This document shows, one piece after another, positions 1-64,000 of a stretch of DNA of 64,000 nt (positions are counted from its first letter, which is position 1; every line of letters starts with the position of its first letter). The stretch lies in contig CAWHMT010000004.1 of NCBI GenBank assembly GCA_963830455.1, forward strand, positions 114,644 to 178,643, given 5' to 3'. The notes beneath the pieces are model-generated. The model had not been told where the DNA came from. It saw only the letters and a list, made by a program, of their open reading frames with translations, and made no database searches. The DNA is from an uncultured Gemmatimonadales bacterium (GTDB lineage Bacteria; Gemmatimonadota; Gemmatimonadetes; Gemmatimonadales; GWC2-71-9). The position numbers were made by a program, and so were the translations under genes.

Positions 1-1113
1 AATTATACCGCGTTCCGCAAGGTCATGGATCTGCACACCAATTCGTCCAACAATACGGTCTTCGCGGACGCCGAAGGCAACATCGCCTATTTCCACTCGA
101 ACTATATCCCGCGCCGCGATACGAGCTTCGATTGGACACAGCCGGTGGATGGCAGCAATCCTCGCACGGCATACAGCGGGGTGCTCTCGTTCGATCAGAC
201 GCCGAATGTCGTGAACCCAACCAGCGGCTGGGTCTACAACGCGAACAACTGGCCGTGGTCGGCGGCGGGAGTGGAAGGGAGTCCGAGTCGCGCGCAATAT
301 CCGCGGTACGTCGAGACAGGTACCGAGGAGACCGCACGGGGCTACCACGCCTTGCGCGTGCTCGCCGGGAAGTCGGACTGGACGATGAATTCGGTGCGCG
401 ACGCGGCGTTCGACAGCTACCTCCCTGCGTTCGAGCGCATGCTCCCGCCGCTGTTCGCCGCATACGACCAGGCAGACGACAGTCTCAGGCGCAAGCTCGC
501 CGAGCCGATCGCCACCCTGCGCGGGTGGGACTATCGCTGGGGCGCCGAATCGGTACCGACATCGGTCGCGGTATACTGGGGCGGATTCATCGCTCGGCGC
601 GTCGCGCGCGATGCCCGTACCGCCGGCATCTCATTCATGCAATACGTCGCGACGGCGCGCGCCCAGCCCACCGACCTCCTCGGCGCGTTGGGCGACGCCG
701 TCGACACTCTGACGGCGAATTTCGGGACGTGGAAAACGCCGTGGGGCACGATCAATCGATTCCAGCGCATCAGTGCCGAAATCGCTCCCCGCTTCGATGA
801 TGCGCAGCCGAGTATTCCAGTTCCGTTCACGGCGAGCGGGTGGGGTTCGCTGGCCGCGTTCGGGGCGCGTCCGTACCCCAATACCAAAAAGTGGTACGGG
901 ACCAGCGGCAACAGCTTCGTGGCGGTGGTGGAGTTCGGCGACAGCGTGCGGGCGAAGGCGGTCACAGCGGGCGGCGAGAGTGGCTCTCCGCGCTCACCGC
1001 ATTTCAACGACCAGGCCCAACGCTACGCGTCCGGCAACCTGCGCGATGTCTACTTCTACCGCTCCCAGCTCGTCGGTCACACGGAACGGGAGTATCACCC
1101 TGGCGAGCGTTAG
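1..1113 (+). CDS. Penicillin/cephalosporin acylase family (Ntn-hydrolase) protein, C-terminal portion; 5' end outside window
   Basis: Frame is open from nt 1 (NYTAFRKV precedes the first ATG at 25). Family-typical segments NTVFADAEGNIAYFHSNYIPRR, GWVYNANNWPW, GTSGNSFVAVVEF, GGESGSPRSPHFNDQ. Stop TAG 1111-1113. Confidence 0.8.
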   Translation, partial: NYTAFRKVMDLHTNSSNNTVFADAEGNIAYFHSNYIPRRDTSFDWTQPVDGSNPRTAYSGVLSFDQTPNVVNPTSGWVYNANNWPWSAAGVEGSPSRAQYPRYVETGTEETARGYHALRVLAGKSDWTMNSVRDAAFDSYLPAFERMLPPLFAAYDQADDSLRRKLAEPIATLRGWDYRWGAESVPTSVAVYWGGFIARRVARDARTAGISFMQYVATARAQPTDLLGALGDAVDTLTANFGTWKTPWGTINRFQRISAEIAPRFDDAQPSIPVPFTASGWGSLAAFGARPYPNTKKWYGTSGNSFVAVVEFGDSVRAKAVTAGGESGSPRSPHFNDQAQRYASGNLRDVYFYRSQLVGHTEREYHPGER

Positions 1114-3703
1114 GTCCGCGCTGCTCTGCATCGCGCTCGCTGGTGTAGCGACGCGCGCGTATGCCCAACAGCAGCTCGTCGTTCTCGACGCGAGCGGCGT
1201 GGTGCGCTGGCGCGAGACCAAACAGGAGGTGGCGCTGTTCGGCGCGAACTACGTCATCGGCGCATCGGACTACCGCGCGGGCGGCTACGTGCACGCCGAC
1301 CGCAAACGCATGGTCGATGAGGACATGGCGCAGTTCGCGCGCATGGGGTGGGACGGCCTGCGGCTCACGTTCTGGGGCGACTGGGAAGCGTCGGACAGCG
1401 CGGGCAATCTGCTCGCGAACGAGTATCTGGATTTGCTGGACTATTTGATCGCCCGCGCGCGCGAGCGCGGCATCTACATGCTGCTCAGCCCGATCCAGCT
1501 CTACAGCTCGACCTGGCCCGACGCCCTGGAGGATACGACCCCACCCGGGTTTGGACGGCGCTTCGGCAAAGGTCGCATGGGCACCGATTCACTCGCGATC
1601 AAAGCGCAGGTGAACTACCTGCGCCAGATCCTGAACCACGTGAATCCGTACACGCGGCTCGCATTGAAGGACGAGCCCAACATTCTCTTCATCGAGCTGG
1701 TGAACGAGCCGTGGCATCATCCCGAAGATCTGGCCGGCTCGATCCGCTACATCAACACGCTCACCGATGCGGTGCGCGGTACGGGCTGCCAGAAACTCGT
1801 GTTCTACAACGTCAGCCAGGACTTCCGGATTTCAGAAGCGATCCGCCGTTCGAAGGCGCAGGGCATCACATTCGGCTGGTATCCCACGGGGCTGAACGCG
1901 GGCCGTGAGCTCCAGGGCAACTATCTGCGCGGTACCGATGTGTTCCCCGACATGCTGCGCCCCGAGCTGGCCAAGCTGCCGCGCATCGTGTACGAGTTCG
2001 ACAGCCCAGACCTGCGCACCGGCACGATGTATCCCGCTATGACGCGTACGTTCCGCGCGGTGGGCGCGCAGTTCGCCGCCATGTTCTCCTACGACATGCT
2101 GGGCACGGCATCGCGCAACCTCGGCTGGCAGACGCACGCGCTCAACATGGTGTACACGGCGCGCAAATCGATGAGCGCGGTGATCGCCGCCGAAGCGATG
2201 CGGCGCCTGCCCCGCATGCGCGACTACGGAGCGTATCCGGCGAATACACGGTTTGGCGACTTCCATATCTCGTACGACGGCGATCTGGGCGAGCTCGTAG
2301 CGCGCGACGCGCTCATGTACACGAGCAACACGCCCGCCAAACCGCCCGAGCCCGCGTCGTTGCGACGCGTGTACGGACACGGCTCCTCATCGACCGTCAC
2401 CTATGGCGGAACCGGGATCTACTTTCTCGACAGGATCCGCCCCGGAGTGTGGCGGCTCGAGGTCTACCCCGACGCTGTGCCGGTCCGCGATCCATTCGAG
2501 TTGCCGAGCGTAGACAAGATCGCGACGCGGGCAATTCCGAGATCCTGGCCGATGACGATCTCACTTCCGGATTTGGGCGCGACGTTCACCGTCCAGCCCG
2601 TCACCGCCGGTAATGGAGAAACCTCGCGCGCGGTGGACGGCCGCTTTGTGCTTACGCCGGGTGTGTATGTGCTGAGCGCGAGCGGCGCGGTAGACCTCGC
2701 GACCATGCCCTCACGCGTGGGTCAAATCGGTTTCAAGGAGTACCACGCTCCGCCACGTGATACGGTCCCGCTCACGGTCATTTCGTTTGCGGCACCGCAA
2801 TATCTGGCTGGGCGAGATGCCGAGCTGCGCGCGCGCATCGTGGATCTGACACTTCCCGATTCAGCGCGGCTTTCGTTCCGCAGGGCCCCCGGCGGGGGGG
2901 GGAGATATCAACAAACTTGGATACGTCATGTGGCGGGGTATGAGTACGCCGCCAGGATTCCCGCCGCAGCGCTGCGGGAAGGACCATACCAATTCGTGAT
3001 CACCGTCTTCCAAGGTGCTGCGGCTACGACGTTTCCGGCTGCCTCCCCCGGCCAACCAACCGACTGGAACTACAACGATCGGGCGTCCTGGCCATTCGAC
3101 GTCGTGAGTCCTGCGACAGCACTGCGTTTATTCGATCCAGGGAGCGATGCTTCGCGCCTCGCATTTACCCGCATCGGAGACGCGGGACGGCGTGGGCTGT
3201 TCCGGGTCGGCATGTCTCCCGCGACGGGGCAGCCGGTCTTCCATCTCGAGCTGCCCGTCGACACGAGTGGCTGGAGCCCGCCTGACTACACCGCTTCGCT
3301 GGTGGTCAAGGACCGGATCGGCTCACGGCGTGAGACCATCACTGGCGCCAAGGAGCTTCGCCTACGGGTGCGGGGCCTCGGCGCGCGCCAGACGCTCCAC
3401 GTCACGCTGATGGAAGACGACGGCACCAGCTGGACCGCGCCCCTGACCCTGGACAGCACCTGGACCGAACAGGCCATGCCGCTCGCCAGTTTCCGGCCGG
3501 GACGCGGCGTACTGCTGCCTCAGGGGTTCCCTGGAGAATGGAACTACTGGGTGGGGCCCGCCGAGGGGCGGGGAGGCGCGGCCGACAAACCACGGCTGGA
3601 TCATCTCGAGAGGCTGCAGATTTCGGTGCGGCGCGAGGAGGGCGTGCGGCCTAAACCTGGCGACTACGGCGTCGAAGTTGAATTTGTTCTCTTGGCCTTC
3701 TGA
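1046..3703 (+). CDS. Secreted glycoside hydrolase, clan GH-A (GH5-like) TIM-barrel domain plus long C-terminal beta-rich region
   Basis: ORF track 773..3703, but the first ~110 codons overlap the acylase gene and are not credible. Signal peptide RSALLCIALAGVATRAYA/QQQ begins right at the acylase stop. Candidate starts are ATG 1046 or in-frame CTG 1100. MGWDGLRLTFWGDWE and FIELVNEPWHH (NEP acid/base-type motif) fit cellulase-like GH5. Confidence 0.55.
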   Translation: MSTSTAPSSSVTRNGSITLASVRSALLCIALAGVATRAYAQQQLVVLDASGVVRWRETKQEVALFGANYVIGASDYRAGGYVHADRKRMVDEDMAQFARMGWDGLRLTFWGDWEASDSAGNLLANEYLDLLDYLIARARERGIYMLLSPIQLYSSTWPDALEDTTPPGFGRRFGKGRMGTDSLAIKAQVNYLRQILNHVNPYTRLALKDEPNILFIELVNEPWHHPEDLAGSIRYINTLTDAVRGTGCQKLVFYNVSQDFRISEAIRRSKAQGITFGWYPTGLNAGRELQGNYLRGTDVFPDMLRPELAKLPRIVYEFDSPDLRTGTMYPAMTRTFRAVGAQFAAMFSYDMLGTASRNLGWQTHALNMVYTARKSMSAVIAAEAMRRLPRMRDYGAYPANTRFGDFHISYDGDLGELVARDALMYTSNTPAKPPEPASLRRVYGHGSSSTVTYGGTGIYFLDRIRPGVWRLEVYPDAVPVRDPFELPSVDKIATRAIPRSWPMTISLPDLGATFTVQPVTAGNGETSRAVDGRFVLTPGVYVLSASGAVDLATMPSRVGQIGFKEYHAPPRDTVPLTVISFAAPQYLAGRDAELRARIVDLTLPDSARLSFRRAPGGGGRYQQTWIRHVAGYEYAARIPAAALREGPYQFVITVFQGAAATTFPAASPGQPTDWNYNDRASWPFDVVSPATALRLFDPGSDASRLAFTRIGDAGRRGLFRVGMSPATGQPVFHLELPVDTSGWSPPDYTASLVVKDRIGSRRETITGAKELRLRVRGLGARQTLHVTLMEDDGTSWTAPLTLDSTWTEQAMPLASFRPGRGVLLPQGFPGEWNYWVGPAEGRGGAADKPRLDHLERLQISVRREEGVRPKPGDYGVEVEFVLLAF

Positions 3704-3894
3704 TAGGCGCGGTAGGCAAGCCATAACATCACGAGCCCGAACGCGAGCAACACGAACCCCCACCACAGGTTCACGTTGATGCCCAGCGAGCGCTGATAGA
3801 TCGCCTCATCGGAGAAAAACCCGTAGACGATCAGAATCGCTCCGACGATCGCGAACATTCCGCCGATCGGCAGCCGCACGTCGAGCTGGTCCAT
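3664..3894 (-). CDS. Small two-TM membrane protein co-transcribed with the Na+/solute symporter
   Basis: 76 aa with two hydrophobic helices (GGMFAIVGAILIVYGFF; WWGFVLLAFGLVMLWLAY). Its ATG shares one nt with the symporter TAA stop (TAATG). 3' end overlaps the convergent GH gene by 40 nt. Confidence 0.45.
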   Translation of the reverse strand: MDQLDVRLPIGGMFAIVGAILIVYGFFSDEAIYQRSLGINVNLWWGFVLLAFGLVMLWLAYRAYQKAKRTNSTSTP

Positions 3895-5543
3895 TACCAG
3901 AAGATCACGTTGAGAATGGTCGAGACCACCAGAATCGCCACCCCCAGCGTCACGGGCCGCTTATACCACGCCATGTGGCCCTCCTGCACGCGCGGGGTGA
4001 GCGAGTACACGAGCCCCCGCAGTTCCTCGTCGGACTTGGTGCGCTTGGTCATTAGCGAAACGACGATCGTCGCGATGAAACAGCCGGTCCACGCAAACAG
4101 CGCGGTCCAGAAGTTCAGCGCCATTTCGCTGGGGTAGATGTGCAGCGCCGCGCCCAGGAAGCCGCCTTTGATGCCTGGAGTCGCGCCCTGCGGCATCGTC
4201 AATCCGTAGTGCAGCGCAGCAGTGATCGTCCCGGTGAGCAACCCGTAAAACGCCCCGTGCCCCGTCGAGCGCTTCCAGAACATCCCCAGCAGGAACGTCG
4301 CAAACAGCGGTCCGTTCACAAACGAGAACACCAGCTGCAGCATGTCCAGAATGTTGTTGAACCGCGTCGCCGCGTACGCGGCGACGACGCTGGCGAGAAT
4401 GCCGAACACCGTCGCGGTATGGCCGACGCGCAGATAATGCCGGTCCGTCTGCCCCGGGCGGATATACGTCTGATAGATGTCGTACGTCCACACGGTATTG
4501 AACGCCGTGACGTTGCCCGCCATCCCCGACATGAACGACGCCATCAAGGCCGTGAGGCCGAGCCCCAGCAGTCCGGACGGTAGGTAATGACTGAGCAGCA
4601 TCGGGATGGCCATGTTGTAGTTTGGCTCGCCGTCGTTGCCGATGGGCAGGAATCCACCGCGCGTCGCGTGCATGCCGATCGCCAGCATGCCCGGCAGAAT
4701 CACGAGCGCCGGCATGAGCATCTTCGGGATCGCGGCGATGAGCGGCGTGCGCCGCGCCGCGGTCATCGACCCCGCGGCCATCGCACGCTGCACGACGAGA
4801 AAGTCCGTGCACCAGTAGCCAAACGACAGCGCGAACCCCAGCCCCATCACGAGGCCGAACCATTCCATCCCCATCGGATTGTGAGCGGGCGAGTCCATGT
4901 ACTTCCACGAGTGCGTCCACGCGCCCGGCTCGAATCCCGCGTTCGTTGCGACCGTCGCGAGCTTGGCGGTCAGCCCGCTCCACCCGCCCACGTCCTTGAG
5001 GCCGAGCAGCACGAGCGGGAGGAAACCAAGCACGATGAGGAAGAACTGCAGCACTTCATTGTAGATCGCCGACCTGAGGCCGCCGAGAAAAATGTACACC
5101 AGCACGATCACGCCCGTCACCACGATGCTCGCGTGAAAGTTCCAGCCCAGCACCAGCTCGAGCAGTTTGGCGAGCGCGTACATCGAGATGCCGGACGAGA
5201 AGACCGTCATGATCGCGAACGTGATCGCGTTGAGACCGCGGGTCTTTTCGTCGAAGCGCAGCTTCAGGTATTCGGGGACCGAGCGCGCGCGCGACCCGTA
5301 GTAGAACGGCATCATGAACAGCCCGACGAACACCATCGCGGGCATCGCGCCGACCCAATAAAAGTGGCTCGTCATGATGCCATACTTGGCGCCCGACGCC
5401 GCCATGCCGATGACTTCCTGGGCGCCCAGGTTGGCCGAGATGAACGCGAGGCCGGCGATCCACGCTGGAATCGACCGGCCCGAGAGGAAGAAGTCTTCGC
5501 TGCTACGAACGAAGCGTCTCAGTGCCCAGCCGATGCCGAGCAC
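3894..5543 (-). CDS. Sodium:solute symporter family (SGLT-like sugar transporter)
   Basis: 549-aa polytopic ORF with SSF-typical segments (FFLSGRSIPAWIAGLAFISANLGAQEV, GGLRSAIYNEVLQFF). First canonical start is GTG 5543, but in-frame upstream codons back to 5603 encode the expected first-TM residues (see findings). Confidence 0.85.
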   Translation of the reverse strand: MLGIGWALRRFVRSSEDFFLSGRSIPAWIAGLAFISANLGAQEVIGMAASGAKYGIMTSHFYWVGAMPAMVFVGLFMMPFYYGSRARSVPEYLKLRFDEKTRGLNAITFAIMTVFSSGISMYALAKLLELVLGWNFHASIVVTGVIVLVYIFLGGLRSAIYNEVLQFFLIVLGFLPLVLLGLKDVGGWSGLTAKLATVATNAGFEPGAWTHSWKYMDSPAHNPMGMEWFGLVMGLGFALSFGYWCTDFLVVQRAMAAGSMTAARRTPLIAAIPKMLMPALVILPGMLAIGMHATRGGFLPIGNDGEPNYNMAIPMLLSHYLPSGLLGLGLTALMASFMSGMAGNVTAFNTVWTYDIYQTYIRPGQTDRHYLRVGHTATVFGILASVVAAYAATRFNNILDMLQLVFSFVNGPLFATFLLGMFWKRSTGHGAFYGLLTGTITAALHYGLTMPQGATPGIKGGFLGAALHIYPSEMALNFWTALFAWTGCFIATIVVSLMTKRTKSDEELRGLVYSLTPRVQEGHMAWYKRPVTLGVAILVVSTILNVIFW

Positions 5544-5603
5544 GAAGACGAAATAAGTGATCAGGATGGCGTAATCGATCCCGCCAAGGCTGATTTGTCG
5601 CAG

Positions 5604-6032
5604 TTAGTGCGATCCCTTCGTCTTGATTTCAATCACGCCATTGGAGCCGCGCACGCCGTAGATCGAGGCGTCGGCGCCCTTGAGCGCCCGGATCGACTCG
5701 ACATCGTTCGGGCTGAGCCACGTCAACGTGCCCCGCTGCACTTCCGTGGGAACGCCGTCGATGACAAACAGCGGGTCCTGGCCCGACATGAAAGACGTCG
5801 GGCCCGCAAAGCGCACGACGATGCCGCCACCGGGTGTGGAATAAACGGTGACTCCGGAAATCCGGCCCGCCAGCATCTGATCGAGCGACTGCGCGCCCTG
5901 CCGCGCCGGTTCATCCGCCGTCACTACGTTCGGGGCCGGCAGGGGCGGTGCCGGCCGTGGCTCAGGCTCGCTCTTGTTCCCGGAACGGGAGCACGCGAGC
6001 AGCACGATGGAGACGATGGCCACAGTTTTCAT
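5604..6032 (-). CDS. Stand-alone TonB-dependent-receptor plug-domain lipoprotein
   Basis: Start taken at the internal ATG giving MKTVAIVSIVLLAC (lipobox). LDQMLAGRISGVTVY...DPLFVIDGVP...DVESIRALKGADASIYGVRGSNGVIEIKTKG is the SusC/TBDR plug signature. No beta-barrel follows. Confidence 0.7.
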   Translation of the reverse strand: MKTVAIVSIVLLACSRSGNKSEPEPRPAPPLPAPNVVTADEPARQGAQSLDQMLAGRISGVTVYSTPGGGIVVRFAGPTSFMSGQDPLFVIDGVPTEVQRGTLTWLSPNDVESIRALKGADASIYGVRGSNGVIEIKTKGSH

Positions 6033-6046
6033 AGGCCCCCCCCTGG

Positions 6047-6877
6047 TCACCTCAATATGCCGAATGTGAACACGGTGCGCGACCGGTACTCCGTCCCGGG
6101 CCGGAGAATCGTGGACGGAAACGACGGCTGGTTGGGCGAATCGGGAAAGTGCTGCGTCTCGAGGCATAAACCTCGGCTGTAGCCGGTGTAGAGCTGCATC
6201 CCCGGCTCCGTTGTCTGGACGTCGAGCGTCCGACCTGAGCGTGGCTCGACGACCCGTACGCCTCCCTTCAACACGAAGTTGTGATCGTAGCTCCCCCCGC
6301 GCCGCGATCCGATGGGCGTGAGCGCACGAAAATCGTACGGCGTTCCGGCAACCGGCGCGCGGACTCCCGTTGGAATCAAATGGTCATCCACAGCCGTGAT
6401 CGCGTCGGCATCGATCTGCAGTAAGTGATCCCTGACCTCTCCCTCGCCCGCGAGGTTGAAGTAGCTGTGCTGGGTCAGATTGACCGGCGTGGCCTTGTCC
6501 GTCGTCGCGAAGTATTCAGCGATGAGCTCGTTGTTATCGGTGAGCGTATACGTGACCCGCGCATCCAGATTCCCGGGGTAACCCTCTTCGCCATCCGGGC
6601 TCAGGTACCGCAGCTCGACGTTCGCTGCGCCGCACGTCGCACGCCACACGCGCTTATCGAATCCGATAACACCCCCGTGCAGATGGTTTGGGCCGTTGTT
6701 CGCGGCCAGCCGATACGTCTTCCCGTCGAGCGTGAATTGGGCGTTCGCGATGCGATTGGCGTATCGGCCCACGATCGCGCCGAGGTAACGCGGATTCGCC
6801 GCGTATTCTTCCGGCGTTTCGAACCCCAGCACGACATTGGCGCGGCGGCCGCCGCGATCCGGCACCAGCAGCGACAT
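6047..6877 (-). CDS. galM: Aldose 1-epimerase (galactose mutarotase)
   Basis: GRYANRIANAQFTLDGKTYRLAANNGPNHLHGG, FDKRVW, THPGFNL-type C-terminal region. The conserved N-terminal strand (FTISNAHGIAARITNYGG) is encoded in frame upstream of the first canonical start (see findings). Confidence 0.85.
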   Translation of the reverse strand: MSLLVPDRGGRRANVVLGFETPEEYAANPRYLGAIVGRYANRIANAQFTLDGKTYRLAANNGPNHLHGGVIGFDKRVWRATCGAANVELRYLSPDGEEGYPGNLDARVTYTLTDNNELIAEYFATTDKATPVNLTQHSYFNLAGEGEVRDHLLQIDADAITAVDDHLIPTGVRAPVAGTPYDFRALTPIGSRRGGSYDHNFVLKGGVRVVEPRSGRTLDVQTTEPGMQLYTGYSRGLCLETQHFPDSPNQPSFPSTILRPGTEYRSRTVFTFGILR

Positions 6878-6945
6878 GATGATGCCGCCGTAATTGGTGA
6901 TCCGCGCCGCGATCCCGTGCGCGTTGCTGATGGTAAAAACGTCGG

Positions 6946-8379
6946 CTACGGTCGTTTGCTCAGCTCGTAGATGTAGGCTCGACGCGGCGCGAGCGTCCGA
7001 GCGAGCGGCGTGCGTGACGTGTACTGCGCCGGCAGCGACACGTTGGTCACGTTCGTTTTCCCGAGATTCGCGACCACCAACACCGCGCGTGTACTGTCAG
7101 CGCGGATGTACGCCAGGACAGACTCGTTTCCCGATTCGACCGGGATCAGTTGACCGGACCGCAGCGCGCTGTTGGCCGTGCGTTGCGCGCCCAGGCGGCG
7201 GTACAGACGCAGCAATGAATTGGGATCGCGATCCTGGGCCGCGACATTGGCGGTGAGTGAATCGGGCTGCAGCGCTTCCCACGGTTTGCCGCTGGTGAAG
7301 CCTGCCGCTGCGCCTGTCGACCAGTGCATCGGCGTGCGCAGGCGCTCATCGGGCTTGTCACCCGTCATGCCGACCTCTTCACCGTAATAAATGAAGGGGA
7401 CGCCCGGAAGCGTCATCAGAATGATCGCGGCGAGCTTCGCGCCTGCGACGTCGTTGCCGAGGAACGTCATCGTGCGCGTCTGATCGTGATTGCGTTGAAA
7501 CGGCGCCCAGCGCCACGCGGGCTGTGCCGCCTGGAACTGCAGCACCGTCGAAATCAGCCGGCCCCCCCCCTTCCCCTCGCGTACCGCGTCCATGAGCGCA
7601 TCGGAAACAGGGAATGCGAAGTACGCGTCGAGCTGGTCGGGATAGTACGTGAGAATGTTTTCTGCGTTGTCCCAGACCTCGCCGATCGTGTAGGACTTCG
7701 GCGCCACGCTGCGGATGTACTGGCCATACTCGCGCAACGCCTTGTGGGTCGCACCCGTGTTGGCGTTCGAGTCACCCACTTCGATCAAGTGTCGAATGGC
7801 ATCGAGCCGGAACCCGTCCACGCCCAGTGAATCGAGCCAGTAGCGGGCCACCCACTTCGCCTCACCCATCACCGCGGGATGTGCGAAGTTCAGATCCGGC
7901 ATCCCGCTCCAGAACAAGCCGTAGTAGTACTCGTCGCGCACGGGTGATTTGTGCCAGTTGTTGCCGCCCGTCTTCGACCACAGGAACCAGTTCCGGTGCG
8001 GCGCCAGCGTGTCGCGCAACGCTTCCTGGAAGTATGGATGCTCGTTCGACACGTGATTCAGCACGAGATCGACCAGCACCTTGATGCCGCGCTCGTGGGC
8101 GGCTGCCATGAACGCCTTGAAATCGTCGTTCGTGCCGTAGTCGGGCTCGATCTTGTTGTAATTCGTGACGTCGTACCCGTGATAGCTCGGCGACTCGGCC
8201 ACGGGCATCAGCCAGATGCAATCGGCGCCAAGGCCCTTGATGTAGTCGAGCTTCTGCGTGAGACCGCGCAGGTCGCCGATCCCGTCGCCATCGCTGTCGT
8301 AGAACGAGCGCACGAACACTTCGTAGCAGAGCGTTGGCGGCGCCTGCATCAGCGCCGCGACCAGGATCAAGGTATGCAT
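6946..8379 (-). CDS. Alpha-amylase family (GH13) glycosidase
   Basis: EVFVRSFYDSDGDGIGDLRGLTQKLDYIKGLGADCIWLMP, VLVDLVLNHVS, GVDGFRLDAIRH, IGEVWD, FQRNHD are the GH13 conserved regions I-IV. Start set at ATG 8379 (MHTLILVAALMQ), which overlaps bglX by 13 nt rather than 112 nt. Confidence 0.85.
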   Translation of the reverse strand: MHTLILVAALMQAPPTLCYEVFVRSFYDSDGDGIGDLRGLTQKLDYIKGLGADCIWLMPVAESPSYHGYDVTNYNKIEPDYGTNDDFKAFMAAAHERGIKVLVDLVLNHVSNEHPYFQEALRDTLAPHRNWFLWSKTGGNNWHKSPVRDEYYYGLFWSGMPDLNFAHPAVMGEAKWVARYWLDSLGVDGFRLDAIRHLIEVGDSNANTGATHKALREYGQYIRSVAPKSYTIGEVWDNAENILTYYPDQLDAYFAFPVSDALMDAVREGKGGGRLISTVLQFQAAQPAWRWAPFQRNHDQTRTMTFLGNDVAGAKLAAIILMTLPGVPFIYYGEEVGMTGDKPDERLRTPMHWSTGAAAGFTSGKPWEALQPDSLTANVAAQDRDPNSLLRLYRRLGAQRTANSALRSGQLIPVESGNESVLAYIRADSTRAVLVVANLGKTNVTNVSLPAQYTSRTPLARTLAPRRAYIYELSKRP

Positions 8380-10511
8380 TCGAAGCTCGCCTCGAGTCCT
8401 TCGGCAGAGTTTGGACCGACGTAAACACGGAACATCCCAGGCTCCACGACCGGCTTCATGTCCAGGCCAATGAACCACAGGTCCTTGACCGCCACGCGCA
8501 AGGTGACTGTCCGCGACTCGTTCGGCTTGAGCGTGACCCGCTGGAACGCTTTGAGCTCGCGCACCGGCCTACTCACGCTCGCCACTTCGTCGCGCACGTA
8601 GAGCTGCACGACCTCCGTGCCCTCACGCGAGCCCGTGTTCGCGACCGTGACCGTCGCGGTCACGGTGTCGCTCACGCGCGCGCGCGCGGTGCTGAGCCGC
8701 AGGTCGCGATAGGCAAACGTCGTGTACGAGAGACCGAATCCAAACGGATACCGCGGGTCGTTGGAAACGTCGAGGTATTTGGACGAGTACTTGTTCTGAG
8801 GCTGCATCGGCCGGCCGGTGTTGCGATGGTTGTAGTACAGCGGCACCTGGCCGAGCGCGCGCGGGAACGTCACCGGCAACCGGCCGCTCGGGTTGTAGTC
8901 GCCGAACAGCACATCGGCGGTCGCATTCCCCGCCTCGACTCCCAGGAACCATGTCTCGACGATCGCCGGCACGTGTTCGGCCGCCCATTCGAAGATCAGG
9001 GGCCGGCCGTTCATGAGCACGAGGACGACCGGCGTGCCGGTGGCGGCGACCGCTTCGAGGAGCTGCTGCTGCACACCCGGCAATCCGATCGAGGCACGGC
9101 TCGCGGCTTCGCCACTCATCTCGGCGCGCTCGCCGAGGACGAGGATCGCCACTTTCGCCTGCTTCGCGGCAGCGACAGCTGCCGCAAACCCGGCCGTCGA
9201 CGTGTCCTCGATACCCGCTCCCTGCGCGTACGACACCTGCGTGCCGGCCGGCAGCTTTGCCTTGATCCCCTGCAGCACGGTTACGACGTCCTCGGCTCGG
9301 CCCTGCGTGTGCCAGGGGCCGAGCGGCTCTTCCTTATTGTCAGCAAGAGGGCCGATGACGGCGATCGCAGTCGACTTGGCGAGCGGCAGCAGCGAGCGCT
9401 CGTTCTTCAGTAGGACGATCGATTCACCGGAAACACGACGGGCCAAGGCGCGCAGCTCCGCAGCGGCCGGCGCGGTGCGCGCGCGATACGGATCGCGGAA
9501 CAGGCCGAGCCGCATCTTGGCGCGCAGGATCCGCATCACTGCCGAATCCACGACCGCCATCGGAATCCGGCCCGAGCGAACGAGCGCCGCCATCGAGTCG
9601 CTCGCGTAGATGCTGCTCATCATGTCCATGTCCACGCCCGCCGTCAGCGCGCGCCGTCCCGCTTCGGCCGGCGATCCCGCGACGCCGTGGGAAATCAGCT
9701 CGGCGACGGATGTCCAGTCGCTCACGACGAAGCCGGGGAATCTCCACTCGCGCCGCAGCACCGTATCGGTGAGCCAGGCGTTGCCCGAAGCAGGAACGCC
9801 GGAGATGTCGTTGAATGCCGACATGACACTCGCGACACCGGCATCCACGGCCGCCTTGAACGGCGGGAGGTACAGCTCGCGCATCGTGCGCTCGGAAATC
9901 TCGGTTTCGTTGTATTCCCTCCCCGCCTCCGAGGCGCCATAGCCGGCGAAATGTTTTACGGTGGCAAAGATCGTCTGCTGAAAGCCCCGCACGCGCGCGG
10001 CGGCCATGAGCGATCCCAGATACGGATCCTCACCTGCCCCTTCAGCGATTCGTCCCCAGCGCGGATCGCGCGCGATGTCGACCATGGGCGCGTAGGTCCA
10101 GCTGAGCCCCGCGGCCGCTGCTTCCAGCCCTGCGGCGCGGGCGGTCGCTTCGGCGGCTTCGGGGTCGAACGCGCTGGCTTCGCCGAGGGGAATCGGAAAG
10201 ATCGTGCGATACCCATGGATCACGTCGAGACCGAACAGCAGCGGGATCTTGAGCCGCGACTCCGTGACGGCGATGCGCTGCACCGGGGTGGTGTTTTCCG
10301 CCCCGATCACGTTGAATAGGCCGCCCAGTTTTCCGGCCCGCACCAGCTGCAGCTGCGGCGGCGAGGCGCGCCCGTCCGCCGACAGGAGATTGAGCTGGCC
10401 GAGCTTTTCTTCGAGCGTCATTTGCCGCAGGAGGGAGTCGAGATTCTGTGCGGCTGCCGCGCCTGAATAGATGAAGAGGGCAGCCAGGACCGTGGTGTAG
10501 CGATGCAACAT
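8367..10511 (-). CDS. bglX: Periplasmic beta-glucosidase, glycoside hydrolase family 3
   Basis: 714 aa. Signal peptide MLHRYTTVLAALFIYSGAAAAQ. GH3 segments LFGLDVIHGY, GFVVSDWTSV (nucleophile Asp region), C-terminal FN3-like domain (VTATVTVANTGSREGTEVVQLYV). Confidence 0.9.
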   Translation of the reverse strand: MLHRYTTVLAALFIYSGAAAAQNLDSLLRQMTLEEKLGQLNLLSADGRASPPQLQLVRAGKLGGLFNVIGAENTTPVQRIAVTESRLKIPLLFGLDVIHGYRTIFPIPLGEASAFDPEAAEATARAAGLEAAAAGLSWTYAPMVDIARDPRWGRIAEGAGEDPYLGSLMAAARVRGFQQTIFATVKHFAGYGASEAGREYNETEISERTMRELYLPPFKAAVDAGVASVMSAFNDISGVPASGNAWLTDTVLRREWRFPGFVVSDWTSVAELISHGVAGSPAEAGRRALTAGVDMDMMSSIYASDSMAALVRSGRIPMAVVDSAVMRILRAKMRLGLFRDPYRARTAPAAAELRALARRVSGESIVLLKNERSLLPLAKSTAIAVIGPLADNKEEPLGPWHTQGRAEDVVTVLQGIKAKLPAGTQVSYAQGAGIEDTSTAGFAAAVAAAKQAKVAILVLGERAEMSGEAASRASIGLPGVQQQLLEAVAATGTPVVLVLMNGRPLIFEWAAEHVPAIVETWFLGVEAGNATADVLFGDYNPSGRLPVTFPRALGQVPLYYNHRNTGRPMQPQNKYSSKYLDVSNDPRYPFGFGLSYTTFAYRDLRLSTARARVSDTVTATVTVANTGSREGTEVVQLYVRDEVASVSRPVRELKAFQRVTLKPNESRTVTLRVAVKDLWFIGLDMKPVVEPGMFRVYVGPNSAEGLEASFECIP

Positions 10512-10644
10512 AGGACGGAGTCTCCGGTATCCAGGGATCGGGAGACTGGAAAGCTACGGCGCAAAACGAGACGGCGTGAAGCCCTAGCGGGGCCCGGGAC
10601 AGGCTGGGCAACTTACGGCCACTGACTCCTACGGGGATCGTTCT

Positions 10645-13600
10645 ATGTGGCGTCGCCATCTTCTGTGGTTCGCTTCCGTCAGCCTGTTTCTCCTTCCTCT
10701 TACGCTCAGCGCACAGACAACGACCGGCACGATTCGCGGCTACGTCAAAGACCAGAATGGCGCGGGGGTGGACGGCGCCCAAGTCCGGGCGCGTCAAACC
10801 ACAACGGGGGTGGAACGCTCGACCACCACGCGTTCGGACGGATCCTACGTCATGCCGGGGTTGGCGCCCGCGACCTATGACTTAGCCATCCGGCAGGTTG
10901 GATTTTCGCCGGTGCAGCGTCAGGTGGTCGTTCAGATCGGCGCCACGCAAGTCGTCGATTTCACGCTGCAAGCCGGTGCTCTCGAGCTGCAGGCGGTCAC
11001 CGTCGAAGCAGCCCCGACGATCGAGATGCGTACCTCGGAACTCGCCACGAACATCACACCGCAGCAGATCGAGCAGCTGCCCACCGTGAGCCGAAACTTT
11101 CTCGACCTGGCCGTGCTGGCTCCTGGCGTTACAGTGTCGGAGGATCGCATTAACGCAACCGGGACCCGGACGTTCAGCGCCGGTGGGGCCAGCCCGAACC
11201 AGTCGAACATTTTCGTAGACGGCTCGAGCCTGAAGAACGATCTGACGGGGGGGGGCGTCGCCGGTCAGGACGCGAGCCGCGGGAATCCGTTCCCGCGGAA
11301 CGCGATCCAGGAGTACCGAGTCATCACCCAGAACTTCAAGGCGGAGTATCAGAAGTCCGCGAGCGCGATCATCACAGCTAATACGCGCTCGGGAGGGAAT
11401 ACATGGACGGGGAACGCGTTCTTCACGTATTCGGGCAAGGATCTGGTGGCGCTCGACACGTTCCAGCTCGTGCAGCAGGACAGGAACCCCAGCTTCAGCG
11501 AGCCGGACTTCACACGCTACCTGGGAGGACTGAGCGTCGGCGGCCCGCTCGTGCGTAACCGGCTGTTCTTCTTTGGTTCGTACGAGGGGAACTACCAAGA
11601 CCGCTCAAACTTCGTGAACATCACGCCGCAGACGGGATTCCCGGGAATCGACACGGTGAACCTCGTGCAATACAACGGGAACTTCACGTCGCCGTTCCGC
11701 GAAACCCTGCTCTTCGGCAAGCTGAGCTACGCCATCAATGAGAATTCGTCAGCGGAGCTCAGCTTCAACGATCGCCACGAGACGGACATTCGAGATTTCG
11801 GCGGCGGAGACGCCGGGCGAACGTACCCAGCTGCCGTCAATTTTCGTCAGGACGTGTCGGTCGCCCAGGCGCGGTACAATCGCACTTGGGGAGGATGGTT
11901 CAATGAATTCAAGGTCGACTATTCACATTTCCGCCGTAATCCGTCCCCCAACAATCCGGGGGTCCCGGCACGCAAGTACATCTATCAGATTCCCGCCACC
12001 ACCAACACGCAGACCGCGTGGGTCGGCAGCGACGTCAGCGAGCAGGACTTCATCCAGGATCGAGTTGGGCTCCGCAACGACCTCACGTACAGCGGCAAGC
12101 AGCAGCACGTGATCAAGGCCGGCGTGAGTGTAGACCTTCTGACATACGACATCAGCAAGTTGAACAACGGGACGCCGGAGTTCGATTACGCCCAGTACGT
12201 CGATTCGGGCTCGCACGACTTCACGACTAATCCCACAGGCCGTCCCTTCAACTTCACTCACCCGTACCGGCTGATCTACGCCACCGGCGCGGGGATCGTC
12301 AACAAGAAGAACACGCAGCTTGGGGTGTACCTGCAGGACGACTGGACACCCACGCCGCGCCTGACGCTAAACCTGGGGATTCGGTGGGACATGGAGTCGG
12401 GCATGCTGAACACCGACTACGTAACGCCACAAGCGGTCGTCGACACGCTCACGCGCTACAACGACTCGCTCCCGACGCCGCTCGATTTGAACCGGTACAT
12501 CAGCAACGGCAATAACCGCCAGCCGTTCAAGGGGGCGTTCCAGCCGCGCGTAGGACTCTCGTACGCCCTGGACGACGCCAACAAGACCGTCCTCTTCGGG
12601 GGCGTGGGGATCTATTACGACCGGTCGCTGTTCGATTTTTCGATCGATGAGATCCAGAAGATCGAACGTCCGACGTACTTCGTCCGGTTCGACGACGATA
12701 CTGTCGCTACCCCAGGGCTCGTCCAGTGGAACGACAGCTACCTGACGGCCGACACGAGCGTCATCAGCGGCCTCGCCCGCTCCTCCGGCCAGCCGGAAGC
12801 GTTCCTGCTCGATAACGACATGAAGCTGCCCAGGTCGACCCAGTGGAGTCTGGGCGTTCGGCGTGTGTTCGGATCGTGGGTGGCAGCGGTCTCATACCAG
12901 GGTCAGCGTGGCACCGATTTATTCACATACAACTGGGCGAACATCGGGATCAATCCCACGACCGGGCTTTGCTGCGTCAGCTTCAACATCGGAGCTCACG
13001 GGTACAACAACTTCATCTACTCGACGAACGACGGGAAGACGTGGTACGACGCCGTGTCGCTGCAACTCGACCGCTCGTATCGCGCGTCGGCCAGCGGCTT
13101 CGGCTGGGGTGGCGGTCTCGTCTATACGTACGCGCAGCGTTACGTCGCCGGGGTCGATAATCTGAACGACATCGGCGGGTCGTTCCCCGGTGGATTCCCC
13201 AACGCCCGCAGTATTGCCAAGCGAGTCGATGGCGGCGGCAATGACGAGCGCCATCGCGTCGTGGCGAACTGGATCATGAACGTTCCCCAGCTCGCGGGGA
13301 TCCAGTTCAGCGGGCTGATCACGCTCGGAAGCGGCGCGCGGCAGGACGTCGGCACGCCTCCGCGGTTCGGTGGCGTCGAGGACTCCACCTACTTCCCGGG
13401 GGCATTCCAGCCGCCGAAGCAGAACTTCTTTGTGTTCGGCGGCTGGGCGTACCGCCGAGTCGATCTCAAGCTCCGCAAGGACTTCCCAAGGATGGGAGGG
13501 ACGACGCTCGCCGTGACGCTCGACATGTTCAACGTGTTCAACTACCAAAACTACGGCGGCTATCAGACTAACGTTCCGAATCCGAACCCGCAGCACACAT

Positions 13601-13674
13601 GGTCGGTGGGGCTGCCCCAGCAAGTGGTGAGCGACGCGCGGCGCGTGCAGTTGGGAGCGGAAGTAGCCTTCTGA
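10645..13674 (+). CDS. TonB-dependent outer-membrane receptor with N-terminal carboxypeptidase-regulatory-like domain (Oar-like)
   Basis: 1009 aa with a signal peptide. TGTIRGYVKDQNGAGVDGAQVRA...GSYVMPGLAPATYDL (CarbopepD_reg), then plug and barrel, with terminal ...VQLGAEVAF aromatic residue. Confidence 0.9.
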   Translation: MWRRHLLWFASVSLFLLPLTLSAQTTTGTIRGYVKDQNGAGVDGAQVRARQTTTGVERSTTTRSDGSYVMPGLAPATYDLAIRQVGFSPVQRQVVVQIGATQVVDFTLQAGALELQAVTVEAAPTIEMRTSELATNITPQQIEQLPTVSRNFLDLAVLAPGVTVSEDRINATGTRTFSAGGASPNQSNIFVDGSSLKNDLTGGGVAGQDASRGNPFPRNAIQEYRVITQNFKAEYQKSASAIITANTRSGGNTWTGNAFFTYSGKDLVALDTFQLVQQDRNPSFSEPDFTRYLGGLSVGGPLVRNRLFFFGSYEGNYQDRSNFVNITPQTGFPGIDTVNLVQYNGNFTSPFRETLLFGKLSYAINENSSAELSFNDRHETDIRDFGGGDAGRTYPAAVNFRQDVSVAQARYNRTWGGWFNEFKVDYSHFRRNPSPNNPGVPARKYIYQIPATTNTQTAWVGSDVSEQDFIQDRVGLRNDLTYSGKQQHVIKAGVSVDLLTYDISKLNNGTPEFDYAQYVDSGSHDFTTNPTGRPFNFTHPYRLIYATGAGIVNKKNTQLGVYLQDDWTPTPRLTLNLGIRWDMESGMLNTDYVTPQAVVDTLTRYNDSLPTPLDLNRYISNGNNRQPFKGAFQPRVGLSYALDDANKTVLFGGVGIYYDRSLFDFSIDEIQKIERPTYFVRFDDDTVATPGLVQWNDSYLTADTSVISGLARSSGQPEAFLLDNDMKLPRSTQWSLGVRRVFGSWVAAVSYQGQRGTDLFTYNWANIGINPTTGLCCVSFNIGAHGYNNFIYSTNDGKTWYDAVSLQLDRSYRASASGFGWGGGLVYTYAQRYVAGVDNLNDIGGSFPGGFPNARSIAKRVDGGGNDERHRVVANWIMNVPQLAGIQFSGLITLGSGARQDVGTPPRFGGVEDSTYFPGAFQPPKQNFFVFGGWAYRRVDLKLRKDFPRMGGTTLAVTLDMFNVFNYQNYGGYQTNVPNPNPQHTWSVGLPQQVVSDARRVQLGAEVAF

Positions 13675-15074
13675 GACTCCCGACCCGGTTTAGCGCCATA
13701 GTTGTTGCCCTGGCCCTCGGAGGCTGCTCCGGCAACTCCGGGGGCCCGGGCGTTTCACCCGACACGGTGGCATTCCTCGACACCCTGCAGCACCGCACGT
13801 TCAACTTTTTCTGGGACCTGACGCCGGCCTCCAACGGCCTCACGCCGGACCGCTGGCCCACGCCGTCATTCTCCAGCATCGCCGCCGTCGGCTTCGCGCT
13901 CACCGCCTATCCGATCGGCGTCGAGCGCGGCTGGGTCACGCGCGCGCAGGCCGCCGACCGCACGCTGGCGACGCTGCGCTTCTTCTGGACCGCGCCGCAG
14001 GACTCGGCCGGCCCCAACACAACCGGCTATCGCGGCTTCTTCTATCATTTCCTCGACATGCAGACCGGCCGCCGCTTCCAGACGGTCGAGCTGTCGACCA
14101 TCGACACTTCGCTCCTGCTCGGCGGCGTGCTGTTCGCGCAATCGTACTTCACCGGCAGCGATACCACGGAAAGAGAGATCCGCGCGCTCGCCGACTCGAT
14201 CTACTTCCGCGTCGACTGGGCATGGGCGCGCGCGCGCCCGCCGGCCGTGAGCATGGGCTGGCATCCCGAAACGGGCTTCATCAACGCCGACTGGATCGGC
14301 TACAACGAGGCCATGATCCTCAACATCCTCGCCCTCGGCTCGCCGACGCATCCGGTCGATTCGACCACGTGGGGCGCGTGGGTGAGCGGCTACCAGTGGG
14401 GTACCTACCACGGCCAGAGCTTCGTCCAGTTCGCGCCGCTGTTCGGCCATCAGTACTCACACGTCTGGATCGATTTCCGCAACATCAAAGACGCCTACAT
14501 GCAGGGGCGCGGGATCGACTATTTCGAGAACTCGCGCCGCGCCACGCTATCGCAGCGCGCCTACGCGATCGCCAATCCCGGCGCCTGGCGCGGCTACAGC
14601 GCCGACGTGTGGGGACTCACCGCGTGCGACGGCCCGGCCGACAAGACCCTCACTCTGGCGGGCCGCAGCCGGCAGTTCCACACCTACGCCGCGCGCGGCG
14701 CCGGACTGAACGACGAGCGGGATGACGGCACGCTCTGTCCAACCGCCGTCGGCGGCTCGCTTCCCTTCGCTCCTGAGATCACGATCCCGGCGCTGCTCGC
14801 GATGCGCACGACGTACGGCGACAAGCTGTACCAGACCTACGGCTTCCTCGACGCCTTCAATCCGACGTTTACCGCGCAGGGCCAGCAAGCAGTGGGAACG
14901 GTCGATCCGTCACTCGGCTGGTTCGACGTGGACTACCTTGGGATCGACCAGGGCCCCATACTCATCATGATCGAAAACCACCGTACCGGATTCGTCTGGA
15001 ACGTCATGAAGACCAATCCGCACATCATCAGGGGTCTGCAGCGCGCCGGCTTCAGCGGCGGCTGGCTGCCATAG
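13599..15074 (+). CDS. Glucoamylase-family protein (GH144-like, endo-beta-1,2-glucanase family as I recall it), lipoprotein
   Basis: FNFFWDLTPASNGLTPDRWP...SSIAAVGFALTAY...GFFYHFLDM...STIDTSLLLGGVLFA match the 'putative glucoamylase' family from memory. ATG 13599 is the only canonical start. CTG 13671, overlapping the receptor stop, gives a textbook lipoprotein signal (see findings). Confidence 0.7.
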   Translation: MVGGAAPASGERRAARAVGSGSSLLRLPTRFSAIVVALALGGCSGNSGGPGVSPDTVAFLDTLQHRTFNFFWDLTPASNGLTPDRWPTPSFSSIAAVGFALTAYPIGVERGWVTRAQAADRTLATLRFFWTAPQDSAGPNTTGYRGFFYHFLDMQTGRRFQTVELSTIDTSLLLGGVLFAQSYFTGSDTTEREIRALADSIYFRVDWAWARARPPAVSMGWHPETGFINADWIGYNEAMILNILALGSPTHPVDSTTWGAWVSGYQWGTYHGQSFVQFAPLFGHQYSHVWIDFRNIKDAYMQGRGIDYFENSRRATLSQRAYAIANPGAWRGYSADVWGLTACDGPADKTLTLAGRSRQFHTYAARGAGLNDERDDGTLCPTAVGGSLPFAPEITIPALLAMRTTYGDKLYQTYGFLDAFNPTFTAQGQQAVGTVDPSLGWFDVDYLGIDQGPILIMIENHRTGFVWNVMKTNPHIIRGLQRAGFSGGWLP

Positions 15075-15538
15075 TGTCCGCACTCCTCTCGGCATTCGCC
15101 GGACTACCCAATGCCGCCGAACCCGTCCCGGGATGGGTGACGGGCGGTCAGCCGACCGAGCAGCAGATCAAAGCGTTCAAGGCGGCCGGCGGTGAGGTCG
15201 TGCTCGACAACCGTGATCCGATGGAACCGCGCCCGTTTGATGAGCCGACAGTGGTGCGCGGCGCGGGGCTCGAGTATCAAAGCCTGCCAATCGTCCACGG
15301 GGCAGTGACGGTGGGTACGATGAAGGGAATGCACGAGATGCTCCGCCGGCTCGTAGGGCGGAAAGCGCTGCTACACTGCTCCAGCGGGAATCGAACCTCC
15401 GCCGCGTTGATTCCGTACTTGATGGTCGATGCGAAAATGGAACAAGACGATGCCGTGGATCTCGCGATGCGAGGAGGGCTCAGAAGCGCTGAGTTGATGG
15501 AATTGGCGCTGCAATACGCAAGCAACCCTGACGAGTGA
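15074..15538 (+). CDS. DUF442 / PTP-loop phosphatase-like protein
   Basis: LHCSSGNRTS is the HC-X5-R(S/T) phosphatase loop. GTG start overlaps the upstream TAG stop by 1 nt (TAGTG). Confidence 0.6.
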   Translation: MSALLSAFAGLPNAAEPVPGWVTGGQPTEQQIKAFKAAGGEVVLDNRDPMEPRPFDEPTVVRGAGLEYQSLPIVHGAVTVGTMKGMHEMLRRLVGRKALLHCSSGNRTSAALIPYLMVDAKMEQDDAVDLAMRGGLRSAELMELALQYASNPDE

Positions 15539-15602
15539 GTGTTTTCCGGACTACTGTTCACTGCGACCCGCTGTGCGTCTGTCTGCCTAGCTTTTGCCTG
15601 TC

Positions 15603-15989
15603 CTAAGCCTTGGGTTCTTCTCGTCCGCCCGCATACCGGTGCCAGTACATCCGCATTTCAGAGATCTTGCCGTCTTTCGTCTCACAAAAGATCGCCCCGC
15701 GCGCGTCCACCTGTTCGCCCGTTCGGCGGCGCCGGAACGTGCAGCGAAACTCCGTCGCAAACCACGGGCCGGCGACGTAGATCTCACCCGAGCTGAATTT
15801 GGTTTCCGCCTGATGCAGCGGGATGTCTTTCCAGTACGCGCGGATCGCGACGAGACCGCGGTCCGGCTGGCTGAACGGCGTCTCGAGAAACACCGCGTCG
15901 TCGGTGAAGATCGACGCGATCGCCTCGACGTCGCCCCGCTCCCACCCCTTGCCGAAGTTGTCGATCAGCGCCCGATAGCTCTCAGTCAT
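15603..15989 (-). CDS. SnoaL-like / NTF2-fold protein
   Basis: 128 aa. IDNFGKGWERGDVEAIASIFTDDAVFLETPF...YW pattern typical of SnoaL-like polyketide-cyclase fold proteins. Confidence 0.6.
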   Translation of the reverse strand: MTESYRALIDNFGKGWERGDVEAIASIFTDDAVFLETPFSQPDRGLVAIRAYWKDIPLHQAETKFSSGEIYVAGPWFATEFRCTFRRRRTGEQVDARGAIFCETKDGKISEMRMYWHRYAGGREEPKA

Positions 15990-16010
15990 GCGCGCAAATA
16001 TACTCGCCGC

Positions 16011-17366
16011 ATGCGCCGGACCGCGTTGCTGATTGGCGTAGCCGCAATGGCCTGCCGCCCCGCGGCCGATGACGGCCTCACACTGCTGTTTCTGGGCCGC
16101 TCCTCAGCCGCCCGCGTAGGCCGGATCTCCTGGGCTGCCGACGCCCCCCGCAGCCGGCTCGTTGCCTTCGACGGAGACCTGCACGTCGTCCGCACGATCG
16201 CGAACCCGCGAATCTCGAGCCCTGTCGCGGTCGCCCCATATCCCAACTCCCGACTCCTAATCACCGAACGCACGGGCGAAGGCGTGGTATTCGATACCGC
16301 CGGCACTCCCATCCGCGAATGGGAAAGCCCCTTCGTTGCCGCCCTCTACGCGACCGACGGCCCTCTCGTCTACGCGTCGCGCTCGCCGTTCTTCGTGCAG
16401 CTCGTGGGCGAGGACGGGAGCGCACCGTTGGTGTGGGAGCTCGATACGCTCGGCATTCCCCGTGTGGGACTCGGCACCATCCACGTCCCCGACATCAAGT
16501 ATCTGGCTCAGCTGGTGAACGCGGGGCCGGTCGCGGCCTACGATCGCGTCGTCTATTTCGCGCCGCTCGTGCGCGACGAGATCCTGCGCCTCGACGCAGC
16601 GGGCTCTCCCGTGTGGCGCAGCGCGCGCGGCTTGATCCCAATCGAGCGCGATCCGCGCTTTGCCGCGGGAAACGAACGGCGTGTCGAGCACGCGCTCATC
16701 AACATCGCGATGACCGTCGGCCCCGATGGCCGCCTGTACGTGCTCGGCGGGCAGGACTCCGCCGCAACCCGGCTGCGGCTCGATGTCCTGGACACCGGGA
16801 CAGGCGCAATACTGGAGAGTCGCATTTTGGGCACGCCCGCCACCGCGATCGCGGTGAATCGCCGCGGCCGCATCCGCATCCTGGACCCCGAGGCGCTGCT
16901 GGCGCAGACGCCGACCAGGGGACGAGAGCTGTTTACGCCGGCGTTCGCGTTGCGCGACCTCGCGGGCAGAGCCGTCCGGCTCGAGGATTACCGGGGGAAA
17001 GTGACCCTCGTGAACTTCTGGGCGTCCTGGTGTGAGCCGTGTCGCGCGGAGTTTCCGCACATGGCGGCACTGTATCGCGAGACGAGTCGTAGCGACTTCG
17101 ACATCGCGGCGATCTCCGATGACGTGAGCGACAGTCAGATGCGCGCGTTTGTGCGCGAATTCAAGCCGCCGTTCCCGATTCTCGTGGGTCGAGGCCGCAT
17201 GAAGGGCGCGTATCACTTCCGTGGTTTGCCCTATTCCGTTCTGCTCGACCGGCAAGGTCGCGTGATCGAGCGCATCTTTGGGTTCGGTGGAGAACAGGAG
17301 TTTCGTCACCTGCGGGAAATCATCTCGAGGGAGATCGATGCTGACTCTGCTGCTGCTCGTCGCTAG
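16011..17366 (+). CDS. TlpA/ResA-type thiol-disulfide oxidoreductase fused to an N-terminal beta-propeller-like domain
   Basis: Start set at ATG 16011 (MRRTALLIGVAAMAC), since upstream ORF codons overlap the SnoaL gene. C-terminal thioredoxin fold VTLVNFWASWCEPCRAEFPHM (WCxxC). Confidence 0.75.
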   Translation: MRRTALLIGVAAMACRPAADDGLTLLFLGRSSAARVGRISWAADAPRSRLVAFDGDLHVVRTIANPRISSPVAVAPYPNSRLLITERTGEGVVFDTAGTPIREWESPFVAALYATDGPLVYASRSPFFVQLVGEDGSAPLVWELDTLGIPRVGLGTIHVPDIKYLAQLVNAGPVAAYDRVVYFAPLVRDEILRLDAAGSPVWRSARGLIPIERDPRFAAGNERRVEHALINIAMTVGPDGRLYVLGGQDSAATRLRLDVLDTGTGAILESRILGTPATAIAVNRRGRIRILDPEALLAQTPTRGRELFTPAFALRDLAGRAVRLEDYRGKVTLVNFWASWCEPCRAEFPHMAALYRETSRSDFDIAAISDDVSDSQMRAFVREFKPPFPILVGRGRMKGAYHFRGLPYSVLLDRQGRVIERIFGFGGEQEFRHLREIISREIDADSAAARR

Positions 17367-19236
17367 TCTCCAGGCGCAGGGCGACTGGCCGGTGTACGGC
17401 CGCGATCCGGGCGGCGCGCGGTTTTCGCCGCTCACCCAGATCACGCGCGCCAACGTCGCGCAACTGCGGGTCGCCTGGACGTATCACACCGGCATGCCCG
17501 ATATGGCCGGCATGCGGCACCGGCCACCGCAGCTCGAGGTCACGCCGCTCGTCGTGGACGGACTGATGTATCTCAGCACGCCGGTGGGTGTGATCGCGGC
17601 GCTCGACCCCGCGACCGGTGTCGAGCGCTGGCATTACGACGCCGGCGTCGACCCGCATCGCGGGTACGGCGACTTTGCGAGCCGCGGTGTCGCGTTCTGG
17701 CGCGATAACCGCGGAATTCCCAGCGCCGTCTGCGCGCGCCGCATCTTCGCCACGACGATCGACAGCCGGTTGCTCGCGCTCGACGCGGTGACCGGCAAGC
17801 CGTGCGCCGGCTTTGGAGCATCGGGGGCGATTGATCTCCGCGTTGGTCTGCGCGTGCCCCCCTCGGAGTTCCAGGCCTATGAAGTGACGTCGCCCCCCGT
17901 CGTCGTGGGCGATCTGGTCATCACCGGCTCGGCGGTTGCCGACAACAGCTCGCCGGCGCCGGCGAGCGGCGAGGTCCGGGCGTTCGATGCGCGCACCGGC
18001 GTGCTCAAGTGGACGTTCGACCCCGTGCCCCAGGATTCGGGCGACGCCGCCTTCAAGACGTGGGAGAGCGGCAGTGCCGCGCGTACCGGCGCCGCCAACG
18101 TCTGGTCGATCATGGTGGCGGATCCCGAGCGCGATCTCGTGTTTCTGCCGACGTCGAGCCCCGCGCCCGATTATTTCGGCGGGCTGCGGCTGGGAGAGAA
18201 CCGCTACGCCAATTCGATCGTGGCGCTGCGCGCCTCCACCGGCCGCGTGGTGTGGCACTTCCAGACCGTGCACCACGATTTGTGGGACTACGACAACGCG
18301 TCGCCGCCGGCGTTGACCACGGTAACGCAGAACGGTGCCGCCGTGCCCGCCGTCGTTCAGACCACCAAGTCGGGGATGATGTTCGTGCTCGACCGGCTGA
18401 CCGGGAAACCGCTGTTTCCCGTCGAGGAGCGAGCTGTCCCGGCCAGCCGCGTGGCGGGGGAGACAGCGTCTCAAACACAACCGTTTACGGCAGTTACGCC
18501 ATCGCTCGTGCCCCTCAGTTACACGGCGGACAGTGCCTGGGGGCCGACGCCGGAGGCACGGGACGCCTGCCGCAGCATCCTGGCCCCGCTCTGGACGGAG
18601 GGGCCGTTTACGCCCCCCTCGCTCCAGGGGACACTCTCCGTCCCGTCGAACATCGGCGGCGCCCACTGGGGCGGAGTCGCCATAGATCGAGGGCGCGGAC
18701 TCGCCGTCGTCCCGGTGAACCGGGTCGCAACGATGGTGCAGCTGTTTCCGGCCGAGGGGTTCAACGGCGACAGTATTCGGCGCGAGGATGCGGCACGCGG
18801 CATCACCGACTTCGAGTACACCCGCATGCGCGGCACACCCTACGTCATGCGCCGGCGGATCATTCTCGGCCCGAGCGGCCTGCCCTGCACGCCGCCGCCG
18901 TGGGGCGCGCTCGTCGCGGTGAACCTGGCCACCGGCGGCATCGCCTGGAACGTGCCCCTCGGCTCGATGGGCGGCGTCCCGGGATCACCGAATCTTGGTG
19001 GGCCGATCGCGACGGCAGGGGGCGTGGTCTTCATCGGCGCGACGCTCGATCGCCAGCTCCATGCGTTCGATATCGAGACCGGCCGGGAGCTGTGGAACGC
19101 CCCGCTCCCCGCCGGCGCGCGCGCCACACCGATGACGTATGAGGCGGGCGGCCGGCAGTTCGTCGTGATCGCGGCAGGCGGGGGCGGCCCGTTCGGGGCG
19201 GGCGACGCCATCATCGCGTTTGCACTTCCGAATTGA
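17338..19236 (+). CDS. PQQ-dependent (quinoprotein) dehydrogenase, glucose/quinate/shikimate dehydrogenase family, secreted
   Basis: Start at ATG 17338 (MLTLLLLVASLQAQG signal). DWPVYGRDPGGARFSPL, repeated propeller motifs (ALDAVTGK, AFDARTGVLKW, ALRASTGRVVWHFQTVHHDLWDYD, AFDIETGRELW). Confidence 0.85.
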   Translation: MLTLLLLVASLQAQGDWPVYGRDPGGARFSPLTQITRANVAQLRVAWTYHTGMPDMAGMRHRPPQLEVTPLVVDGLMYLSTPVGVIAALDPATGVERWHYDAGVDPHRGYGDFASRGVAFWRDNRGIPSAVCARRIFATTIDSRLLALDAVTGKPCAGFGASGAIDLRVGLRVPPSEFQAYEVTSPPVVVGDLVITGSAVADNSSPAPASGEVRAFDARTGVLKWTFDPVPQDSGDAAFKTWESGSAARTGAANVWSIMVADPERDLVFLPTSSPAPDYFGGLRLGENRYANSIVALRASTGRVVWHFQTVHHDLWDYDNASPPALTTVTQNGAAVPAVVQTTKSGMMFVLDRLTGKPLFPVEERAVPASRVAGETASQTQPFTAVTPSLVPLSYTADSAWGPTPEARDACRSILAPLWTEGPFTPPSLQGTLSVPSNIGGAHWGGVAIDRGRGLAVVPVNRVATMVQLFPAEGFNGDSIRREDAARGITDFEYTRMRGTPYVMRRRIILGPSGLPCTPPPWGALVAVNLATGGIAWNVPLGSMGGVPGSPNLGGPIATAGGVVFIGATLDRQLHAFDIETGRELWNAPLPAGARATPMTYEAGGRQFVVIAAGGGGPFGAGDAIIAFALPN

Positions 19237-19253
19237 ATTCCCTAACCTAGAGG

Positions 19254-20219
19254 GTGTCTGACGCGACCGGTCCCACTTTCCAAGCCCCGCTTCCCGTAGT
19301 CATCGATACCGACCCCGGCATCGACGATTGCCTGGCCCTGCTCCTGGCGCTCAACTCCCCCGAGCTCGACGTGCGCGCCATCTCGATCTCGTACGGCAAC
19401 ACCGTCGTCGAGCACGCGTTCCGCAACGCGGTCGAGATCATCCGCAGAGCCAAACACGGGGAGGGGGCGCGCGTGCCGATTGGCATCGGCGCCCGCCGTC
19501 CGCTCAAACGGCAGCTCCAGGTCGCGGATGACACGCACGGCCCGTCGGGCCTCGGCTATGCCGATCTGCCGCCGGCCGGCGTGATTCTCGACTATGTGCG
19601 GCCGTTGGAGCGACTGCTCGAGGCGCAGCCCGAGCCGGTCACGCTCGTCACGCTCGGCCCCGTGACGAGTCTCGCGCTGGTGTTGCGCGCGAATCCGAAC
19701 CTGGTCCACGAGAAGGTCGCGCGCCACGTTGCGATGATCGGCAACATCGAAGCGGCCGGAAACCAGACGCGCTTCTCCGAATTCAACGCCTGGTGCGACC
19801 CCGAAGCGCTCGCGACCGTGCTCGCCGCCGAGATCCCGACGGAAATGATCGGGCTGGACGTCACGCGCAAAGTGATCATGAAAGGGAACGAGGTGGAGCG
19901 GCTCGCGCAGCACGCGCCCTGGCTGTACGAGGCGCTGCGGTTCTACGTCGAATTCCACAAGCAGCAGGAGGGACTCGACGGGGCCGTGATCAATGACGTG
20001 CTCGCCATTGCCTACCTCATGCAGCCCGACGTGCTGACGTTCAGCGACCTGCGGATCTCGGTGGACCTGGACGACGGCCAGCGTCGCGGCCGCACCAGGC
20101 TCGATCCCAAGGGCTCGTTCGCGCGCGTGGCGATGGATGTGCATCCAGCGCCCGTGCGGCGCATGCTGTTCGAGCGCGTCCTCCCGGCCGGTGCGCCCGT
20201 CGAGGAGGCGCTGGCATGA
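19254..20219 (+). CDS. Inosine/uridine-preferring nucleoside hydrolase
   Basis: VVIDTDPGIDDCLALLLAL (DxDxxxDD Ca-binding fingerprint), GNIEAAGNQTRFSEFNAWCDPEA. Confidence 0.9.
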   Translation: MSDATGPTFQAPLPVVIDTDPGIDDCLALLLALNSPELDVRAISISYGNTVVEHAFRNAVEIIRRAKHGEGARVPIGIGARRPLKRQLQVADDTHGPSGLGYADLPPAGVILDYVRPLERLLEAQPEPVTLVTLGPVTSLALVLRANPNLVHEKVARHVAMIGNIEAAGNQTRFSEFNAWCDPEALATVLAAEIPTEMIGLDVTRKVIMKGNEVERLAQHAPWLYEALRFYVEFHKQQEGLDGAVINDVLAIAYLMQPDVLTFSDLRISVDLDDGQRRGRTRLDPKGSFARVAMDVHPAPVRRMLFERVLPAGAPVEEALA

Positions 20220-21181
20220 CGATTCCCCGGAAAGTGGCGGTCATCGGTGCCGGCGACATCGGCATCGGCTGGGCCGCGCTGTGCGCCTCGGCAGGATGGT
20301 CGGTGGCGATCTTCGACTTGAACCCGAACACGCTGGAGCGCGCGTCGGAAGAGATCGAGCGGCGGACGCGGGCACTCGTAGCGCTCGATCGCGCGCCCGC
20401 GGGGATCGTGGAGCGTGGCCTGCGCGAGCTGGTACGCGCGAAATTTCTGAGCGAAGCGGTCCAGGATGCGGACTGGGTGATCGAGGCGATTCATGAGGAC
20501 GTGCTCGCGAAGCAAAAACTGCACGCGGCGCTCGAGCAGTCCGTGGGCGGCGACGTGCTCATCAGCTCATCGTCGAGCGGCCTCGCGCCCACGGAGATCT
20601 TTGGCCGCTGCCGGCGGCTGGACCGTTGTCTCGTCACGCATCCGCTCAGTCCAACGGAGCTCATCCCCATCGTCGAAGTCGTTCCCGAAGGGCGTACTTC
20701 GCCCGCGACCATCGCGCGCGCCGCGGATTATCTGCGCGCCCTGGGGCGGCACCCCATCGTGCTGAAGAAGGCGATTCCCGGGTACGTGGTCGGGCGAGTC
20801 GCCGCCGCGGTGTGGCGCGAGTGCATCGATCTCGTGTTGCGCGGGGTGATTTCGGTGGACGATCTCGACCGGGCCGTCTCGCTGGGGCCGGGCATCGGGT
20901 GGGCGGCGGCCGGGCCGCACCTCACGTATCACCTCGCCGCGGGCGAGGGCGGGATCCGCGGTTTCACCCAGCACCTGCTTGCGAGCTTCGAGAGTTGGTG
21001 GCAGCAGCTCGCTCACTGGGCCCAGCTCGACCCTGAACAGCAGCGAACCTTGATTCAGGGCATCGAGCGGGCGTATAAAGGAAAGGTCGAGTTCCTGCGT
21101 GAAGCGCGAGACAGGCGTCTCAACGCCATTCTCAAGGCGTTGGAGCAGTCGCGCGCACCATCAGAATCGGAATCCGGCTGA
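20216..21181 (+). CDS. 3-hydroxyacyl-CoA dehydrogenase family protein (LcdH/lambda-crystallin-like)
   Basis: Rossmann KVAVIGAGDIGIGWA. C-terminal 3HCDH domain IPGYVVGRV. 4-nt overlap with the upstream gene (ATGA). Confidence 0.8.
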   Translation: MTIPRKVAVIGAGDIGIGWAALCASAGWSVAIFDLNPNTLERASEEIERRTRALVALDRAPAGIVERGLRELVRAKFLSEAVQDADWVIEAIHEDVLAKQKLHAALEQSVGGDVLISSSSSGLAPTEIFGRCRRLDRCLVTHPLSPTELIPIVEVVPEGRTSPATIARAADYLRALGRHPIVLKKAIPGYVVGRVAAAVWRECIDLVLRGVISVDDLDRAVSLGPGIGWAAAGPHLTYHLAAGEGGIRGFTQHLLASFESWWQQLAHWAQLDPEQQRTLIQGIERAYKGKVEFLREARDRRLNAILKALEQSRAPSESESG

Positions 21182-21566
21182 CGTGTCGTAATGCTGTCGC
21201 GGTGGTGCCATGAACCACATCGCCCAATAGCGAGTGTCCGTGAGTCGCCATGGCGATCAGATCCACCTTCTCCCGCTCCGCCGCCGCCGCGATTTCCTTG
21301 GCCGGATCCCCCGCCGCCAGCACCGCATCGACCTCGACGCCCGCCTGCCGCAGCTGCCGGGAGACGCGCTCCAGGTAGGCACGGTCTTCCTTCATTTCCT
21401 GCGATTCGCGCAGGTTGAGCTGCTCCATGTTGCGCGCCGCCCACCCGTCGGCGACGTGGAGCAGCAACACTTCAGAACCCAGCAGCTTCGCGAGGCCGGT
21501 GACGTGCTTCAGAATCGCCTCGTCGGCGGGGCCGTTCTCGAGCGGCACCAGGATCCGCTTGTACAT
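21132..21566 (-). CDS. Universal stress protein (UspA family)
   Basis: [22 protein letters not shown]...VDLIAMATHGHSLLGDVVHGTTATALRHVSRIPILMV. ATG shares one nt with the mntH TGA stop (TGATG). Confidence 0.85.
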   Translation of the reverse strand: MYKRILVPLENGPADEAILKHVTGLAKLLGSEVLLLHVADGWAARNMEQLNLRESQEMKEDRAYLERVSRQLRQAGVEVDAVLAAGDPAKEIAAAAEREKVDLIAMATHGHSLLGDVVHGTTATALRHVSRIPILMVRATAPTP

Positions 21567-22906
21567 CAGGTGACCCAGCCCTTGAACGTCTGCACCAGGA
21601 GCCAGACGTTCAACGTCGCGATGAAAACCGCAACAAAGTACGCGAGGACCTTCAGCCAGCTGGTGTTCACGAACTCGCCCATCTTCAGGCGGTCCGACGT
21701 AAACATCACCAGGGGGAAGACCGCAAACGAGAGCTGCAAGCTCAAGATCACCTGGCTGAGGATCAGGAGTTGGGCGGTGCCGTGCTCGCCGAAGAAAATA
21801 GCCGTCAGCGCGGCGGGCACAATCGCGATCAACCGGGTGATCAGCCGCCGCAGCCACGGCCGGATCCGGATATTGAGGAAGCCTTCCATCACGATCTGGC
21901 CGGCCAGAGTGCCGGTGAGGGTGGAGTTCTGCCCCGAGGCGAGCAGCGCGAACGCGAACACGGCGCTGGCCCCGGTAACGCCGAGCAGCGGCGTCAGCAG
22001 GCGATAGGCATCCTGAATCTCCGCGACGCCCGTTTCGCCGGCGCGATGGAACGTCGCCGCCGCAACGATGAGGATCGCCGCGTTGATGAATAGCGCGAAC
22101 GAGAGTGCGACGGTCGAGTCGACAAAAGCGAATTTCACCGCTTCCCGTTTGCCCGCCGGCGTCTCGTCGTAGCTGCGCGTCTGCACCACGGAGGAATGGA
22201 GATACAGGTTGTGCGGCATCACGGTCGCACCCAGGATACCGATCGCGATATACAGTTTGTCGGGGTCCTTTAGAATGGTCAGCCGCGGCAGGAAGCCGGA
22301 GAGCACGTCGCCCGCATCGGGCTTCGAGATGAGAATCTCGAACAGGAAGCAGCCGGCGATCGTCGCGATCAGCACAACGACGAGCGCCTCGAGCAAACGG
22401 AAGCCCCTCTGCTGCATGTACAGCACGATCAACACGTCGAGCGCGGTGATCGCGATGCCCCAGGGCAACGGAATGCCAAACAGCAGATTCAGGGCGATCG
22501 CCGAGCCGATGACCTCCGCGAGGTCGCACGCGGCGATAGCGATTTCGCAGATCACCCAGAGGAAGAACGACACCGGCTTCGAGTAGTGATCGCGGCACGC
22601 CTGTGCGAGGTCGCGGCCGGTCACGATGCCGAGCTTCGCCGCGAGGCCTTGCAGTAGAATCGCCATCAGGTTGGACAGTAGAATGACGGTGAGGAGCGTG
22701 TATCCGAAGCGCGCGCCACCCGCGAGATCAGTGGCCCAGTTGCCGGGGTCCATGTAGCCGACGGCAACGAGATAGCCGGGGCCCGCGAACGCGAGCGCTT
22801 TTCTCCACCAGCCTACCTTGTTGACCGGAACCGTGCGGTAGACTTCGGCAAGGCTCGGCGCGAACCGGGGACGGCGCCACCCACCGTCGATGACGCTATT
22901 CGCCAT
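21566..22906 (-). CDS. mntH: Nramp-family divalent metal (Mn2+/Fe2+):H+ symporter
   Basis: Start at ATG 22906 (MANSVIDGG). [19 protein letters not shown] (DPGN motif), MPHNLYLHS. Overlaps the mntR stop by 11 nt. Confidence 0.9.
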
Positions 22907-23597
22907 CGGTCCCCTCCGGGCGGCAGAAGAGCAGCAACCCCAGCTCCTGGCCGACGACGCGTGTCGTGCCGTCACTGAGCCGCACGATCGTCGGGCCGTT
23001 GAACGGCTGCCGATCGACGGGCGTGAGATGCACGCCCGGCGTGAGGCCCTGCTCGGCGAGATAGTGCAATCGCTCCGGATCTTCGTCGCCCACTTCCTGC
23101 AGCACCACGGAGGTACCCACCTCCGCCTGAGCGAGCGTGACGAGCTCCGCTTCTTCGATTTCACCGGCGGCCGTTGGAATCGGGGCGCCGTGGGGATCGT
23201 AACGCGGCTCGCCGAGCGCGTCCGCCATCCGCTCGATCAGCTTCTCGGAGGCGGCGTGCTCCAACCGCTCGGCCTCGACGTGCACGTCACCCCAGTCGAA
23301 CCCGAGCTTGCTCGTGAGATACGATTCCAGAATGCGATGACGACGAATCATCTGGAGCGCCGCGCGGCGACCCTGCGGCGTCAGTTGCACGCCGCGATAG
23401 GGTACGTGCTCGATGAGCCCGGTTTCGGAGAGGCGCTTCATCATGCCACTCACCGACGGCGGCGCGACTTCGAGCATTTCTGCAATGCCGCTCGTCGTGG
23501 CGAACCCGCCCTGACTGGTGAGGTGAAAAACAGACTTGAGATAGTCTTCGACCGATCGCGTGAGCGGCGGTTGGGGCGCCCGCGTCCCTGCGTTCAC
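22896..23597 (-). CDS. mntR: DtxR/MntR-family metal-dependent repressor with C-terminal FeoA/SH3-like domain
   Basis: [12 protein letters not shown]...[22 protein letters not shown]...[10 protein letters not shown]. Start chosen at GTG 23597, preceded by GGAGGA. The ORF-track TTG 23624 lies inside a TTGACA hexamer and lacks an SD. Confidence 0.8.
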
Positions 23598-23636
23598 GAG
23601 TCCTCCAGTGCAATACACTGTCAACGAGACAGGGCA

Positions 23637-23667
23637 TTAGGCTATCCTAAATCGCAGATACTGTCAA
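23637..23667 (-). promoter_or_regulatory. mntR-mntH-usp promoter with overlapping DtxR-type operator
   Basis: On the minus strand: TTGACA (23667-23662), 17 nt, TAGCCT (23644-23639). The near-palindrome TTAGGCT/ATCCTAA (23637-23650; 6 of 7 arm positions pair) resembles half of the DtxR/IdeR box TTAGG..CCTAA and covers the -10. Confidence 0.5.
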
Positions 23668-23690
23668 GCGAAGTTGTGGATTTTGTAAGA

Positions 23691-24266
23691 CTAAGAAACT
23701 AGGCTAATTAGCGGTGTGAGAATGCGCTCGCTCATCCCCCAGATAGTGTGTTTTCCGATGGTATATGCGGGTAGTACCTGTCGGGGGATGCCAGGATGAT
23801 CGACCGTGATCGTCCCACGCCCCCCCGGCGCTTGCAGCGCGCGAAAAGGCACCCAGAAGGCGGCTTGGACCTCCGGGCTGGGGACAATCCTCGGCTGGGC
23901 TGTCAACGAGAATACAAATGGTCGAACCCGGACGGGTGGGAGGACGGGCGTGCGCGGGTAGAGGTCATCGAGGACGCCGAGACGCTCGGCAGCTGATAAG
24001 TCGACGCCGATTTCCTCGAGCGTCTCACGAGTCGCGGTGGTCAGCAGGTCGGGATCGGTGGGTTCGCGACGTCCGCCGGGAAAGGCGATCTGTCCCGACC
24101 ACGTATCGCCGGCGCGCACGGCGCGATGGATGAACAGCGCCTCCAGCCCTTCGTCGCCGTCGTGTAGGATTACCGCGACGGCCGCGGCAATCATCCCAGT
24201 TTCAAACGGGATTTCGACAGCTCGGTAATCGCGCAGCGTGCGCCGCGCGTCGTTCACGGTAGCCAA
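23691..24266 (-). CDS. NUDIX hydrolase (CoA pyrophosphatase-like)
   Basis: Nudix box GGRREPTDPDLLTTATRETLEEIGV. TTG 24266 or the GTG three codons later as start. Confidence 0.85.
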   Translation of the reverse strand: MATVNDARRTLRDYRAVEIPFETGMIAAAVAVILHDGDEGLEALFIHRAVRAGDTWSGQIAFPGGRREPTDPDLLTTATRETLEEIGVDLSAAERLGVLDDLYPRTPVLPPVRVRPFVFSLTAQPRIVPSPEVQAAFWVPFRALQAPGGRGTITVDHPGIPRQVLPAYTIGKHTIWGMSERILTPLISLVS

Positions 24267-24270
24267 GAGT

Positions 24271-24298
24271 CCCTAGTCCCCACCCCTAGCCCCTAAGC
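24271..24298. repeat. C-rich (i-motif / G-quadruplex on opposite strand) element, copy B
   Basis: CCCTAGTCCCCACCCCTAGCCCCTAAGC: four C3-4 tracts with 1-4 nt loops. Shares the CCCTAGTCCC prefix and AAGC suffix with copy A at 31121-31149. Spans the SDR stop codon and the 26-nt gap to the NUDIX gene. Confidence 0.5.
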
Positions 24299-25087
24299 AG
24301 AGACCTCCTCGCCTCCATCGACATTAATCACATTGCCCGTGATCCAGTCCGCTCCGGGATGCGACAGCGCCACGATAGCGCCGCCCAGGTCCCGCGGCGT
24401 CGTGAGCCGGTGATGCGGGTTTCGCTGAGTGGCGATCTCAACGAGTTTCTCGTTCCCCGGGATCTTCCGGAGTGCCGGCGTGTCGGTGACGCCGCCGCGC
24501 AGCGCGTTGACCGTGATCTCGCGGGGCGCGAGCTCGAGCGCGAGCTGGCGCGTATGCGACTCGAGCGCCGCTTTGGCCGCCGAGACCGCGCCGTACGTCG
24601 CGAACACGCGGGTCGAGCCGGAGGAGGTCATCGAAAAGATCCGGCCGCCCTTCCCCATCAGGCCATGCTTCACGACGCCCTGCGACCAGTACACCAGCGA
24701 GTGCGCCATCACATCGAGCGTCATGTCGATGTTCGCCTTGTTCAACACGTCATCGCCGATGTAGGGCTTCAGGGTCCCAAACGCGAGCGAGTGCAGCAGC
24801 ACGGCAACGTTCAGCTTCTGTTTGGTGAGCTCGGCGAGGACTTCGTTGCGCTTTTCTTCGTCGGCCGCGTTGATGTTGAAGTATTGCGTCTTGCGGCCGA
24901 GCTTCTCGATGTCGCGACGAATCTCGGCGACGTGCTCGAGACCGGCTTTGCGGTCCAGGTGTACGCCGACGATGTCGTAGCCGGCCTGCGCCAGCGCGCG
25001 GGCCGCGCCTTCACCGAATCCGCTCGAAGCCCCGAGAATGAGCGCCCATTTGGGCGTCTGCAGCTGTGCGTGTGCGTTGTCTGACAT
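24293..25087 (-). CDS. Short-chain dehydrogenase/reductase (enoyl-ACP-reductase-like SDR)
   Basis: ALILGASSGFGEGAARAL (TGxxxGxG-like), YGAVSAAKAAL (YxxxK). ATG 25087 (MSDNAHAQ) preferred over GTG 25105. Confidence 0.8.
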   Translation of the reverse strand: MSDNAHAQLQTPKWALILGASSGFGEGAARALAQAGYDIVGVHLDRKAGLEHVAEIRRDIEKLGRKTQYFNINAADEEKRNEVLAELTKQKLNVAVLLHSLAFGTLKPYIGDDVLNKANIDMTLDVMAHSLVYWSQGVVKHGLMGKGGRIFSMTSSGSTRVFATYGAVSAAKAALESHTRQLALELAPREITVNALRGGVTDTPALRKIPGNEKLVEIATQRNPHHRLTTPRDLGGAIVALSHPGADWITGNVINVDGGEEVSA

Positions 25088-25110
25088 GGCGATATAATAG
25101 CCCACCTACA

Positions 25111-26364
25111 ATGAGAAGCCACGTGTGGATGGGAATCGGCCTGTTTCTTGGCCTTTTGGTCGGCCTCGCGGCTTGGACCCTCGCGCGCTCCGGCTACTCC
25201 GGGCTCGCCGATTTCGTCGTTGGCCTCCGTCCGCTGGGCACGCTCTTCATCAATCTGCTCTCGATGGTCGTCATCCCCCTCGTCGCCGCGGCGCTGTTCG
25301 CGGGCATCGCGAAGCTCGGCGATCTGCGGACCGTCGGCCGTCTGGTCGGGCGCTCGCTGGCGTTCTTCTGGGCCACGGCACTCGCGGCGATCGTCATCGG
25401 CTTCCTCGCGGGCTCGGCCCTCCTCCCGGGATCGTTCATGAGTCCCGAGCAGCAAACCGCGTTGCGCGCCGCGGCCGGCAGCGACATCAGCGTCATTCAG
25501 CGAACCGCCGAGACCATCCCGACAGGGCTTCAGTTCATCGTCCAGCTCGTGCCGGCGAACCCGTTCAAGGCCGCCGCCGACGGCAATCTGCTCCCGGTCA
25601 TCGTGTTCGTCACGATTTTCGGCGTTGCGGCCGCCGCGTTGCCGGTCGAGAAACGCGCCCCCCTCACCACGATCGCCGACTCGGTCACCGAGACGCTGAT
25701 CCGCATCATCCACTGGGTGCTGTGGTTCGCGCCCGTCGGGATCTTCGCGCTGGTGGCGCCGCTGGTGGCGCAATTCGGCGGGCCGCTCCTGCTCGCGATG
25801 GGCCGATTCATCATCGCCGTGATCGTCGGTTTGTTCGTGTTCATCGCCGCCGTCTATTTGCCCTGCGTTACCGTGATCGCCCGGCTGGCGCCGCTCCGCT
25901 TCCTGCGCGCGGCGTACCCCTCCATGCTGATGGGATTCTCGGCGACATCATCCATGGCGGCGCTCCCGATGATGCTCGAGGCCGCCGATACGGAGCTGCG
26001 GATCCCACGTCCCGTGTCCGGCTTTGTCCTGCCACTTGCGGCCACGATCAACCGCGGCGGCAGCGCGGTGTTTCAGGCGATCGCGGTGGTCTTTATCGCG
26101 CGCCTCTACGGAATCCCCTTCGGGTTCGGCGAGATGTTTGCCGCGGGGGCAGCCGTGTTTTTCTCCTCGCTGACCGTCGCGTCGGTACCGTCGGCCAGCG
26201 TCATCAGTCTGTTCCCGGCTTTTCAGTCCACCGGGCTACCCATCGCCGGTCTCAGCATCCTGCTGGGCCTCGACCGCATCCCCGACATGTTTCGGACGAT
26301 GACGAACGTCACAGGCCACCTCACCAGCGCCGTCGTCGTCACCGCGCTCGAAAACAGAAAATGA
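25111..26364 (+). CDS. Dicarboxylate/amino acid:cation symporter (DAACS, GltP/DctA-like)
   Basis: Start ATG 25111 (MRSHVWMGIGLFLGLLVG), 12 nt after a TATAAT hexamer (25093-25098). SSMAALPMMLE and PLAATINRGGSAVFQ motifs. Confidence 0.9.
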   Translation: MRSHVWMGIGLFLGLLVGLAAWTLARSGYSGLADFVVGLRPLGTLFINLLSMVVIPLVAAALFAGIAKLGDLRTVGRLVGRSLAFFWATALAAIVIGFLAGSALLPGSFMSPEQQTALRAAAGSDISVIQRTAETIPTGLQFIVQLVPANPFKAAADGNLLPVIVFVTIFGVAAAALPVEKRAPLTTIADSVTETLIRIIHWVLWFAPVGIFALVAPLVAQFGGPLLLAMGRFIIAVIVGLFVFIAAVYLPCVTVIARLAPLRFLRAAYPSMLMGFSATSSMAALPMMLEAADTELRIPRPVSGFVLPLAATINRGGSAVFQAIAVVFIARLYGIPFGFGEMFAAGAAVFFSSLTVASVPSASVISLFPAFQSTGLPIAGLSILLGLDRIPDMFRTMTNVTGHLTSAVVVTALENRK

Positions 26365-26366
26365 GC

Positions 26367-26969
26367 TTAGAAGTAGAGTCCGACAATCAGTGACACGTTG
26401 ACGCCCGACAGAAACCAGCCGTTTTCTTTGACCTCATCAGTGCCGTTTTCCGTGCGCCGGTGCAAGCGTCCTGCCGATACGCTCGCGGTGCCGCCAAGAC
26501 TCAAGTTCGGCGTAATCCAGTATCCGGCTCCCAACTCGCCGAGGAGACCTGCACTCCACGAGCTCGTTCGGAACACATTGCCGGAAAAGGTCTGCTTAAG
26601 GTCCTCATAGGATCCGATAACGCCAATTGACTGAAATGAGCGCACTTTGTGCCGGGATGCCTGATAGAACCGTTTTCCCAAGCCGGCGGCGAAGAATACT
26701 GATCGATCATTCTGGTCTTCCGACACACCGACCGCCGTCCGCGTTCCGTTCAGATATTCTCCCCTGAAGTCCAGGCGAAGCATCAGGGCCGACCGCGGGC
26801 TGGAAAACCGCAGGATGCCGACATTGGCCACGCCGAAGCTGCCGCCGGCGCCGAATTGCACCGCCCACTGACCGGCGTGAAATCCGGTGGTATCGGTGGC
26901 AGTCTCTTGCGCGGCGACGTAGCCGGGGAGCAGTGACACTGCGAGAACGAAGGCTTTGAGCGAGGGCAT
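26367..26969 (-). CDS. Outer-membrane beta-barrel protein (OmpW/OMP_b-brl-like)
   Basis: Start ATG 26969 with SD GGAGG 6 nt upstream. Signal MPSLKAFVLAVSLLPGYVAAQE, alternating amphipathic strands, C-terminal ...LIVGLYF. Confidence 0.7.
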   Translation of the reverse strand: MPSLKAFVLAVSLLPGYVAAQETATDTTGFHAGQWAVQFGAGGSFGVANVGILRFSSPRSALMLRLDFRGEYLNGTRTAVGVSEDQNDRSVFFAAGLGKRFYQASRHKVRSFQSIGVIGSYEDLKQTFSGNVFRTSSWSAGLLGELGAGYWITPNLSLGGTASVSAGRLHRRTENGTDEVKENGWFLSGVNVSLIVGLYF

Positions 26970-27180
26970 GACCGACCTCCGATGAGATTGTGGTCGCGGA
27001 ACGACACGCGCTTCGCCAGCCCGGATTGGAAGAAGAGTGCCACGTCTTTTTTCTTGGAAGAGGCTTGAGTCTGCTGGTGATTTGTATTTGGAAGAACAGG
27101 GGGGTGTGTCCATCGACGGGGACACGTTGACCTCATCGGCGCGGCGATTTCACGACACGCCGCCCCAAAAGTCATAATCT

Positions 27181-27882
27181 CTACGAGCGCATGATCACCT
27201 GTTGCGCGAGGACCACACCGGCCGCGACGCTACCAACCGCTGCACCCACATGCAGAATCGTTGCCCACCGCGCGCCTCGCTCGGCGGCGAACCGCACGAG
27301 CAGCGCCAACGTCATGGAAACTCCGAGCATACCGATGATCGTACCCGCAGCGAACGCGGCGAAGTAGGCGAGCCGCGAGCTCGCGTCGGGCGCCGCCGCG
27401 ACGAGCAGCGCGGCGATCGCGCCGCTGCCCGCCAGCCCGTGCGCCACGCCGAAGCCGAGTGACCGGCGCGCGTCGACAGTGGCGTGCGCGTGGCCATGTG
27501 TGGAATCACTGGCATGACTGTGGAGATGGAAATGCGGAGGCGCGCCCGTATGCCCGTGCGCGTGGATGTGCCAGCGGCCGCGCACGTAGCGCCAGATGAC
27601 CAGCACGCCGAGCAGGATCAATAGCGTGGCCACCAGCAACTCCGCCGCAGGCCAGAGAGCGGCCGGCAGCTCGAGCCCCAGCGCGATCACGAGCAATGCC
27701 ACCGCGCCGATCGTCACGGTGTGCCCGAGGCCCCAGATGAGCCCGAGTCGGCCGGCGGACCAAAAGCGCACCCCCGGCCGGGAGGCGAGCGTCGATACTG
27801 CCGCGAGGTGATCCGGCTCGAAGGCGTGCCGGACGCCCAGGAGCAGGCTGATCCCTATGATTGGCAGCAAGTTGGGGCTCAT
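27181..27882 (-). CDS. NicO/RcnA-like nickel/cobalt transporter
   Basis: GVRHAFEPDHLAAV (HX4DH signature), GLGHTVT, His-rich loop HIHAHGHTGAPPHFHLHSHASDSTHGHAHA. Confidence 0.75.
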   Translation of the reverse strand: MSPNLLPIIGISLLLGVRHAFEPDHLAAVSTLASRPGVRFWSAGRLGLIWGLGHTVTIGAVALLVIALGLELPAALWPAAELLVATLLILLGVLVIWRYVRGRWHIHAHGHTGAPPHFHLHSHASDSTHGHAHATVDARRSLGFGVAHGLAGSGAIAALLVAAAPDASSRLAYFAAFAAGTIIGMLGVSMTLALLVRFAAERGARWATILHVGAAVGSVAAGVVLAQQVIMRS

Positions 27883-27963
27883 GAAGGAAGGGAATCTACC
27901 CTATTCTTTATGAAGGGAGCATGAATACAACCCTTTGCGCCGCCTGACTATCCAACACCGTGC

Positions 27964-28515
27964 ATGCCCCGACAGGTGCTCGAGGACACTCTGACTGCTG
28001 ACTCCATAGCGGCCGACACGGCTCTCGCGGCAAGCGGAGATGCCAGTGCGTTTGAGCGCCTGTACCGGACCCATGTTGCCAGGGTCCATACGCTGGTGCG
28101 CCGCATGCTCGACGCCGATGAAGCGGACGACGTGACGCAGGACGTCTTCATCCGCGCCTGGCAGAAGCTGTCGACGTTCCGCGGCGAGTCGGCGTTCGGG
28201 ACCTGGCTGCACCGGCTGGCGGTGAACGTGGTGCTGGCCCGACGCAAGACCGTCGGGATCGAGCGAGGCCGATTCATCGCAGATGACGGGCCGCTTGACC
28301 GGGCAACGGGCAAACGGGAAACGCTGGAGCTGTCACTCGATTTTGAAGAAGCCCTGGCGCAGTTACCAGAAGGTGCACGGCAGGTGTTCGTGTTGCACGA
28401 CGTGGAGGGGTATCGCCACGAAGAAATCGCGCGCATGCTCGGCGTCGTGCCGGGCACATCAAAATCGCAGCTGCATCATGCGCGGATGGCGCTGCGGAGG
28501 CACTTGGAACGATGA
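27964..28515 (+). CDS. ECF (sigma-70 family, group 4) RNA polymerase sigma factor
   Basis: Region 2 DDVTQDVFIRAWQKLSTFRGESAFGTWLHRLAVN. Region 4 LPEGARQVFVLHDVEGYRHEEIARMLGVVPGTSKSQLHHAR. Confidence 0.9.
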   Translation: MPRQVLEDTLTADSIAADTALAASGDASAFERLYRTHVARVHTLVRRMLDADEADDVTQDVFIRAWQKLSTFRGESAFGTWLHRLAVNVVLARRKTVGIERGRFIADDGPLDRATGKRETLELSLDFEEALAQLPEGARQVFVLHDVEGYRHEEIARMLGVVPGTSKSQLHHARMALRRHLER

Positions 28516-29183
28516 ACGATCTCTGGACCAATCGGCTGTCGGAGTACATCGACGGCGAGCTCGACCACACGGAGCGCGCGGCGCTCGAAGCGCACCTCGC
28601 GACCTGTGGGCACTGCTACGCGACGCTCGCGGACCTGCGCCAGGTCGTGGCGCGCGCGAAGGCGCTCGAGGATCGCGAGCCGGCGAAGGATCTCTGGGCT
28701 GGAATCCGCGCGGGCCTGACCCCGGCGCGTGGCGCCGGGGCACGCCCCGCTGCGAAGCCAATCGCTCGGCGGTTCAGCTTCTCAGTACCGCAGCTGCTTG
28801 CCGCGAGCATTGCGCTGGTGCTGATGTCCACCGGCGGGATGTGGATGGCCCTGCGTCCCGAGTCCGGATCCACACCGATCGTGCGGCCGGAGCCCCCGAG
28901 GCCCGGCATGCGTGACCAGAACGTGGCCCGTTGGAAGGTCCAGTCCGACATGGCGATCGTGGAATTGCAGGACGCCCTCACACTGAACGAAGCCAAGCTC
29001 GACACAGCGACCGTGCGCATCGTCCGTGAGAACCTCGCCGTCATCGATCGCGCCATCTCGCAGGCGCAGCACGCGCTGCGGCAGGATCCAGGCAACACGT
29101 ACCTGAACCTTCACCTTGCCAACACGATGCGGCAAAAGATCGAGCTGCTGCGGCGCGCCAACGCGCTCGCCGGCGAAAGCTAG
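28512..29183 (+). CDS. Anti-sigma factor (zf-HC2, single-pass membrane)
   Basis: 4-nt overlap with the sigma gene. HLATCGHCYATLADL zinc-finger motif. TM segment LLAASIALVLMSTGGMWMAL. Confidence 0.8.
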   Translation: MNDLWTNRLSEYIDGELDHTERAALEAHLATCGHCYATLADLRQVVARAKALEDREPAKDLWAGIRAGLTPARGAGARPAAKPIARRFSFSVPQLLAASIALVLMSTGGMWMALRPESGSTPIVRPEPPRPGMRDQNVARWKVQSDMAIVELQDALTLNEAKLDTATVRIVRENLAVIDRAISQAQHALRQDPGNTYLNLHLANTMRQKIELLRRANALAGES

Positions 29184-29201
29184 AGAGAGGACACACGCGC
29201 A

Positions 29202-30320
29202 ATGCTGACCACACTCGCGACACTGGTAGCCGTCTCACTCACCCTGCAGCAGGGCGGCGGCGAAGGATCTGGGGCCGGCCGCGGGCAGGGGAACAGCGAC
29301 ACGACGGTTGCCGTGCAACAAGGTGCCCGGCTCGACGTCAATAACTTCGGCGGCGAGATCGTGGTGCGGACGTGGAATCAGAACAACGTCCGGGTGCGCG
29401 CCAGCCATTCCAGCCGCAGTCGCGTGGAGGTTTCGAGCTCCCCCAGCACCGTCATGGTGAAGAGCCAGGGCCGCCGCGGCCCGCCGTCGATCGTCGATCT
29501 GGACATCACCGTGCCCACGTGGATGGGGATGAGCCTCAGCGGCACGTACACCGATATCAGCGTGGAGAACGCCGGCGGAGCGGTGACGGCCGAGTCCGTG
29601 CAGGGCGATATCGAGGTCTCGGGGGGAACCGGCAACATCAACCTCAAGTCGGTCGAGGGCGGCGTGACACTCTCGAAGACCCGGGGCCGTATCGAGGTAA
29701 ACTCCGTTGAAGGCGACATCGTCATTACCGATGCGGTCGGTGACATCACGGTCGAAACCGTGGACGGCGACATCATCCTGTCCAAGGTCGATGCCGCCAA
29801 CGTCGAAGTGAACACCGTGGACGGCGACATCACGCAAGACGGCACCATCAAGAACGGCGGCAGCTACCGGTTCGCGACGCACGACGGCGACATCACCGTC
29901 GTGATCCCGCCGACCGCCTACGTCTCGGGATCGGTCTCGACGTTCGACGGCGAGTTCGACGCCAGCTTCGCGCTCGACACGGTGCGCGCCGGTCGCCATC
30001 GCCACACGTTCACGGTCGGCCGCGGCAGCAATCCCGCGCGGATGGAGCTCGAGACGTTCGACGGCGACATCAAACTGCGGCGTCCGGGCGAAGTGGAGAT
30101 CGACATGCCCGAGCACGACAAGAACGGGCACGGCGGTTGGGATCACGACAACGATTTCAATTTCGATTTCGACTTCGACTTCAACATCGACACCAAGAAC
30201 ATCGCGCACTACGCCAGTCAGTACGCCACGCAGTACGCGCGGGAGTATGCCCCCAAGTACGCGAAGAAGTACGCACGCATCTACAGTCGCGACTACAAAA
30301 ACGCCTGGAGGACCCACTGA
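29202..30320 (+). CDS. DUF4097-type beta-helical repeat protein with unusual (D/N-F)n and (xYAx)7 C-terminal tail
   Basis: Repeats VQGDIEV, VEGDIVI, VDGDIIL, VDGDITQ, HDGDITV, FDGDIKL. Tail DHDNDFNFDFDFDFNIDTKNIAHYASQYATQYAREYAPKYAKKYARIYSRDYKN. Confidence 0.7.
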   Translation: MLTTLATLVAVSLTLQQGGGEGSGAGRGQGNSDTTVAVQQGARLDVNNFGGEIVVRTWNQNNVRVRASHSSRSRVEVSSSPSTVMVKSQGRRGPPSIVDLDITVPTWMGMSLSGTYTDISVENAGGAVTAESVQGDIEVSGGTGNINLKSVEGGVTLSKTRGRIEVNSVEGDIVITDAVGDITVETVDGDIILSKVDAANVEVNTVDGDITQDGTIKNGGSYRFATHDGDITVVIPPTAYVSGSVSTFDGEFDASFALDTVRAGRHRHTFTVGRGSNPARMELETFDGDIKLRRPGEVEIDMPEHDKNGHGGWDHDNDFNFDFDFDFNIDTKNIAHYASQYATQYAREYAPKYAKKYARIYSRDYKNAWRTH

Positions 30321-31081
30321 TGCGCATCCTATCGATCGCGACGGCGCTGTGCCTCGCGGCGGCCACGACGGCGGCCGCTCAGGATTTCAACTGGCACGGC
30401 CGCATCGCGCAGGGCAAGCGGCTCGAAGTGAAGGGTGTGAACGGCGACGTCCGGGCGGTGCTCGCGAGCGGAGCGGAAGCGTCGGTGAACGCGACCAAGC
30501 ATTCGCGCCGCTCCGATCCCGATGAAGTCGAGATCAAGGTGGTCGAGTCCGAAGACGGTATCACGATCTGCGCCGTCTATCCTACGCCGCGCCACGCCCG
30601 TAGCGAGAACACCTGCGAGCCCGGCGACAGCTGGCATTCGAGCACCGAAGACAACGACGTCACGGTCGACTTCGAGGTGCGGGTGCCGGCAGGTGTCGAG
30701 TTCGACGGCCGCACCGTGAACGGCGAAATGTCGGCCGAGGGTCTCAAGGCAGACGTGCACGCCAGCACCGTGAACGGCAGCGTGCGGGTCAGCACCACGG
30801 AGCTCGCGGAAGCCTCCACCGTAAATGGATCGGTCTACGTGGAAATGGGCCGGGCCAATTGGGCCAACGACCTCGAGTTCAGCACCGTGAACGGCGGCAT
30901 TACCCTGATCATGCCGGGCAAGCTCGACACCGAAGTACGGGCCAACACCGTGAACGGCGAAATCGAGTCTGACTATCCGCTCACGATTTCGGGCAAGTTC
31001 GGCCCCCGGCGCGTGCGCGGCACGATCGGTGCCGGCGGCCGGTCGCTGAACCTGAGCACGGTGAATGGCGAGATCGGTTGA
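30320..31081 (+). CDS. DUF4097-type beta-helical repeat protein, secreted
   Basis: Start ATG 30320 shares one nt with the upstream TGA (TGATG). Signal MRILSIATALCLAAATTAAAQ. Repeats VNGDVRA, VNGEMSA, VNGSVRV, VNGSVYV, VNGGITL, VNGEIES, VNGEIG. Confidence 0.7.
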   Translation: MRILSIATALCLAAATTAAAQDFNWHGRIAQGKRLEVKGVNGDVRAVLASGAEASVNATKHSRRSDPDEVEIKVVESEDGITICAVYPTPRHARSENTCEPGDSWHSSTEDNDVTVDFEVRVPAGVEFDGRTVNGEMSAEGLKADVHASTVNGSVRVSTTELAEASTVNGSVYVEMGRANWANDLEFSTVNGGITLIMPGKLDTEVRANTVNGEIESDYPLTISGKFGPRRVRGTIGAGGRSLNLSTVNGEIG

Positions 31082-31120
31082 AGAAAGGGCACGTAATCGA
31101 TTCAGCCGCGTTTTTCGGTA

Positions 31121-31149
31121 CCCTAGTCCCTAACCCCAGTCCCCCAAGC
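31121..31149. repeat. C-rich (i-motif / G-quadruplex on opposite strand) element, copy A
   Basis: CCCTAGTCCCTAACCCCAGTCCCCCAAGC: C3, C3, C4, C5 tracts with 3-4 nt loops. The complement reads GGGGGACTGGGGTTAGGGACTAGGG. Confidence 0.5.
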
Positions 31150-31153
31150 TTTA

Positions 31154-31179
31154 CCCCCTCGCGTTCCGAGGGGGTTTTT
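31154..31179 (+). terminator. Rho-independent terminator of the ECF/DUF4097 operon
   Basis: Perfect 8-bp G/C stem CCCCCTCG / CGAGGGGG, 5-nt loop CGTTC, followed by TTTTT. Confidence 0.7.
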
Positions 31180-34100
31180 GTTGCTGCGCGACATCCTCAC
31201 CCGAACCACGACGCTCGAGAATCTGCGTGAGCTGTTCAGCGCACTCGCGTACGAGGTCTTGTTCGACGCCGTCCCGCCGGGTGCATGGCTGGGAGAGGGT
31301 GTTGTCGACGCGGCCGGGGTCACGCGGGCGGCCCTCGTCGCGCGCCACGGCGCATTCCGCGTGTTCGCCCTCGAAGCCACGGACCCCGAAGCAGCCGCCC
31401 GGGCGTCGGCCCGTCGCCTGTCCGCCGGGGCGGAGCGCGGTCTGACGTGCGCGCTGGGGGGCCAACCCCTGCGGCTGGTGCTTGCGGCGGGCCCCATGGT
31501 CGTGCGCCTGGCGACGATTCCGCTCCAGCACCCGCCTGGCTCCGCGCTCGCGATTCTGGAGCGGCTCGCGCCTGCGAAGAGTGAATCCGCCCTTGCCCTG
31601 TCCCTGAGGATCGGCGAGGTCCTCGCCAGCGAAGGCGTCACACCGCGCTTCTTTCGCGCATTCCGTGGGACGTTGGAGCGATTGACCGACCGGCTGCCGG
31701 CGCCACGCTCGCGCGTCGACCGGCACGCGCTCGCGCTGACCGCGCTGACGCGCGTGCTCTTCCTCTATTTCATTCAGTCCAAGGGCTGGCTCGACGGCGA
31801 CACCCGCTACGTCGTGCGGCTCCTCGAGCGCGCACTCTCCGCGCGCCGCCACTTTCACCGCTCCTACCTCCACGCCCTCTGCTTTGGCGCACTGAATCGG
31901 CCGCTCGCACGCAGGAACACGGCTGCCCGCGCACTGGGGCGCATGCCGTTCCTGAACGGGGGCTTGTTCGAGCCGTCCCCCCTGGAACGCCGCCACGGCC
32001 CCGCCATTTGGAGCAACGCCGATTGGCGTCTCGCGTTCGACGATCTGTTCGAGCGCTTTCATTTCTCCGTGCGCGAGCAGGACACGGGCGAGTTCGTCGC
32101 ACCGGACATGCTGGGCCGGGTTTTTGAGGGCGTGATGGATCCGGACGAGCGACGCACCAGCGGCAGTTATTACACACCGGCGTCACTCGTGCGTGAGATC
32201 GTACGCGCCGGACTCGAGGCGGCGCTCACCCATCGACTCGGGCTGTCGCCGAGTGCGGCCGCGAAATGGGTGCACGCCGGAGAGTCGCCGCATCCGGCGC
32301 CAGATCTGCGCGGTCTCACCGTGCTCGATCCAGCCGCCGGGTCCGGAGCGTTTCTCCTCGGCGTGCTCGACGAGTTGGTGGCGCTGCGCACGGCCGCCGG
32401 CGAAGGGCCGCCGCTCGCCATCAAGCGCGATGTGCTGGCGCACTCGCTGTTCGGAGTCGATCTGACTCCGACGGCCGTGCGGCTCACGGAATTACGGCTC
32501 TGGCTCGCCCTCGTCGCCGACGAAGACGCAGCTGATGTCCGCAGCGTCGCGCCACTCCCCAATCTCGACGGGCACATCCACCAGGGCGACGCGCTGCTCG
32601 ATCCCCTGATGCTCGCGGCCTCGCTCGGCGGCAAAGCGCTCAGAGGTGGACTCAACGAAGCGCGGCGGCTCGAGGCTGCACGACGCTCGTTCTTTCAGCT
32701 GGCCGGCCCCGAGAAGCGCGCGGCGCAGCAGGATCTCACGCGCGCGGAAGCCATGCTCGCGCGCACGCTGCTGGAGGACGGACGGGAGACATTGGAAGCG
32801 GCCGTCAGGGAGCTGCTGGCGCTGGGACGCGCACGCGACCTGTTCGGGCACCGTCACGGCCTCACCCTCGAGCAGCGCGCGCGCTTGACGCGTCTCCGGC
32901 AAGGCTTGCGTGACGTGCGCGCCGCGCAGCGCCGGCTGCGACGTGAAGCAGCGGCTCCATTCTTTTCCTTCGAGTCGCACTTCGCCGACGTCTTGGGGCG
33001 CGGCGGGTTCGATCTCGTCGTGGGCAATCCGCCCTGGGTCCGCGCCGAGCGCCTGCCCCCTCGGGTGCGCGAGACGCTGGCGGTTCGCTATTCCTGCTGG
33101 CGTCCGTCCGCGACTCGCGGCTTCGCGCATCTGCCGGACCTCGCTGTCGCCTTTACCGAGCGGGCATTGGAACTGGCTCGTCCGAGCGGCGTGATCTCAT
33201 TGCTCGTTCCGGCCAAGCTCTTGAGCAGTGGGTACGCGGAGCCGTTGCGCCAGCACTTGGCACACGGGGCGCGGATAGAGCGCGTGGCTCCGGTTCCTGA
33301 GTCCACCGCACAGGCTTTTGGCGCAGCGGTCTATCCGATGGCCCTGGTCGCTGCCAGGGCGGATCCAGCGGGACCCGAGATGCTCGCAATGGCGCTTGGC
33401 CCGAAGCCGGACGCTCCGGCTCTGCCGCAGCGAGAGCTCCAGAACGCAGGTCCCTGGATCCTGACTCCCGGCTCCCAACGCCTGCTGCAACGGCTGCGTG
33501 ACCGATTCCCGAGGGTCCGCGATCGCTGGGCACCGCAGCTTGGCGTGAAAACCGGGGCCGACGATCTGTTCCTCGTCGATCACGAACAGCCCGGCGCCCG
33601 GCCCGCCGTTCGCGGACGCGATGTTGGAGCCTGGCGCTGCCGCCCGCGTCGCTATGTGCTGTGGACGCACGGGCTCGATGGATCGCCACTCGCCCGGCTT
33701 CCCATCGAGGCCGCACGGCACCTCGCCACCCATGAAGAACGACTTCGTCTGCGCGCCGACTACAAGGGCGGTCCGCCCTGGCAACTGTTTCGCACCGCAC
33801 TCGGCTACGCGGTCAATCGCGTCGTGTGGCCGGACCTGGGACGCCGCCTGGGGGCGGTGGTCCCGCCGCCGGAAGTCGTGCCGCTCAACACCGTGTACGG
33901 CATCGCGACCCGCACGGCTGCCGATGCGGCGGCGTTGGCGGCGCTGTTCAACTGCCGCTGGCTGTCCGCGCTCGCCCGGCTCGTCGCCGATCCCGCCCGC
34001 GGTGGATTCCGCCGCTTCAACGCCCGCGTGGTAGGCGGTCTCCCACTCCCGCCGCAGGACTCTCCGGTCTGGTCCGAGCTCGCGCGCCATGGAGCGCGCT

Positions 34101-34183
34101 GCGAGCCGGCCGACGATCTCATTGCCGATGTCTTGGAGCTCGATGGCGCCGACCGCCGCGCGCTGGCCGCGGATTCTTTCTGA
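31178..34183 (+). CDS. Eco57I/PglX-like (type IIG/BREX-like) N6-adenine DNA methyltransferase with TaqI_C-like specificity domain
   Basis: 1001 aa. [22 protein letters not shown], motif [18 protein letters not shown], motif [16 protein letters not shown], long C-terminal target-recognition-like region. I recognise no PD-(D/E)xK nuclease motif. TTG start lies in the T-tail of the upstream terminator. Confidence 0.85.
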
Positions 34184-34374
34184 GCAGCTGGTCCCGGTGC
34201 CGGAACCTCTCGCCGTCGCGCTCGCGCCGGCGGCGGAAGCGTCGCCGCGCGACCTCGCCAGCAGCGCAGCGCGGGCGCTGCTCGACGGCGGGGGCGGGGA
34301 CACCCCTCTCACGCCAACCTCGTGGCCGGCATGGCTCGCGCCGCACCAGATCCCCGCCGCGGAGCGGCTGACGC

Positions 34375-36441
34375 ATGATCATGGCGCGCCACGGCGGAGC
34401 GCTGCTCGCCGATGCCGTGGGACTCGGGAAGTCGTACGTCGCGCTCGCCGTGGCACTGGCTCGTGGAGAGCCGTTTACGCTCGTCGTTCCCGCGGTACTC
34501 GTTTCGCAGTGGCGAGAGTTGCTCGATCGCTTCGGTCAGCACGCGACCCCGATCATTACACACGAATCGTTGAGCATGACTTCGGGCCGCCATGCGCCGC
34601 CCTCCGCCGCCCTACGCCGCCTTGTTGTTGTCGACGAGGCCCACCGCTTTCGCAACCCGGAGACCAACCGCTACCGCGCCCTCGCGCGCCTGGTGGTCGG
34701 CAGCCAGGTTCTGCTCGTCACCGCTACGCCGATCCACAACCGCGTCAGCGATCTGCTGCACCTGCTCCGTCTCTTCCTGCGTGATCACGCGCTGGCGGCG
34801 CTGGGCGTTCCATCGCTGCGCACGGCGGCGCGGCGGGACACGGATGCTTCACTCGCGCATGAGGCGGTCGCGCGCGTGATCGTGGCGCGCTCGCGCGAGC
34901 AGGTGCAGAGCGGATATAACGGCGGCCCGGTGGCGATGGTGTTTCCGCGATCCACCACGGAAGCTGCGCGCGCCGGGCCGGTGTCCGATGCCGTGCTCGG
35001 AGACCTGACGGCGGGCGTGGCGGCATTGCGAACCGGAGGCAGTGCGGCGCCACTCCTGCGGCTGATGCTGTTGCGCCGGCTCTGCTCCAGTCTGCCGGCG
35101 TTTCGCGCGGCGTTGCTGCGACACGAGGCGTACCTCGATCTCGCCGGCCGGGCAGCGGGCGAAGGGCGGGCGCTCACGCCGCGCGAGTTCCAGCGCTGCT
35201 TCCCACGCGCCGCGGAATCCGACGTGCAGCTGGTGCTGTTCCCGCTCCTCCTCGACGCTCCGGCCGCCGGCCCGGAGCCGATCGACGTAGATCGCCGCAT
35301 CATCGCGCAGCTGCGGGATCTGCTGGCGTGCGCGCCCGCGGCTGATCCCAAAGCCGACGCGCTGGACCAATTGCTCACGACACGGCGCGGGAAGACGATC
35401 GTCTTTACCGACGCGCAACCGACGGCCCGGTACCTGTTGCAGCGACTGCGCCACCGCCGGGTCGCGGCAGTCTTCGGGCACGTGGGCCGGTTCGCCAGCG
35501 GGGCCGCGACGCGACGGGAGGTGCTCGGGGCGTTCGCCCCCCGGGCGCAACGGGCCTCGGCACCGTGTGCATCGCTGGAAACCGATATTCTGATCGCGAC
35601 CGATCTATTGAGCGAAGGACTCAATCTCCAGGACGCGGAGCGCGTGGTGCACTACGACCTTCCGTGGAGTCCAGCCCGGCTCGCGCAACGCGTGGGCCGC
35701 ATCGATCGACTCGGCTCGTCGCACACCGCGATCAGCACCATAACGTTCCTGCCCCCGCCGCTCCTCGCTCGAGCGCTCGCGATCGAGGAGCGGCTTGCGG
35801 CAAAGACTCATGCGCAAGCGCTGGCGGGAACGGACGGTCGACTGGATTGGTGCGATCAGCTGACGAGTCTCAACCCCGGGCGCGCCGCGACTGGTGCCTG
35901 TGCCGTCGTGCTGGATGAACCGCCGGCCACGGTGCTCATCGTGCGCATCGCCAACCTGGTCGACGCCATCGTCGTTGCAGGTGGTGTCGCTCGCACGAGT
36001 CCTGCGGCCGCGACCCGGCTGCTCGTCGCCGCGCGCGCGGCCCAACCCGCCCCGCTCGACAGCGGGCTCCTGCGATGCGCGATTGGTGCCGCGATGCCGT
36101 TGATCCGGTCGCGCCTCGCCGCGGTTCAGGAGGCGCGCTGGCGCGCCAGCGATCGCGACCGGCTCGCGCGACGTCTGATCCCGTGGGTGCTGTCGGCCGC
36201 CCGACGCGCCGCTCGTCGTGGAGACGGCCCCCAGCTCGGCGCACTCGACGAGCTCGTCTCGAGGCTGGCTGCGGGAATGACGGCGGGGGAGGAGCTGCTG
36301 CTCGACGATCTGCTGTCGCGGCGGGAACCGCTGCTCGTCAACGATCTCCTTTCATGGCATCAGCGTTTGCCTGCCGCTGCCATCTCCGAATCGGCTTCGG
36401 GCGTAGCGCTCGTCGCGGCGCTGCAGATTCGGTCGCGGTAG
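34375..36441 (+). CDS. SNF2-family helicase (N-terminal Q-motif region encoded upstream in another frame; frameshifted or truncated)
   Basis: Motif I LLADAVGLGKSYVA, motif II LVVVDEAHRFRN, motif III LLVTATPIHNR, motif VI HYDLPWSPARLAQRVGRIDRLGS. Frame-0 codons 34335-34373 encode WLAPHQIPAAERL, the expected LxPHQ motif. Confidence 0.8.
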   Translation: MIMARHGGALLADAVGLGKSYVALAVALARGEPFTLVVPAVLVSQWRELLDRFGQHATPIITHESLSMTSGRHAPPSAALRRLVVVDEAHRFRNPETNRYRALARLVVGSQVLLVTATPIHNRVSDLLHLLRLFLRDHALAALGVPSLRTAARRDTDASLAHEAVARVIVARSREQVQSGYNGGPVAMVFPRSTTEAARAGPVSDAVLGDLTAGVAALRTGGSAAPLLRLMLLRRLCSSLPAFRAALLRHEAYLDLAGRAAGEGRALTPREFQRCFPRAAESDVQLVLFPLLLDAPAAGPEPIDVDRRIIAQLRDLLACAPAADPKADALDQLLTTRRGKTIVFTDAQPTARYLLQRLRHRRVAAVFGHVGRFASGAATRREVLGAFAPRAQRASAPCASLETDILIATDLLSEGLNLQDAERVVHYDLPWSPARLAQRVGRIDRLGSSHTAISTITFLPPPLLARALAIEERLAAKTHAQALAGTDGRLDWCDQLTSLNPGRAATGACAVVLDEPPATVLIVRIANLVDAIVVAGGVARTSPAAATRLLVAARAAQPAPLDSGLLRCAIGAAMPLIRSRLAAVQEARWRASDRDRLARRLIPWVLSAARRAARRGDGPQLGALDELVSRLAAGMTAGEELLLDDLLSRREPLLVNDLLSWHQRLPAAAISESASGVALVAALQIRSR

Positions 36442-36496
36442 CAGACCGGTTTGGGTCGCACTGCAAGCGTGACGCCGGGGCGCTAGCTTGTCAGTG

Positions 36497-37153
36497 ATGG
36501 CGTCTTCCCTCTCGACATTTCTCTTCGACCTCGACGGCACGATCATCGATTCGATCGAGCTGATCCTGCGCTCCTACCGCCACACCATGGACCTCCATCG
36601 CGGCAACGAGCCGATGCCGCCCGACGACCTGTGGATCAAGGGCCTGGGGACGCCGTTGTGGGCGCAGTTCGGCCAAATCACCGAAGACAAAGAAGAGATC
36701 GAGGCGATGGTGCAGACCTACCGCACCTACAACCTCTCCCACCACGACGCGCTCGTCAGACCGTATGAAGGGGTCGTCGAAGAGATCCGCCGGCTCAAGA
36801 AACACGGCAAGAAGCTGGGCGTCGTCACGAGCAAGCTGCGCGACGGCGCGATGCGCGGCCTGCGCGTCTCGGGGCTCGACGACGTGTTCGACATCGTCAT
36901 CGGCTGCGACGACGTCACCAACTCCAAGCCGCACCCCGAACCGGTGCTCAGAGCCGTCGAAGGGCTCGGCGTGAACGCGGCCGAAACCGTGTTCGTGGGC
37001 GACTCGCGTCACGACATGGAATCGGGCCGGGCCGCGCGGGTGCAAACGGCGGCGGTGCTGTGGGGGCCGTTCGACCGCGCGCACCTCGAGGACTTGTCGC
37101 CCGACTACTGGCTGGAGAAACCCGAGGATCTGCGGCAGCTTTACCAGCCATGA
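36497..37153 (+). CDS. HAD-superfamily phosphatase (PpaX/phosphoglycolate phosphatase-like)
   Basis: FLFDLDGTIIDS (DxDGT), VVTSK, VGDSRHDMESGRAAR. ATG 36497 preferred over TTG 36488. Confidence 0.85.
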   Translation: MASSLSTFLFDLDGTIIDSIELILRSYRHTMDLHRGNEPMPPDDLWIKGLGTPLWAQFGQITEDKEEIEAMVQTYRTYNLSHHDALVRPYEGVVEEIRRLKKHGKKLGVVTSKLRDGAMRGLRVSGLDDVFDIVIGCDDVTNSKPHPEPVLRAVEGLGVNAAETVFVGDSRHDMESGRAARVQTAAVLWGPFDRAHLEDLSPDYWLEKPEDLRQLYQP

Positions 37154-38283
37154 GCCCCAAATTCGTCCCCTTCGAGCTGGAACGCTGGCAAAGCACCTGG
37201 GAAAACCGGGTGCGGTTCAATCTCTCCGAATCTGGAGTCCATCCACTCACGATCCACGAGCTGCTCGGCCTGGCCGGGGCGTCCTCCCTGCCGCTGCTCG
37301 AGGTACGCCTCGGCTACGCACAGTCGAACGGCTCGGACCTGCTGCGCGAGCGCATCGCCGCGCTCTACCCCGGCGCCTCGCCCGATCAGGTCCTGGTCAC
37401 GACCGGCAGCTCCGAAGCGAACTTCGTCACCTGCTGGCGGCTGATCGAGCCCGGCGACAAGGTCGCCGTGATGATGCCGAATTACATGCAGACGCACGGG
37501 CTCACCCAAAACTTCGGGGCGCAGGTGCGGCCGTTCCAGCTACAAGAGAAGGAAGGGTGGGAGCCGTACACCGAGGAGATCCGCACCGCGATCGCGCCGG
37601 GCACGAAGCTCGTCGTTGTCACAAATCCGCATAACCCGACGGGCCACGTGCTCGGCGACGCCGCCCGCAAGGTGATCCTCGAGCGCGCCGCCGAAGTCGG
37701 CGCGTGGATCCTGGCCGACGAGGTCTATCAGGGCGCAGAGCGTGATGGCAAGACCACGCCGTCGTTCTGGAGCAGCGGCTACGACAGGGTCGTGATCGTG
37801 AACGGCCTGTCGAAAGCGTACGGCCTGCCGGGGCTGCGGATCGGCTGGATCGTGTCGCAGCCCGCGTTCATCCAGGAGGTGTGGGCGCGTCACGATTACA
37901 CCACGATCGGTCCGTCGGGCGCCAGCGATCATCTCGCCGCGGTCGCGCTCGAGCCGCACGTGCGCGAGAAGCTGATCGACCGCACGCGCCGGATCCTCCA
38001 CGCCAACTACCCGGTGATCGAAGCGTGGCTCAAGAATTTCGGAGACACGTTCAGTTGGCATCCTCCGCAGGCCGGCGCGATCTGCTGGGCGCGCTACCGC
38101 GGCGCGATCCCCGCTCCCGAGATCGTGGAGAAGCTGCGCGCGCAAAACGGCGTGCTGCTCTGCCCCGGCGACCATTTCGGCACGCCGGGGTTCCTGCGCT
38201 TCGGCTACGGCGGCGAGCTGGCGCACCTCCAGGAAGCACTGGCGGAAACCGAGCGCGGGCTGCGTCGCTTGTTCAGCGACTGA
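37150..38283 (+). CDS. Class I/II PLP-dependent aminotransferase
   Basis: ATG overlaps the HAD stop (ATGA). NPHNPTG, NGLSKAYGLPGLRIGW (PLP lysine). Confidence 0.85.
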   Translation: MSPKFVPFELERWQSTWENRVRFNLSESGVHPLTIHELLGLAGASSLPLLEVRLGYAQSNGSDLLRERIAALYPGASPDQVLVTTGSSEANFVTCWRLIEPGDKVAVMMPNYMQTHGLTQNFGAQVRPFQLQEKEGWEPYTEEIRTAIAPGTKLVVVTNPHNPTGHVLGDAARKVILERAAEVGAWILADEVYQGAERDGKTTPSFWSSGYDRVVIVNGLSKAYGLPGLRIGWIVSQPAFIQEVWARHDYTTIGPSGASDHLAAVALEPHVREKLIDRTRRILHANYPVIEAWLKNFGDTFSWHPPQAGAICWARYRGAIPAPEIVEKLRAQNGVLLCPGDHFGTPGFLRFGYGGELAHLQEALAETERGLRRLFSD

Positions 38284-38294
38284 GTGAACGGACG

Positions 38295-39698
38295 ATGACG
38301 ACGAAACAGCGGCAGCATGAGCGCGAAACGGCGGTCATACGCGCCCCCCACGATGGCAGCGAAGTCGGCGTCGTAGCGCTGGCGGGTCCGGCAGAGGTGC
38401 GCGTGGCGCTCGACGCGAACGTCGCGGCCGCGCGCGCCGCCCGGGAGATGCCGTCCTACGCGCGCGCCGCGGCGCTGCGCAAAGTCGCCGACGACCTGGA
38501 AGCGGCTCGCGCCGAGCTCGCCCGCACCTTGGCTCTCGAAGCCGGCAAGCCGATCTCGCAGGCTCGGACCGAGCTCGATCGCGCCATTTCCGTGTTCCGC
38601 GATGCGGCCGAGGAAGCGACGCGCATCGGCGGCGAAGTCCTGCCGGCGGACGTCGTTCCCGCGGGGACTGGGCGCATCGCCATCACGCGGCGCTTTCCGC
38701 TATCTCCGGTCGTCGGCATCACGCCGTTCAATTTCCCGGTGCTGCTCGCCGCCCACAAAATCGCCCCCGCGATGGCGTGCGGCGCGACGATCACGCTCAA
38801 GCCGCCGCCGCAGGATCCGCTGACCACGCTGCGCCTCGGCGATTTCGTCAAAGCGTCAGGCTATCCGGATGGCGCCGTCAACATCACGCCCTGTCACGTC
38901 GAAGTCGCCCAGATCCTGATCGAGGACCCGCGCGTCCGCGTGATCACGTTCACGGGCAGCGCCAAAGCCGGCTGGGCGATCCGCGCCAAGGCGGGGAGCA
39001 AGCGCGTGTCGTTGGAGCTGGGCGGCAACGCCGCCGTGATCATCGAGCCCGACGCCGACCTCGCCTGGGCCGCGTCGCGCTGCGCCGTCGGCGGGTTCAC
39101 GTACGCCGGTCAATCCTGTATCTCGACACAACGGATTTACGTGCACGAGCAGGTGTCTCAGGCGTTCCTCGATCTGTTCCTCGACAAGGTGAAGCAGCTC
39201 AAAGTCGGCAACGTGCTGGATGACCAGACCGACGTCGGTCCGATGATCGGGCTGGACGCGGCCGAGCGGGTGGAGCGCTGGATTCAGGAGGCGGTCGCCG
39301 GGGGTGCCGAGGTTGCGCTGGGCGGCACGCGCAACGGCGTGTTCCTCGCGCCGACGGTGCTGCTGCATACGACGGCGGAGATGAAGGTGAACTGCGAGGA
39401 AGTCTTCGCGCCGCTGGTGACCGTGACGCCGTACAAGAACGTCGCGGATGCGATCGCGTGGGCGAACGCGTCACCCTACGGACTTCAGGCGGGCGTGTTC
39501 ACGACGAACCTGCAGACGATGTTCCGGCTCCACGCCGAGCTCGACGTCGGGGCCGTCAACGGCAATGACATCCCCGGTTTCCGCGTGGACCGCCTGCCCT
39601 ACGGCGGCGCCAAGGCCTCGGGCCTTGGCCGTGAAGGCGTGCGGTATGCGATCGAGGAAATGACCGAGCGGCGCGTATTGACGCTGAAGCTCGACTGA
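38295..39698 (+). CDS. NAD(P)+-dependent aldehyde dehydrogenase
   Basis: Start ATG 38295 (MTTKQRQ). ELGGNAAVII (catalytic Glu), FTYAGQSCISTQRIYV (catalytic Cys), PYGGAKASGLGREG. Confidence 0.9.
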   Translation: MTTKQRQHERETAVIRAPHDGSEVGVVALAGPAEVRVALDANVAAARAAREMPSYARAAALRKVADDLEAARAELARTLALEAGKPISQARTELDRAISVFRDAAEEATRIGGEVLPADVVPAGTGRIAITRRFPLSPVVGITPFNFPVLLAAHKIAPAMACGATITLKPPPQDPLTTLRLGDFVKASGYPDGAVNITPCHVEVAQILIEDPRVRVITFTGSAKAGWAIRAKAGSKRVSLELGGNAAVIIEPDADLAWAASRCAVGGFTYAGQSCISTQRIYVHEQVSQAFLDLFLDKVKQLKVGNVLDDQTDVGPMIGLDAAERVERWIQEAVAGGAEVALGGTRNGVFLAPTVLLHTTAEMKVNCEEVFAPLVTVTPYKNVADAIAWANASPYGLQAGVFTTNLQTMFRLHAELDVGAVNGNDIPGFRVDRLPYGGAKASGLGREGVRYAIEEMTERRVLTLKLD

Positions 39699-39701
39699 GC
39701 G

Positions 39702-40735
39702 CTAGACGATCGCGCGCAATAGCAGGTAGCTGAGGCCGCCGATTCCGGCCGCCGCCGGGATCGTCGCGATCCACGCCCACACAATTCGTCCTGCCACCCC
39801 CCAGCGCACCGCCGAGAACCGCTGCACCGCCCCGACGCCGGTGATGGCGCCGGTAATCGTGTGCGTGGTGCTCACCGGGATGCCGTAGTGGGAGGAGACG
39901 AACAGCGTGATCGCGCCAGCGGTCTCGGCGCAGAACCCCCCGAACGGCGTGAGCTTGGTGATGCGCTGGCCCATCGTTCTCACGATCCGCCACCCGCCCG
40001 CCATGGTGCCGAGCCCGATGGCGGCATGCGCCGAGAGGATGACCCAGGTGGGGATATGGTTCGCGTCGGTGAGGTGAAATGCCCGAATCGGAAAGTTGAC
40101 GAACAGCGCCTGGCTCGAGACACGAGTAGCGCCACGATGATGCCCATCGTCTTCTGCGCGTCGTTCGTGCCATGGCCGAGCGAATAGGCCGCCGCCGAAA
40201 CGAGCTGCAGTACCCGGAACCTCTTGTCGACGCGTCGCGGCAGCGATCGTCGCAGCCACCAGGAGAGCGCGACGGTCAGCATTAATGCCAGCAGGAAGCC
40301 CATGACCGGTGCGACCACGATGAAGATCAGCGTCTTGGTCCACCCGCTCGCGATGATCGCGGAGAATCCCGCCTTGGCGACCGCTGCACCCGCATAGCCG
40401 CCGATGAGCGCGTGCGAGGACGAGGTCGGCAAGCCGAGCCACCACGTCGCGAGGTCCCAGATGATCGCGCCCAGGAGTCCGCCGAGCACGACCGTGGAAT
40501 CCACGACGTTGAGATCGATGAGCCCCTTGCCAACGGTCCTGGCAATCGCCGTTCCGAACACGAACGCCGCTACGAAATTCCAGAATGCCGCCCACACCAC
40601 GGCGGCGCTGGGCGACAGCACGCGCGTCGAGACGACGGTGGCGATGGAGTTCGCCGCGTCGTGAAAGCCGTTGATGAAGTCAAACGTGAGTGCGACGAGG
40701 AGAATCGTCAGCACGAACCAGACGGAGAGCTGCAT
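39702..40735 (-). pseudogene. pit: PiT-family inorganic phosphate transporter, reading frame broken near 40116-40123
   Basis: N-terminal half in ORF 39980..40828 (FDFINGFHDAANSIATVV ... GHGTNDAQKTMGIIVALLV). C-terminal half in ORF 39702..40595 (SSQALFVNFPIRAF...GGWRIVRTMG...GIPVSTTHTITGAITGVG). The two frames join with 2 nt left over. Confidence 0.75.
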
Positions 40736-41349
40736 CAGGCGTGTTTGATCGTGATGGACTCGACTACGTTGGCCACGTCCTCGGCCTCGTCGAGCGTGCG
40801 CTCCAGATTGTCGTAGATCTCCTTCCACTTGATGAGCTCGATGGCATCGCGTTCCTTGTCGAACAGCTGCCCGAGGGATTCATGGTAGATCGCGTCGCCT
40901 TCCTCCTCGAGCTGCTTGGCTTCGATGCAGTAACGCATCACGTCGTCGCCCTTCTTGAGGCGCCTCACGGCCTCGGCCAGCACGCCCATCATGCGTTGCA
41001 TCACTTCGGTAATGCGCAGCACGCCCGGCGGCGAAACTCCGAGGCGGAAGATTTGCGCCCGCCGCGCGGTACCGTCCATCGCGTCCATCACGTCGTCCAG
41101 GTCGGAGGCGAGCTGATGAATGTCCTCCCGATCGAGCGGGGTGATGAATGTGCGATCGAGGCGGTTCACGACTTCGTGCGTGACCTGATCCGCTTCGTGC
41201 TCCAGCCGTTTGAGGGCTTCGACGTGGGGAGTGCGGCGATCGGGCGCCGCCTGGAACAACTGTCGCAGATGCTCGACGGCTTCTTTGTTGCGGTTGGCGA
41301 CTTCGATGAAGAGGGTAAAAAATTCCTCTTCTCGCGGCAGGAGGCGCAC
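40735..41349 (-). CDS. DUF47 / PhoU-like Pit accessory protein
   Basis: Start set at GTG 41349 (VRLLPREEEFFTLF). TGA shares one nt with the pit ATG (TGATG). Helical DUF47 pattern ...HEADQVTHEV...DREDIHQLASDLDDVMD. Confidence 0.75.
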   Translation of the reverse strand: MRLLPREEEFFTLFIEVANRNKEAVEHLRQLFQAAPDRRTPHVEALKRLEHEADQVTHEVVNRLDRTFITPLDREDIHQLASDLDDVMDAMDGTARRAQIFRLGVSPPGVLRITEVMQRMMGVLAEAVRRLKKGDDVMRYCIEAKQLEEEGDAIYHESLGQLFDKERDAIELIKWKEIYDNLERTLDEAEDVANVVESITIKHA

Positions 41350-41414
41350 GGTTCCTCGCGGACAAAAGGTGGCGAAAAGATAGCGGCCCTGGAGAACGGT
41401 CACTAGGTTATCGG

Positions 41415-42848
41415 ATGACCTCTATCCCAGCCGCCCCGCAACGCGTCGAGTTCGTCAAGGCGATTTCGCGACTCGACGCCACCGCCCTCGTGGTCGGATC
41501 CATGATCGGGTCCGGCATCTTCATCGTATCTGCCGATATCCTGCGTCAGGTCCACTCCCCGGGCCTGCTGCTCACGGTTTGGCTGGTCTCGGGGGTGGTG
41601 ACGCTGCTGGGCGCGCTCACCTACGGCGAGCTCGCGGCGATGTTCCCGAAGGCCGGCGGCAACTACATCTACCTGCGCGAAGGGATTTCGCCGCTGTTCG
41701 GCTACCTCTACGGGTGGACCCTGTTCGTCGTCATCCAGACCGGGACGATCGCGGCGGTCGCTGTGGCGTTCGCGCGTTTCACCTCGGTCCTGTGGCCCGG
41801 ACTCTCACCCGACGTGTTCCTGGGCACGACGATCACGTTCCCCGACCCGATCGGGTCGATCAACGTGGGCCTCTCGCCCCAGCGGATCTTCGCGATTGCG
41901 TCGATCGCGCTGCTCACGTGGATCAACGTGCGCGGAGTACGCACCGCCGCGTTCATCCAGACGTCGCTGACGTTGATCAAGACCGCCGCGCTGGCGGCGC
42001 TGATTCTGCTGGGCCTCGCCATCGGACGAAACGCCGCGGCGATCGCAGCCAATTTCGGATCGAGTTTCTGGGCCGGCGGCGCGCTGACGCTCGCGGTCCT
42101 GCCGGTGGTGGGCGCCGCGATGGTGGGGTCGCTCTTTTCCATGGATGCCTGGAACAACGTGGGATTCGCATCCGGTGAGCTGAAGAACCCGGAGAAAGAC
42201 TTGCCGTTCGCCATGGCGGTGGGTGTGCTCACGGTGACGACGCTGTACGTGCTCGCGAACGTCGCGTACCTCAACGTCCTGCCCGCCGACGCCATCGCCA
42301 ACGCGCCCCAGGACCGCGTCGGGACCGCCGCGATGCAGGCGATGTTCGGCCCCGCCGGGCTCTACATGATGGCGATCGCGATCATGATCTCGACGTTCGG
42401 GTGCAACAACGGGCTGATCCTGTCGGGCGCGCGCGTCTATTACGCGATGGCACAGGACAACCTGTTCTTCAAGTCCGCCGCCAACCTGCATCCCACGTAC
42501 AGGACGCCGGCCCTTGCCTTGATCGTGCAGGCGATCTGGACGTGCGTGCTGTGTCTCTCGGGCACGTACGGCCAGCTCCTGAACTTCGTGATCTTCGCGG
42601 CGGTCGCGTTCTACGCGGTGACGGCGATCGGGTTGTTCCGGCTGCGTCAGAGGCGACCCGATTTGCCGCGCCCGGTGCGTGCGCCCGGGTATCCTGGGCT
42701 CCCCGCGTTGTACATCGTCCTCACCAGCCTGATCGCCATCGACCTGCTGGTGCAGGACGCGACCCGCACATACGCGATGTTGGGGCTGATCCTGGTGCTG
42801 CTCGGCGTGCCCGTGTACTACGGCTGGAGGCGGATGGCTGACTCGTAG
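41415..42848 (+). CDS. APC-superfamily amino acid permease
   Basis: 477 aa, 12 predicted TM segments. VVGSMIGSGIFIVSADI, GELAAMFPKAGGNYIYL. Confidence 0.9.
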   Translation: MTSIPAAPQRVEFVKAISRLDATALVVGSMIGSGIFIVSADILRQVHSPGLLLTVWLVSGVVTLLGALTYGELAAMFPKAGGNYIYLREGISPLFGYLYGWTLFVVIQTGTIAAVAVAFARFTSVLWPGLSPDVFLGTTITFPDPIGSINVGLSPQRIFAIASIALLTWINVRGVRTAAFIQTSLTLIKTAALAALILLGLAIGRNAAAIAANFGSSFWAGGALTLAVLPVVGAAMVGSLFSMDAWNNVGFASGELKNPEKDLPFAMAVGVLTVTTLYVLANVAYLNVLPADAIANAPQDRVGTAAMQAMFGPAGLYMMAIAIMISTFGCNNGLILSGARVYYAMAQDNLFFKSAANLHPTYRTPALALIVQAIWTCVLCLSGTYGQLLNFVIFAAVAFYAVTAIGLFRLRQRRPDLPRPVRAPGYPGLPALYIVLTSLIAIDLLVQDATRTYAMLGLILVLLGVPVYYGWRRMADS

Positions 42849-42850
42849 GC

Positions 42851-42867
42851 TTCGGGTTATATTCGGG
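42851..42867 (+). promoter_or_regulatory. TTCGGG-N5-TTCGGG box (copy 1) overlapping a TATATT -10; leaderless promoter of the Zn-ribbon ORF / radical SAM operon
   Basis: TTCGGGTTATATTCGGG. TATATT at 42858-42863 lies 7 nt before ATG 42871. Confidence 0.5.
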
Positions 42868-42870
42868 TGT

Positions 42871-42999
42871 ATGGTCGTACGCACCAAACCCCCGAGAAAA
42901 CCGCCTCAAGCTCCGCCATGCCCCGACTGCGGCGCCAAGACCACCCCGCAGTCCGGCTGCCTGGTGTGCCCTCAGTGCGGCTGGGCGCGCTGTGGCTAA
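42871..42999 (+). CDS. 42-aa Cys-rich zinc-ribbon-like micro-protein
   Basis: Hand translation (below the ORF-track size cut-off): MVVRTKPPRKPPQAPPCPDCGAKTTPQSGCLVCPQCGWARCG, stop TAA 42997-42999. CPDC...CLVCPQC...C pattern. Overlaps the next gene's GTG by 8 nt. Confidence 0.5.
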   Translation: MVVRTKPPRKPPQAPPCPDCGAKTTPQSGCLVCPQCGWARCG

Positions 43000-44089
43000 G
43001 AGAGCGGTTAGGCGGTCAGACGGTTCGACGGTTAGTGCTACCATCGAACTGCCTCTCGGCCCAACCGCTCAACCGTCTAACCGTCTAACCGTCCAAGTTC
43101 TCGACCAACGCCTCCGCGGCACGAGGTTCGTCTCACTAACTCCCCAACGCGTCCTCAACCCGCCAAGCGCGACCGGCATGGCTTACTGGTCGCTCAATCC
43201 GTACGTCGGCTGCGAATTCGGCTGCAGTTACTGCTACGCGCGCTACACGCATCGCTACGTCGTCGAGCGCGCGCATGACGCCGGCAAACTGACCGATGCC
43301 GAATTTGCGGATTACCGTGGAGCACACGGATGGGAGGCGTTCGAGAAGCGGATCTTCGTGAAGGAGCAGGTCGTCGGCGCGCTCGACGCCGATCTCAAGC
43401 GAGTGCCGCTCGGCGAAACGATCGTGATCGGGACGGCAACAGATCCGTATCAACCCGCCGAGCGCCGCTTTCGGGTGACGCGCGCGGTGCTGCAGCGCCT
43501 GGCGCGCTGTGAAGGACTGTCGTTCGGCATCATCACCAAAAGTCCACTGATCGCACGCGATGCAGACCTGCTGGTTCGGCTCCAGGAGCGCAACGAGCTT
43601 CAGGTGCACGTCTCGCTCATCACCGCCGATGCGTCACTCGCGCGCCGGCTCGAAGCGCGCTCGCCCGTCCCCGCGGCGCGGCTGCGCGGTCTGCGCAAGC
43701 TCGTCGACGCCGGGGTCAACGCGGGATTGATTGTCGCGCCCGTGCTGCCCGGCATCACCGACGCCGTCGCGCAGCTCGACGCCCTGTTTGCCGCCGCGAA
43801 GGACGCCGGTGCTCGATTCGTGCACGCGGGCCCGCTCCGGCTCTATCCCGCCATCCGCGATCGTTTCCTACCCGTGCTCGGGGAGCATTTCCCCGAACTG
43901 GTGCCCAAGTACCAGCGCGCTTATGCCGGACACGGCTATGCGCCACGCGACTATGCGAAGGCGCTGTCGCGCCGCGTCGAGCGGCTGCGGCGTAAGCACG
44001 GGTTCAGGAATGAAAGCGCGATGTACGATCGGTACCGCAGCCAGATTCCGGTGCAGGGCGAGCTGGAGCTGCGCGGCAGCCTGCCCTAG
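42992..44089 (+). CDS. SplB-like (COG1533, 'DNA repair photolyase'-type) radical SAM protein
   Basis: WSLNPYVGCEFGCSYCYAR (CxxxCxxC cluster). The conserved pre-cluster segment RGTRFVSLTPQRVLNPP lies upstream of the first ATG (43177), so GTG 42992 is the only canonical start. Confidence 0.8.
   Translation: MAKRAVRRSDGSTVSATIELPLGPTAQPSNRLTVQVLDQRLRGTRFVSLTPQRVLNPPSATGMAYWSLNPYVGCEFGCSYCYARYTHRYVVERAHDAGKLTDAEFADYRGAHGWEAFEKRIFVKEQVVGALDADLKRVPLGETIVIGTATDPYQPAERRFRVTRAVLQRLARCEGLSFGIITKSPLIARDADLLVRLQERNELQVHVSLITADASLARRLEARSPVPAARLRGLRKLVDAGVNAGLIVAPVLPGITDAVAQLDALFAAAKDAGARFVHAGPLRLYPAIRDRFLPVLGEHFPELVPKYQRAYAGHGYAPRDYAKALSRRVERLRRKHGFRNESAMYDRYRSQIPVQGELELRGSLP
43004..43092. repeat. Inverted pair of 8-nt tandem arrays (4 units each, core GACGGTT / AACCGTC)
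   Basis: Left: GCGGTTAG GCGGTCAG ACGGTTCG ACGGTTAG (43004-43035). Right: CCAACCGC TCAACCGT CTAACCGT CTAACCGT (43061-43092). 25-nt spacer. About 25 of 32 positions can pair. Confidence 0.6.
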
Positions 44090-44760
44090 TTGCGCGACAC
44101 CAGCTCGAACACGCGGGTCTGACCGCAAACGGGAGTCACGACGTCGTGCACATAGCCGCGCACAAACGCGTACGCGAGGCCCGTGGTATCGGCCTGGTCC
44201 TCGAGGACATAGCTCCAACTCAATCCGCCCACCGGCTGCAGCCGCACGCACCCGTTGTCCACGAACTTGCTGGCGAATCCACCTGCGTTGCGCGTGGTGC
44301 TCTCCGGACCGTCCGTATTGTTGAGGCGAACCGTCACCTCGCCGTAGGTCCGAACAGGAAGATCGGCCGCGGTGAGCCGTTCTGGCCCGTACACGCTCGA
44401 AGAGGCGCGCATCTCGAACGTGCGCATGTAATTCGCCGTGAGCCCAGGCGCAGTGCCGACAGTATCGAGATCCACATAGTAAATGTCGAGCTGCAGTGCC
44501 TCCAACGGGCAGATCTGTGGCTTGTCCTTCACGAGAAAGTAGGGCGCGAATGTGACCGCCGATTGATCGGCGCTGGCGCCGGGGTTGTAGACGCCCTGAG
44601 AGCAACCGGGCCTCGACACGAGCATCCGCACCATGAACGGCGTCGCTACGGGCACCTCGGCCGGCCATTCCATCCATTCGACCGTCGATGACGCGACCGT
44701 GAGGTCCGATCCGCATGCGGCGATGAGAGCGCAAACCGAAGCCAACAGCACAGGGCGCAT
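44086..44760 (-). CDS. Hypothetical lipoprotein
   Basis: Start ATG 44760: MRPVLLASVCALIAAC/GS lipobox. No recognisable domain. Confidence 0.6.
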   Translation of the reverse strand: MRPVLLASVCALIAACGSDLTVASSTVEWMEWPAEVPVATPFMVRMLVSRPGCSQGVYNPGASADQSAVTFAPYFLVKDKPQICPLEALQLDIYYVDLDTVGTAPGLTANYMRTFEMRASSSVYGPERLTAADLPVRTYGEVTVRLNNTDGPESTTRNAGGFASKFVDNGCVRLQPVGGLSWSYVLEDQADTTGLAYAFVRGYVHDVVTPVCGQTRVFELVSRN

Positions 44761-44799
44761 GGCAATCCTCGTGAATGGTGGGTTCCCCAAATACCTACC

Positions 44800-45771
44800 C
44801 TAGCGAGGCTCCCCCGCGTCACTTTCCTCCCACATCTTCACGACCGCTCTGATCGTTCCTGGTGCGTTCCCCTCCGCGCGGTTGTTCGCAAGAATGAATG
44901 CCTCGACTCGCCGCCGGTGCGCTTGCGTCACCAGACGCACGAGATCCTGGCGCAGACTCGGCAGTGGCTCCTGAACTCGATCGTACGGCTGGAACTGCTT
45001 CACGGCGTCGGCGTACCGCCGGCCCGGCTTCAAGAGCGCGCGCGCGACCGTGAAGCCGGTCGGGAAAGTCCACTTCAGGTCGAGCTGCTCGCCGATCGAT
45101 GGCATCTCCGTCCAGGAGTTGAACACGTGCGCGACGCGGTTGCGTTTCAGGACCTCGCCGTGGAGGTCGGTCATGAGCTCCGGATTTCGCAGCTCGACGG
45201 CGTAGCGAAAGTCGGTCGGCAGTTGACCGAGAAAGTCGTCCAGCTGATCGGCCCACTGTAGTGGATCGGGAAGATCCTTCCCCCGCATCGCCTGGAATTC
45301 GAACACGAAGGGCCCCGCATGATCGCGAAACACCCGACCGTACGGACCTAGCACGCCGTCCTTGAACAGCGTGGCGTTCAGGAAATCGGGATTGCGCATC
45401 CCCGCGAGCCCCGGCTGCGGCGCATCCTGCCCCAGTCGCTTCGCGGTGATGCGATCCCAGACCTTACTGACGCAGGGGAAGCCGGGCGGCAACGCATGCG
45501 CATAGGCGGCCAGCTCTTCTTCTGACGGCGGATCGTAAAACGCGCTGTCGATCCCTACGGTGCGAAACAGCGGGTAGCGCGTGTACTCCTCGAGCCGTCG
45601 CGCCGGTTGCGGACCACGATAGCGGCGATGGTAGATGTCGCCGAACCAGCCATCGTAGGTCCAAGTGGACGTCCCAAACCGGATGCTCAGCGGGATCCGC
45701 TCAGCCAGTTCGACGACTTCGCGGCTTGGTGCTGGAAGGGTCTCGGGCCCGAACAGGTCAGGTTGGCTCAT
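44800..45771 (-). CDS. DUF72 (UPF0759, YecE-like) protein
   Basis: Start ATG 45771 (MSQPDLF), 9 nt after a TATATT hexamer. IRFGTSTWTYDGWFGDIY, VGIDSAFYDPPS, FEFQ pattern typical of DUF72. Confidence 0.8.
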   Translation of the reverse strand: MSQPDLFGPETLPAPSREVVELAERIPLSIRFGTSTWTYDGWFGDIYHRRYRGPQPARRLEEYTRYPLFRTVGIDSAFYDPPSEEELAAYAHALPPGFPCVSKVWDRITAKRLGQDAPQPGLAGMRNPDFLNATLFKDGVLGPYGRVFRDHAGPFVFEFQAMRGKDLPDPLQWADQLDDFLGQLPTDFRYAVELRNPELMTDLHGEVLKRNRVAHVFNSWTEMPSIGEQLDLKWTFPTGFTVARALLKPGRRYADAVKQFQPYDRVQEPLPSLRQDLVRLVTQAHRRRVEAFILANNRAEGNAPGTIRAVVKMWEESDAGEPR

Positions 45772-45831
45772 CGAAGTCCAAATATACCAATCGATTAACT
45801 CCTTGGTGGTGAGCTTGCGACATCTACTGGT

Positions 45832-45848
45832 TTCGGGATATATTCGGG
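45832..45848 (+). promoter_or_regulatory. TTCGGG-N5-TTCGGG box (copy 2) overlapping a TATATT -10; promoter of imuB-dnaE2
   Basis: TTCGGGATATATTCGGG. TATATT at 45839-45844. 19 nt to ATG 45868. Confidence 0.5.
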
Positions 45849-45867
45849 TCCCTTTGGTGACTTGGCA

Positions 45868-47097
45868 ATGTCTCGACGTCCTACGAGCTCGCTCGCTGCC
45901 TGCGTTTGGATCCCCCTCTTCCCGCTGCGCTGTGAAGAGGCGCGTCACGGTGAGCTAGCCGGTTTTCCCACCGCCCTGCTCGCCCCCGATACCACGCGCA
46001 AACTCTGGCAGGTCTCCTCGCCGGCCCGGCACACCGGGGTGAAGCCGGGAATGACGGTCAGCCAGGCGATCGGTCTCTGTCCCACGCTGCACCTCATCGA
46101 GCCCGATCCGGTCCACTACGACGAGCAGTTCGCGCAGCTGCTGGCCGCACTGAGTGAAGTGAGCCCCATCGTGGAGGCGGCCGAGCTGGGGCTCGCGTAC
46201 GTGGGCGTCGATGGGTTGCAGGGCATTTTCGGTTCTCCGGATAAGATCATCGAAGCGATTCGGCAGAACGTCCGTCCGTCAGACCGTCCGACCGTCAGAC
46301 TGGGTTGGGGAGTTGGAAAATTCACAGCTTGGGTGGCCGCAAGCCGCGCCAAGCCGAGCGAAGCGGTCGTGGTCCCGCTGGGACACGAACGGAGTTTTCT
46401 CGCTTCCCAACCCATCGCCGTTCTTCCGCTCGATGCGGACACGCACCATCGCCTGCGCCGGCTCGGCATTCGCACGCTCGGCGCGCTCGCCGCATTGCCC
46501 GAGGCGGCGATCACGGCCCAGTTCGGCGCGACGGGAAAACGGCTGTGGCAGCTGGCCGCGGGCCGAGTCATCGAGCCCGTTCAGGGACGCGTCGCGCCGG
46601 AGCCGATCGCAGCCGCACTCTCATTCTTCTCACCGGTCGGCGAACGCGAGCTGCTCGTTCACGCCCTCGACCAGCTGATCGCGCGCGCGCTCAAACATCC
46701 GCGCCGCATCGGCTGGCGCGTGTACGCATTGCGCGTGCGCGCGGAGATCGAGGGCGGCGGCTCCTGGCTCACCGCGCATCTGTTCAAGGATCCGACCGCC
46801 GACGCGGGCCGCATCGCCGCGCCGCTCCGGATGCGACTCGAGCAGTCACCTCCCACCGGCGCCGTCGAGCGGCTGGTCCTCGAGTTCACCGGCTTCGCTC
46901 CGGGGACGACGGAGCTGCAGTTGTTCGCGCGCGATGCGCAGGCGGCCGCGCGCGCGGGACAGCAGCGCGCGCTGCGCAGCGCGGCACGCGAAATCCGGAT
47001 GCGCGTCAAGCGCACAGTGCTGTATCACATCATCGAGGTGCAGCCATGGTCGCGCCTGCCCGAGCGCCGCTACGCACTGATCGACTACGAGCCGTAA
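45868..47097 (+). CDS. imuB: ImuB, Y-family-polymerase-like subunit of the ImuB/DnaE2 mutasome
   Basis: ATG 45868 (the ORF-track TTG is 2 codons upstream). N-terminus ACVWIPLFPLRCEE lacks the DxD catalytic motif of active DinB. Y-family palm/fingers-like regions (GLAYVGVDGL, LGWGVGKFTAWVAA, LPLDADTHHRLRRLGIRTLGAL). Directly upstream of dnaE2. Confidence 0.8.
   Translation: MSRRPTSSLAACVWIPLFPLRCEEARHGELAGFPTALLAPDTTRKLWQVSSPARHTGVKPGMTVSQAIGLCPTLHLIEPDPVHYDEQFAQLLAALSEVSPIVEAAELGLAYVGVDGLQGIFGSPDKIIEAIRQNVRPSDRPTVRLGWGVGKFTAWVAASRAKPSEAVVVPLGHERSFLASQPIAVLPLDADTHHRLRRLGIRTLGALAALPEAAITAQFGATGKRLWQLAAGRVIEPVQGRVAPEPIAAALSFFSPVGERELLVHALDQLIARALKHPRRIGWRVYALRVRAEIEGGGSWLTAHLFKDPTADAGRIAAPLRMRLEQSPPTGAVERLVLEFTGFAPGTTELQLFARDAQAAARAGQQRALRSAAREIRMRVKRTVLYHIIEVQPWSRLPERRYALIDYEP
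46269..46300. repeat. 8-nt tandem repeat (4 units) inside imuB
   Basis: CGTCCGTC CGTCAGAC CGTCCGAC CGTCAGAC. CCGTCAGAC recurs exactly 16 nt apart. Reverse complement shares the GACGGT core with the 43004-43092 arrays. Confidence 0.5.
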
Positions 47098-47117
47098 ACG
47101 AGCCCCGCCGAGTTGCG

Positions 47118-47354
47118 GTGGAGGTTGATGCGGACGGTGTGCCGGTTGTACTGCGGCGGTCAAAAGACGACGGCGGCGGTCAAGAAACGACTGCGGCGGT
47201 CGTCGAGGTAGTCCTCGAATCATGGCGCGTCGATGACGAATGGTGGAGGCAGCTCATCTCACGTCGGTATTTCGCCGTGTTGCTCGAAGGAGGAACGCGA
47301 GTGGTGCTCTTCGAAGATCTAGTGAGCGGCCAATGGTACATGCAGACCGCCTGA
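47118..47354 (+). CDS. Small conserved-looking ORF between imuB and dnaE2 (resembles what I recall as the DUF6504 family)
   Basis: Hidden in the ORF track as the tail of shadow ORF 46305..47354. From GTG 47118: VEVDADGVPVVLRRSKDDGGGQETTAAVVEVVLESWRVDDEWWRQLISRRYFAVLLEGGTRVVLFEDLVSGQWYMQTA. Trp/aromatic-rich, non-shadow-like composition. Confidence 0.5.
   Translation: MEVDADGVPVVLRRSKDDGGGQETTAAVVEVVLESWRVDDEWWRQLISRRYFAVLLEGGTRVVLFEDLVSGQWYMQTA
47151..47206. repeat. 20-nt tandem array (2.8 units), inverted relative to 47352-47435
   Basis: CTGCGGCGGTCAAAAGACGA CGGCGGCGGTCAAGAAACGA CTGCGGCGGTCGTCGA. Confidence 0.7.
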
Positions 47355-47435
47355 CCGCCGCCTTTGCCTTTTGACCGCCGCCTTTGCCTTTTGACCGCCT
47401 TGACTGCCGCCTTTTCTTTTTGACCGCCGCCTTTC
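47352..47435. repeat. 20-nt tandem array (about 4 units) ending at the dnaE2 ATG
   Basis: TGACCGCCGCCTTTGCCTTT x2 (perfect copies), then TGACCGCCTTGACTGCCGCCTTTTCTTTT and TGACCGCCGCCTTTC, followed by ATG. CTTTTGACCGCCGC is the exact reverse complement of GCGGCGGTCAAAAG in the upstream array. Confidence 0.75.
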
Positions 47436-50400
47436 ATGTACGCCGAGCTCCACTGCCACTCCGCCTACTCGTTCCTCGATGGGGCCTCGCCGCCTGACGA
47501 GCTCCTCGCCGAAGCGCACCGGCTGGGCTACCCCGCCCTCGCGCTCACCGACCGCAACGGAGTCTACGGCTCGCTCGCGTTCGCGCACGCCGCGCAACCG
47601 CTCGGCATGCAGGCGATCACCGGCGCTGCAGTCACGCTGACCGACGGTGCGGAGCTCATTCTGCTCGCCGAATCGGCGGAGGGCTACGCGAACTTGTGTC
47701 GACTGCTCACCCAGGCACATCTGGGCGCCGAGCGGCTCGATCCCCGGCTGCCGCTCAGCGCGATCGAAGCACGTCATGAAGGCTTGATCATCCTGTCGGG
47801 ATCCCGACGCGACGGATTGCTGCCGCGGACGCTCGAATCCGAGGGGCTCAGCGCCGCCCGCAAGCTCGCGGATCAATGCAATGAGATGTTCGGACGCGGT
47901 CGTTTTTTCGTTGAAATCCAGAGGAATCGTGTTCGGGGGGACCTGGCGCTCAGTCGCGCGTTAATCGACGTGGCGGGAGGCTTGCAACTTGGCGTCTTAG
48001 CAACTGGAAACATCCATTATCACGCCCGGAACCGTCACCGCTTACACGACGTGATGGTCGCCATCCGCCACCGGACGACGCTGGACGGCTCCCACCGGGT
48101 CAGAAACCCGAACAGCGAATTTTACTTGCGGCCACTGGACGAAGTCGTTTCGCTGTTCGATGACTGTCCTGATGCTGTCGCCACTTCCTTGGCCATTGCC
48201 GAGCGCTGCAAGGGCTTCGACATCACCCGCGACCTCGGCTACACCTTCCCCGACTTTCGCGGGGCAGAGCGCGCGCCCGCACCGGAGGCGTTGGCCGAGT
48301 TGTGCGACGGACGCCTGCTCGAGCGCTACCCTCCTGGCTCCATTTATCACGCCCAGGCGGTGCGCCGGCTCGACGAAGAGCTGAAACTCATCGAGCATCA
48401 CAAGCTCAGCGGGTTCTTTCTCGTCTATCACGATCTGTTCGATCTCGCGCGCGAGGTCGCGGTCGACGTGCGCCGCGGTTCCCGGCGCGCCAGCGGCAAT
48501 CTGCTCCCCGGCCGGGGCCGCGGCTCCTCGGTGTCCTCCATCGTCTGCTATCTGCTCGGCCTCTCCCATATCGATCCGATCGCCAACAAGCTCTTCCTCG
48601 GCCGTTTTTTGAACGAAACGCTCGCGTCCGTCCCCGACATCGACCTCGATTTTCCTCGCGAGATCCGCGAGGAGCTGATTCGGCGTGTCTATACGCGCTA
48701 CGGCGCTGAGCACGTCGGACTCGTGTGCACGTTCCCGACGTACCGCCTGCGATCGGCGGTGCGCGAAATCGGGAAAGCGCTCGACTTGCCTTTGGGTGAG
48801 ATCGAGCTCGTGGCAAAGCTGTCGGACAGTCGGACCGACGGACTGTCGGACGAGCTGCAACATCTTCCCGGCTTCGAGGGACGCAAGGATGCGCCTCTGT
48901 GGAAAGAGCTGTGTGAGCTGGCGGCGGAGATTCGCGGACTGCCGCGTCACGTGTCGCAGCACCCCGGCGGGATGATCATCTCATCGCGCCCGCTGGTCGA
49001 GCTGGTGCCGCTCGAGCGCGCCGCGATGGAAGACCGCGTCGTGTGCCAGTGGGACAAGGACTCGTGCGACGACGCGCGCTTCATCAAGATCGACTTCCTC
49101 GCGCTCGGCATGCTGTCGCTCGTCGAGGAATGCGTCGAGCTGATCGCGCGCCACACCGGAACGCCGCCGGATCTCTCGCGCATCGATTTCGAGGACCCCG
49201 TCATCTACGACCGCATCTGCGCCGGCGATACGATCGGCCTGTTTCAAATCGAGAGCCGCGCGCAGATCCAGATGATTCGTCGCAGCAGGCCGCGCAATCT
49301 CGAAGACCTCGCGGTCGAAGTCGCGATCGTCCGACCCGGACCGATCGTCGGCGGAGCCGTGAACCCGTACGTGCGCCGGCGCGAGGAGCAACGGCGCGCG
49401 CACGCCGCCGGCCTGCCGTACGAGCCGCCCGTCGACCATCCGCTGCTCCGCGAATGTCTCACCGAAACGCTCGGCGTCATTCTCTACCAGGATCAGGTGC
49501 TGCAGGTGTGCCAGGCGCTCGCAGGATTCACGACCGGACAGTCGGAAGCGCTGCGCCGGGCAATGAGCCGGCGCCGTTCGCACGACTTGATCGCGGGCTT
49601 CTGGGAGGAATTCCGCCAGGGCGCGCTGGCGCGGGGTGTTCCCGAAGCGACCGCCGAGAAGGTGTTCGGCCATGTGACCGCATTCAGCGAGTTCGGGTTT
49701 CCCAAGTCGCACGCCGCTGCGTTCGGCCTGCTCGCCTATCAATCTGCCTGGCTCAGGCACTACCACCCGATCGAGTACTACGTCGCGCTCTTCAATAACC
49801 AGCCGATGGGCTTCTACTCGATCGATGCGCTCGGCCGCGATGCGATGCGCAACGGCATCCAGATGCGACTGCCTGATATCAATCGGAGCGATGTCTGGTG
49901 CACCGTCGAAGCCAACCAGGGTGACGTGGGGGCCCTAAGAGTTGGTTTGGGATTCGTGCGTCACTGGAGCGAAGAAACCGCGACCGCGACAGTCGCAGAG
50001 CGGGAGAAACACGGTCCATTCAAAAGCGTGGGGGACTTCATCCGCCGCGCGCCGGCCAAGCTCAAACGCACCGCCATCGAGGCGCTGATGTGGGTCGGCG
50101 GGTGTGACCGCTTCGGTCTCACCCGGCGCGAGCTGCTCTGGCAGGTCGGGCTGTGGCTGCCACCCAAAGCGTCACGCTCCGGGGACGGCCGGGGCAGGCG
50201 GCAGCTCGAATTGGCCTTGAACCACCCCCACGAGCATCTCCACTTCGGCGAACTGGCCGACCACGAGCGCCTGCTCGCCGAGTACGCTACCCTCGGCTTC
50301 TCGGCGAGCGGGCATCCTTTGTCGTTGGTACGTAAGGCTTTACCATCTGACCTGACACTGAACCAGGATTTGGACAAACTGAAGGCCGGAACACCCTGCC

Positions 50401-50732
50401 TGGTGGCCGGCCTGGTCGTCGCCCGTCAGCGGCCCCAGACCGCCAAGGGAACGGTGTTCCTGCTGGTCGAAGATGAGACCGGCATGACGAACGTGATCGT
50501 GCGGACGGATGTCTACGATCGCTATCGTGCGGCGATTCGCGGTGAGCCGTTCGTGCTCGTACGCGGCAAGCTCGCCAAGGACGATGGGACGGTAAACGTG
50601 CTGGCTGAGGAGGTGCGAGGCTTACAATGCGACATCAAATCCCCGGATCCCGTCCCCAGAGAATCCCCCGCCGCATTCAGCTTCTTACGGGCGATGCGGC
50701 GCGTCGCACCCGGCTCCAAAGACTGGGGCTGA
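47436..50732 (+). CDS. dnaE2: Error-prone DNA polymerase III alpha-like subunit DnaE2 (ImuC)
   Basis: PHP N-terminus MYAELHCHSAYSFLDGAS, GRGSSVSSIVCYLLGLSHIDP, PDIDLDF, OB-fold C-terminus. 1098 aa. Cassette position after imuB. Confidence 0.95.
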   Translation: MYAELHCHSAYSFLDGASPPDELLAEAHRLGYPALALTDRNGVYGSLAFAHAAQPLGMQAITGAAVTLTDGAELILLAESAEGYANLCRLLTQAHLGAERLDPRLPLSAIEARHEGLIILSGSRRDGLLPRTLESEGLSAARKLADQCNEMFGRGRFFVEIQRNRVRGDLALSRALIDVAGGLQLGVLATGNIHYHARNRHRLHDVMVAIRHRTTLDGSHRVRNPNSEFYLRPLDEVVSLFDDCPDAVATSLAIAERCKGFDITRDLGYTFPDFRGAERAPAPEALAELCDGRLLERYPPGSIYHAQAVRRLDEELKLIEHHKLSGFFLVYHDLFDLAREVAVDVRRGSRRASGNLLPGRGRGSSVSSIVCYLLGLSHIDPIANKLFLGRFLNETLASVPDIDLDFPREIREELIRRVYTRYGAEHVGLVCTFPTYRLRSAVREIGKALDLPLGEIELVAKLSDSRTDGLSDELQHLPGFEGRKDAPLWKELCELAAEIRGLPRHVSQHPGGMIISSRPLVELVPLERAAMEDRVVCQWDKDSCDDARFIKIDFLALGMLSLVEECVELIARHTGTPPDLSRIDFEDPVIYDRICAGDTIGLFQIESRAQIQMIRRSRPRNLEDLAVEVAIVRPGPIVGGAVNPYVRRREEQRRAHAAGLPYEPPVDHPLLRECLTETLGVILYQDQVLQVCQALAGFTTGQSEALRRAMSRRRSHDLIAGFWEEFRQGALARGVPEATAEKVFGHVTAFSEFGFPKSHAAAFGLLAYQSAWLRHYHPIEYYVALFNNQPMGFYSIDALGRDAMRNGIQMRLPDINRSDVWCTVEANQGDVGALRVGLGFVRHWSEETATATVAEREKHGPFKSVGDFIRRAPAKLKRTAIEALMWVGGCDRFGLTRRELLWQVGLWLPPKASRSGDGRGRRQLELALNHPHEHLHFGELADHERLLAEYATLGFSASGHPLSLVRKALPSDLTLNQDLDKLKAGTPCLVAGLVVARQRPQTAKGTVFLLVEDETGMTNVIVRTDVYDRYRAAIRGEPFVLVRGKLAKDDGTVNVLAEEVRGLQCDIKSPDPVPRESPAAFSFLRAMRRVAPGSKDWG

Positions 50733-51667
50733 GCCTGGTCCTGATCGCCGCCTGCGGCGGTCAGCCAGAACCCGAGCAGACGGCGCCGGCCGCCGCCCCT
50801 CCCGCGCCGGCTCCCGTTTTCCCTCGCACCCTGTACGCGTTGGACGTCAACGGCACCCGGCTCACGTATCGCCTGATCGGCGACAGTGGCGCCGCGCCGA
50901 TCGTGTTCGTGCACGGGACGCTGGGCGATTACCGTTCCTGGAGCGGTCAGGAAACGGCGTTCGCTCGAGCCTATCGCGTGCTCGTGTACAGCCGTCGCTA
51001 CCATCCACCCAATCCGCAGGTCGTCGACACCAACCAGGTGTACTCGCCCAAGGTGCATGCCGAAGACCTGGCGGCGATGCTGCTCTCGCTCGACATCGCG
51101 CCGGCTCACATCGTGGGTGCCTCGTACGGCGCGTACACCGCGCTGGCACTCGCGCGCGATCACCCCAACCTCGTGCGCTCTCTGGTGCTTGCCGAGCCAC
51201 CCATCCTGCACTTGCTGACCATGTCCGAGGCTGGGGACGCCGCGCGTCGGGCCTTTTCCATCAACGTGCTCGATGTTTCGCGCCGCGCGTTCTCCCGCGG
51301 CGATTCGGTCACCGCGTTGCGCGTGTATTACGACGGAGTGTACGGGAGGGGGCGGTTCGACGAGCTCCCACCGGCGACGCGCGCTGATGTGCTGGCGCAC
51401 GCATTCGAGATGCGACAGGAGATGCTGACGAACCGCGAACAGTACTTTCCGGCTATTTCCTGCGGCGAACTGGGCCGAGTGACGACGCCCGTGCTGCTGG
51501 TGAGGGGCGAGCGCAGCCCGCGGCTGTTTCAGCTCATCACTGACGAGCTGGCGCGCTGCCTGCAGAGCGACACCACCGTCGTGATCCCCGGCGCCGGCCA
51601 TCCACCCAACGTGGGCAACGCGGCCTACTTCAACCAGATGGTGGCTCGCTTCCTGGCATCCCACTAG
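50627..51667 (+). CDS. Alpha/beta-fold hydrolase, lipoprotein
   Basis: IVFVHGTLGDYRSW, nucleophile elbow HIVGASYGAY (GxSxG), lipobox LVLIAAC/GG. ATG 50627 overlaps dnaE2 by 106 nt. In-frame CTGs at 50723 and 50729 (CTGA with the dnaE2 stop) are alternatives. Confidence 0.75.
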   Translation: MRHQIPGSRPQRIPRRIQLLTGDAARRTRLQRLGLSLVLIAACGGQPEPEQTAPAAAPPAPAPVFPRTLYALDVNGTRLTYRLIGDSGAAPIVFVHGTLGDYRSWSGQETAFARAYRVLVYSRRYHPPNPQVVDTNQVYSPKVHAEDLAAMLLSLDIAPAHIVGASYGAYTALALARDHPNLVRSLVLAEPPILHLLTMSEAGDAARRAFSINVLDVSRRAFSRGDSVTALRVYYDGVYGRGRFDELPPATRADVLAHAFEMRQEMLTNREQYFPAISCGELGRVTTPVLLVRGERSPRLFQLITDELARCLQSDTTVVIPGAGHPPNVGNAAYFNQMVARFLASH

Positions 51668-51693
51668 TCCGTGTCGGCGGTTATGCTTTTGTT

Positions 51694-52644
51694 GTGAGAC
51701 GCTTTTGGTTGTTGACCGCCGTTCTCTTTGTTGCCGCTCCGCTCGCCGCGCAGAGCGGCAACGCCGAGCTCCTCGCCGCCGCGCGCACACACATTGCCGC
51801 GCAGCAATGGGACAGCGCTGATGCCGAGTTGTCCGAGGCTCTCGAGCTCGCCCCGTACATCATGGACAGCTCCTGGACCTACATCTGGCGCGGCGTGCTC
51901 GAATTCCAGCAGGGCCGGCAGCAACTCGCTCGCGTCAGCTTCCGGCGCGCGTTGGCACTGCACCCTGATCCGGGCGTGCGTGGACTCGATACGATCTCGA
52001 CCGGTCTCGCGAATCTGTACGATCGCGAGTTCCGCGCGCTGCGGACGTTTCGCAGCTGGGATCTTGATCAGCCCGCACGCTGGACGACTCGGCCGGAGTT
52101 CGTTTACCCCCGCGGGCTGTCGCCCCGGCGGCCGGCGGGAGAGGCGATCGTCCGGGTAATCGTCGATACGGCGGGCCGCGTCGACGACCGTAACATCGAA
52201 ATCATCGCGATTCCCGACTCAGTCTTCAGCGAGCCGTTGCGACAGCTGATGACCGAGGTTGTGTTTACGCCGGCGCGTATTGCTGGAAAGCCGGTGCGCA
52301 GCCTCCTGTATTACCGGGTCAACATCGTTCCGCCCGCACCGCGCGACCCGATCCGTCTCATCGAGCTCGCGCGGGCCGAGCTGCGAGCCGGCCGCGTCGA
52401 TGGCGCCCTTGCACACCTCGAGGCCGCGCTCGATTCGGTCAACCGAGCCACGCCCGCGATTCGCATCTATGCGGAGCTCGTGGAAGGGATGGCGTGGCAC
52501 ACCAGGGGCGATCGAAAACGGGCCGCCCATACATTCGATGCGGCCCTCGCCCATTATGAGGAACTCCGAATGCAGGGCGTGGACTTCGCGCCGTTGCTGC
52601 GCAGTCTGGCCGACTCCATCCGCTTGACAGCCCGGCGAGAATGA
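51694..52644 (+). CDS. TonB C-terminal-domain protein flanked by TPR-like helices
   Basis: Signal [52 protein letters not shown]...[13 protein letters not shown] fits the TonB_C fold. Confidence 0.6.
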
Positions 52645-52648
52645 AAGC

Positions 52649-53185
52649 ATGACAACCCAGCTCGCCACGCTCGCCGGCGGCTGCTTCTGGTGTCTCGAAG
52701 CGGTCTTCGAGCAGCTCAAAGGTGTGAAGAAGGTCGAGTCCGGCTACTCGGGTGGACACGTCCCCAACCCGAGCTATGAAGCGGTGTGCTCAGGCACGAC
52801 GGGGCACGCCGAGGTCACGCAGGTCACGTTTGCTCCCGACGTGATCTCGTTCCGCGATCTGCTCGGCGTGTTCTTCTCGATCCACGATCCCACGACGCCC
52901 GACCGCCAGGGTGGCGACGTAGGCACGCAGTACCGCTCGGCGGTCTTCTATCATGACGACGAACAGCGGCGTGTTGCGGAGGATCTCGTCCGTGAGCTCG
53001 AGGCCGAGCACGTCTTTGACGATCCGATCGTGACTAAGATCGAGCCGCTCAAGGCGTTCTATCCGGCCGAGGAGTATCACCGGGAGTACTACAGCAGGAA
53101 TCCCAACCAGGCATACTGCCGCGCTGTGATCGCGCCGAAAGTGGCGAAGCTGCGCAGCAAGTACCTCGAAAAACTGAAGGCCTAG
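52649..53185 (+). CDS. msrA: Peptide-methionine (S)-S-oxide reductase
   Basis: [11 protein letters not shown] active site, [16 protein letters not shown]. Confidence 0.95.
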
Positions 53186-56100
53186 CCCGCCGCTTTGCTC
53201 TTGCCGAGGTAGGTGCGCACGAGCGGCGCCGGCCGGCGCCGCAGCAGCGCGCCGCGCAGCATGTCGCGCTCCTCTGCCGGTACGTCGACGAGGAAGCGCT
53301 CTTTTCCTTCTGCTTCTTTCACGACGATCGGCACACCGTCACGGTAGAGGATTCTGTTGGTCGTAATCGCAGGGACGGCCTCATCGGGCGTCAGTATGCC
53401 CACGAGGTTGAGCGGATCCGCTCCACTCACGGCGATGAGCTCGTCGTCGCCCTGCTCCTTGCGTGTGCTGCGCAGCAGACCGATGGCCTCGGGCAGCGCG
53501 TACTGCTCCCCCGAGAACCCGCCGACGAACCGGCCGCCGCGGATCTCGCCGCGTGCTTCCAGCCGGCGGAACACTCGCAGGATGTCGCGCCAGGGAGCGA
53601 GCAAGGTCTCCCGCTGCACCAGCCGGCGGAACACGACGCCGTAGCGGCGCAGCAGCTGCCAGGCGATCGTCTCCGCCACTTGCTCTTCTGGAATGGCCGG
53701 CCGTGAATGCGCGCGGGCCCAGCGGCCGGCGTTCTCGACGCCGAACGGCGCAATGTGCCCGCGCCGCCGGTACCCGCCACCGAGCGGCCGCCGTCGATCC
53801 GAGGGCACAAGCAACGCCCGCAGTCCGGCAAAGCTGTCCGACGACACCAATCCCCAGGCCACCAGCTCCGCCAGCCCCTTTTCGACTTCGGTTCGGAGCA
53901 AGCCCGTCGCGTTGACGAGATCGCCGAAGAACTGCGCCCCGCGCGTGTCGAACGCGGCGAGCATCGCCTTGGCCGTGGACGAGAGCGGCAGCGTAGCCGG
54001 ATCGATCTCGGGAAGCCCGGCGCGCCAGATCTCGCCGCGGTCTCGCCGGAACAGCGCGATGGGCGTGCTCTTAACCGGCCCAACCTTTCTGTTCCGCGTT
54101 CCGCCTTCCGCGTTCCGCGTTGCCGTCAGTCGCCCCCACGCCACTTCCCCGGACAGGCACAGGCCATCCAGCCAGAGCGGGTCGTAATCGGTCAGCCGCG
54201 CCGGCAGAACCTCGGACTCCCACGCGCCGGCGGCCACTTCGTAACCGTCCAGCAGATCGAGAACCGCCGCTAGACCTTCGGGACCTTCGCCGCGCGAGCC
54301 CGTGGCCACACGCTGCCACTTGAAGAGGAAGCGCAGGAAATCGGCCGCTGCGACCGGCTCGATCTCTTTGCGAAGGCGGTCGAGCGTATAGCGATGAATG
54401 CGAGCCAGCAGCCGGCGCTCGCACCACTCGATCCCCTCGACTCCCGACGAGAACCGGCCGCGCAGCGCGAACCCCTCATGCTCGAGCCCAGCCAATGCGA
54501 TTTCGATGTCGCTCGGCGGCAGGCCGAGCGCCGCGGCGACATCGGCGGTCGTCGTTGGTCCCACGACCTCCAGCCGGCCGCGCACCAGTTCTCGAATCGC
54601 GTCTTCCCTGCTCCACGTCTTGGCGCGTTCGCGTTCGGGAGGCGTGACCACCGGCTCGACCGGAGCAGCGGGGAATGCGGCTTGCACCAGCGGCACGCGC
54701 TCGGTCGCGACCCAGAGCTTGCCGTCGAGCACCGTGGCGCGACCGGCCGCGACGAGTGTCGCGAAGTCACCGCTCCAATCCCTGGTCTTTCCGCCCTCGA
54801 CACTTGGCACCGCGCCCATGACGAGGAGAGCATCGTGCAGCTCGTCCGAATTCTCAGGATCCGGCCACGCCTGCTCCCTGACCAGGTCGATGGCGGCCTG
54901 ATCGAGCTTCCCGAACTCTTCGGCGCTCTTGACGTCCAGGCCACGACGCGTAATCACCGCGCGCGTCCGCCGCTCCTCGAGCGGCGCGTCGTCGAGGAAG
55001 GCATAGGGCCGCGCGTTCAAGACTTCGTGTGACAGCGGCGACGGCTCACTCGTGTCGCGGGCGATCATCGTGAACTGCCCCGCCTCCATCCCTTCGAGCA
55101 CCTTTTTCAAGCCCGGGAAGTCCATCGCCTCCAGCAGGCAGTCGGCGATCGTCTGGTTGACGAGCGGATGATCGGGGATCTCGCGGTCGCCAACGAGATT
55201 CTCGGGGCACGCGAGCTGATCCGGGAACACCGCTGCCACAAGGTCCTCCGCCTCCATGCGCTGCAGCGGCGTCGGCACCTTCCGGCCGCCCCGGAACCGC
55301 AGCACCGCGAGCGCGCGAGTCGCATTCCAGCGCCACCGCGTTCCAAAGACCGGGGCATCGAGCATCGCCTGCACGAGCAGATGCTCCGCCGTTGCCGGCT
55401 TGAGGTACTGGAAGACGTCGTCGAGCGGGAAGCTGTGCTGTGGCCCGAGCGACAACACGATCGCGTCCTCGGTCGCGGCCGCCTGCAGCTCGAAGTTGAA
55501 GCTGCGACAGAACCGCTTGCGCAGCGCGAGGCCCCACGCCCGGTTGATCCGGCTGCCGAACGGCGCGTGCAGGACGAGCTGCATGCCGCCCGCTTCGTCA
55601 AAGAAGCGCTCCAGCACCAGACATTGCTGCGTGGGGATCGTGCCGAGGATCTGCCGCGTGGCCGCGAGGTACTCGACGATCTGCCGCGCGCCGGCATCCG
55701 TCAGTCCGACCGTGTCGACCAGCCACGTGATGGCAGCCGGCAGATCATCGAGCCGGTCCGCGACATCCTGCCGAAGCCGTGACACTTCCTCGGACAGCTC
55801 ATTCGTGCGTCCGGGGGCTTCGCCAAGCCAGAACGGCAGCGTCGGTGGCTGCCCTTTGGCGTCGGCAACGCGAACCTGACCGGACTCGACTTTGACGATG
55901 AGATACGACGTGTTGCCCAGCTGGAAGATGTCGCCCGGGTTGCTCTCGATCGCGAAGTCTTCGTTGAGCGTGCCGACGAACGTCTCGGTTGGCTCGAGGA
56001 TCACGCGGTAGTCGCCGAGATCCGGAATGGCGCCACCGGAGGTGATGGCGGCGATGCGCGCGCCGCGACGGCCCTTGAGCTTCTTGTTGATCCCGTCGTA

Positions 56101-57504
56101 GTGGATGTGCGCGCTGCGCCGGCCGCGCCGGGTCGTGAAACCCTCCGCCAGCATCTGCACCACGTCGTCGAATTCCTTGCGAAGCAGATCCCGATACGGG
56201 TACGCCGAGCGGACCCGCTCGTAGAGCGTGTCCTCTTCCCACTCTTCGCCGGCCGCGGCCGCGACGATCTGCTGGGCAAGGATGTCGAGCGGCTTGTCGG
56301 GAATGATCAGCCGGTCGAGCCGGCCCTCGCGGGTGGCGCGCAACATGGCGGCGCACTCGATGAGCTCGTCCCGCGACAGGACGAACACCCGTCCCTTTGG
56401 AATCGCGCCGAGCCGGTGCCCCGCCCGTCCCACGCGCTGCAGCAATGTCGCGATCGATCGCGTCGACCCGACCTGGATCACGAGATCGACGCTGCCGATG
56501 TCGATGCCGAGCTCGAGCGACGCGGTGGCGACGAGGGCTTTGAGCTCGCCCTTCTTGAGACGCTCTTCGGCCTCGAAGCGTTTTTCTCGTGACAGGCTGC
56601 CGTGGTGACTGGTGACATGCTCGGCGCCAATCCGCTCCGAGAGCTGCATGGCGAGCCGCTCGGCCAGGCGCCGCGTGTTGACGAACACGAGCGTCGTCCG
56701 ATGCTGCGAGATGAGCTCGGCGATTCTGGTATTGACCTCTTCCCACACCTCGGCCGACATCACCGCCTCGAGCGGCGACGACGGAATCTCGAGCTCGAGG
56801 TCCAGGGTCCGAATGTGCCCCGCGTCCACGATCGTGGGCTGCGCGCGTCCCGTGCCGACGAGGAACTGCGCGATCTCCTCGATGGGCCGTTGTGTCGCTG
56901 ACAGACCGATGCGCTGCGGCCGCGTGCCGATCAGGGCGTCGAGCCGGGCGAGTGTCAGCGCCAGGTGGCTGCCGCGCTTGTCGCGGGCCACGGCATGGAT
57001 CTCGTCCACGATCACCACCCGCACCGACCGCAGCATCTCGCGGGCGCGCTCGGACGTGAGGATCAAGTAGAGCGATTCAGGGGTGGTGACGAGGATATGC
57101 GGCGGCTTCTTGAGCATCGCCTGCCGCTCGGACTGCGGTGTGTCGCCGGTGCGGACCAGCGTCCGCACTTCGACGTCGGGCAACCCCTGCTCCGCCATCT
57201 GCGCGCGAATCTCGGCGAGCGGCTCCGACAGGTTCTTCTGAACGTCGTTCGAGAGTGCCTTGAGCGGGGAGACGTAGACGACCTGCGTCTCGTCGCGTAA
57301 CTCGCCGTTCAGACCCTGGCGCACCAACCCGTCGATCGCCGACAGGAAAGCGGCGAACGTCTTGCCGGACCCCGTCGGCGCGGCGATCAATACATCGCCG
57401 CCCTGCCGGATTACCGGCCAGGCGCGCCGCTGAGGCTCCGTTGGCTCCGCGAATCGGTTGGCAAACCAGCGTTCGATGGCAGCATGAAAGAGAGACAGCG
57501 ACAT
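53182..57504 (-). CDS. lhr: Large ATP-dependent DEAD/DEAH helicase Lhr
   Basis: 1440 aa. [45 protein letters not shown], plus the long Lhr-type C-terminal extension. Confidence 0.9.
54091..54125. repeat. 7-nt tandem repeat (4 units plus 1 degenerate) inside lhr
   Basis: GTTCCGC GTTCCGC CTTCCGC GTTCCGC GTTGCCG on the plus strand. The coding strand reads GCGGAAC repeats and encodes [11 protein letters not shown]. Confidence 0.55.
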
Positions 57505-57508
57505 AAGG

Positions 57509-57525
57509 CCCGAAATATACCCGAA
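57509..57525 (-). promoter_or_regulatory. TTCGGG-N5-TTCGGG box (copy 3) overlapping a TATATT -10; leaderless-type promoter of lhr
   Basis: Minus strand reads TTCGGGTATATTTCGGG-CCTT-ATG. TATATT (57519-57514) lies 9 nt before the lhr ATG (57504). Confidence 0.5.
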
Positions 57526-57534
57526 ACCCGCGCC

Positions 57535-58785
57535 CTAGTGAACCTGCCGGGGTCCCGGGTCCACCGTCTTATCGGATGACCGCTCGAGCTTTTCGAAGAA
57601 CTTCTCGAGAATGGGCCATTGCAAGCCGACATCCTCGTAGCCCGCTTCTACAAGGAGCGACGTATACGCCGGGTGAAACAGGACGAAGCCCAGCATCTCC
57701 GAGGCGCCGGCGCGGTGCCCGCCGAGTGCCCGAACCGCATGGCGAACGTTGGACGGCAACAGGTGTGTCTGCCCCGCCGCCAGTTTCCCCAAGTCCTTCG
57801 AGGGATGGAGCAGTAGCAGCTCCACCGGTCGGAGGTTTTCAGGAGCCGATTTCCCTTCCGGAATGGCCGCGATCAGGTGATTGATGCGATCCAGGCGCTC
57901 GGCATCGGCTTCGAGGGCATCGAGGAATATGGCATCGAACAGCAATCCCACTGCTTCCGCGGCCGCGGGGGCATCCATCTCGCGCGGGACGACGCGCGGT
58001 ACCCGGGTCCTGCTCAAGCCGATCGCCAGGATCGCCCGGGCACCGAGGTGGAGCGCGGGCGCGAGCGGCGCCATTTGACGCACACTCCCATCCCCATAGA
58101 ACTCGTCCCCAATCCGCACCGCCGGAAACATCAACGGCAGCGCTGCGGACGCCATCACGTGATCGTGCGTGAGCTGGGTGCGCACGGCTAACCGCTGGGC
58201 GCGCTCCCACATCGGTACTTCTGCCGCTGCCTGCACGAAGGACACGGCACGTCCGGTCGTGTATGAGGTCGCGTTGATCGCGACCGCGCGCAGCCGCTGA
58301 TTGGCGATATTTGCGGTAATCCCCCGCAGCTCGCTGCTGCTGCTCAAGAAATCGCGAAGGGGCTTGGTGTCCGCCAACCCGCGGATGCCTCCTGGACCGC
58401 CACCCATCCCGATTGCGCCTTTGACCCCCATCCGCGCGAGGGAAAGGATCAGGTTGAAAAGCCTGACCTGATAGACACCTTCGGTCGTGAGGCGTGCCCA
58501 TGCCCCGCGCAGACCAGCCACCGCTTCCCTGAGCGCATCCAGGTGCGACGCGAGGTAAATCGCGTTGATCGCGCCCACCGATGTGCCGGAGATGATCGGG
58601 AATGCAAGACCCGGAAGGCGCTCCGCGAGCCCCGCGAGCACGCCGACCTGGTACGCCCCCCGCGCGCCGCCGCCGCCCAGCACCAGCGCGAGGTGGGATG
58701 AGTATTTCCACACCCCTGAGGGTCGCTCGTCCGGCCTGGTGAGGTCGATCGGCTTTGCAGAGGGGATGTGGCGAATGCCACTCAT
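57535..58785 (-). CDS. Patatin-like phospholipase
   Basis: LVLGGGGARGAYQVGVL (oxyanion GGGxRG), GTSVGA (GxSxG), YGDGS (DG catalytic Asp). Confidence 0.85.
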   Translation of the reverse strand: MSGIRHIPSAKPIDLTRPDERPSGVWKYSSHLALVLGGGGARGAYQVGVLAGLAERLPGLAFPIISGTSVGAINAIYLASHLDALREAVAGLRGAWARLTTEGVYQVRLFNLILSLARMGVKGAIGMGGGPGGIRGLADTKPLRDFLSSSSELRGITANIANQRLRAVAINATSYTTGRAVSFVQAAAEVPMWERAQRLAVRTQLTHDHVMASAALPLMFPAVRIGDEFYGDGSVRQMAPLAPALHLGARAILAIGLSRTRVPRVVPREMDAPAAAEAVGLLFDAIFLDALEADAERLDRINHLIAAIPEGKSAPENLRPVELLLLHPSKDLGKLAAGQTHLLPSNVRHAVRALGGHRAGASEMLGFVLFHPAYTSLLVEAGYEDVGLQWPILEKFFEKLERSSDKTVDPGPRQVH

Positions 58786-58792
58786 GGTCAGG

Positions 58793-60010
58793 TCAGCTTG
58801 GGACCAGGGACAAACCGCGCCGCGTCATGATGCGCTCGATGGTTTCTCCGATCTTGTTGTTCGGGGTCGAGGCCCCCGCGGTAATGCCGATCGTGAGCCG
58901 CCCCTCGGGCAACCAGTGGTCCCGGCGCTGCTCGGTGGAATGCAGACCGACCGGCCGAAACCGAATGCTTCCGTCCGCCACGTCGATACAGGCCGCGTCT
59001 TCGATGTGGTACGTCGGCACCTTCTCGTTGCAGATCGCGGCCAAATGAGTCGTGTTGCTCGAATTGTACCCACCGATCACGACCATCAGATCCAGCGGGT
59101 CCGCGATCAGCTTGAGCACGGCATCCTGCCGCTCCTGGGTGGCTGAGCAGATCGTGTCGAAGGTGCGGAAATGCTCCTGGACCGAGCCGTTGCCCCAGCG
59201 ACGGGCCATGCTTTTCCCCACCTCGGCAGCGATCGCCAGTGACTCGCCCGACAACATCGTGGTCTGATTCGCGACCCCGACCCGCTGCAGATCCCGATCA
59301 GGATCGAAACCGGGCGACATCTTTCCCGTGAACTGTTGCAGAAACTGCTCCCTGCTCCCTGCTCCCTCGATGTAAGCGCAGACCAAGCGCGCTTCACTCA
59401 TATCACGCACGACCAGGTATCTGCCGCCCGGATACTTGTTCACCTGGCTCGAGGTGGCCTTCGTCTCCTCGTGGTAGTTCTTCCCGTGGATCAGCGCCGT
59501 GAAGCCGTCGCGCGCGTACGATTCCACCCGCTTCCAGACGTTCAACACCGAGCCGCACGTCGTATCGACCAGTACGCAGCCGGTTTTCCGCAACCGCTCG
59601 AAGTCACGGACCGTCACACCGAACGCCGGAAGGATCACCACGTCATCCGCGGTCACTGAGCTGAAGTCGAACTCGCCGTCGCGGTCCTCGGGACGGTGCA
59701 GGAACTTCACCCCCATTGCCTCGAGCTTGTGGTTGACGTGCGGGTTGTGAATGATCTCACCAACGAGAAAGGTGCGCTTGTCCGGAAACTTGGTGCGGGT
59801 TTCGTAGGCGTACTCCACGGCGCGATCCACGCCGTAACAGAACCCGAACTCGCCCGCCAGGCGGAACGTCAGATCGCCGACTTCCAGCGTATAGCCGGAG
59901 GCGCGGATCGCGTCCACCACGCGGCTGTGGTAGTCGGCGGTCAGGGCGCCTTCGATGGCGCCTTTGAGACCAAAGCCTTTGCGGAAATAGGTCTGTTCCA
60001 CGGCCCTCAA
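58793..60010 (-). CDS. ispH: 4-hydroxy-3-methylbut-2-enyl diphosphate reductase (long form)
   Basis: GFCYGVDRAVE, EIIHNPHV, VDTTCGSVLNVW, VIGGYNSSNT. 405 aa with the N-terminal extension seen in long IspH forms. Confidence 0.9.
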   Translation of the reverse strand: MRAVEQTYFRKGFGLKGAIEGALTADYHSRVVDAIRASGYTLEVGDLTFRLAGEFGFCYGVDRAVEYAYETRTKFPDKRTFLVGEIIHNPHVNHKLEAMGVKFLHRPEDRDGEFDFSSVTADDVVILPAFGVTVRDFERLRKTGCVLVDTTCGSVLNVWKRVESYARDGFTALIHGKNYHEETKATSSQVNKYPGGRYLVVRDMSEARLVCAYIEGAGSREQFLQQFTGKMSPGFDPDRDLQRVGVANQTTMLSGESLAIAAEVGKSMARRWGNGSVQEHFRTFDTICSATQERQDAVLKLIADPLDLMVVIGGYNSSNTTHLAAICNEKVPTYHIEDAACIDVADGSIRFRPVGLHSTEQRRDHWLPEGRLTIGITAGASTPNNKIGETIERIMTRRGLSLVPS

Positions 60011-61080
60011 TCTAACCGCACGCCTCGAGCGCTGCGGACGGCATCGAGGACGCGCTGCACTTGCCAGCCATCGCGGAATGTCGCGGGCTCACCGTGCGGA
60101 GTGCCGCCGCGAATCACGTGAATCATCTCACGCATCAGCCGCACGAACGAGCGTGCCCACATGTTGTTCGGCTTGGTCTGCTCCCAGAGATCGTCGGGCG
60201 CGGACACGTCTTCGAGCGGACCGCCGCTGGTTCCGAACTCGAGCTTGGTCTCCCCGCTCAGGAGCAGCGTGCCTTTGCTCCCAGTCACCTGCCCCAGGTG
60301 CCCCGGTCCATGATGCGCGACGGTGCTGAGCGTGATCGACGCGACGACTCCGCTCGCCGTCTGCAGCACGCAGCTCGAAAAATCATCCGCGGTCACCGGT
60401 CGCGGATGGCCCGCTTCATCGGTGCGTTGCCTGACGAACGTCTCCGCGAGACCCGCCACATAACGGATTTCGCTGCCGCACCAGAATCGGCAGAGATCGA
60501 TGAGATGCGACCCTACCGCGCCGAGGATCCCGCCGCCTCGTGCCGCGTCGAACCACCAGGTCCAGGGCGCGTCGAACGCTTGTGGTCTCCCGTCGCCGCG
60601 CAGGTACGGCTTGAGCGACAGCTCGATGTGGCGCAGCTCCCCCAGCGCATTCGAGCGAATCAGCTCGCGGGCGCGCCGGCGGTTCGGCTCATACCGCAGT
60701 TCGTGGTCAATCCACGCGATACTGTCGGGATGCTGTGCAGATGCTGCCACCATCTGAGCGGCCTCGAAAGCGTCGATCGCCATGGGTTTTTCGCACAGAA
60801 CGTGTTTTCCCGCTTCGAGGGCGGCGATGGCGTAGCGGGCGTGCGAATCAGGCGTCGATGAGACGATGACGAGATCTACGTCCGGCGATCGCGCCAGCTC
60901 GATGCCATCGCTGAACACGAGCGGCAATCCAAAGTCGCGCGCGACCGCGTCGGCGTTGGCGCGATGGCCGCTCGCGATCGCGACAGGTTTCGCTCCCGGG
61001 ACGAGCGCGAGCCCGGGCAGCTGCACGCGGCGCGCGAATCCCGATCCGACGAGCCCCACGCGCACATCGCCGCGCGTCAT
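60007..61080 (-). CDS. Gfo/Idh/MocA-family NAD(P)-dependent oxidoreductase
   Basis: VRVGLVGSGFARRVQLPGL Rossmann N-terminus, EKPMA motif (LCEKPMAIDAFEA). 4-nt overlap with ispH. Confidence 0.85.
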   Translation of the reverse strand: MTRGDVRVGLVGSGFARRVQLPGLALVPGAKPVAIASGHRANADAVARDFGLPLVFSDGIELARSPDVDLVIVSSTPDSHARYAIAALEAGKHVLCEKPMAIDAFEAAQMVAASAQHPDSIAWIDHELRYEPNRRRARELIRSNALGELRHIELSLKPYLRGDGRPQAFDAPWTWWFDAARGGGILGAVGSHLIDLCRFWCGSEIRYVAGLAETFVRQRTDEAGHPRPVTADDFSSCVLQTASGVVASITLSTVAHHGPGHLGQVTGSKGTLLLSGETKLEFGTSGGPLEDVSAPDDLWEQTKPNNMWARSFVRLMREMIHVIRGGTPHGEPATFRDGWQVQRVLDAVRSARGVRLD

Positions 61081-61712
61081 GGCGCGTGCGTGCAGGGCAG
61101 CGTGTCGGTTCCAATCGGAACATCGCGAGATTCGATCTGCGCGTGAATCCGGATTGCATTCTCGACGCCGATACCCGTGCTCGTGATCCGGATCGTGGCG
61201 CCGTCGCGTTGAACCAGGACGCTGCCGCTGTCGAGCGAATAACCGTGCGGAGTGTCGTGAACGAAAAACCGGATGGCCACCACCGCAGCGGGGACGGCGG
61301 CCGTATCGTTGGGAATGACGATCGGTACAGAATCGGAGCTGAGACTGTCTCGGTAGCGCAGTCGCACGAGCACACCGCTGCCTTCCGGGCTCAACGATTC
61401 GAGCAACAATGAACGACCGTCACTGCACCACGTGGCGGTCGCGGGCAGCGACAGGCGAATCGTGTCATTGGGTGGAAACGCGATCATCGCGTCGAGCCGC
61501 CGCGGCGCTTGCTCCGGTTCATCAGCGCCGCAGGCTAAGGAGAGAAGAAGGGGGACGGGAGTGAAGATCTTCAGCGCGGAGATACGGTAACCCCCAGAGA
61601 CTGACGGGCCGCTTCTGGAGTAAGGGTGTGCGGGGCCAACGCCCCGATCAGTCCGCGTGGCAACGGGGTTGGCTTGAGCCGCTTCCGATCGACACACACC
61701 AGCACCATCCAT
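61077..61712 (-). CDS. Hypothetical lipoprotein (start uncertain; probably CTG 61574)
   Basis: The ORF-track ATG 61712 overlaps the thioesterase gene by about 140 nt. In-frame CTG 61574, overlapping the thioesterase TGA (CTGA), gives (M)KIFTPVPLLLSLAC/GADE, a textbook lipoprotein signal. Confidence 0.5.
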   Translation of the reverse strand: MDGAGVCRSEAAQANPVATRTDRGVGPAHPYSRSGPSVSGGYRISALKIFTPVPLLLSLACGADEPEQAPRRLDAMIAFPPNDTIRLSLPATATWCSDGRSLLLESLSPEGSGVLVRLRYRDSLSSDSVPIVIPNDTAAVPAAVVAIRFFVHDTPHGYSLDSGSVLVQRDGATIRITSTGIGVENAIRIHAQIESRDVPIGTDTLPCTHAP

Positions 61713-62056
61713 CCCGCGGCGTCGAGCGCGTGGCGATCCGCGCGCATCACGTCGAAGTGCAGGGTCAGCGACTTCGTGCCGACCTTCCCAACGTACGCGG
61801 CGATGCGGAGCCGATCGTCCAAGCGGGCGGGCCAGTAGAATTCGCTGTGCACAGCTTTGCGAGGCAGGAAAATATCGTACTCGTCGAACATGCTGGCGTA
61901 CGCCAGTCCGCAGTGCCGGAACAGCTCCGTCTCGGCGATCTCAAACAGCCGCACGTAGGACCCGTAAAAAATGATTCCCGCGAAGTCTACGTCCGACCAG
62001 CGGACGTACTCTTCAATGACGAACGGAGCCGGTGCTGCGGGGTCGGGGGATGGCAT
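61571..62056 (-). CDS. Hotdog-fold acyl-CoA thioesterase (YbgC/4HBT-like)
   Basis: VRWSDVDFAGIIFYGSYVRLFEIAETELF is the 4HBT catalytic Asp region. 161 aa. Confidence 0.8.
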   Translation of the reverse strand: MPSPDPAAPAPFVIEEYVRWSDVDFAGIIFYGSYVRLFEIAETELFRHCGLAYASMFDEYDIFLPRKAVHSEFYWPARLDDRLRIAAYVGKVGTKSLTLHFDVMRADRHALDAAGWMVLVCVDRKRLKPTPLPRGLIGALAPHTLTPEAARQSLGVTVSPR

Positions 62057-62076
62057 CCCCCGGGGAAGCTAGGACC

Positions 62077-62505
62077 CTACGGAGAGGCGCGAAAGCCGTC
62101 CACGCCATAGGACTTGAGCCGCCGCCACAACGTGGTTCGGCTGATGCCGAGACGGCGCGCGGTCTCCGCGAGCTTGCCGCTCGTGTCCTGGAGTGTGTCG
62201 GTGATGGCCTGGCGTTCGCGTTCGGCGAGGGTGAGAGGACCGGCCTGAGGAAGAATCGCTGCTTCGCCGAGACTCTGGGCGCCGCTTCTTAGCGGCGCGA
62301 AGCGAGCCCCGAGACTTTGCAGCCGGTTGCGCACGTCGCCGTTCTGCCCGTCGATCGCCCGGCGCGCCGCGGCGTTGGCGTAGAGCATGCGACCTTGCTG
62401 ATCGAAGATGACGACCCCTTCGCTGACGGAGTCGATGACCGCGCGAGCGAGCGGCGAGAAAGCGGCGGGGACGGTGCTCGTAGGAGCGAGAGGTTTGTCA
62501 ATCAT
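62077..62505 (-). CDS. Small PAS-like + Fis-type HTH transcriptional regulator
   Basis: C-terminal ERERQAITDTLQDTSGKLAETARRLGISRTTLWRRLKSYG (HTH_8). N-terminal VIDSVSEGVVIFDQQGRMLYANAAARR is PAS-like. Confidence 0.65.
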   Translation of the reverse strand: MIDKPLAPTSTVPAAFSPLARAVIDSVSEGVVIFDQQGRMLYANAAARRAIDGQNGDVRNRLQSLGARFAPLRSGAQSLGEAAILPQAGPLTLAERERQAITDTLQDTSGKLAETARRLGISRTTLWRRLKSYGVDGFRASP

Positions 62506-62670
62506 TGGTCATCCTCATACAAATCTCAGGGGTCCAAGGTTTCATTCCGTACAGAACCGGTGTTAGGGTCGTGTCAAGATGAGACTCGGTGGCCGGACAA
62601 AAGGTTGCTGGTTTGTTTCGACTTGCGCCTTTCCGAGCAGATTCCCATTATTGACCGACAGGACAACAAC

Positions 62671-63162
62671 GTGCCAAAAGACGCATCCTCAACCCGCACC
62701 GGGATCCTTGCAGCGGCTGTGCAGACGCTGCAACGCGCCGGCGTCGAAGGATTCACGCTGGACGCGGTCGCGCGGCGAGCCGGCGTCGTCAAAGGCCTCG
62801 TCCTCTACCATTACGGATCACGCGCACGGTTGCTGCGCACCGCCGCATCCCAGGTAGCCGACAGCCGCGATACCGCACTGATGCGGGCCCTCGCCACCGG
62901 ATCGGGAATGGCGGGCGTCGACGCGTGCTGGGAGGAGCTTCGCCGACAAGCCGAAGACGGCACCGCACGCGCGTGGTTGAGCCTGTGCGCGGCCGGGCTG
63001 ATTGACCGATCGGCCAGGAATGACGAGCTGGAAGAAGCTGCTCGCTGGGTCGTGGTGGACGGCTGCGCGCTGACGCTCGCGTCCGGCGTGCCACTCAACG
63101 ACGCACGCGACGCCTACAATGCTCTGTGGCTTGCCCTATTGGAGGTGACCGAGGACGCCTAG
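62671..63162 (+). CDS. TetR/AcrR-family transcriptional regulator
   Basis: Start GTG 62671. TRTGILAAAVQTLQRAGVEGFTLDAVARRAGVVKGLVLYHYGSR is the TetR HTH. Confidence 0.8.
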   Translation: MPKDASSTRTGILAAAVQTLQRAGVEGFTLDAVARRAGVVKGLVLYHYGSRARLLRTAASQVADSRDTALMRALATGSGMAGVDACWEELRRQAEDGTARAWLSLCAAGLIDRSARNDELEEAARWVVVDGCALTLASGVPLNDARDAYNALWLALLEVTEDA

Positions 63163-64000
63163 TGTCGCCGCGGACGCCGGCCGCCCCGCGCCACTCGAGC
63201 CCGGTGCCCGCTCCCCAAACTGCGGAGGCCGGACCGGAGCTCGTCGAGCGAACTCGCCCGGACCGCGTCGTGCTTTCCGCGCGTGACGGTGAAGCGCAGC
63301 GGCCGGTCGAACGGCGGCAAATCCCCTGGATGGAGCCGCCGCGCCTGCCCTTCCTTCAGCCGCAGCCGCACCACTCCTCCGACGCCCGGCTCGACATCGT
63401 AGTCCACAGGCACGCGGTCCCCGTAAAGGAAGACCGACGAGGGCAGGGCATCGAGGCGATGGCGTTCGCTCTCGGCGATCGCCTGCTCCGGATCGAGCGC
63501 GACGCGTGCGGCGATGAACGAATCCCACGAAGTGACGGCGATCAGTTGGGCCGCGATTTGGCTCTTGATCTGCCCACTTTCAGCCTGCGCGAGCCGCCCC
63601 CCCGAGCGCCGCCAGTAGAACCCAAACCGCTCCAAGGCGCGGCGGACTTTGCCCTGATCGGGATGAGGCGTCTCACCCGCCACGAATGCGTCCGCCAGCG
63701 CTCCACGAGCAGCGTCAGCCAGGTCAGCCGAGAACGGCGAGTGGAGGGGCTCCACTTCCCGCTCGAGCGTGAACCCGAAGTACTCCACCGTGCGCTCCAG
63801 CATCAGGCCTTCGCGACGGCGCTGGCGCTCGAACACGACGTTAGGCCGGCCGCGCCGCGCGTACCTGCGAATCGCGCGCTCCGGGATCTGCGTTCCTTCG
63901 ATGCTGGCTCGGGGGACGCCGAAGCGATCGGCGAAGTAACGCAGGGTCCCGGCGATCGCACCCCAACTGCCGCAGACGGAGCTGCGACTCACACGCGCCT
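63159..64000 (-). CDS. C-terminal part of a larger protein, possibly a helicase-associated (HrpA/HrpB-like) C-terminal region; 5' end outside window
   Basis: Coding-like composition to the window edge. The weak resemblance of ...LDALPSSVFLYGDRVPVDYDVEPGVGGVVRLRLKEGQARRL... to HrpB_C-type domains is from memory only. Confidence 0.4.
   Translation of the reverse strand, partial: ARVSRSSVCGSWGAIAGTLRYFADRFGVPRASIEGTQIPERAIRRYARRGRPNVVFERQRRREGLMLERTVEYFGFTLEREVEPLHSPFSADLADAARGALADAFVAGETPHPDQGKVRRALERFGFYWRRSGGRLAQAESGQIKSQIAAQLIAVTSWDSFIAARVALDPEQAIAESERHRLDALPSSVFLYGDRVPVDYDVEPGVGGVVRLRLKEGQARRLHPGDLPPFDRPLRFTVTRGKHDAVRASSLDELRSGLRSLGSGHRARVARGGRRPRRH

Follow-up and report, generated by a model that had tools for sequence, protein, structure and literature searches.

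A TTCGG(G/T) direct repeat with 11-bp phasing as the probable LexA-binding SOS operator of Gemmatimonadota

Introduction

By 2021, 17 LexA-binding motifs had been reported (PMC8565304). Precedents for direct repeats come from Alphaproteobacteria, Acidobacterium and Balneolaeota (PMC7739468; PMC8565304). The alphaproteobacterial motif is GTTC-N7-GTTC (PMC8565304). The Balneolaeota motif, TTACACATATTTTWTACATA, is a non-palindromic direct repeat validated by EMSA; its discovery started from lexA promoters and was followed by comparative genomics (PMC7739468). SOS control has been reported for SplB-type radical SAM proteins, helicases and dinB-like/dnaE operons (PMC7739468; PMC8565304).

Gemmatimonadota are abundant in soils, and their DNA-damage response has no description in the literature covered. 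For the terms Gemmatimonadota, Gemmatimonadetes and Gemmatimonas, no LexA or SOS box was found in the full text of papers available without subscription. Here, a box of two TTCGGG hexamers upstream of an imuB-dnaE2 cassette is described, together with its occurrence in related genomes and its relation to the known motifs.

The box in the 64-kb window

The window is the whole stretch of DNA analysed, 64 kb in length. A sequence-only reading had noticed the hexamer TTCGGG twice, 11 bp apart, at 45832-45848, where the window reads TTCGGGATATATTCGGG. It had named just two further copies of this arrangement, at 42851-42867 and, on the minus strand, at 57509-57525. Both statements are correct. The exact pattern TTCGGGNNNNNTTCGGG (TTCGGG-N5-TTCGGG) yields three matches in the window when both strands are counted, compared with none in 100 dinucleotide-preserving shuffles. 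With up to two mismatches, 11 matches are obtained versus 9.7 expected by chance, which leaves the exact paired form as the only one above chance level. A lone TTCGGG occurs often in the window (31 and 25 copies on the two strands, 56 in total); the signal is therefore the pairing at an 11-bp period. The shorter form TTCGG-N6-TTCGG, with at most one mismatch, matches eight times in the window, and the combination of an intergenic position with an A/T spacer occurs in the three reported boxes only.

The two hexamers were further said to bracket an A/T pentamer that creates a TATATT -10 hexamer. This is true at all three boxes. The spacers, TTATA, ATATA and TATAT, consist of A and T only, and TATATT arises from the spacer completed by the start of the second hexamer. 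All -35 and -10 calls in the window are consensus matches, and the promoters are predicted ones. The putative operator boxes and the associated promoter elements are:

42851..42867, + strand, operator box 1, TTCGGGTTATATTCGGG (pattern match), with the -10 TATATT at 42858-42863
45815..45820, + strand, -35 hexamer TTGCGA of the imuB promoter (consensus scan), 18-nt spacer to TATATT
45832..45848, + strand, operator box 2, TTCGGGATATATTCGGG (pattern match), with the -10 TATATT at 45839-45844
57509..57525, - strand, operator box 3, TTCGGGTATATTTCGGG (pattern match), with the -10 TATATT at 57519-57514
57542-57537, - strand, -35 hexamer TTCACT of the lhr promoter (consensus scan), 17-nt spacer to TATATT

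For the box-1 promoter, no -35 was recognisable in the consensus scan. Box 1 is separated by 3 nt from the ATG of its first gene, a Zn-ribbon ORF, box 2 by 19 nt from the imuB start codon, and box 3 by 4 nt from the lhr ATG. With the ATG 3 nt past box 1, the transcript of this unit is predicted to be leaderless or nearly so, and boxes 1 and 3 are placed on the predicted promoters of leaderless or nearly leaderless genes. Promoters in the window organism look leaderless: TATATT is followed after 7-9 nt by a start codon, and a Shine-Dalgarno sequence is missing. Examples are located at 45771-45786 (-), 15989-16004 (-), 57504-57519 (-) and 42858-42873 (+). Neither lexA nor recA is encoded within the window.

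Genes behind the window boxes

Each box had been claimed to sit immediately 5' of a repair-type unit. The domains of the encoded proteins, i.e. radical SAM, ImuB together with DnaE2, and Lhr, agree with this. The box-1 unit requires one refinement, as a conserved Zn-ribbon ORF is located between the box and the radical SAM gene. The genes are:

42871..42999, + strand, Zn-ribbon micro-ORF of 42 aa (CPDC...CLVCPQCGWARCG), first gene of the box-1 unit, overlapping the radical SAM start
42992..44089, + strand, radical SAM protein of the PA0069 / Rv2578c (SplB-like) type, PF04055
45868..47097, + strand, imuB, Y-family-like translesion factor, PF00817 (IMS domain) with weak DinB-family matches
47436..50732, + strand, dnaE2, error-prone DNA polymerase III alpha homologue, NF004225 'error-prone DNA polymerase', 928 bits
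53182..57504, - strand, lhr, large helicase-related protein of 1440 aa with DEAD, Helicase_C, DEAD_assoc and Lhr winged-helix (WH) domains

The radical SAM protein matched NF038135 (6.9e-61) and NF033668 (2e-53), both under the curated cut-offs. Box 1 precedes the Zn-ribbon/radical SAM unit also in six other loci (L050, L051, L061, L077, L095 and L106). In the window and in these six loci, the Zn-ribbon micro-protein has 42-56 aa and carries CPxC...CxxC..CGWxxCG at the C-terminus. Cys, Pro, Gly and Trp columns were invariant in an alignment of seven loci, and a Pfam search with the ORF gave no significant family. The micro-protein is a candidate SOS-induced small protein.

Box 3 and the Lhr N-terminus recur together in locus L160 and on at least 11 metagenome contigs. 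The latter are of high GC content and were obtained in a metagenome contig scan with the second of two search patterns; they have the exact box-3 form in front of the Lhr N-terminus.

The window cassette has no imuA. In its lineage, an ImuA-like (RecA-fold) gene is present elsewhere behind a box of its own (L048, L118, L122, L086), and more distant lineages keep imuA-imuB-dnaE2 as a single unit. A unit divergent from imuB consists of a DUF72 gene and, behind it, an ORF of 234 aa without family match (44086-45771, minus strand), and this synteny with imuB is maintained in many relatives. The DUF72 unit probably lies outside the regulon, because its promoter has no box.

Conservation at imuB, imuA and other genes

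A protein search identified relatives of ImuB exclusively in Gemmatimonadota, mostly in Gemmatimonadales MAGs, with up to 90% identity, which assigns the window to a Gemmatimonadales bacterium. The identical ImuB protein is also encoded on two ENA metagenome contigs. Phylogenetic footprinting, named earlier as a check on the box, was positive: the box is unchanged at imuB in 28 related Gemmatimonadales genomes while its flanks vary. In detail, cTTGCG-N~15-TTCGGGATATATTCGGGTCCC is invariant in 28/28 promoters of cassettes that begin with imuB; the sequence on either side has diverged or been exchanged entirely. ImuB identity across these loci ranges from 90% down to ~62%. Just 3' of the imuB box, TCCC(C/T)TTGG (45849-45860 in the window; L001-L042) is conserved almost like the box. 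It is absent from other box-bearing promoters and may represent an imuB-specific leader or TSS feature.

In 13 more distant cassettes (L027-L038 and L041; ImuB identity 46-62%), imuA is located directly upstream of imuB in 12. All 12 imuA-imuB cassettes have the box upstream of imuA, in the form TTCGGk-kTATA-TTCGG. These 12 imuA promoters contain an inverted pair, CCGAA-N6-CCGAA, 9-11 nt past the direct pair. The arrangement of a direct pair and, after 8-11 nt, an inverted pair (-> -> <- <-) was observed in L027-L038 and L041 (about 2550-2800), in L109 (4533-4572) and in L099, L073, L078 and L136. At imuA, the inverted pair covers the first codons of the gene (M-x-E-x-x-P-K). In L109, a Longimicrobiales locus, the four-half-site unit is placed between divergent lhr and dnaE2 genes.

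Two patterns narrower than the general IUPAC box, TTCGGGWWWWWTTCGGG, were used for scans. A collection scan with TTCGGGWWATWTTCGGG, covering one genome per species, revealed at least 120 matches; about 33 of those listed belong to Gemmatimonadota, including Longimicrobiales. Among the Gemmatimonadota matches listed, the spacer is nearly always ATATA, TTATA or TAATA, and the box is intergenic. The genes directly behind it, again among the matches listed, are imuB (8), Zn-ribbon/radical SAM (9), ImuA-like (4) and recA (2), and further dnaE2 (L099 and L109), lexA, lhr and a gene for a SWIM protein. In the matches listed from other phyla, the spacers are random, AAATT being one example, and the box is located within coding sequence. 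The metagenome scan additionally detected a UvrD/Rep-family helicase with an ATG 1 nt after the box (L446 465-2571, L415).

A small SWIM zinc-finger protein is a recurrent box-bearing gene outside the window (L092 1858-2250, L381). The Gemmatimonadota-type imuB or radical SAM promoter, cTTGCG...TTCGGGATATATTCGGG, was also encountered on short MAG contigs assigned to Acidimicrobiia (L104) and Nitrospira (L135) and on an unidentified one (L121). These are probably mis-binned contigs.

The lexA and recA promoters

Enrichment at lexA and recA had likewise been named as a check. It was found: the box is present at 80/80 lexA and 14/14 recA promoters of Gemmatimonadota and almost absent in controls. 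The 80 lexA loci were collected through the similarity of their proteins, independently of the motif, and TTCGG-N6-TTCGG is located on the gene strand at most 120 nt upstream of each gene. The lexA upstream regions contain 154 boxes in 10.4 kb, versus none in the remaining 525 kb of the same loci. Half-sites are spaced by 11 bp in the 154 paired cases. Four half-sites are present at 66 of the 80 promoters; the spacing is 11 bp inside a pair and 14-17 bp from one pair to the next. The two pairs enclose the -10 (TAGATT or TACATT), and a conserved -35, TTGCG, is found shortly upstream. In the lexA boxes, the spacers contain G/C and are not A/T-rich. No other conserved candidate operator was found at these 80 promoters.

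Owing to the strong conservation of RecA, most loci from the similarity search for recA belong to other phyla. The Gemmatimonadota sample is small (14 loci), and 65 loci from other phyla served as negative controls. A box was counted with at most one mismatch, within 250 nt upstream and on either strand. The controls had a box in 3/65 cases, compared with all of the Gemmatimonadota loci, where 10 of the 14 boxes have one mismatch and some are on the strand opposite to recA.

Boxes at both imuB and lexA occur together within several MAGs, for example DATMZX01 (L003 and L197), whose ImuB is 89% identical to that of the window, and DATJKA01 (L013/L061 and L190). Sister MAGs with ImuB proteins 89-90% identical to the window protein have lexA with boxes. 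A canonical self-cleaving-type LexA is present in sister MAGs of the window organism (L197, L183, L184). The LexA of L103 matched TIGR00498 with 214.8 bits (cut-off 111) and comprises LexA_DNA_bind (PF01726) and Peptidase_S24 (PF00717). The motifs AAGEP, GQSM and VKKF align to E. coli LexA, with the Ala-Gly site, the Ser and the Lys present. In the alignment, the recognition helix reads SLATVHEHL versus SPNAAEEHL in E. coli, a difference that fits a changed specificity.

Operator and core promoter

As predicted from these sequences, the operator is a direct repeat phased at 11 bp, TTCGG(G/T)-N5-TTCGG(G/T). The half-site frequency matrices were conditioned on exact TTCGG. The A/T pentamer was considered as a part of the operator and rejected, as the lexA boxes have G/C-containing spacers; for the same reason, the pentamer is regarded as a -10 laid over the operator, inside which TATATT lies at all three window sites. 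The comparison promoters of the earlier reading (45781-45786 at DUF72, 15999-16004 and 25093-25098) were confirmed to have such a -10 but no hexamers. Generic promoter sequence was rejected as an explanation, since other TATATT promoters have no hexamers. The behaviour of the box is that of an operator and not that of a core promoter element, because the register of the -10 varies by gene, the box takes either orientation at recA, and ordinary promoters are devoid of it.

Interpretation of the box

The box is most likely the LexA-binding SOS operator of Gemmatimonadota. This conclusion is based on autoregulation logic and regulon content: an SOS-core gene set is located behind the box, the densest half-site array is at lexA, and a rival site is missing there. 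The gene set, with lexA, recA, imuA/imuB/dnaE2, SplB-type radical SAM proteins and helicases, matches the SOS core that recurs across phyla (PMC8565304; PMC7739468). The first proposal of an undescribed SOS-like operator is supported by the conservation at 28 imuB, 80/80 lexA and 14/14 recA promoters; LexA as the binder, repression by binding and induction by damage are presumed.

A dimer of the canonical LexA of the phylum would bind the two TTCGG(G/T) half-sites. Their starts are 11 bp apart, one helical turn, so that both would be exposed on one face of the DNA. A flexible or asymmetric arrangement of the dimer on the tandem, non-palindromic half-sites is assumed. Because the -10 is within the box and the start codon or transcription start only a few bases off, a bound repressor would cover -10 and +1, blocking RNA polymerase at the Zn-ribbon/radical SAM unit, imuB-dnaE2 and lhr. 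DNA damage would lead to RecA filaments and these to LexA self-cleavage. This would relieve the repression of the three window units and, elsewhere in the genome, of lexA, recA, imuA and the UvrD-like helicase.

It is unlikely that the TTCGG array is read by a non-LexA regulator, or by LexA in an unusual higher-order mode, in control of the damage regulon as a whole, with lexA among its genes. In the latter case, four half-sites would be occupied by two dimers; the four-half-site layouts are -> -> (-10) -> -> at lexA and, both at imuA and between the divergent lhr and dnaE2 genes, -> -> <- <-. If true, either reading would constitute a new mechanism for an SOS-type network that reads tandem, not palindromic, sites. 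There is very little probability that the hexamers belong to a specialised core promoter or serve an activator recruiting RNA polymerase, comparable to the PafBC sigma adaptor beside the -10. The pairs at lexA flank the -10, with 14-17 bp between them, some recA genes and the region downstream of imuA promoters have the box on the other strand, and other leaderless TATATT promoters in the window have no hexamers. Both imuB and lexA have a conserved -35 of conventional type (TTGCG), whereas the fixed -10 register at the three window boxes and the missing -35 at box 1 would suit such a site.

A phasing of 10-11 bp between direct repeats is typical for the sites of winged-helix response regulators, and in mycobacteria Lhr and an Rv2578c-like radical SAM protein are within the LexA-independent PafBC response. 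Both facts would be in line with an operator for another damage-responsive factor of the DdrO/XRE, WYL/PafBC or response-regulator-like type that also controls lexA and recA. This is quite improbable in view of the lexA promoter, which has the densest array (four half-sites in 66/80) and no alternative operator, and of the near-universal autoregulation of LexA. Among the ~45 Gemmatimonadota-type matches listed, lexA is the only regulator gene behind a box. RDRM and PafBC motifs are absent from these promoters, and direct-repeat LexA boxes have an EMSA-proven precedent (PMC7739468). Chance similarity, a small dispersed repeat or a 5'-leader RNA element has next to no probability and is effectively refuted by the shuffles, the imuB footprint, lexA and recA. 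The motif is short, and a single TTCGGG is common in a GC-rich genome; against this stand 0 matches in 100 shuffles and phylum-wide conservation at functionally linked genes. A dispersed repeat or MITE was rejected because the flanks of the boxes are unrelated. An RNA element was rejected as well: an Rfam search of 42000-58000 gave no family match, and boxes 1 and 3 are upstream of leaderless gene starts and would not be transcribed, since the start codons follow 3-4 nt past them.

With LexA as the most likely reader of the box, the finding, a probable LexA motif and regulon for an unstudied phylum, is solid but would hardly surprise specialists in its concept. The first predicted regulon comprises lexA, recA, imuA, imuB-dnaE2, lhr, the UvrD-like helicase, the PA0069/Rv2578c-like radical SAM protein with its Zn-ribbon partner, and the SWIM protein. 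The Gemmatimonadota box would be one more entry beside the 17 motifs. As another apparent direct-repeat LexA site, it bears on the evolution of LexA specificity and dimer geometry. The box lets SOS-regulated genes be annotated in thousands of soil MAGs, and Gemmatimonas aurantiaca is a cultured species in which the prediction is directly testable.

Comparison with known motifs

According to the sequence-only reading, the box fits no known LexA palindrome, RDRM or mycobacterial motif. The tested patterns, of which those for the RDRM and PafBC consensus are approximate, indeed do not fit. The families rejected are the alphaproteobacterial, E. coli, Gram-positive, cyanobacterial, Verrucomicrobia, Bdellovibrio, Geobacter, Xanthomonas and Leptospira types, RDRM and PafBC. 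The E. coli-type CTGT-N8-ACAG was found in 0/80 lexA and 0/28 imuB promoters, and the Gram-positive GAAC-N4-GTTC in 1/80 and 0/28, respectively. Approximate patterns for the Deinococcus RDRM and the mycobacterial PafBC RecA-NDp motif each matched 0/80 lexA promoters, 0/28 imuB promoters and 0/3 window boxes.

The Cheo half-site of Gram-positive bacteria and Actinobacteria, GTTCG, overlaps TTCGG by four bases, and the recognition helix of Gemmatimonadota LexA presumably resembles the Gram-positive type T-V-H-x-H-L. The Cheo box GAAC-N4-GTTC is, however, a palindrome with ~8 bp between the half-site centres.

The mycobacterial PafBC/RecA-NDp motif is located beside or over the -10 of DNA-repair genes, which are often leaderless, and lhr and a radical SAM gene are among its targets. 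The Gemmatimonadota box shares with it the position at the -10, the leaderless transcripts, and lhr and radical SAM genes as targets. In contrast, the mycobacterial motif is an activator site that takes the place of the -35, and TGTCRGTG-N8-TANNNT is absent here. In Gemmatimonadota, the box occurs at lexA and recA, and there is a -35.

The Balneolaeota motif is unrelated in sequence and is validated by EMSA, whereas the present box is a predicted LexA site. Both are direct repeats from little-studied phyla, discovered via lexA promoters and comparative genomics. The Balneolaeota regulon likewise contains translesion polymerases, a helicase and a radical SAM protein (PMC7739468).

The geometry of the box had been equated with that of the alphaproteobacterial GTTC-N7-GTTC. 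This holds for the 11-bp phasing and the TTC core; the half-site sequence differs, being TTCGG(G/T) here. GTTC-N7-GTTC is present at 8/80 lexA, 0/28 imuB and 0/3 window sites, and it fits only as a subset of the Gemmatimonadota box. The lexA-derived boxes have no preference for G 5' of TTC, which places the box outside the alphaproteobacterial motif family. The helix SLATVHEHL is presumably also unlike the alphaproteobacterial recognition helix. Besides the direct-repeat layout with its 11-bp period and TTC core, the two boxes have in common that they occur at lexA, recA and imuA-imuB-dnaE2 promoters and that their presumed binder is a canonical self-cleaving LexA.

Follow-up and report, generated by a model that had tools for sequence, protein, structure and literature searches.

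In many bacteria, pathogens included, damage-induced mutagenesis is driven mainly by DnaE2 together with ImuB, and to our knowledge little is known about post-transcriptional limits on the dose of either protein. Translational coupling through long-range mRNA pairing is established for the coat and replicase genes of MS2 and for rpmI-rplT of E. coli. Short repeats with other properties include the phase-variable simple sequence repeats at contingency loci of Haemophilus and Neisseria, as well as the short tandem heptanucleotides of cyanobacteria (STRR), described as direct arrays; we know of no STRR description with a paired, polar (G-arm first) inverted arrangement or with a concentration in DNA-damage operons. 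In the REP/BIME and RPE families, intragenic copies are strikingly frequent in replication and repair genes, dnaE2 being named among them, and the REP unit itself, a palindrome of 20-40 bp, has a stem of 8-13 bp and bears a GTAG or CGTC tag (Di Nocera et al. 2013, PMC3733652). Finally, an operon encoding a mutasome of PolY, a stand-alone ImuB-C and DnaE2, without ImuA, has been described as the Kyrpidia type (Timinskas and Venclovas 2019, PMC6511836).

The window analysed here, a 64,000-nt stretch of Gemmatimonadales DNA, contains a PolY / ImuB-C / DnaE2 cassette (Table 1) with no imuA near it. Its gene order and content match those of the Kyrpidia-type operon; the repeat arrays and the imuB-C/dnaE2 junction that concern us here go unmentioned in that description. 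The small ORF upstream of dnaE2 is a predicted stand-alone ImuB-C, an identity based on PMC6511836 and on the operon layout; a protein of this kind would be small, beta-rich, encoded between an inactive Y-family polymerase gene and dnaE2, and homologous to the ImuB C-terminal domain. No Pfam or NCBIfam model matched the ORF, which belongs to a family of 70-160-aa proteins without a Pfam domain. A profile search returned 703 relatives, and none of the 150 listed reached 200 aa, so that the search did not link the ORF to the C-terminal part of full-length ImuB. The contig index did not contain the window's own ImuB-C protein. An AF2 model was poor (pLDDT 54.6), with three C-terminal strands visible and pLDDT <50 at residues 36-47, the linker encoded by array 1.

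Table 1 Features of the cassette and its repeat arrays (positions within the window).
Feature	Position	Strand	Description
Operator-like direct repeat TTCGGGATATATTCGGG	45832..45848	+	Upstream of imuB, overlapping the -10-like TATATT; putative DNA-damage-regulon box
imuB-like Y-family polymerase gene	45862..47097	+	Pfam IMS; first gene of the cassette
In-frame 8-nt tandem array in imuB	46264..46300	+	CAGACCGT/CCGACCGT, 4.6 copies; encodes ..VRPSDRPTVRL.. at a loop
Predicted stand-alone ImuB-C gene	47046..47354	+	102 aa; start overlaps imuB by 52 nt
Array 1, purine-rich arm	47150..47206	+	Three units, core GCGGCGGTC(AA), period 20; translated as the variable ImuB-C linker RRSKDDGGGQETTAAVV
Array 2, pyrimidine-rich arm	47352..47435	+	Four to five units of TGACCGCC(GCCTTTGCCTTT); untranslated here
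dnaE2, error-prone DNA polymerase	47436..50732	+	1098 aa; without SD and without a promoter-like site of its own
In-frame 8-nt array in dnaE2	48821..48851	+	GTCGGACA, 3.9 copies; partly complementary to the imuB array

The initial annotation, made from the sequence alone, placed array 1 in the 5' part of the small ORF; the most likely start of this ORF is ATG 47046, inside the 3' end of imuB and away from the array, and this ATG sits in a conserved CCATGG with GAGG 7 nt upstream. A promoter-like TTGCGA-18-TATATT precedes imuB, its -10 falling within the box TTCGGGATATATTCGGG, and the same or a near-same copy of this box is found upstream of imuB in most Gemmatimonadales loci. Between imuB and dnaE2 we saw no promoter-like site, and the region 45700-47700 contains no intrinsic terminator (short GC-rich hairpin followed by a T run). 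The earlier view that dnaE2 lacks an SD holds: the 20 nt 5' of its ATG (TTTTTGACCGCCGCCTTTC) include no purine-rich stretch. The dnaE2 frame is closed by a TGA 15 nt upstream of the ATG.

Array 1 and array 2 form the arms of a single long-range inverted repeat built of short tandem units. In array 1, copies of ACNGCGGCGGTC start at 47150, 47170 and 47190 (TRF score 77, 2.5 copies), and the translation reads ..LRRSKDDGGGQETTAAVV.., as annotated. Array 2 opens with TGACCGCCGCCTTTGCCTTT at 47352 and continues with start-to-start spacings of 20, 29 and 20 nt, two of its units being perfect (TRF score 96); its 84 nt comprise 33 C, 30 T, 16 G and 5 A. Its first three bases are the TGA of the small ORF (47352-47354) and its last lies directly 5' of the dnaE2 ATG, so that the whole gap between the ImuB-C stop and the dnaE2 start is filled. 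Over 47 nt each, the arms 47155-47201 and 47353-47399 are 81% complementary, a 30-nt pair reaching 90% and the 14-mers GCGGCGGTCAAAAG and CTTTTGACCGCCGC being exact complements. Allowing up to one mismatch, the 64 kb contain 10 matches to the motif GCGGCGGTCAA, where 3.85 are expected and none of 100 shuffles yields as many; six of these matches fall within this 285-nt stretch. Direct reading, TRF and complementarity thus uphold the arrays as first described, including the run of array 2 from stop to start codon and the 14-bp perfect complement. One further copy of the motif, at 50741-50764, was rejected as part of the system: read manually from the sequence, its frame spells LIAACGGQ, resembling the lipoprotein signal-peptide lipobox of the next gene. 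The 81-nt gap, where every unit contains a TGA, would be long for re-initiating ribosomes to cross, an observation that speaks against coupling.

REP elements share several traits with these arrays, being hairpin-forming, mostly intergenic, plausibly transcribed and in some cases in frame within protein loops. The unit here differs in being a non-palindromic 7-20-mer, with a hairpin arising only from two opposed arrays 10 to >800 nt apart. None of the units GCGGCGGTCAA, GACGGTCG and GCGGAWT is self-complementary, the complementarity lying solely between separate arrays, and neither a REP-type tag nor a RAYT-type gene was seen with the arrays. The REP definition of PMC3733652 (a short palindrome with a 5-13-bp stem, a 2-20-nt loop and a GTAG/CGTC tag) does not describe such units. 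The remark in the initial annotation that it knew of no described equivalent is weakened by partial precedents, namely heptanucleotide tandem repeats and the intragenic REPs of repair genes, dnaE2 included (PMC3733652).

Folding of 47100-47460, a check proposed at the outset, brings array 1 and array 2 together whichever strand is folded (-165.8 kcal/mol for the + strand and -154 kcal/mol for the - strand, z -4.7 for each), and the resulting stem dominates the prediction. In the partition function, array 1 pairs with 47352-47411 at p 0.8-1.0, whereas for the final 24 nt ahead of the dnaE2 ATG this probability is only 0.1-0.2, and the modelled accessibility of the start region moves merely from 0.52 to 0.56 when array 1 is blocked. 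The claim that any of the possible stems would sequester the region just 5' of the start is therefore not borne out in this window; the predicted pairing covers other parts of the junction. In L027 and in the contigs L272-L278, a single complement overlaps the dnaE2 ATG itself. That the modelled 24 nt beside the ATG are mostly free, and that blocking arm 1 hardly alters the accessibility of the start region, is a second observation against coupling. A search of Rfam 15 at E up to 1 over 42700-51000 gave just two chance-level matches, and ten related loci yielded no non-tRNA family. With the repeat sequence unconserved and no Rfam match, a ligand-type RNA switch, one of the functions first proposed, is disfavoured; another, a translational-coupling device, is a reasonable reading since array 1 lies in translated sequence.

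The fold also bears on a transcript-level attenuator or processing site, in which Rho would load on a free, C-rich and G-poor array 2, or RNase III would cut the 50-bp duplex; in both cases the pairing state of the arms would determine how much dnaE2 message is present. Array 2 is predicted to be unstructured once arm 1 is blocked, its C clearly outnumber its G over 84 nt, the duplex is long enough for RNase III, and the G-arm-first polarity could serve to avoid exposed C-rich RNA. This is a purely compositional case, however, and it meets the difficulties that the 3' arm of relatives may be 8-20 nt long or translated, unlike a rut site, and that no intrinsic-terminator-like site is present. 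We consider such a mechanism distinctly improbable.

To characterise the arms in relatives, 48 Gemmatimonadales loci were compared, of which 31 have a gap of at least 14 nt before dnaE2. A matrix of RNAduplex energies for every upstream region against every gap was discarded because, in DNA so rich in GC, its noise kept self from ranking above cross, and exact-word complementarity was used instead, a locus counting as self-complementary when at least 30% of its gap 7-mers were reverse-complemented in its own upstream region. Nineteen of the 31 gapped loci carry the reverse complement of their own upstream unit and none carries it in direct orientation, while the complementarity of gap 7-mers to the upstream regions of other loci averages 0.00-0.17. 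At least ten unit types are represented (GGCGGTCAA, GACGGCCG, GTTGGACGG, GGCGGTTR, GGAGTGT, GGATTGC, GTGAGCG, GTGCGTG, GGCGGTCR and GGGCGATCA), and only the complementarity is kept between genomes, not the repeat sequence. This covariation extends into the stop codon: a junction reading TGACCGCC is accompanied by upstream GGCGGTCA in 10 loci, and one reading TAACCGCC by upstream GGCGGTTA in three (L007, L019 and L020). Exact complements of the 8 nt from the stop codon on were found in 13 of 49 loci (a seven-contig sister lineage counted in), against 0 and 1 in the controls.

The position of the 3' arm is equally regular, always adjoining or overlapping the dnaE2 start. It is read as the first DnaE2 codons, with an ATGA or TTGA overlap, in L001, L002, L015, L027 and the P0001 lineage, and a minimal version in seven contigs (L272-L278) consists of three upstream units and one complement on the dnaE2 ATG. 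The 14 loci in which stop and start overlap as TGATG have no downstream array; nine of them still have an upstream array, with its complement not at the junction but ~900 nt upstream, within imuB, which speaks against coupling. On the 5' side, an uninterrupted reading frame leads in 40 of 43 loci from the conserved ATG through the array 1 region and reaches the conserved core, in spite of length changes (138-312 nt); the three loci out of frame have a relocated start. The initial annotation had called for a covariation check and named arrays that are absent or unconserved in close relatives as evidence against its view; what we found is an architecture that recurs in relatives, with both arms changing together.

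Such variability argues against another early suggestion, that the arrays are iterons or operators, DNA sites bound by a regulator of the cassette. An 11-nt core does recur at 20-nt spacing, about two helical turns, and the cassette does have a separate operator-like direct repeat upstream. Yet unit and period (7, 8, 10, 20 and 29 nt) vary from genome to genome, a single genome or even a single operon may contain several unit types, one arm lies within a coding region, the conserved feature is the complementarity and not the sequence, and no DNA-binding gene accompanies the arrays, all of which makes this reading highly improbable.

A related arrangement was seen in Chloroflexota, where the first 50 nt after the ImuB-C stop were compared with the last 40 nt before the dnaE2 ATG. 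In 6 of 19 long-gap loci the two segments contain perfectly complementary stretches of 8 nt or more, against 0 of 19 in direct orientation, and this complementarity persists where DUF559 or GIY-YIG genes are inserted between the two ends.

Of the mismatches between the Gemmatimonadales arms, 24 are compatible with the + strand, 18 with the - strand and 32 are of other kinds; a G-U bias is thus absent for both strands, and nothing in them points to selection at the RNA level over copying of DNA. This counts against coupling and favours the possibility that the arrays are a by-product of repeat dynamics with no dedicated role, that is, slippage arrays and template-switched inverted copies surviving where they are tolerated. 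The arms would then be alike since they are young or homogenised at the DNA level, and a concentration in damage operons would reflect a mutational bias, such as error-prone gap filling in the genes most transcribed while the mutasome is active. Fast turnover of unit and copy number fits this account as well: the closest relative has kept array 1 and lost nearly all of array 2, retaining a single downstream unit that overlaps the dnaE2 ATG. It fits poorly with an orientation that is inverted every time (19 loci against 0) across so many unit types, with a 3' arm placed exactly on the stop/start junction where the stop codon covaries, and with the head-tail complementarity that Chloroflexota keep despite gene insertions in the loop. 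Taken with the wider survey below, we hold a pure by-product, the main rival to coupling, to be possible but somewhat unlikely.

Variation in unit number, also anticipated by the initial annotation, was found between relatives. Array 2 ranges from 1 to ~6 units (8 to 115 nt) among loci sharing a unit type, a contig that differs at 8 of 266 nt in the dnaE2 5' region (97% identity) has a 263-nt version of the 335-nt stretch, and ImuB-C homologues vary from 98 to 123 aa by whole repeat blocks. With unit lengths of 7, 8 and 20 nt, these differences are consistent with a repeat-number rheostat of the contingency-locus kind, in which slippage of the 20-nt unit would set the distance from the ImuB-C stop to the dnaE2 ATG, anywhere from a coupled ATGA overlap to the 81-nt SD-less gap, and so tune DnaE2 output heritably and reversibly. 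Contingency loci resemble the present one in having, within a gene or immediately upstream, units whose length is not divisible by three and whose number differs between relatives. They differ in that there are two complementary tracts here rather than one, the tracts are short, the genes serve DNA damage rather than the cell surface, and no frame switching is seen: array 1 keeps the frame in 40 of 43 genomes, which gives no sign of ON/OFF frameshifting of ImuB-C. Three to five units are, moreover, short for high slippage rates, and no within-population polymorphism was seen in the sequencing runs, which contained at most 44% of the words of this sequence and only as assembled contigs; no RNA run matched it. 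A rheostat appears quite unlikely.

The same comparison speaks against an invertible DNA switch, in which recombination between the inverted arrays would flip the ImuB-C core. The 47-nt inverted repeats do flank a 150-nt segment, but the core has the same orientation as dnaE2 in all 48 readable loci, the joints in the assembled contigs examined skip 47101-47435 with none changing strand, and no recombinase gene lies nearby. We rejected the switch on account of the constant orientation and regard it as extremely improbable.

We favour the interpretation that a long-range mRNA duplex couples translation of the SD-less dnaE2 to that of imuB-C, and we give it a probability of about 40%; both the pairing in RNA and its control of dnaE2 are what we infer from the sequence comparisons, which themselves show the anatomy, the covariation of the arms, the reading frame through arm 1 and the lack of SD, promoter and terminator. 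In favour of coupling we count these features together with the stop-codon covariation, the placement of the 3' arm at the dnaE2 start, the minimal version in L272-L278, the predicted fold and the complementarity in Chloroflexota. Since relatives keep the arrangement while the repeat sequence of both sides changes together, an mRNA "zipper" is a plausible description of the arms. In the imuB / imuB-C / dnaE2 transcript, these would zip into an interrupted ~50-bp duplex enclosing the ImuB-C core. Translation of dnaE2, having neither an SD nor a promoter of its own, would rely on ribosomes coming from imuB-C, which would melt the 5' arm and thereby free the stop/start junction and its unstructured C/U-rich leader for re-initiation. 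On untranslated or leaky transcripts the junction would stay closed, so that the mutagenic polymerase would be made only alongside its partner subunit. Replication slippage and templated copying between the arms may explain both how the arms were built up and why they are alike; this would account for the rapid turnover of unit sequence and number, and for a strength and spacing of the device that differ even between close relatives.

In MS2 and rpmI-rplT, likewise, the downstream cistron has no effective ribosome-binding site, its complement lies inside the translated upstream cistron, and passage of ribosomes would open the pairing. The zipper differs from both in that its partners are tandem arrays turning over in sequence and copy number between genomes, and in that, in this window, pairing is predicted for the stop codon and for the gap's first 60 nt but not for the start codon. 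If coupling holds, the zipper would be a new layer of control over mutagenesis, with a strength able to drift by slippage.

The arrays are one case of a much wider repeat phenomenon. Hairpins of like build, made of heptamer arrays in the generic form (GCGGNNN)n, loop, complement, occur in many phyla and in unrelated contexts including intergenic regions; (GCGGTCA)n arrays, for instance, turned up in many taxa, with Moorena, Oscillatoria and Okeania among them. None of 120 loci with generic hairpins in other phyla adjoins an ImuB, DnaE2, Lhr or radical-SAM gene, and we therefore rejected a repeat class specific to damage genes in general; no recurrent family flanks these hairpins, the largest shared one covering 6 of the 120 loci. 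For (GCGGTCA)3, a single weak radical-SAM match was obtained in 120 loci. The generic occurrence of the same build in many phyla is a further point for the by-product account, and the arm polarity a point against it: in 27 of 28 generic hairpins the G-rich arm precedes the C-rich one, which random duplication does not predict. That like repeats are common in unrelated intergenic regions of many phyla is also an observation against coupling. A full-text literature search found no description of the cassette with repeats or of the repeat sequences themselves. The class is widespread and apparently undescribed, and in the present lineage it piles up in DNA-damage genes. STRR share with it the dispersal of tandem heptamers through genomes.

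Arrays around dnaE2 were surveyed within 10 kb on either side. Array density is 10-30 times that of neighbouring DNA in three operons (imuB-dnaE2, Zn-ribbon/radical-SAM and lhr) that have a TTCGGG-N5-TTCGGG box in common, and only 6 arrays were counted in 405.6 kb outside them. The genes imuB, imuB-C, dnaE2 and lhr each have fixed positions at which in-frame arrays recur. The imuB loop carries other arrays or inverted array pairs in relatives, and the dnaE2 position carries CGGACGG-type arrays in most of them. Unpaired tandem arrays are likewise enriched in the box operons (dnaE2 ~48821, lhr 54091), so tandem arrays as such accumulate here and not pairs alone, a further observation against coupling. 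This enrichment of partnerless arrays, the placement in frame at insertion-tolerant sites (imuB loop, ImuB-C linker, dnaE2 C-terminal loop) and the existence of array-free operons (L016 and L030) all lend weight to the by-product reading; the lhr array, with its unit GTTCCGC unchanged across many genomes, does not agree with it.

A broader proposal, which we think unlikely but worth stating, is that quickly evolving, polar zippers of inverted tandem repeats mark the DNA-damage regulon of Gemmatimonadales and some Chloroflexota, either as a post-transcriptional brake on the mutasome that repeat number can tune (a heritable rheostat for inducible mutagenesis) or as a mutational footprint left by the mutasome itself on genes that are transcribed most during its activity. 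If either is true, a cross-phylum repeat class not described before would gain biological meaning. The enrichment, the fixed array positions and the arm polarity are concrete and testable irrespective of function, and they extend the unexplained remark in PMC3733652 that palindromic repeats within genes favour those for DNA repair. The operator-like TTCGGG-N5-TTCGGG box is itself a candidate motif through which the DNA-damage response of this little-studied phylum may be regulated.

The region is a mutagenesis cassette of a Gemmatimonadales bacterium, with the layout of the PolY / stand-alone ImuB-C / DnaE2 operons that Timinskas and Venclovas described (PMC6511836). It lacks imuA and is flanked upstream by a divergent DUF72 gene; residues 1-300 of DnaE2 share 80-88% identity with many Gemmatimonadales MAGs. 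The small ORF, a putative ImuB-C, belongs to a family of proteins of ~70-160 residues for which Pfam and NCBIfam hold no model. Its predicted ATG forms part of a CCATGG within the final codons of imuB and is preceded, 7 nt upstream, by GAGG. From this ATG the frame runs without a stop into the conserved core ..WRIDDEWWRQ.. in 40 of 43 related loci, over a distance that ranges from 138 to 312 nt. The final 52 nt of imuB are shared with the ImuB-C frame. Here all 43 loci with the CCATGG motif have A at its Pro wobble position, and the overlapped peptide ..DRLRAVNEP.. is conserved, including in three loci (L032, L035, L036) whose start has moved downstream of an array.

Features of the three array-rich operons and their surroundings in the window
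Feature	Position	Strand	Details
17-nt box	42851-42867	+	TTCGGG(A/T)TATATTCGGG; before Zn-ribbon/radical-SAM operon
CxxC...CxxC ORF	42871-42999		42 aa
radical-SAM gene	42992-44089		
Inverted 8-nt array pair	43005-43035 and 43066-43095		GCGGTTAG/GCGGTCAG/ACGGTTCG.. and CAACCGTC/TAACCGTC..; hairpin between CxxC ORF and radical-SAM gene
17-nt box	45832-45848	+	before imuB-dnaE2; contains -10-like TATATT
imuB-like Y-family polymerase gene	45862-47097	+	Pfam IMS
Array in ImuB loop	46264-46300		in frame, 8-nt units CAGACCGT/CCGACCGT
Small ORF (ImuB-C)	ATG 47046 to TGA 47352-47354	+	102 residues by gene callers
ImuB-C/imuB overlap	47046-47097		
Array 1	47150-47206	+	three units, core GCGGCGGTC, 20-nt spacing
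Array 2	47352-47435	+	four to five TGACCGCC units plus T/C-rich spacer
dnaE2	47436-50732	+	five DnaE domains; best NCBIfam model "error-prone DNA polymerase"
Array inside dnaE2	48821-48851		in frame, 8-nt units GTCGGACA
Near-palindrome after dnaE2 stop	50741-50764		CTGATCGCCGCCTGCGGCGGTCAG
lhr	53182-57504	-	
Heptamer array in lhr	54091-54121		GTTCCGC, 4.4 copies; coding strand GCGGAAC
17-nt box, variant	57509-57525	-	TTCGGGTATATTTCGGG; before lhr

Direct reading confirmed the two mutually complementary arrays reported in the initial annotation, array 1 inside the ImuB-C ORF and array 2 spanning the interval to dnaE2: array 2 opens with the stop codon of the ORF and ends at the base directly before the dnaE2 ATG. 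The arms are complementary at 81% over 47 nt, rising to 90% for a 30-nt pair, and the array motif is over-represented in the window, with 6 of its 10 occurrences at the arrays. Nothing resembling a Shine-Dalgarno sequence precedes the dnaE2 ATG, again as first described. The only promoter-like site lies upstream of imuB; the imuB-to-dnaE2 interval holds neither a promoter-like nor a terminator-like site, and a terminator reading of the arrays was therefore rejected. Just after the dnaE2 stop, a near-palindrome of the GCGGCGGTCA motif spells LIAACGGQ in frame and, read by eye, resembles the lipoprotein signal-peptide lipobox of the next gene, an alpha/beta-hydrolase; its likeness to the array motif is probably coincidental.

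The layout is kept in relatives while the sequence changes. We fetched 49 Gemmatimonadales loci, in 48 of which the ImuB-C core, its stop and the DnaE2 start could be located. A TGATG stop/start overlap without a downstream array was present in 14, and 31 had a gap of at least 14 nt from the ImuB-C stop to the second dnaE2 codon. The covariation that had been proposed as a check was found: in 19 of these 31 the gap is largely the reverse complement of the locus's own upstream tandem unit (from the interval that separates the imuB stop from the ImuB-C core), and in none does it carry that unit in direct orientation. Units differ by lineage (GGCGGTCAA with a 20-29-nt period, GACGGCCG, GTTGGACGG, GGCGGTTR, GGAGTGT, GGATTGC, GTGAGCG, GTGCGTG, GGCGGTCR and GGGCGATCA), so that the protein-binding iteron set suggested earlier was discarded; protein-binding sites in general received a small share of probability. 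Even the stop codon takes part in the covariation, the junction TGACCGCC pairing with upstream GGCGGTCA and the junction TAACCGCC with GGCGGTTA. Without exception the upstream arm is rich in G and the downstream arm in C; the latter is untranslated in the window and forms the first DnaE2 codons after an ATGA/TTGA overlap in four loci (L001, L002, L015, L027).

Unit number is labile in both arms. The closest ImuB-C relative, 83% identical and present on seven contigs from separate samples, has a three-unit array 1 practically identical to that of the window and a single TGACCGCC, which overlaps the dnaE2 ATG. A contig of a relative that differs at 8 of 266 nt in the dnaE2 5' region (97% identity) carries the 335-nt stretch in a 263-nt version. 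From these two comparisons, the five-unit form of array 2 is a recent expansion. That repeat number acts as a rheostat was considered improbable.

A function at the imuB-C/dnaE2 boundary is favoured by several features: the 3' arm sits on the stop/start junction and is absent where stop and start overlap, the 5' arm is translated through, dnaE2 lacks its own Shine-Dalgarno sequence and promoter, the minimal one-unit version lies on the ATG, and head-tail complementarity is kept in a second phylum. If the boundary has a function, translational coupling by unmasking, in which an array 1/array 2 mRNA duplex would tie dnaE2 translation to that of imuB-C, is the simplest mechanism, and we tentatively favour it from the sequence comparisons, at a probability of about 0.4. 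The arrangement would act in the manner of the long-range masking in MS2 or the rpmI-rplT operon, which are built differently, the partners here being unstable tandem arrays. The RNA switch raised initially was rejected in the form of a riboswitch, since relatives conserve the complementarity and not the sequence and Rfam gave no match.

Folding predictions bear on how such coupling could work. The long-range stem folds on both strands (z about -4.7). A partition function over 47046-47500 gives array 1 a pairing probability of 0.8-1.0 with 47352-47411 and of only 0.1-0.2 with the two units closest to the ATG; on average the start region is unpaired with a probability of 0.52, rising to 0.56 once array 1 is held open. 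By these values the duplex predicted for this genome takes in the stop codon and units one to three of array 2 and stops short of the start codon, and the earlier proposal that stems sequester the region just 5' of the dnaE2 start was not supported here. Such weak predicted masking in the window genome favours the somewhat less likely alternative that the arrays are a tolerated by-product with no dedicated function, as do the arm mismatches, which carry no RNA signature: across loci, 24 or 18, depending on the strand, are G-U-compatible and 32 are other, with no G-U preference for either strand. The complementarity is proven, and because of this lack of preference the data do not distinguish the RNA from the DNA level. 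A Rho/RNase III attenuator and an invertible switch each seemed unlikely.

Tandem Repeats Finder, run on all loci, placed short arrays (7-8-nt units, 3-5 copies) at recurring fixed operon sites: an ImuB loop, the ImuB-C linker, the imuB-C/dnaE2 junction, two sites inside dnaE2 and a DnaE2 loop ~25 codons before the C-terminus. All are in frame, and adjacent inverted pairs are frequent. With flanks of 10 kb included, array density was 0.444 per kb in the imuB-dnaE2 operon, 0.309 in the Zn-ribbon/radical-SAM operon, 0.169 in lhr and 0.015 in all other DNA (6 arrays in 405.6 kb). Arrays without a partner are enriched too, and nine of the 14 TGATG loci have the upstream array's partner inside imuB; both points speak for the by-product reading. 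What makes the system of interest is this enrichment across the putative regulon, together with the polar repeat class, as much as the pair of arrays itself. The three array-rich operons are those preceded by the 17-nt box, a direct repeat conserved at equivalent sites in most of 42 related loci and, as far as we found, not described in the literature. ImuB-dnaE2 cassettes are damage-inducible in most bacteria, as is lhr in mycobacteria, and by this analogy the box is probably the operator of a Gemmatimonadales DNA-damage regulon.

At the radical-SAM hairpin site, relatives have arrays of other units, 150-290 nt past the box. The lhr array has no complementary partner in the window; since GTTCCGC recurs at the matching site in at least eight related genomes, it is stable, unlike the others. 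The in-frame arrays of imuB and dnaE2 have the complementary 7-mer GTCCGAC/GTCGGAC in common, 2.5 kb apart, and in nine TGATG-junction relatives (such as L008) the imuB array and the ImuB-C linker array ~900 nt downstream are reverse complements of each other. In-frame inverted heptamer-array hairpins (e.g. GGATTGC.. / ..GCAATCC) lie ~25 codons before the dnaE2 stop in L010, L015, L017, L020, L027, L032, L036, L037, L039 and L040, inserted in a loop just before the conserved tail ..FLKAMRRVAPDSKDWG; DnaE2 with the insert has 1102-1159 aa, and the window DnaE2, without it, 1098.

Intragenic REPs, which are tagged palindromic repeats, prefer repair genes, dnaE2 included, for unexplained reasons (PMC3733652). 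The arrangement here is a parallel to that preference; its units are neither palindromic nor tagged, and it is thus not a REP element. Exact scans for (GCGGAWT)3 and (GCGGTCA)3 each matched at least 120 loci (L152-L271 and L279-L398), in Acidobacteriota, Verrucomicrobiota, Planctomycetota, Chloroflexota, Cyanobacteria, Streptomyces and others. Among the loci listed, an ImuB, ImuB-C, DnaE2, Lhr, radical-SAM or DUF72 homologue occurred in the fetched stretch in 0 of 120 for the first scan and 1 of 120 for the second (L287, a weak radical-SAM match), and no flanking gene family recurred in either. Judged by these matches, the repeat type is not confined to Gemmatimonadota or to damage genes, and so generic a class again favours a by-product. 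It usually takes the form of intergenic hairpins that consist of (GCGGAWT)n, a 10-150-nt loop and (AWTCCGC)n, and such hairpins are common in Acidobacteriota, Verrucomicrobiota, Planctomycetota and other phyla. Of 28 two-armed cases, 27 have the G-rich arm on the 5' side, a property identical on either strand. Rfam contains no family of this kind, and we found no paper quoting the heptamer repeat sequences.

Chloroflexota cassettes often have an imuB-C/dnaE2 gap of 300-1000 nt, which may contain a DUF559 or GIY-YIG gene. When the 50 nt that follow the stop were compared with the 40 nt that lead up to the ATG, 6 of 19 long-gap loci showed perfect complementarity over 8 nt or more and none a direct-orientation match; the complementary sequences include GCGGTCAGC/GCTGACCGC, an array of (GCGGTCA) in 22 copies, and GTCAAAAGGCAAAGG. 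In Dehalococcoidia (L055/L128 at 9286-9460, L067, L070, L079), small DUF559 (Vsr-like) or GIY-YIG nuclease genes lie between complementary gap ends. One locus has a (GCGGTCA/GCAGTCA) x22 tandem directly after the ImuB-C stop, and CCCCCTTT..AAAGGGGG hairpins stand on both sides of inserted genes.
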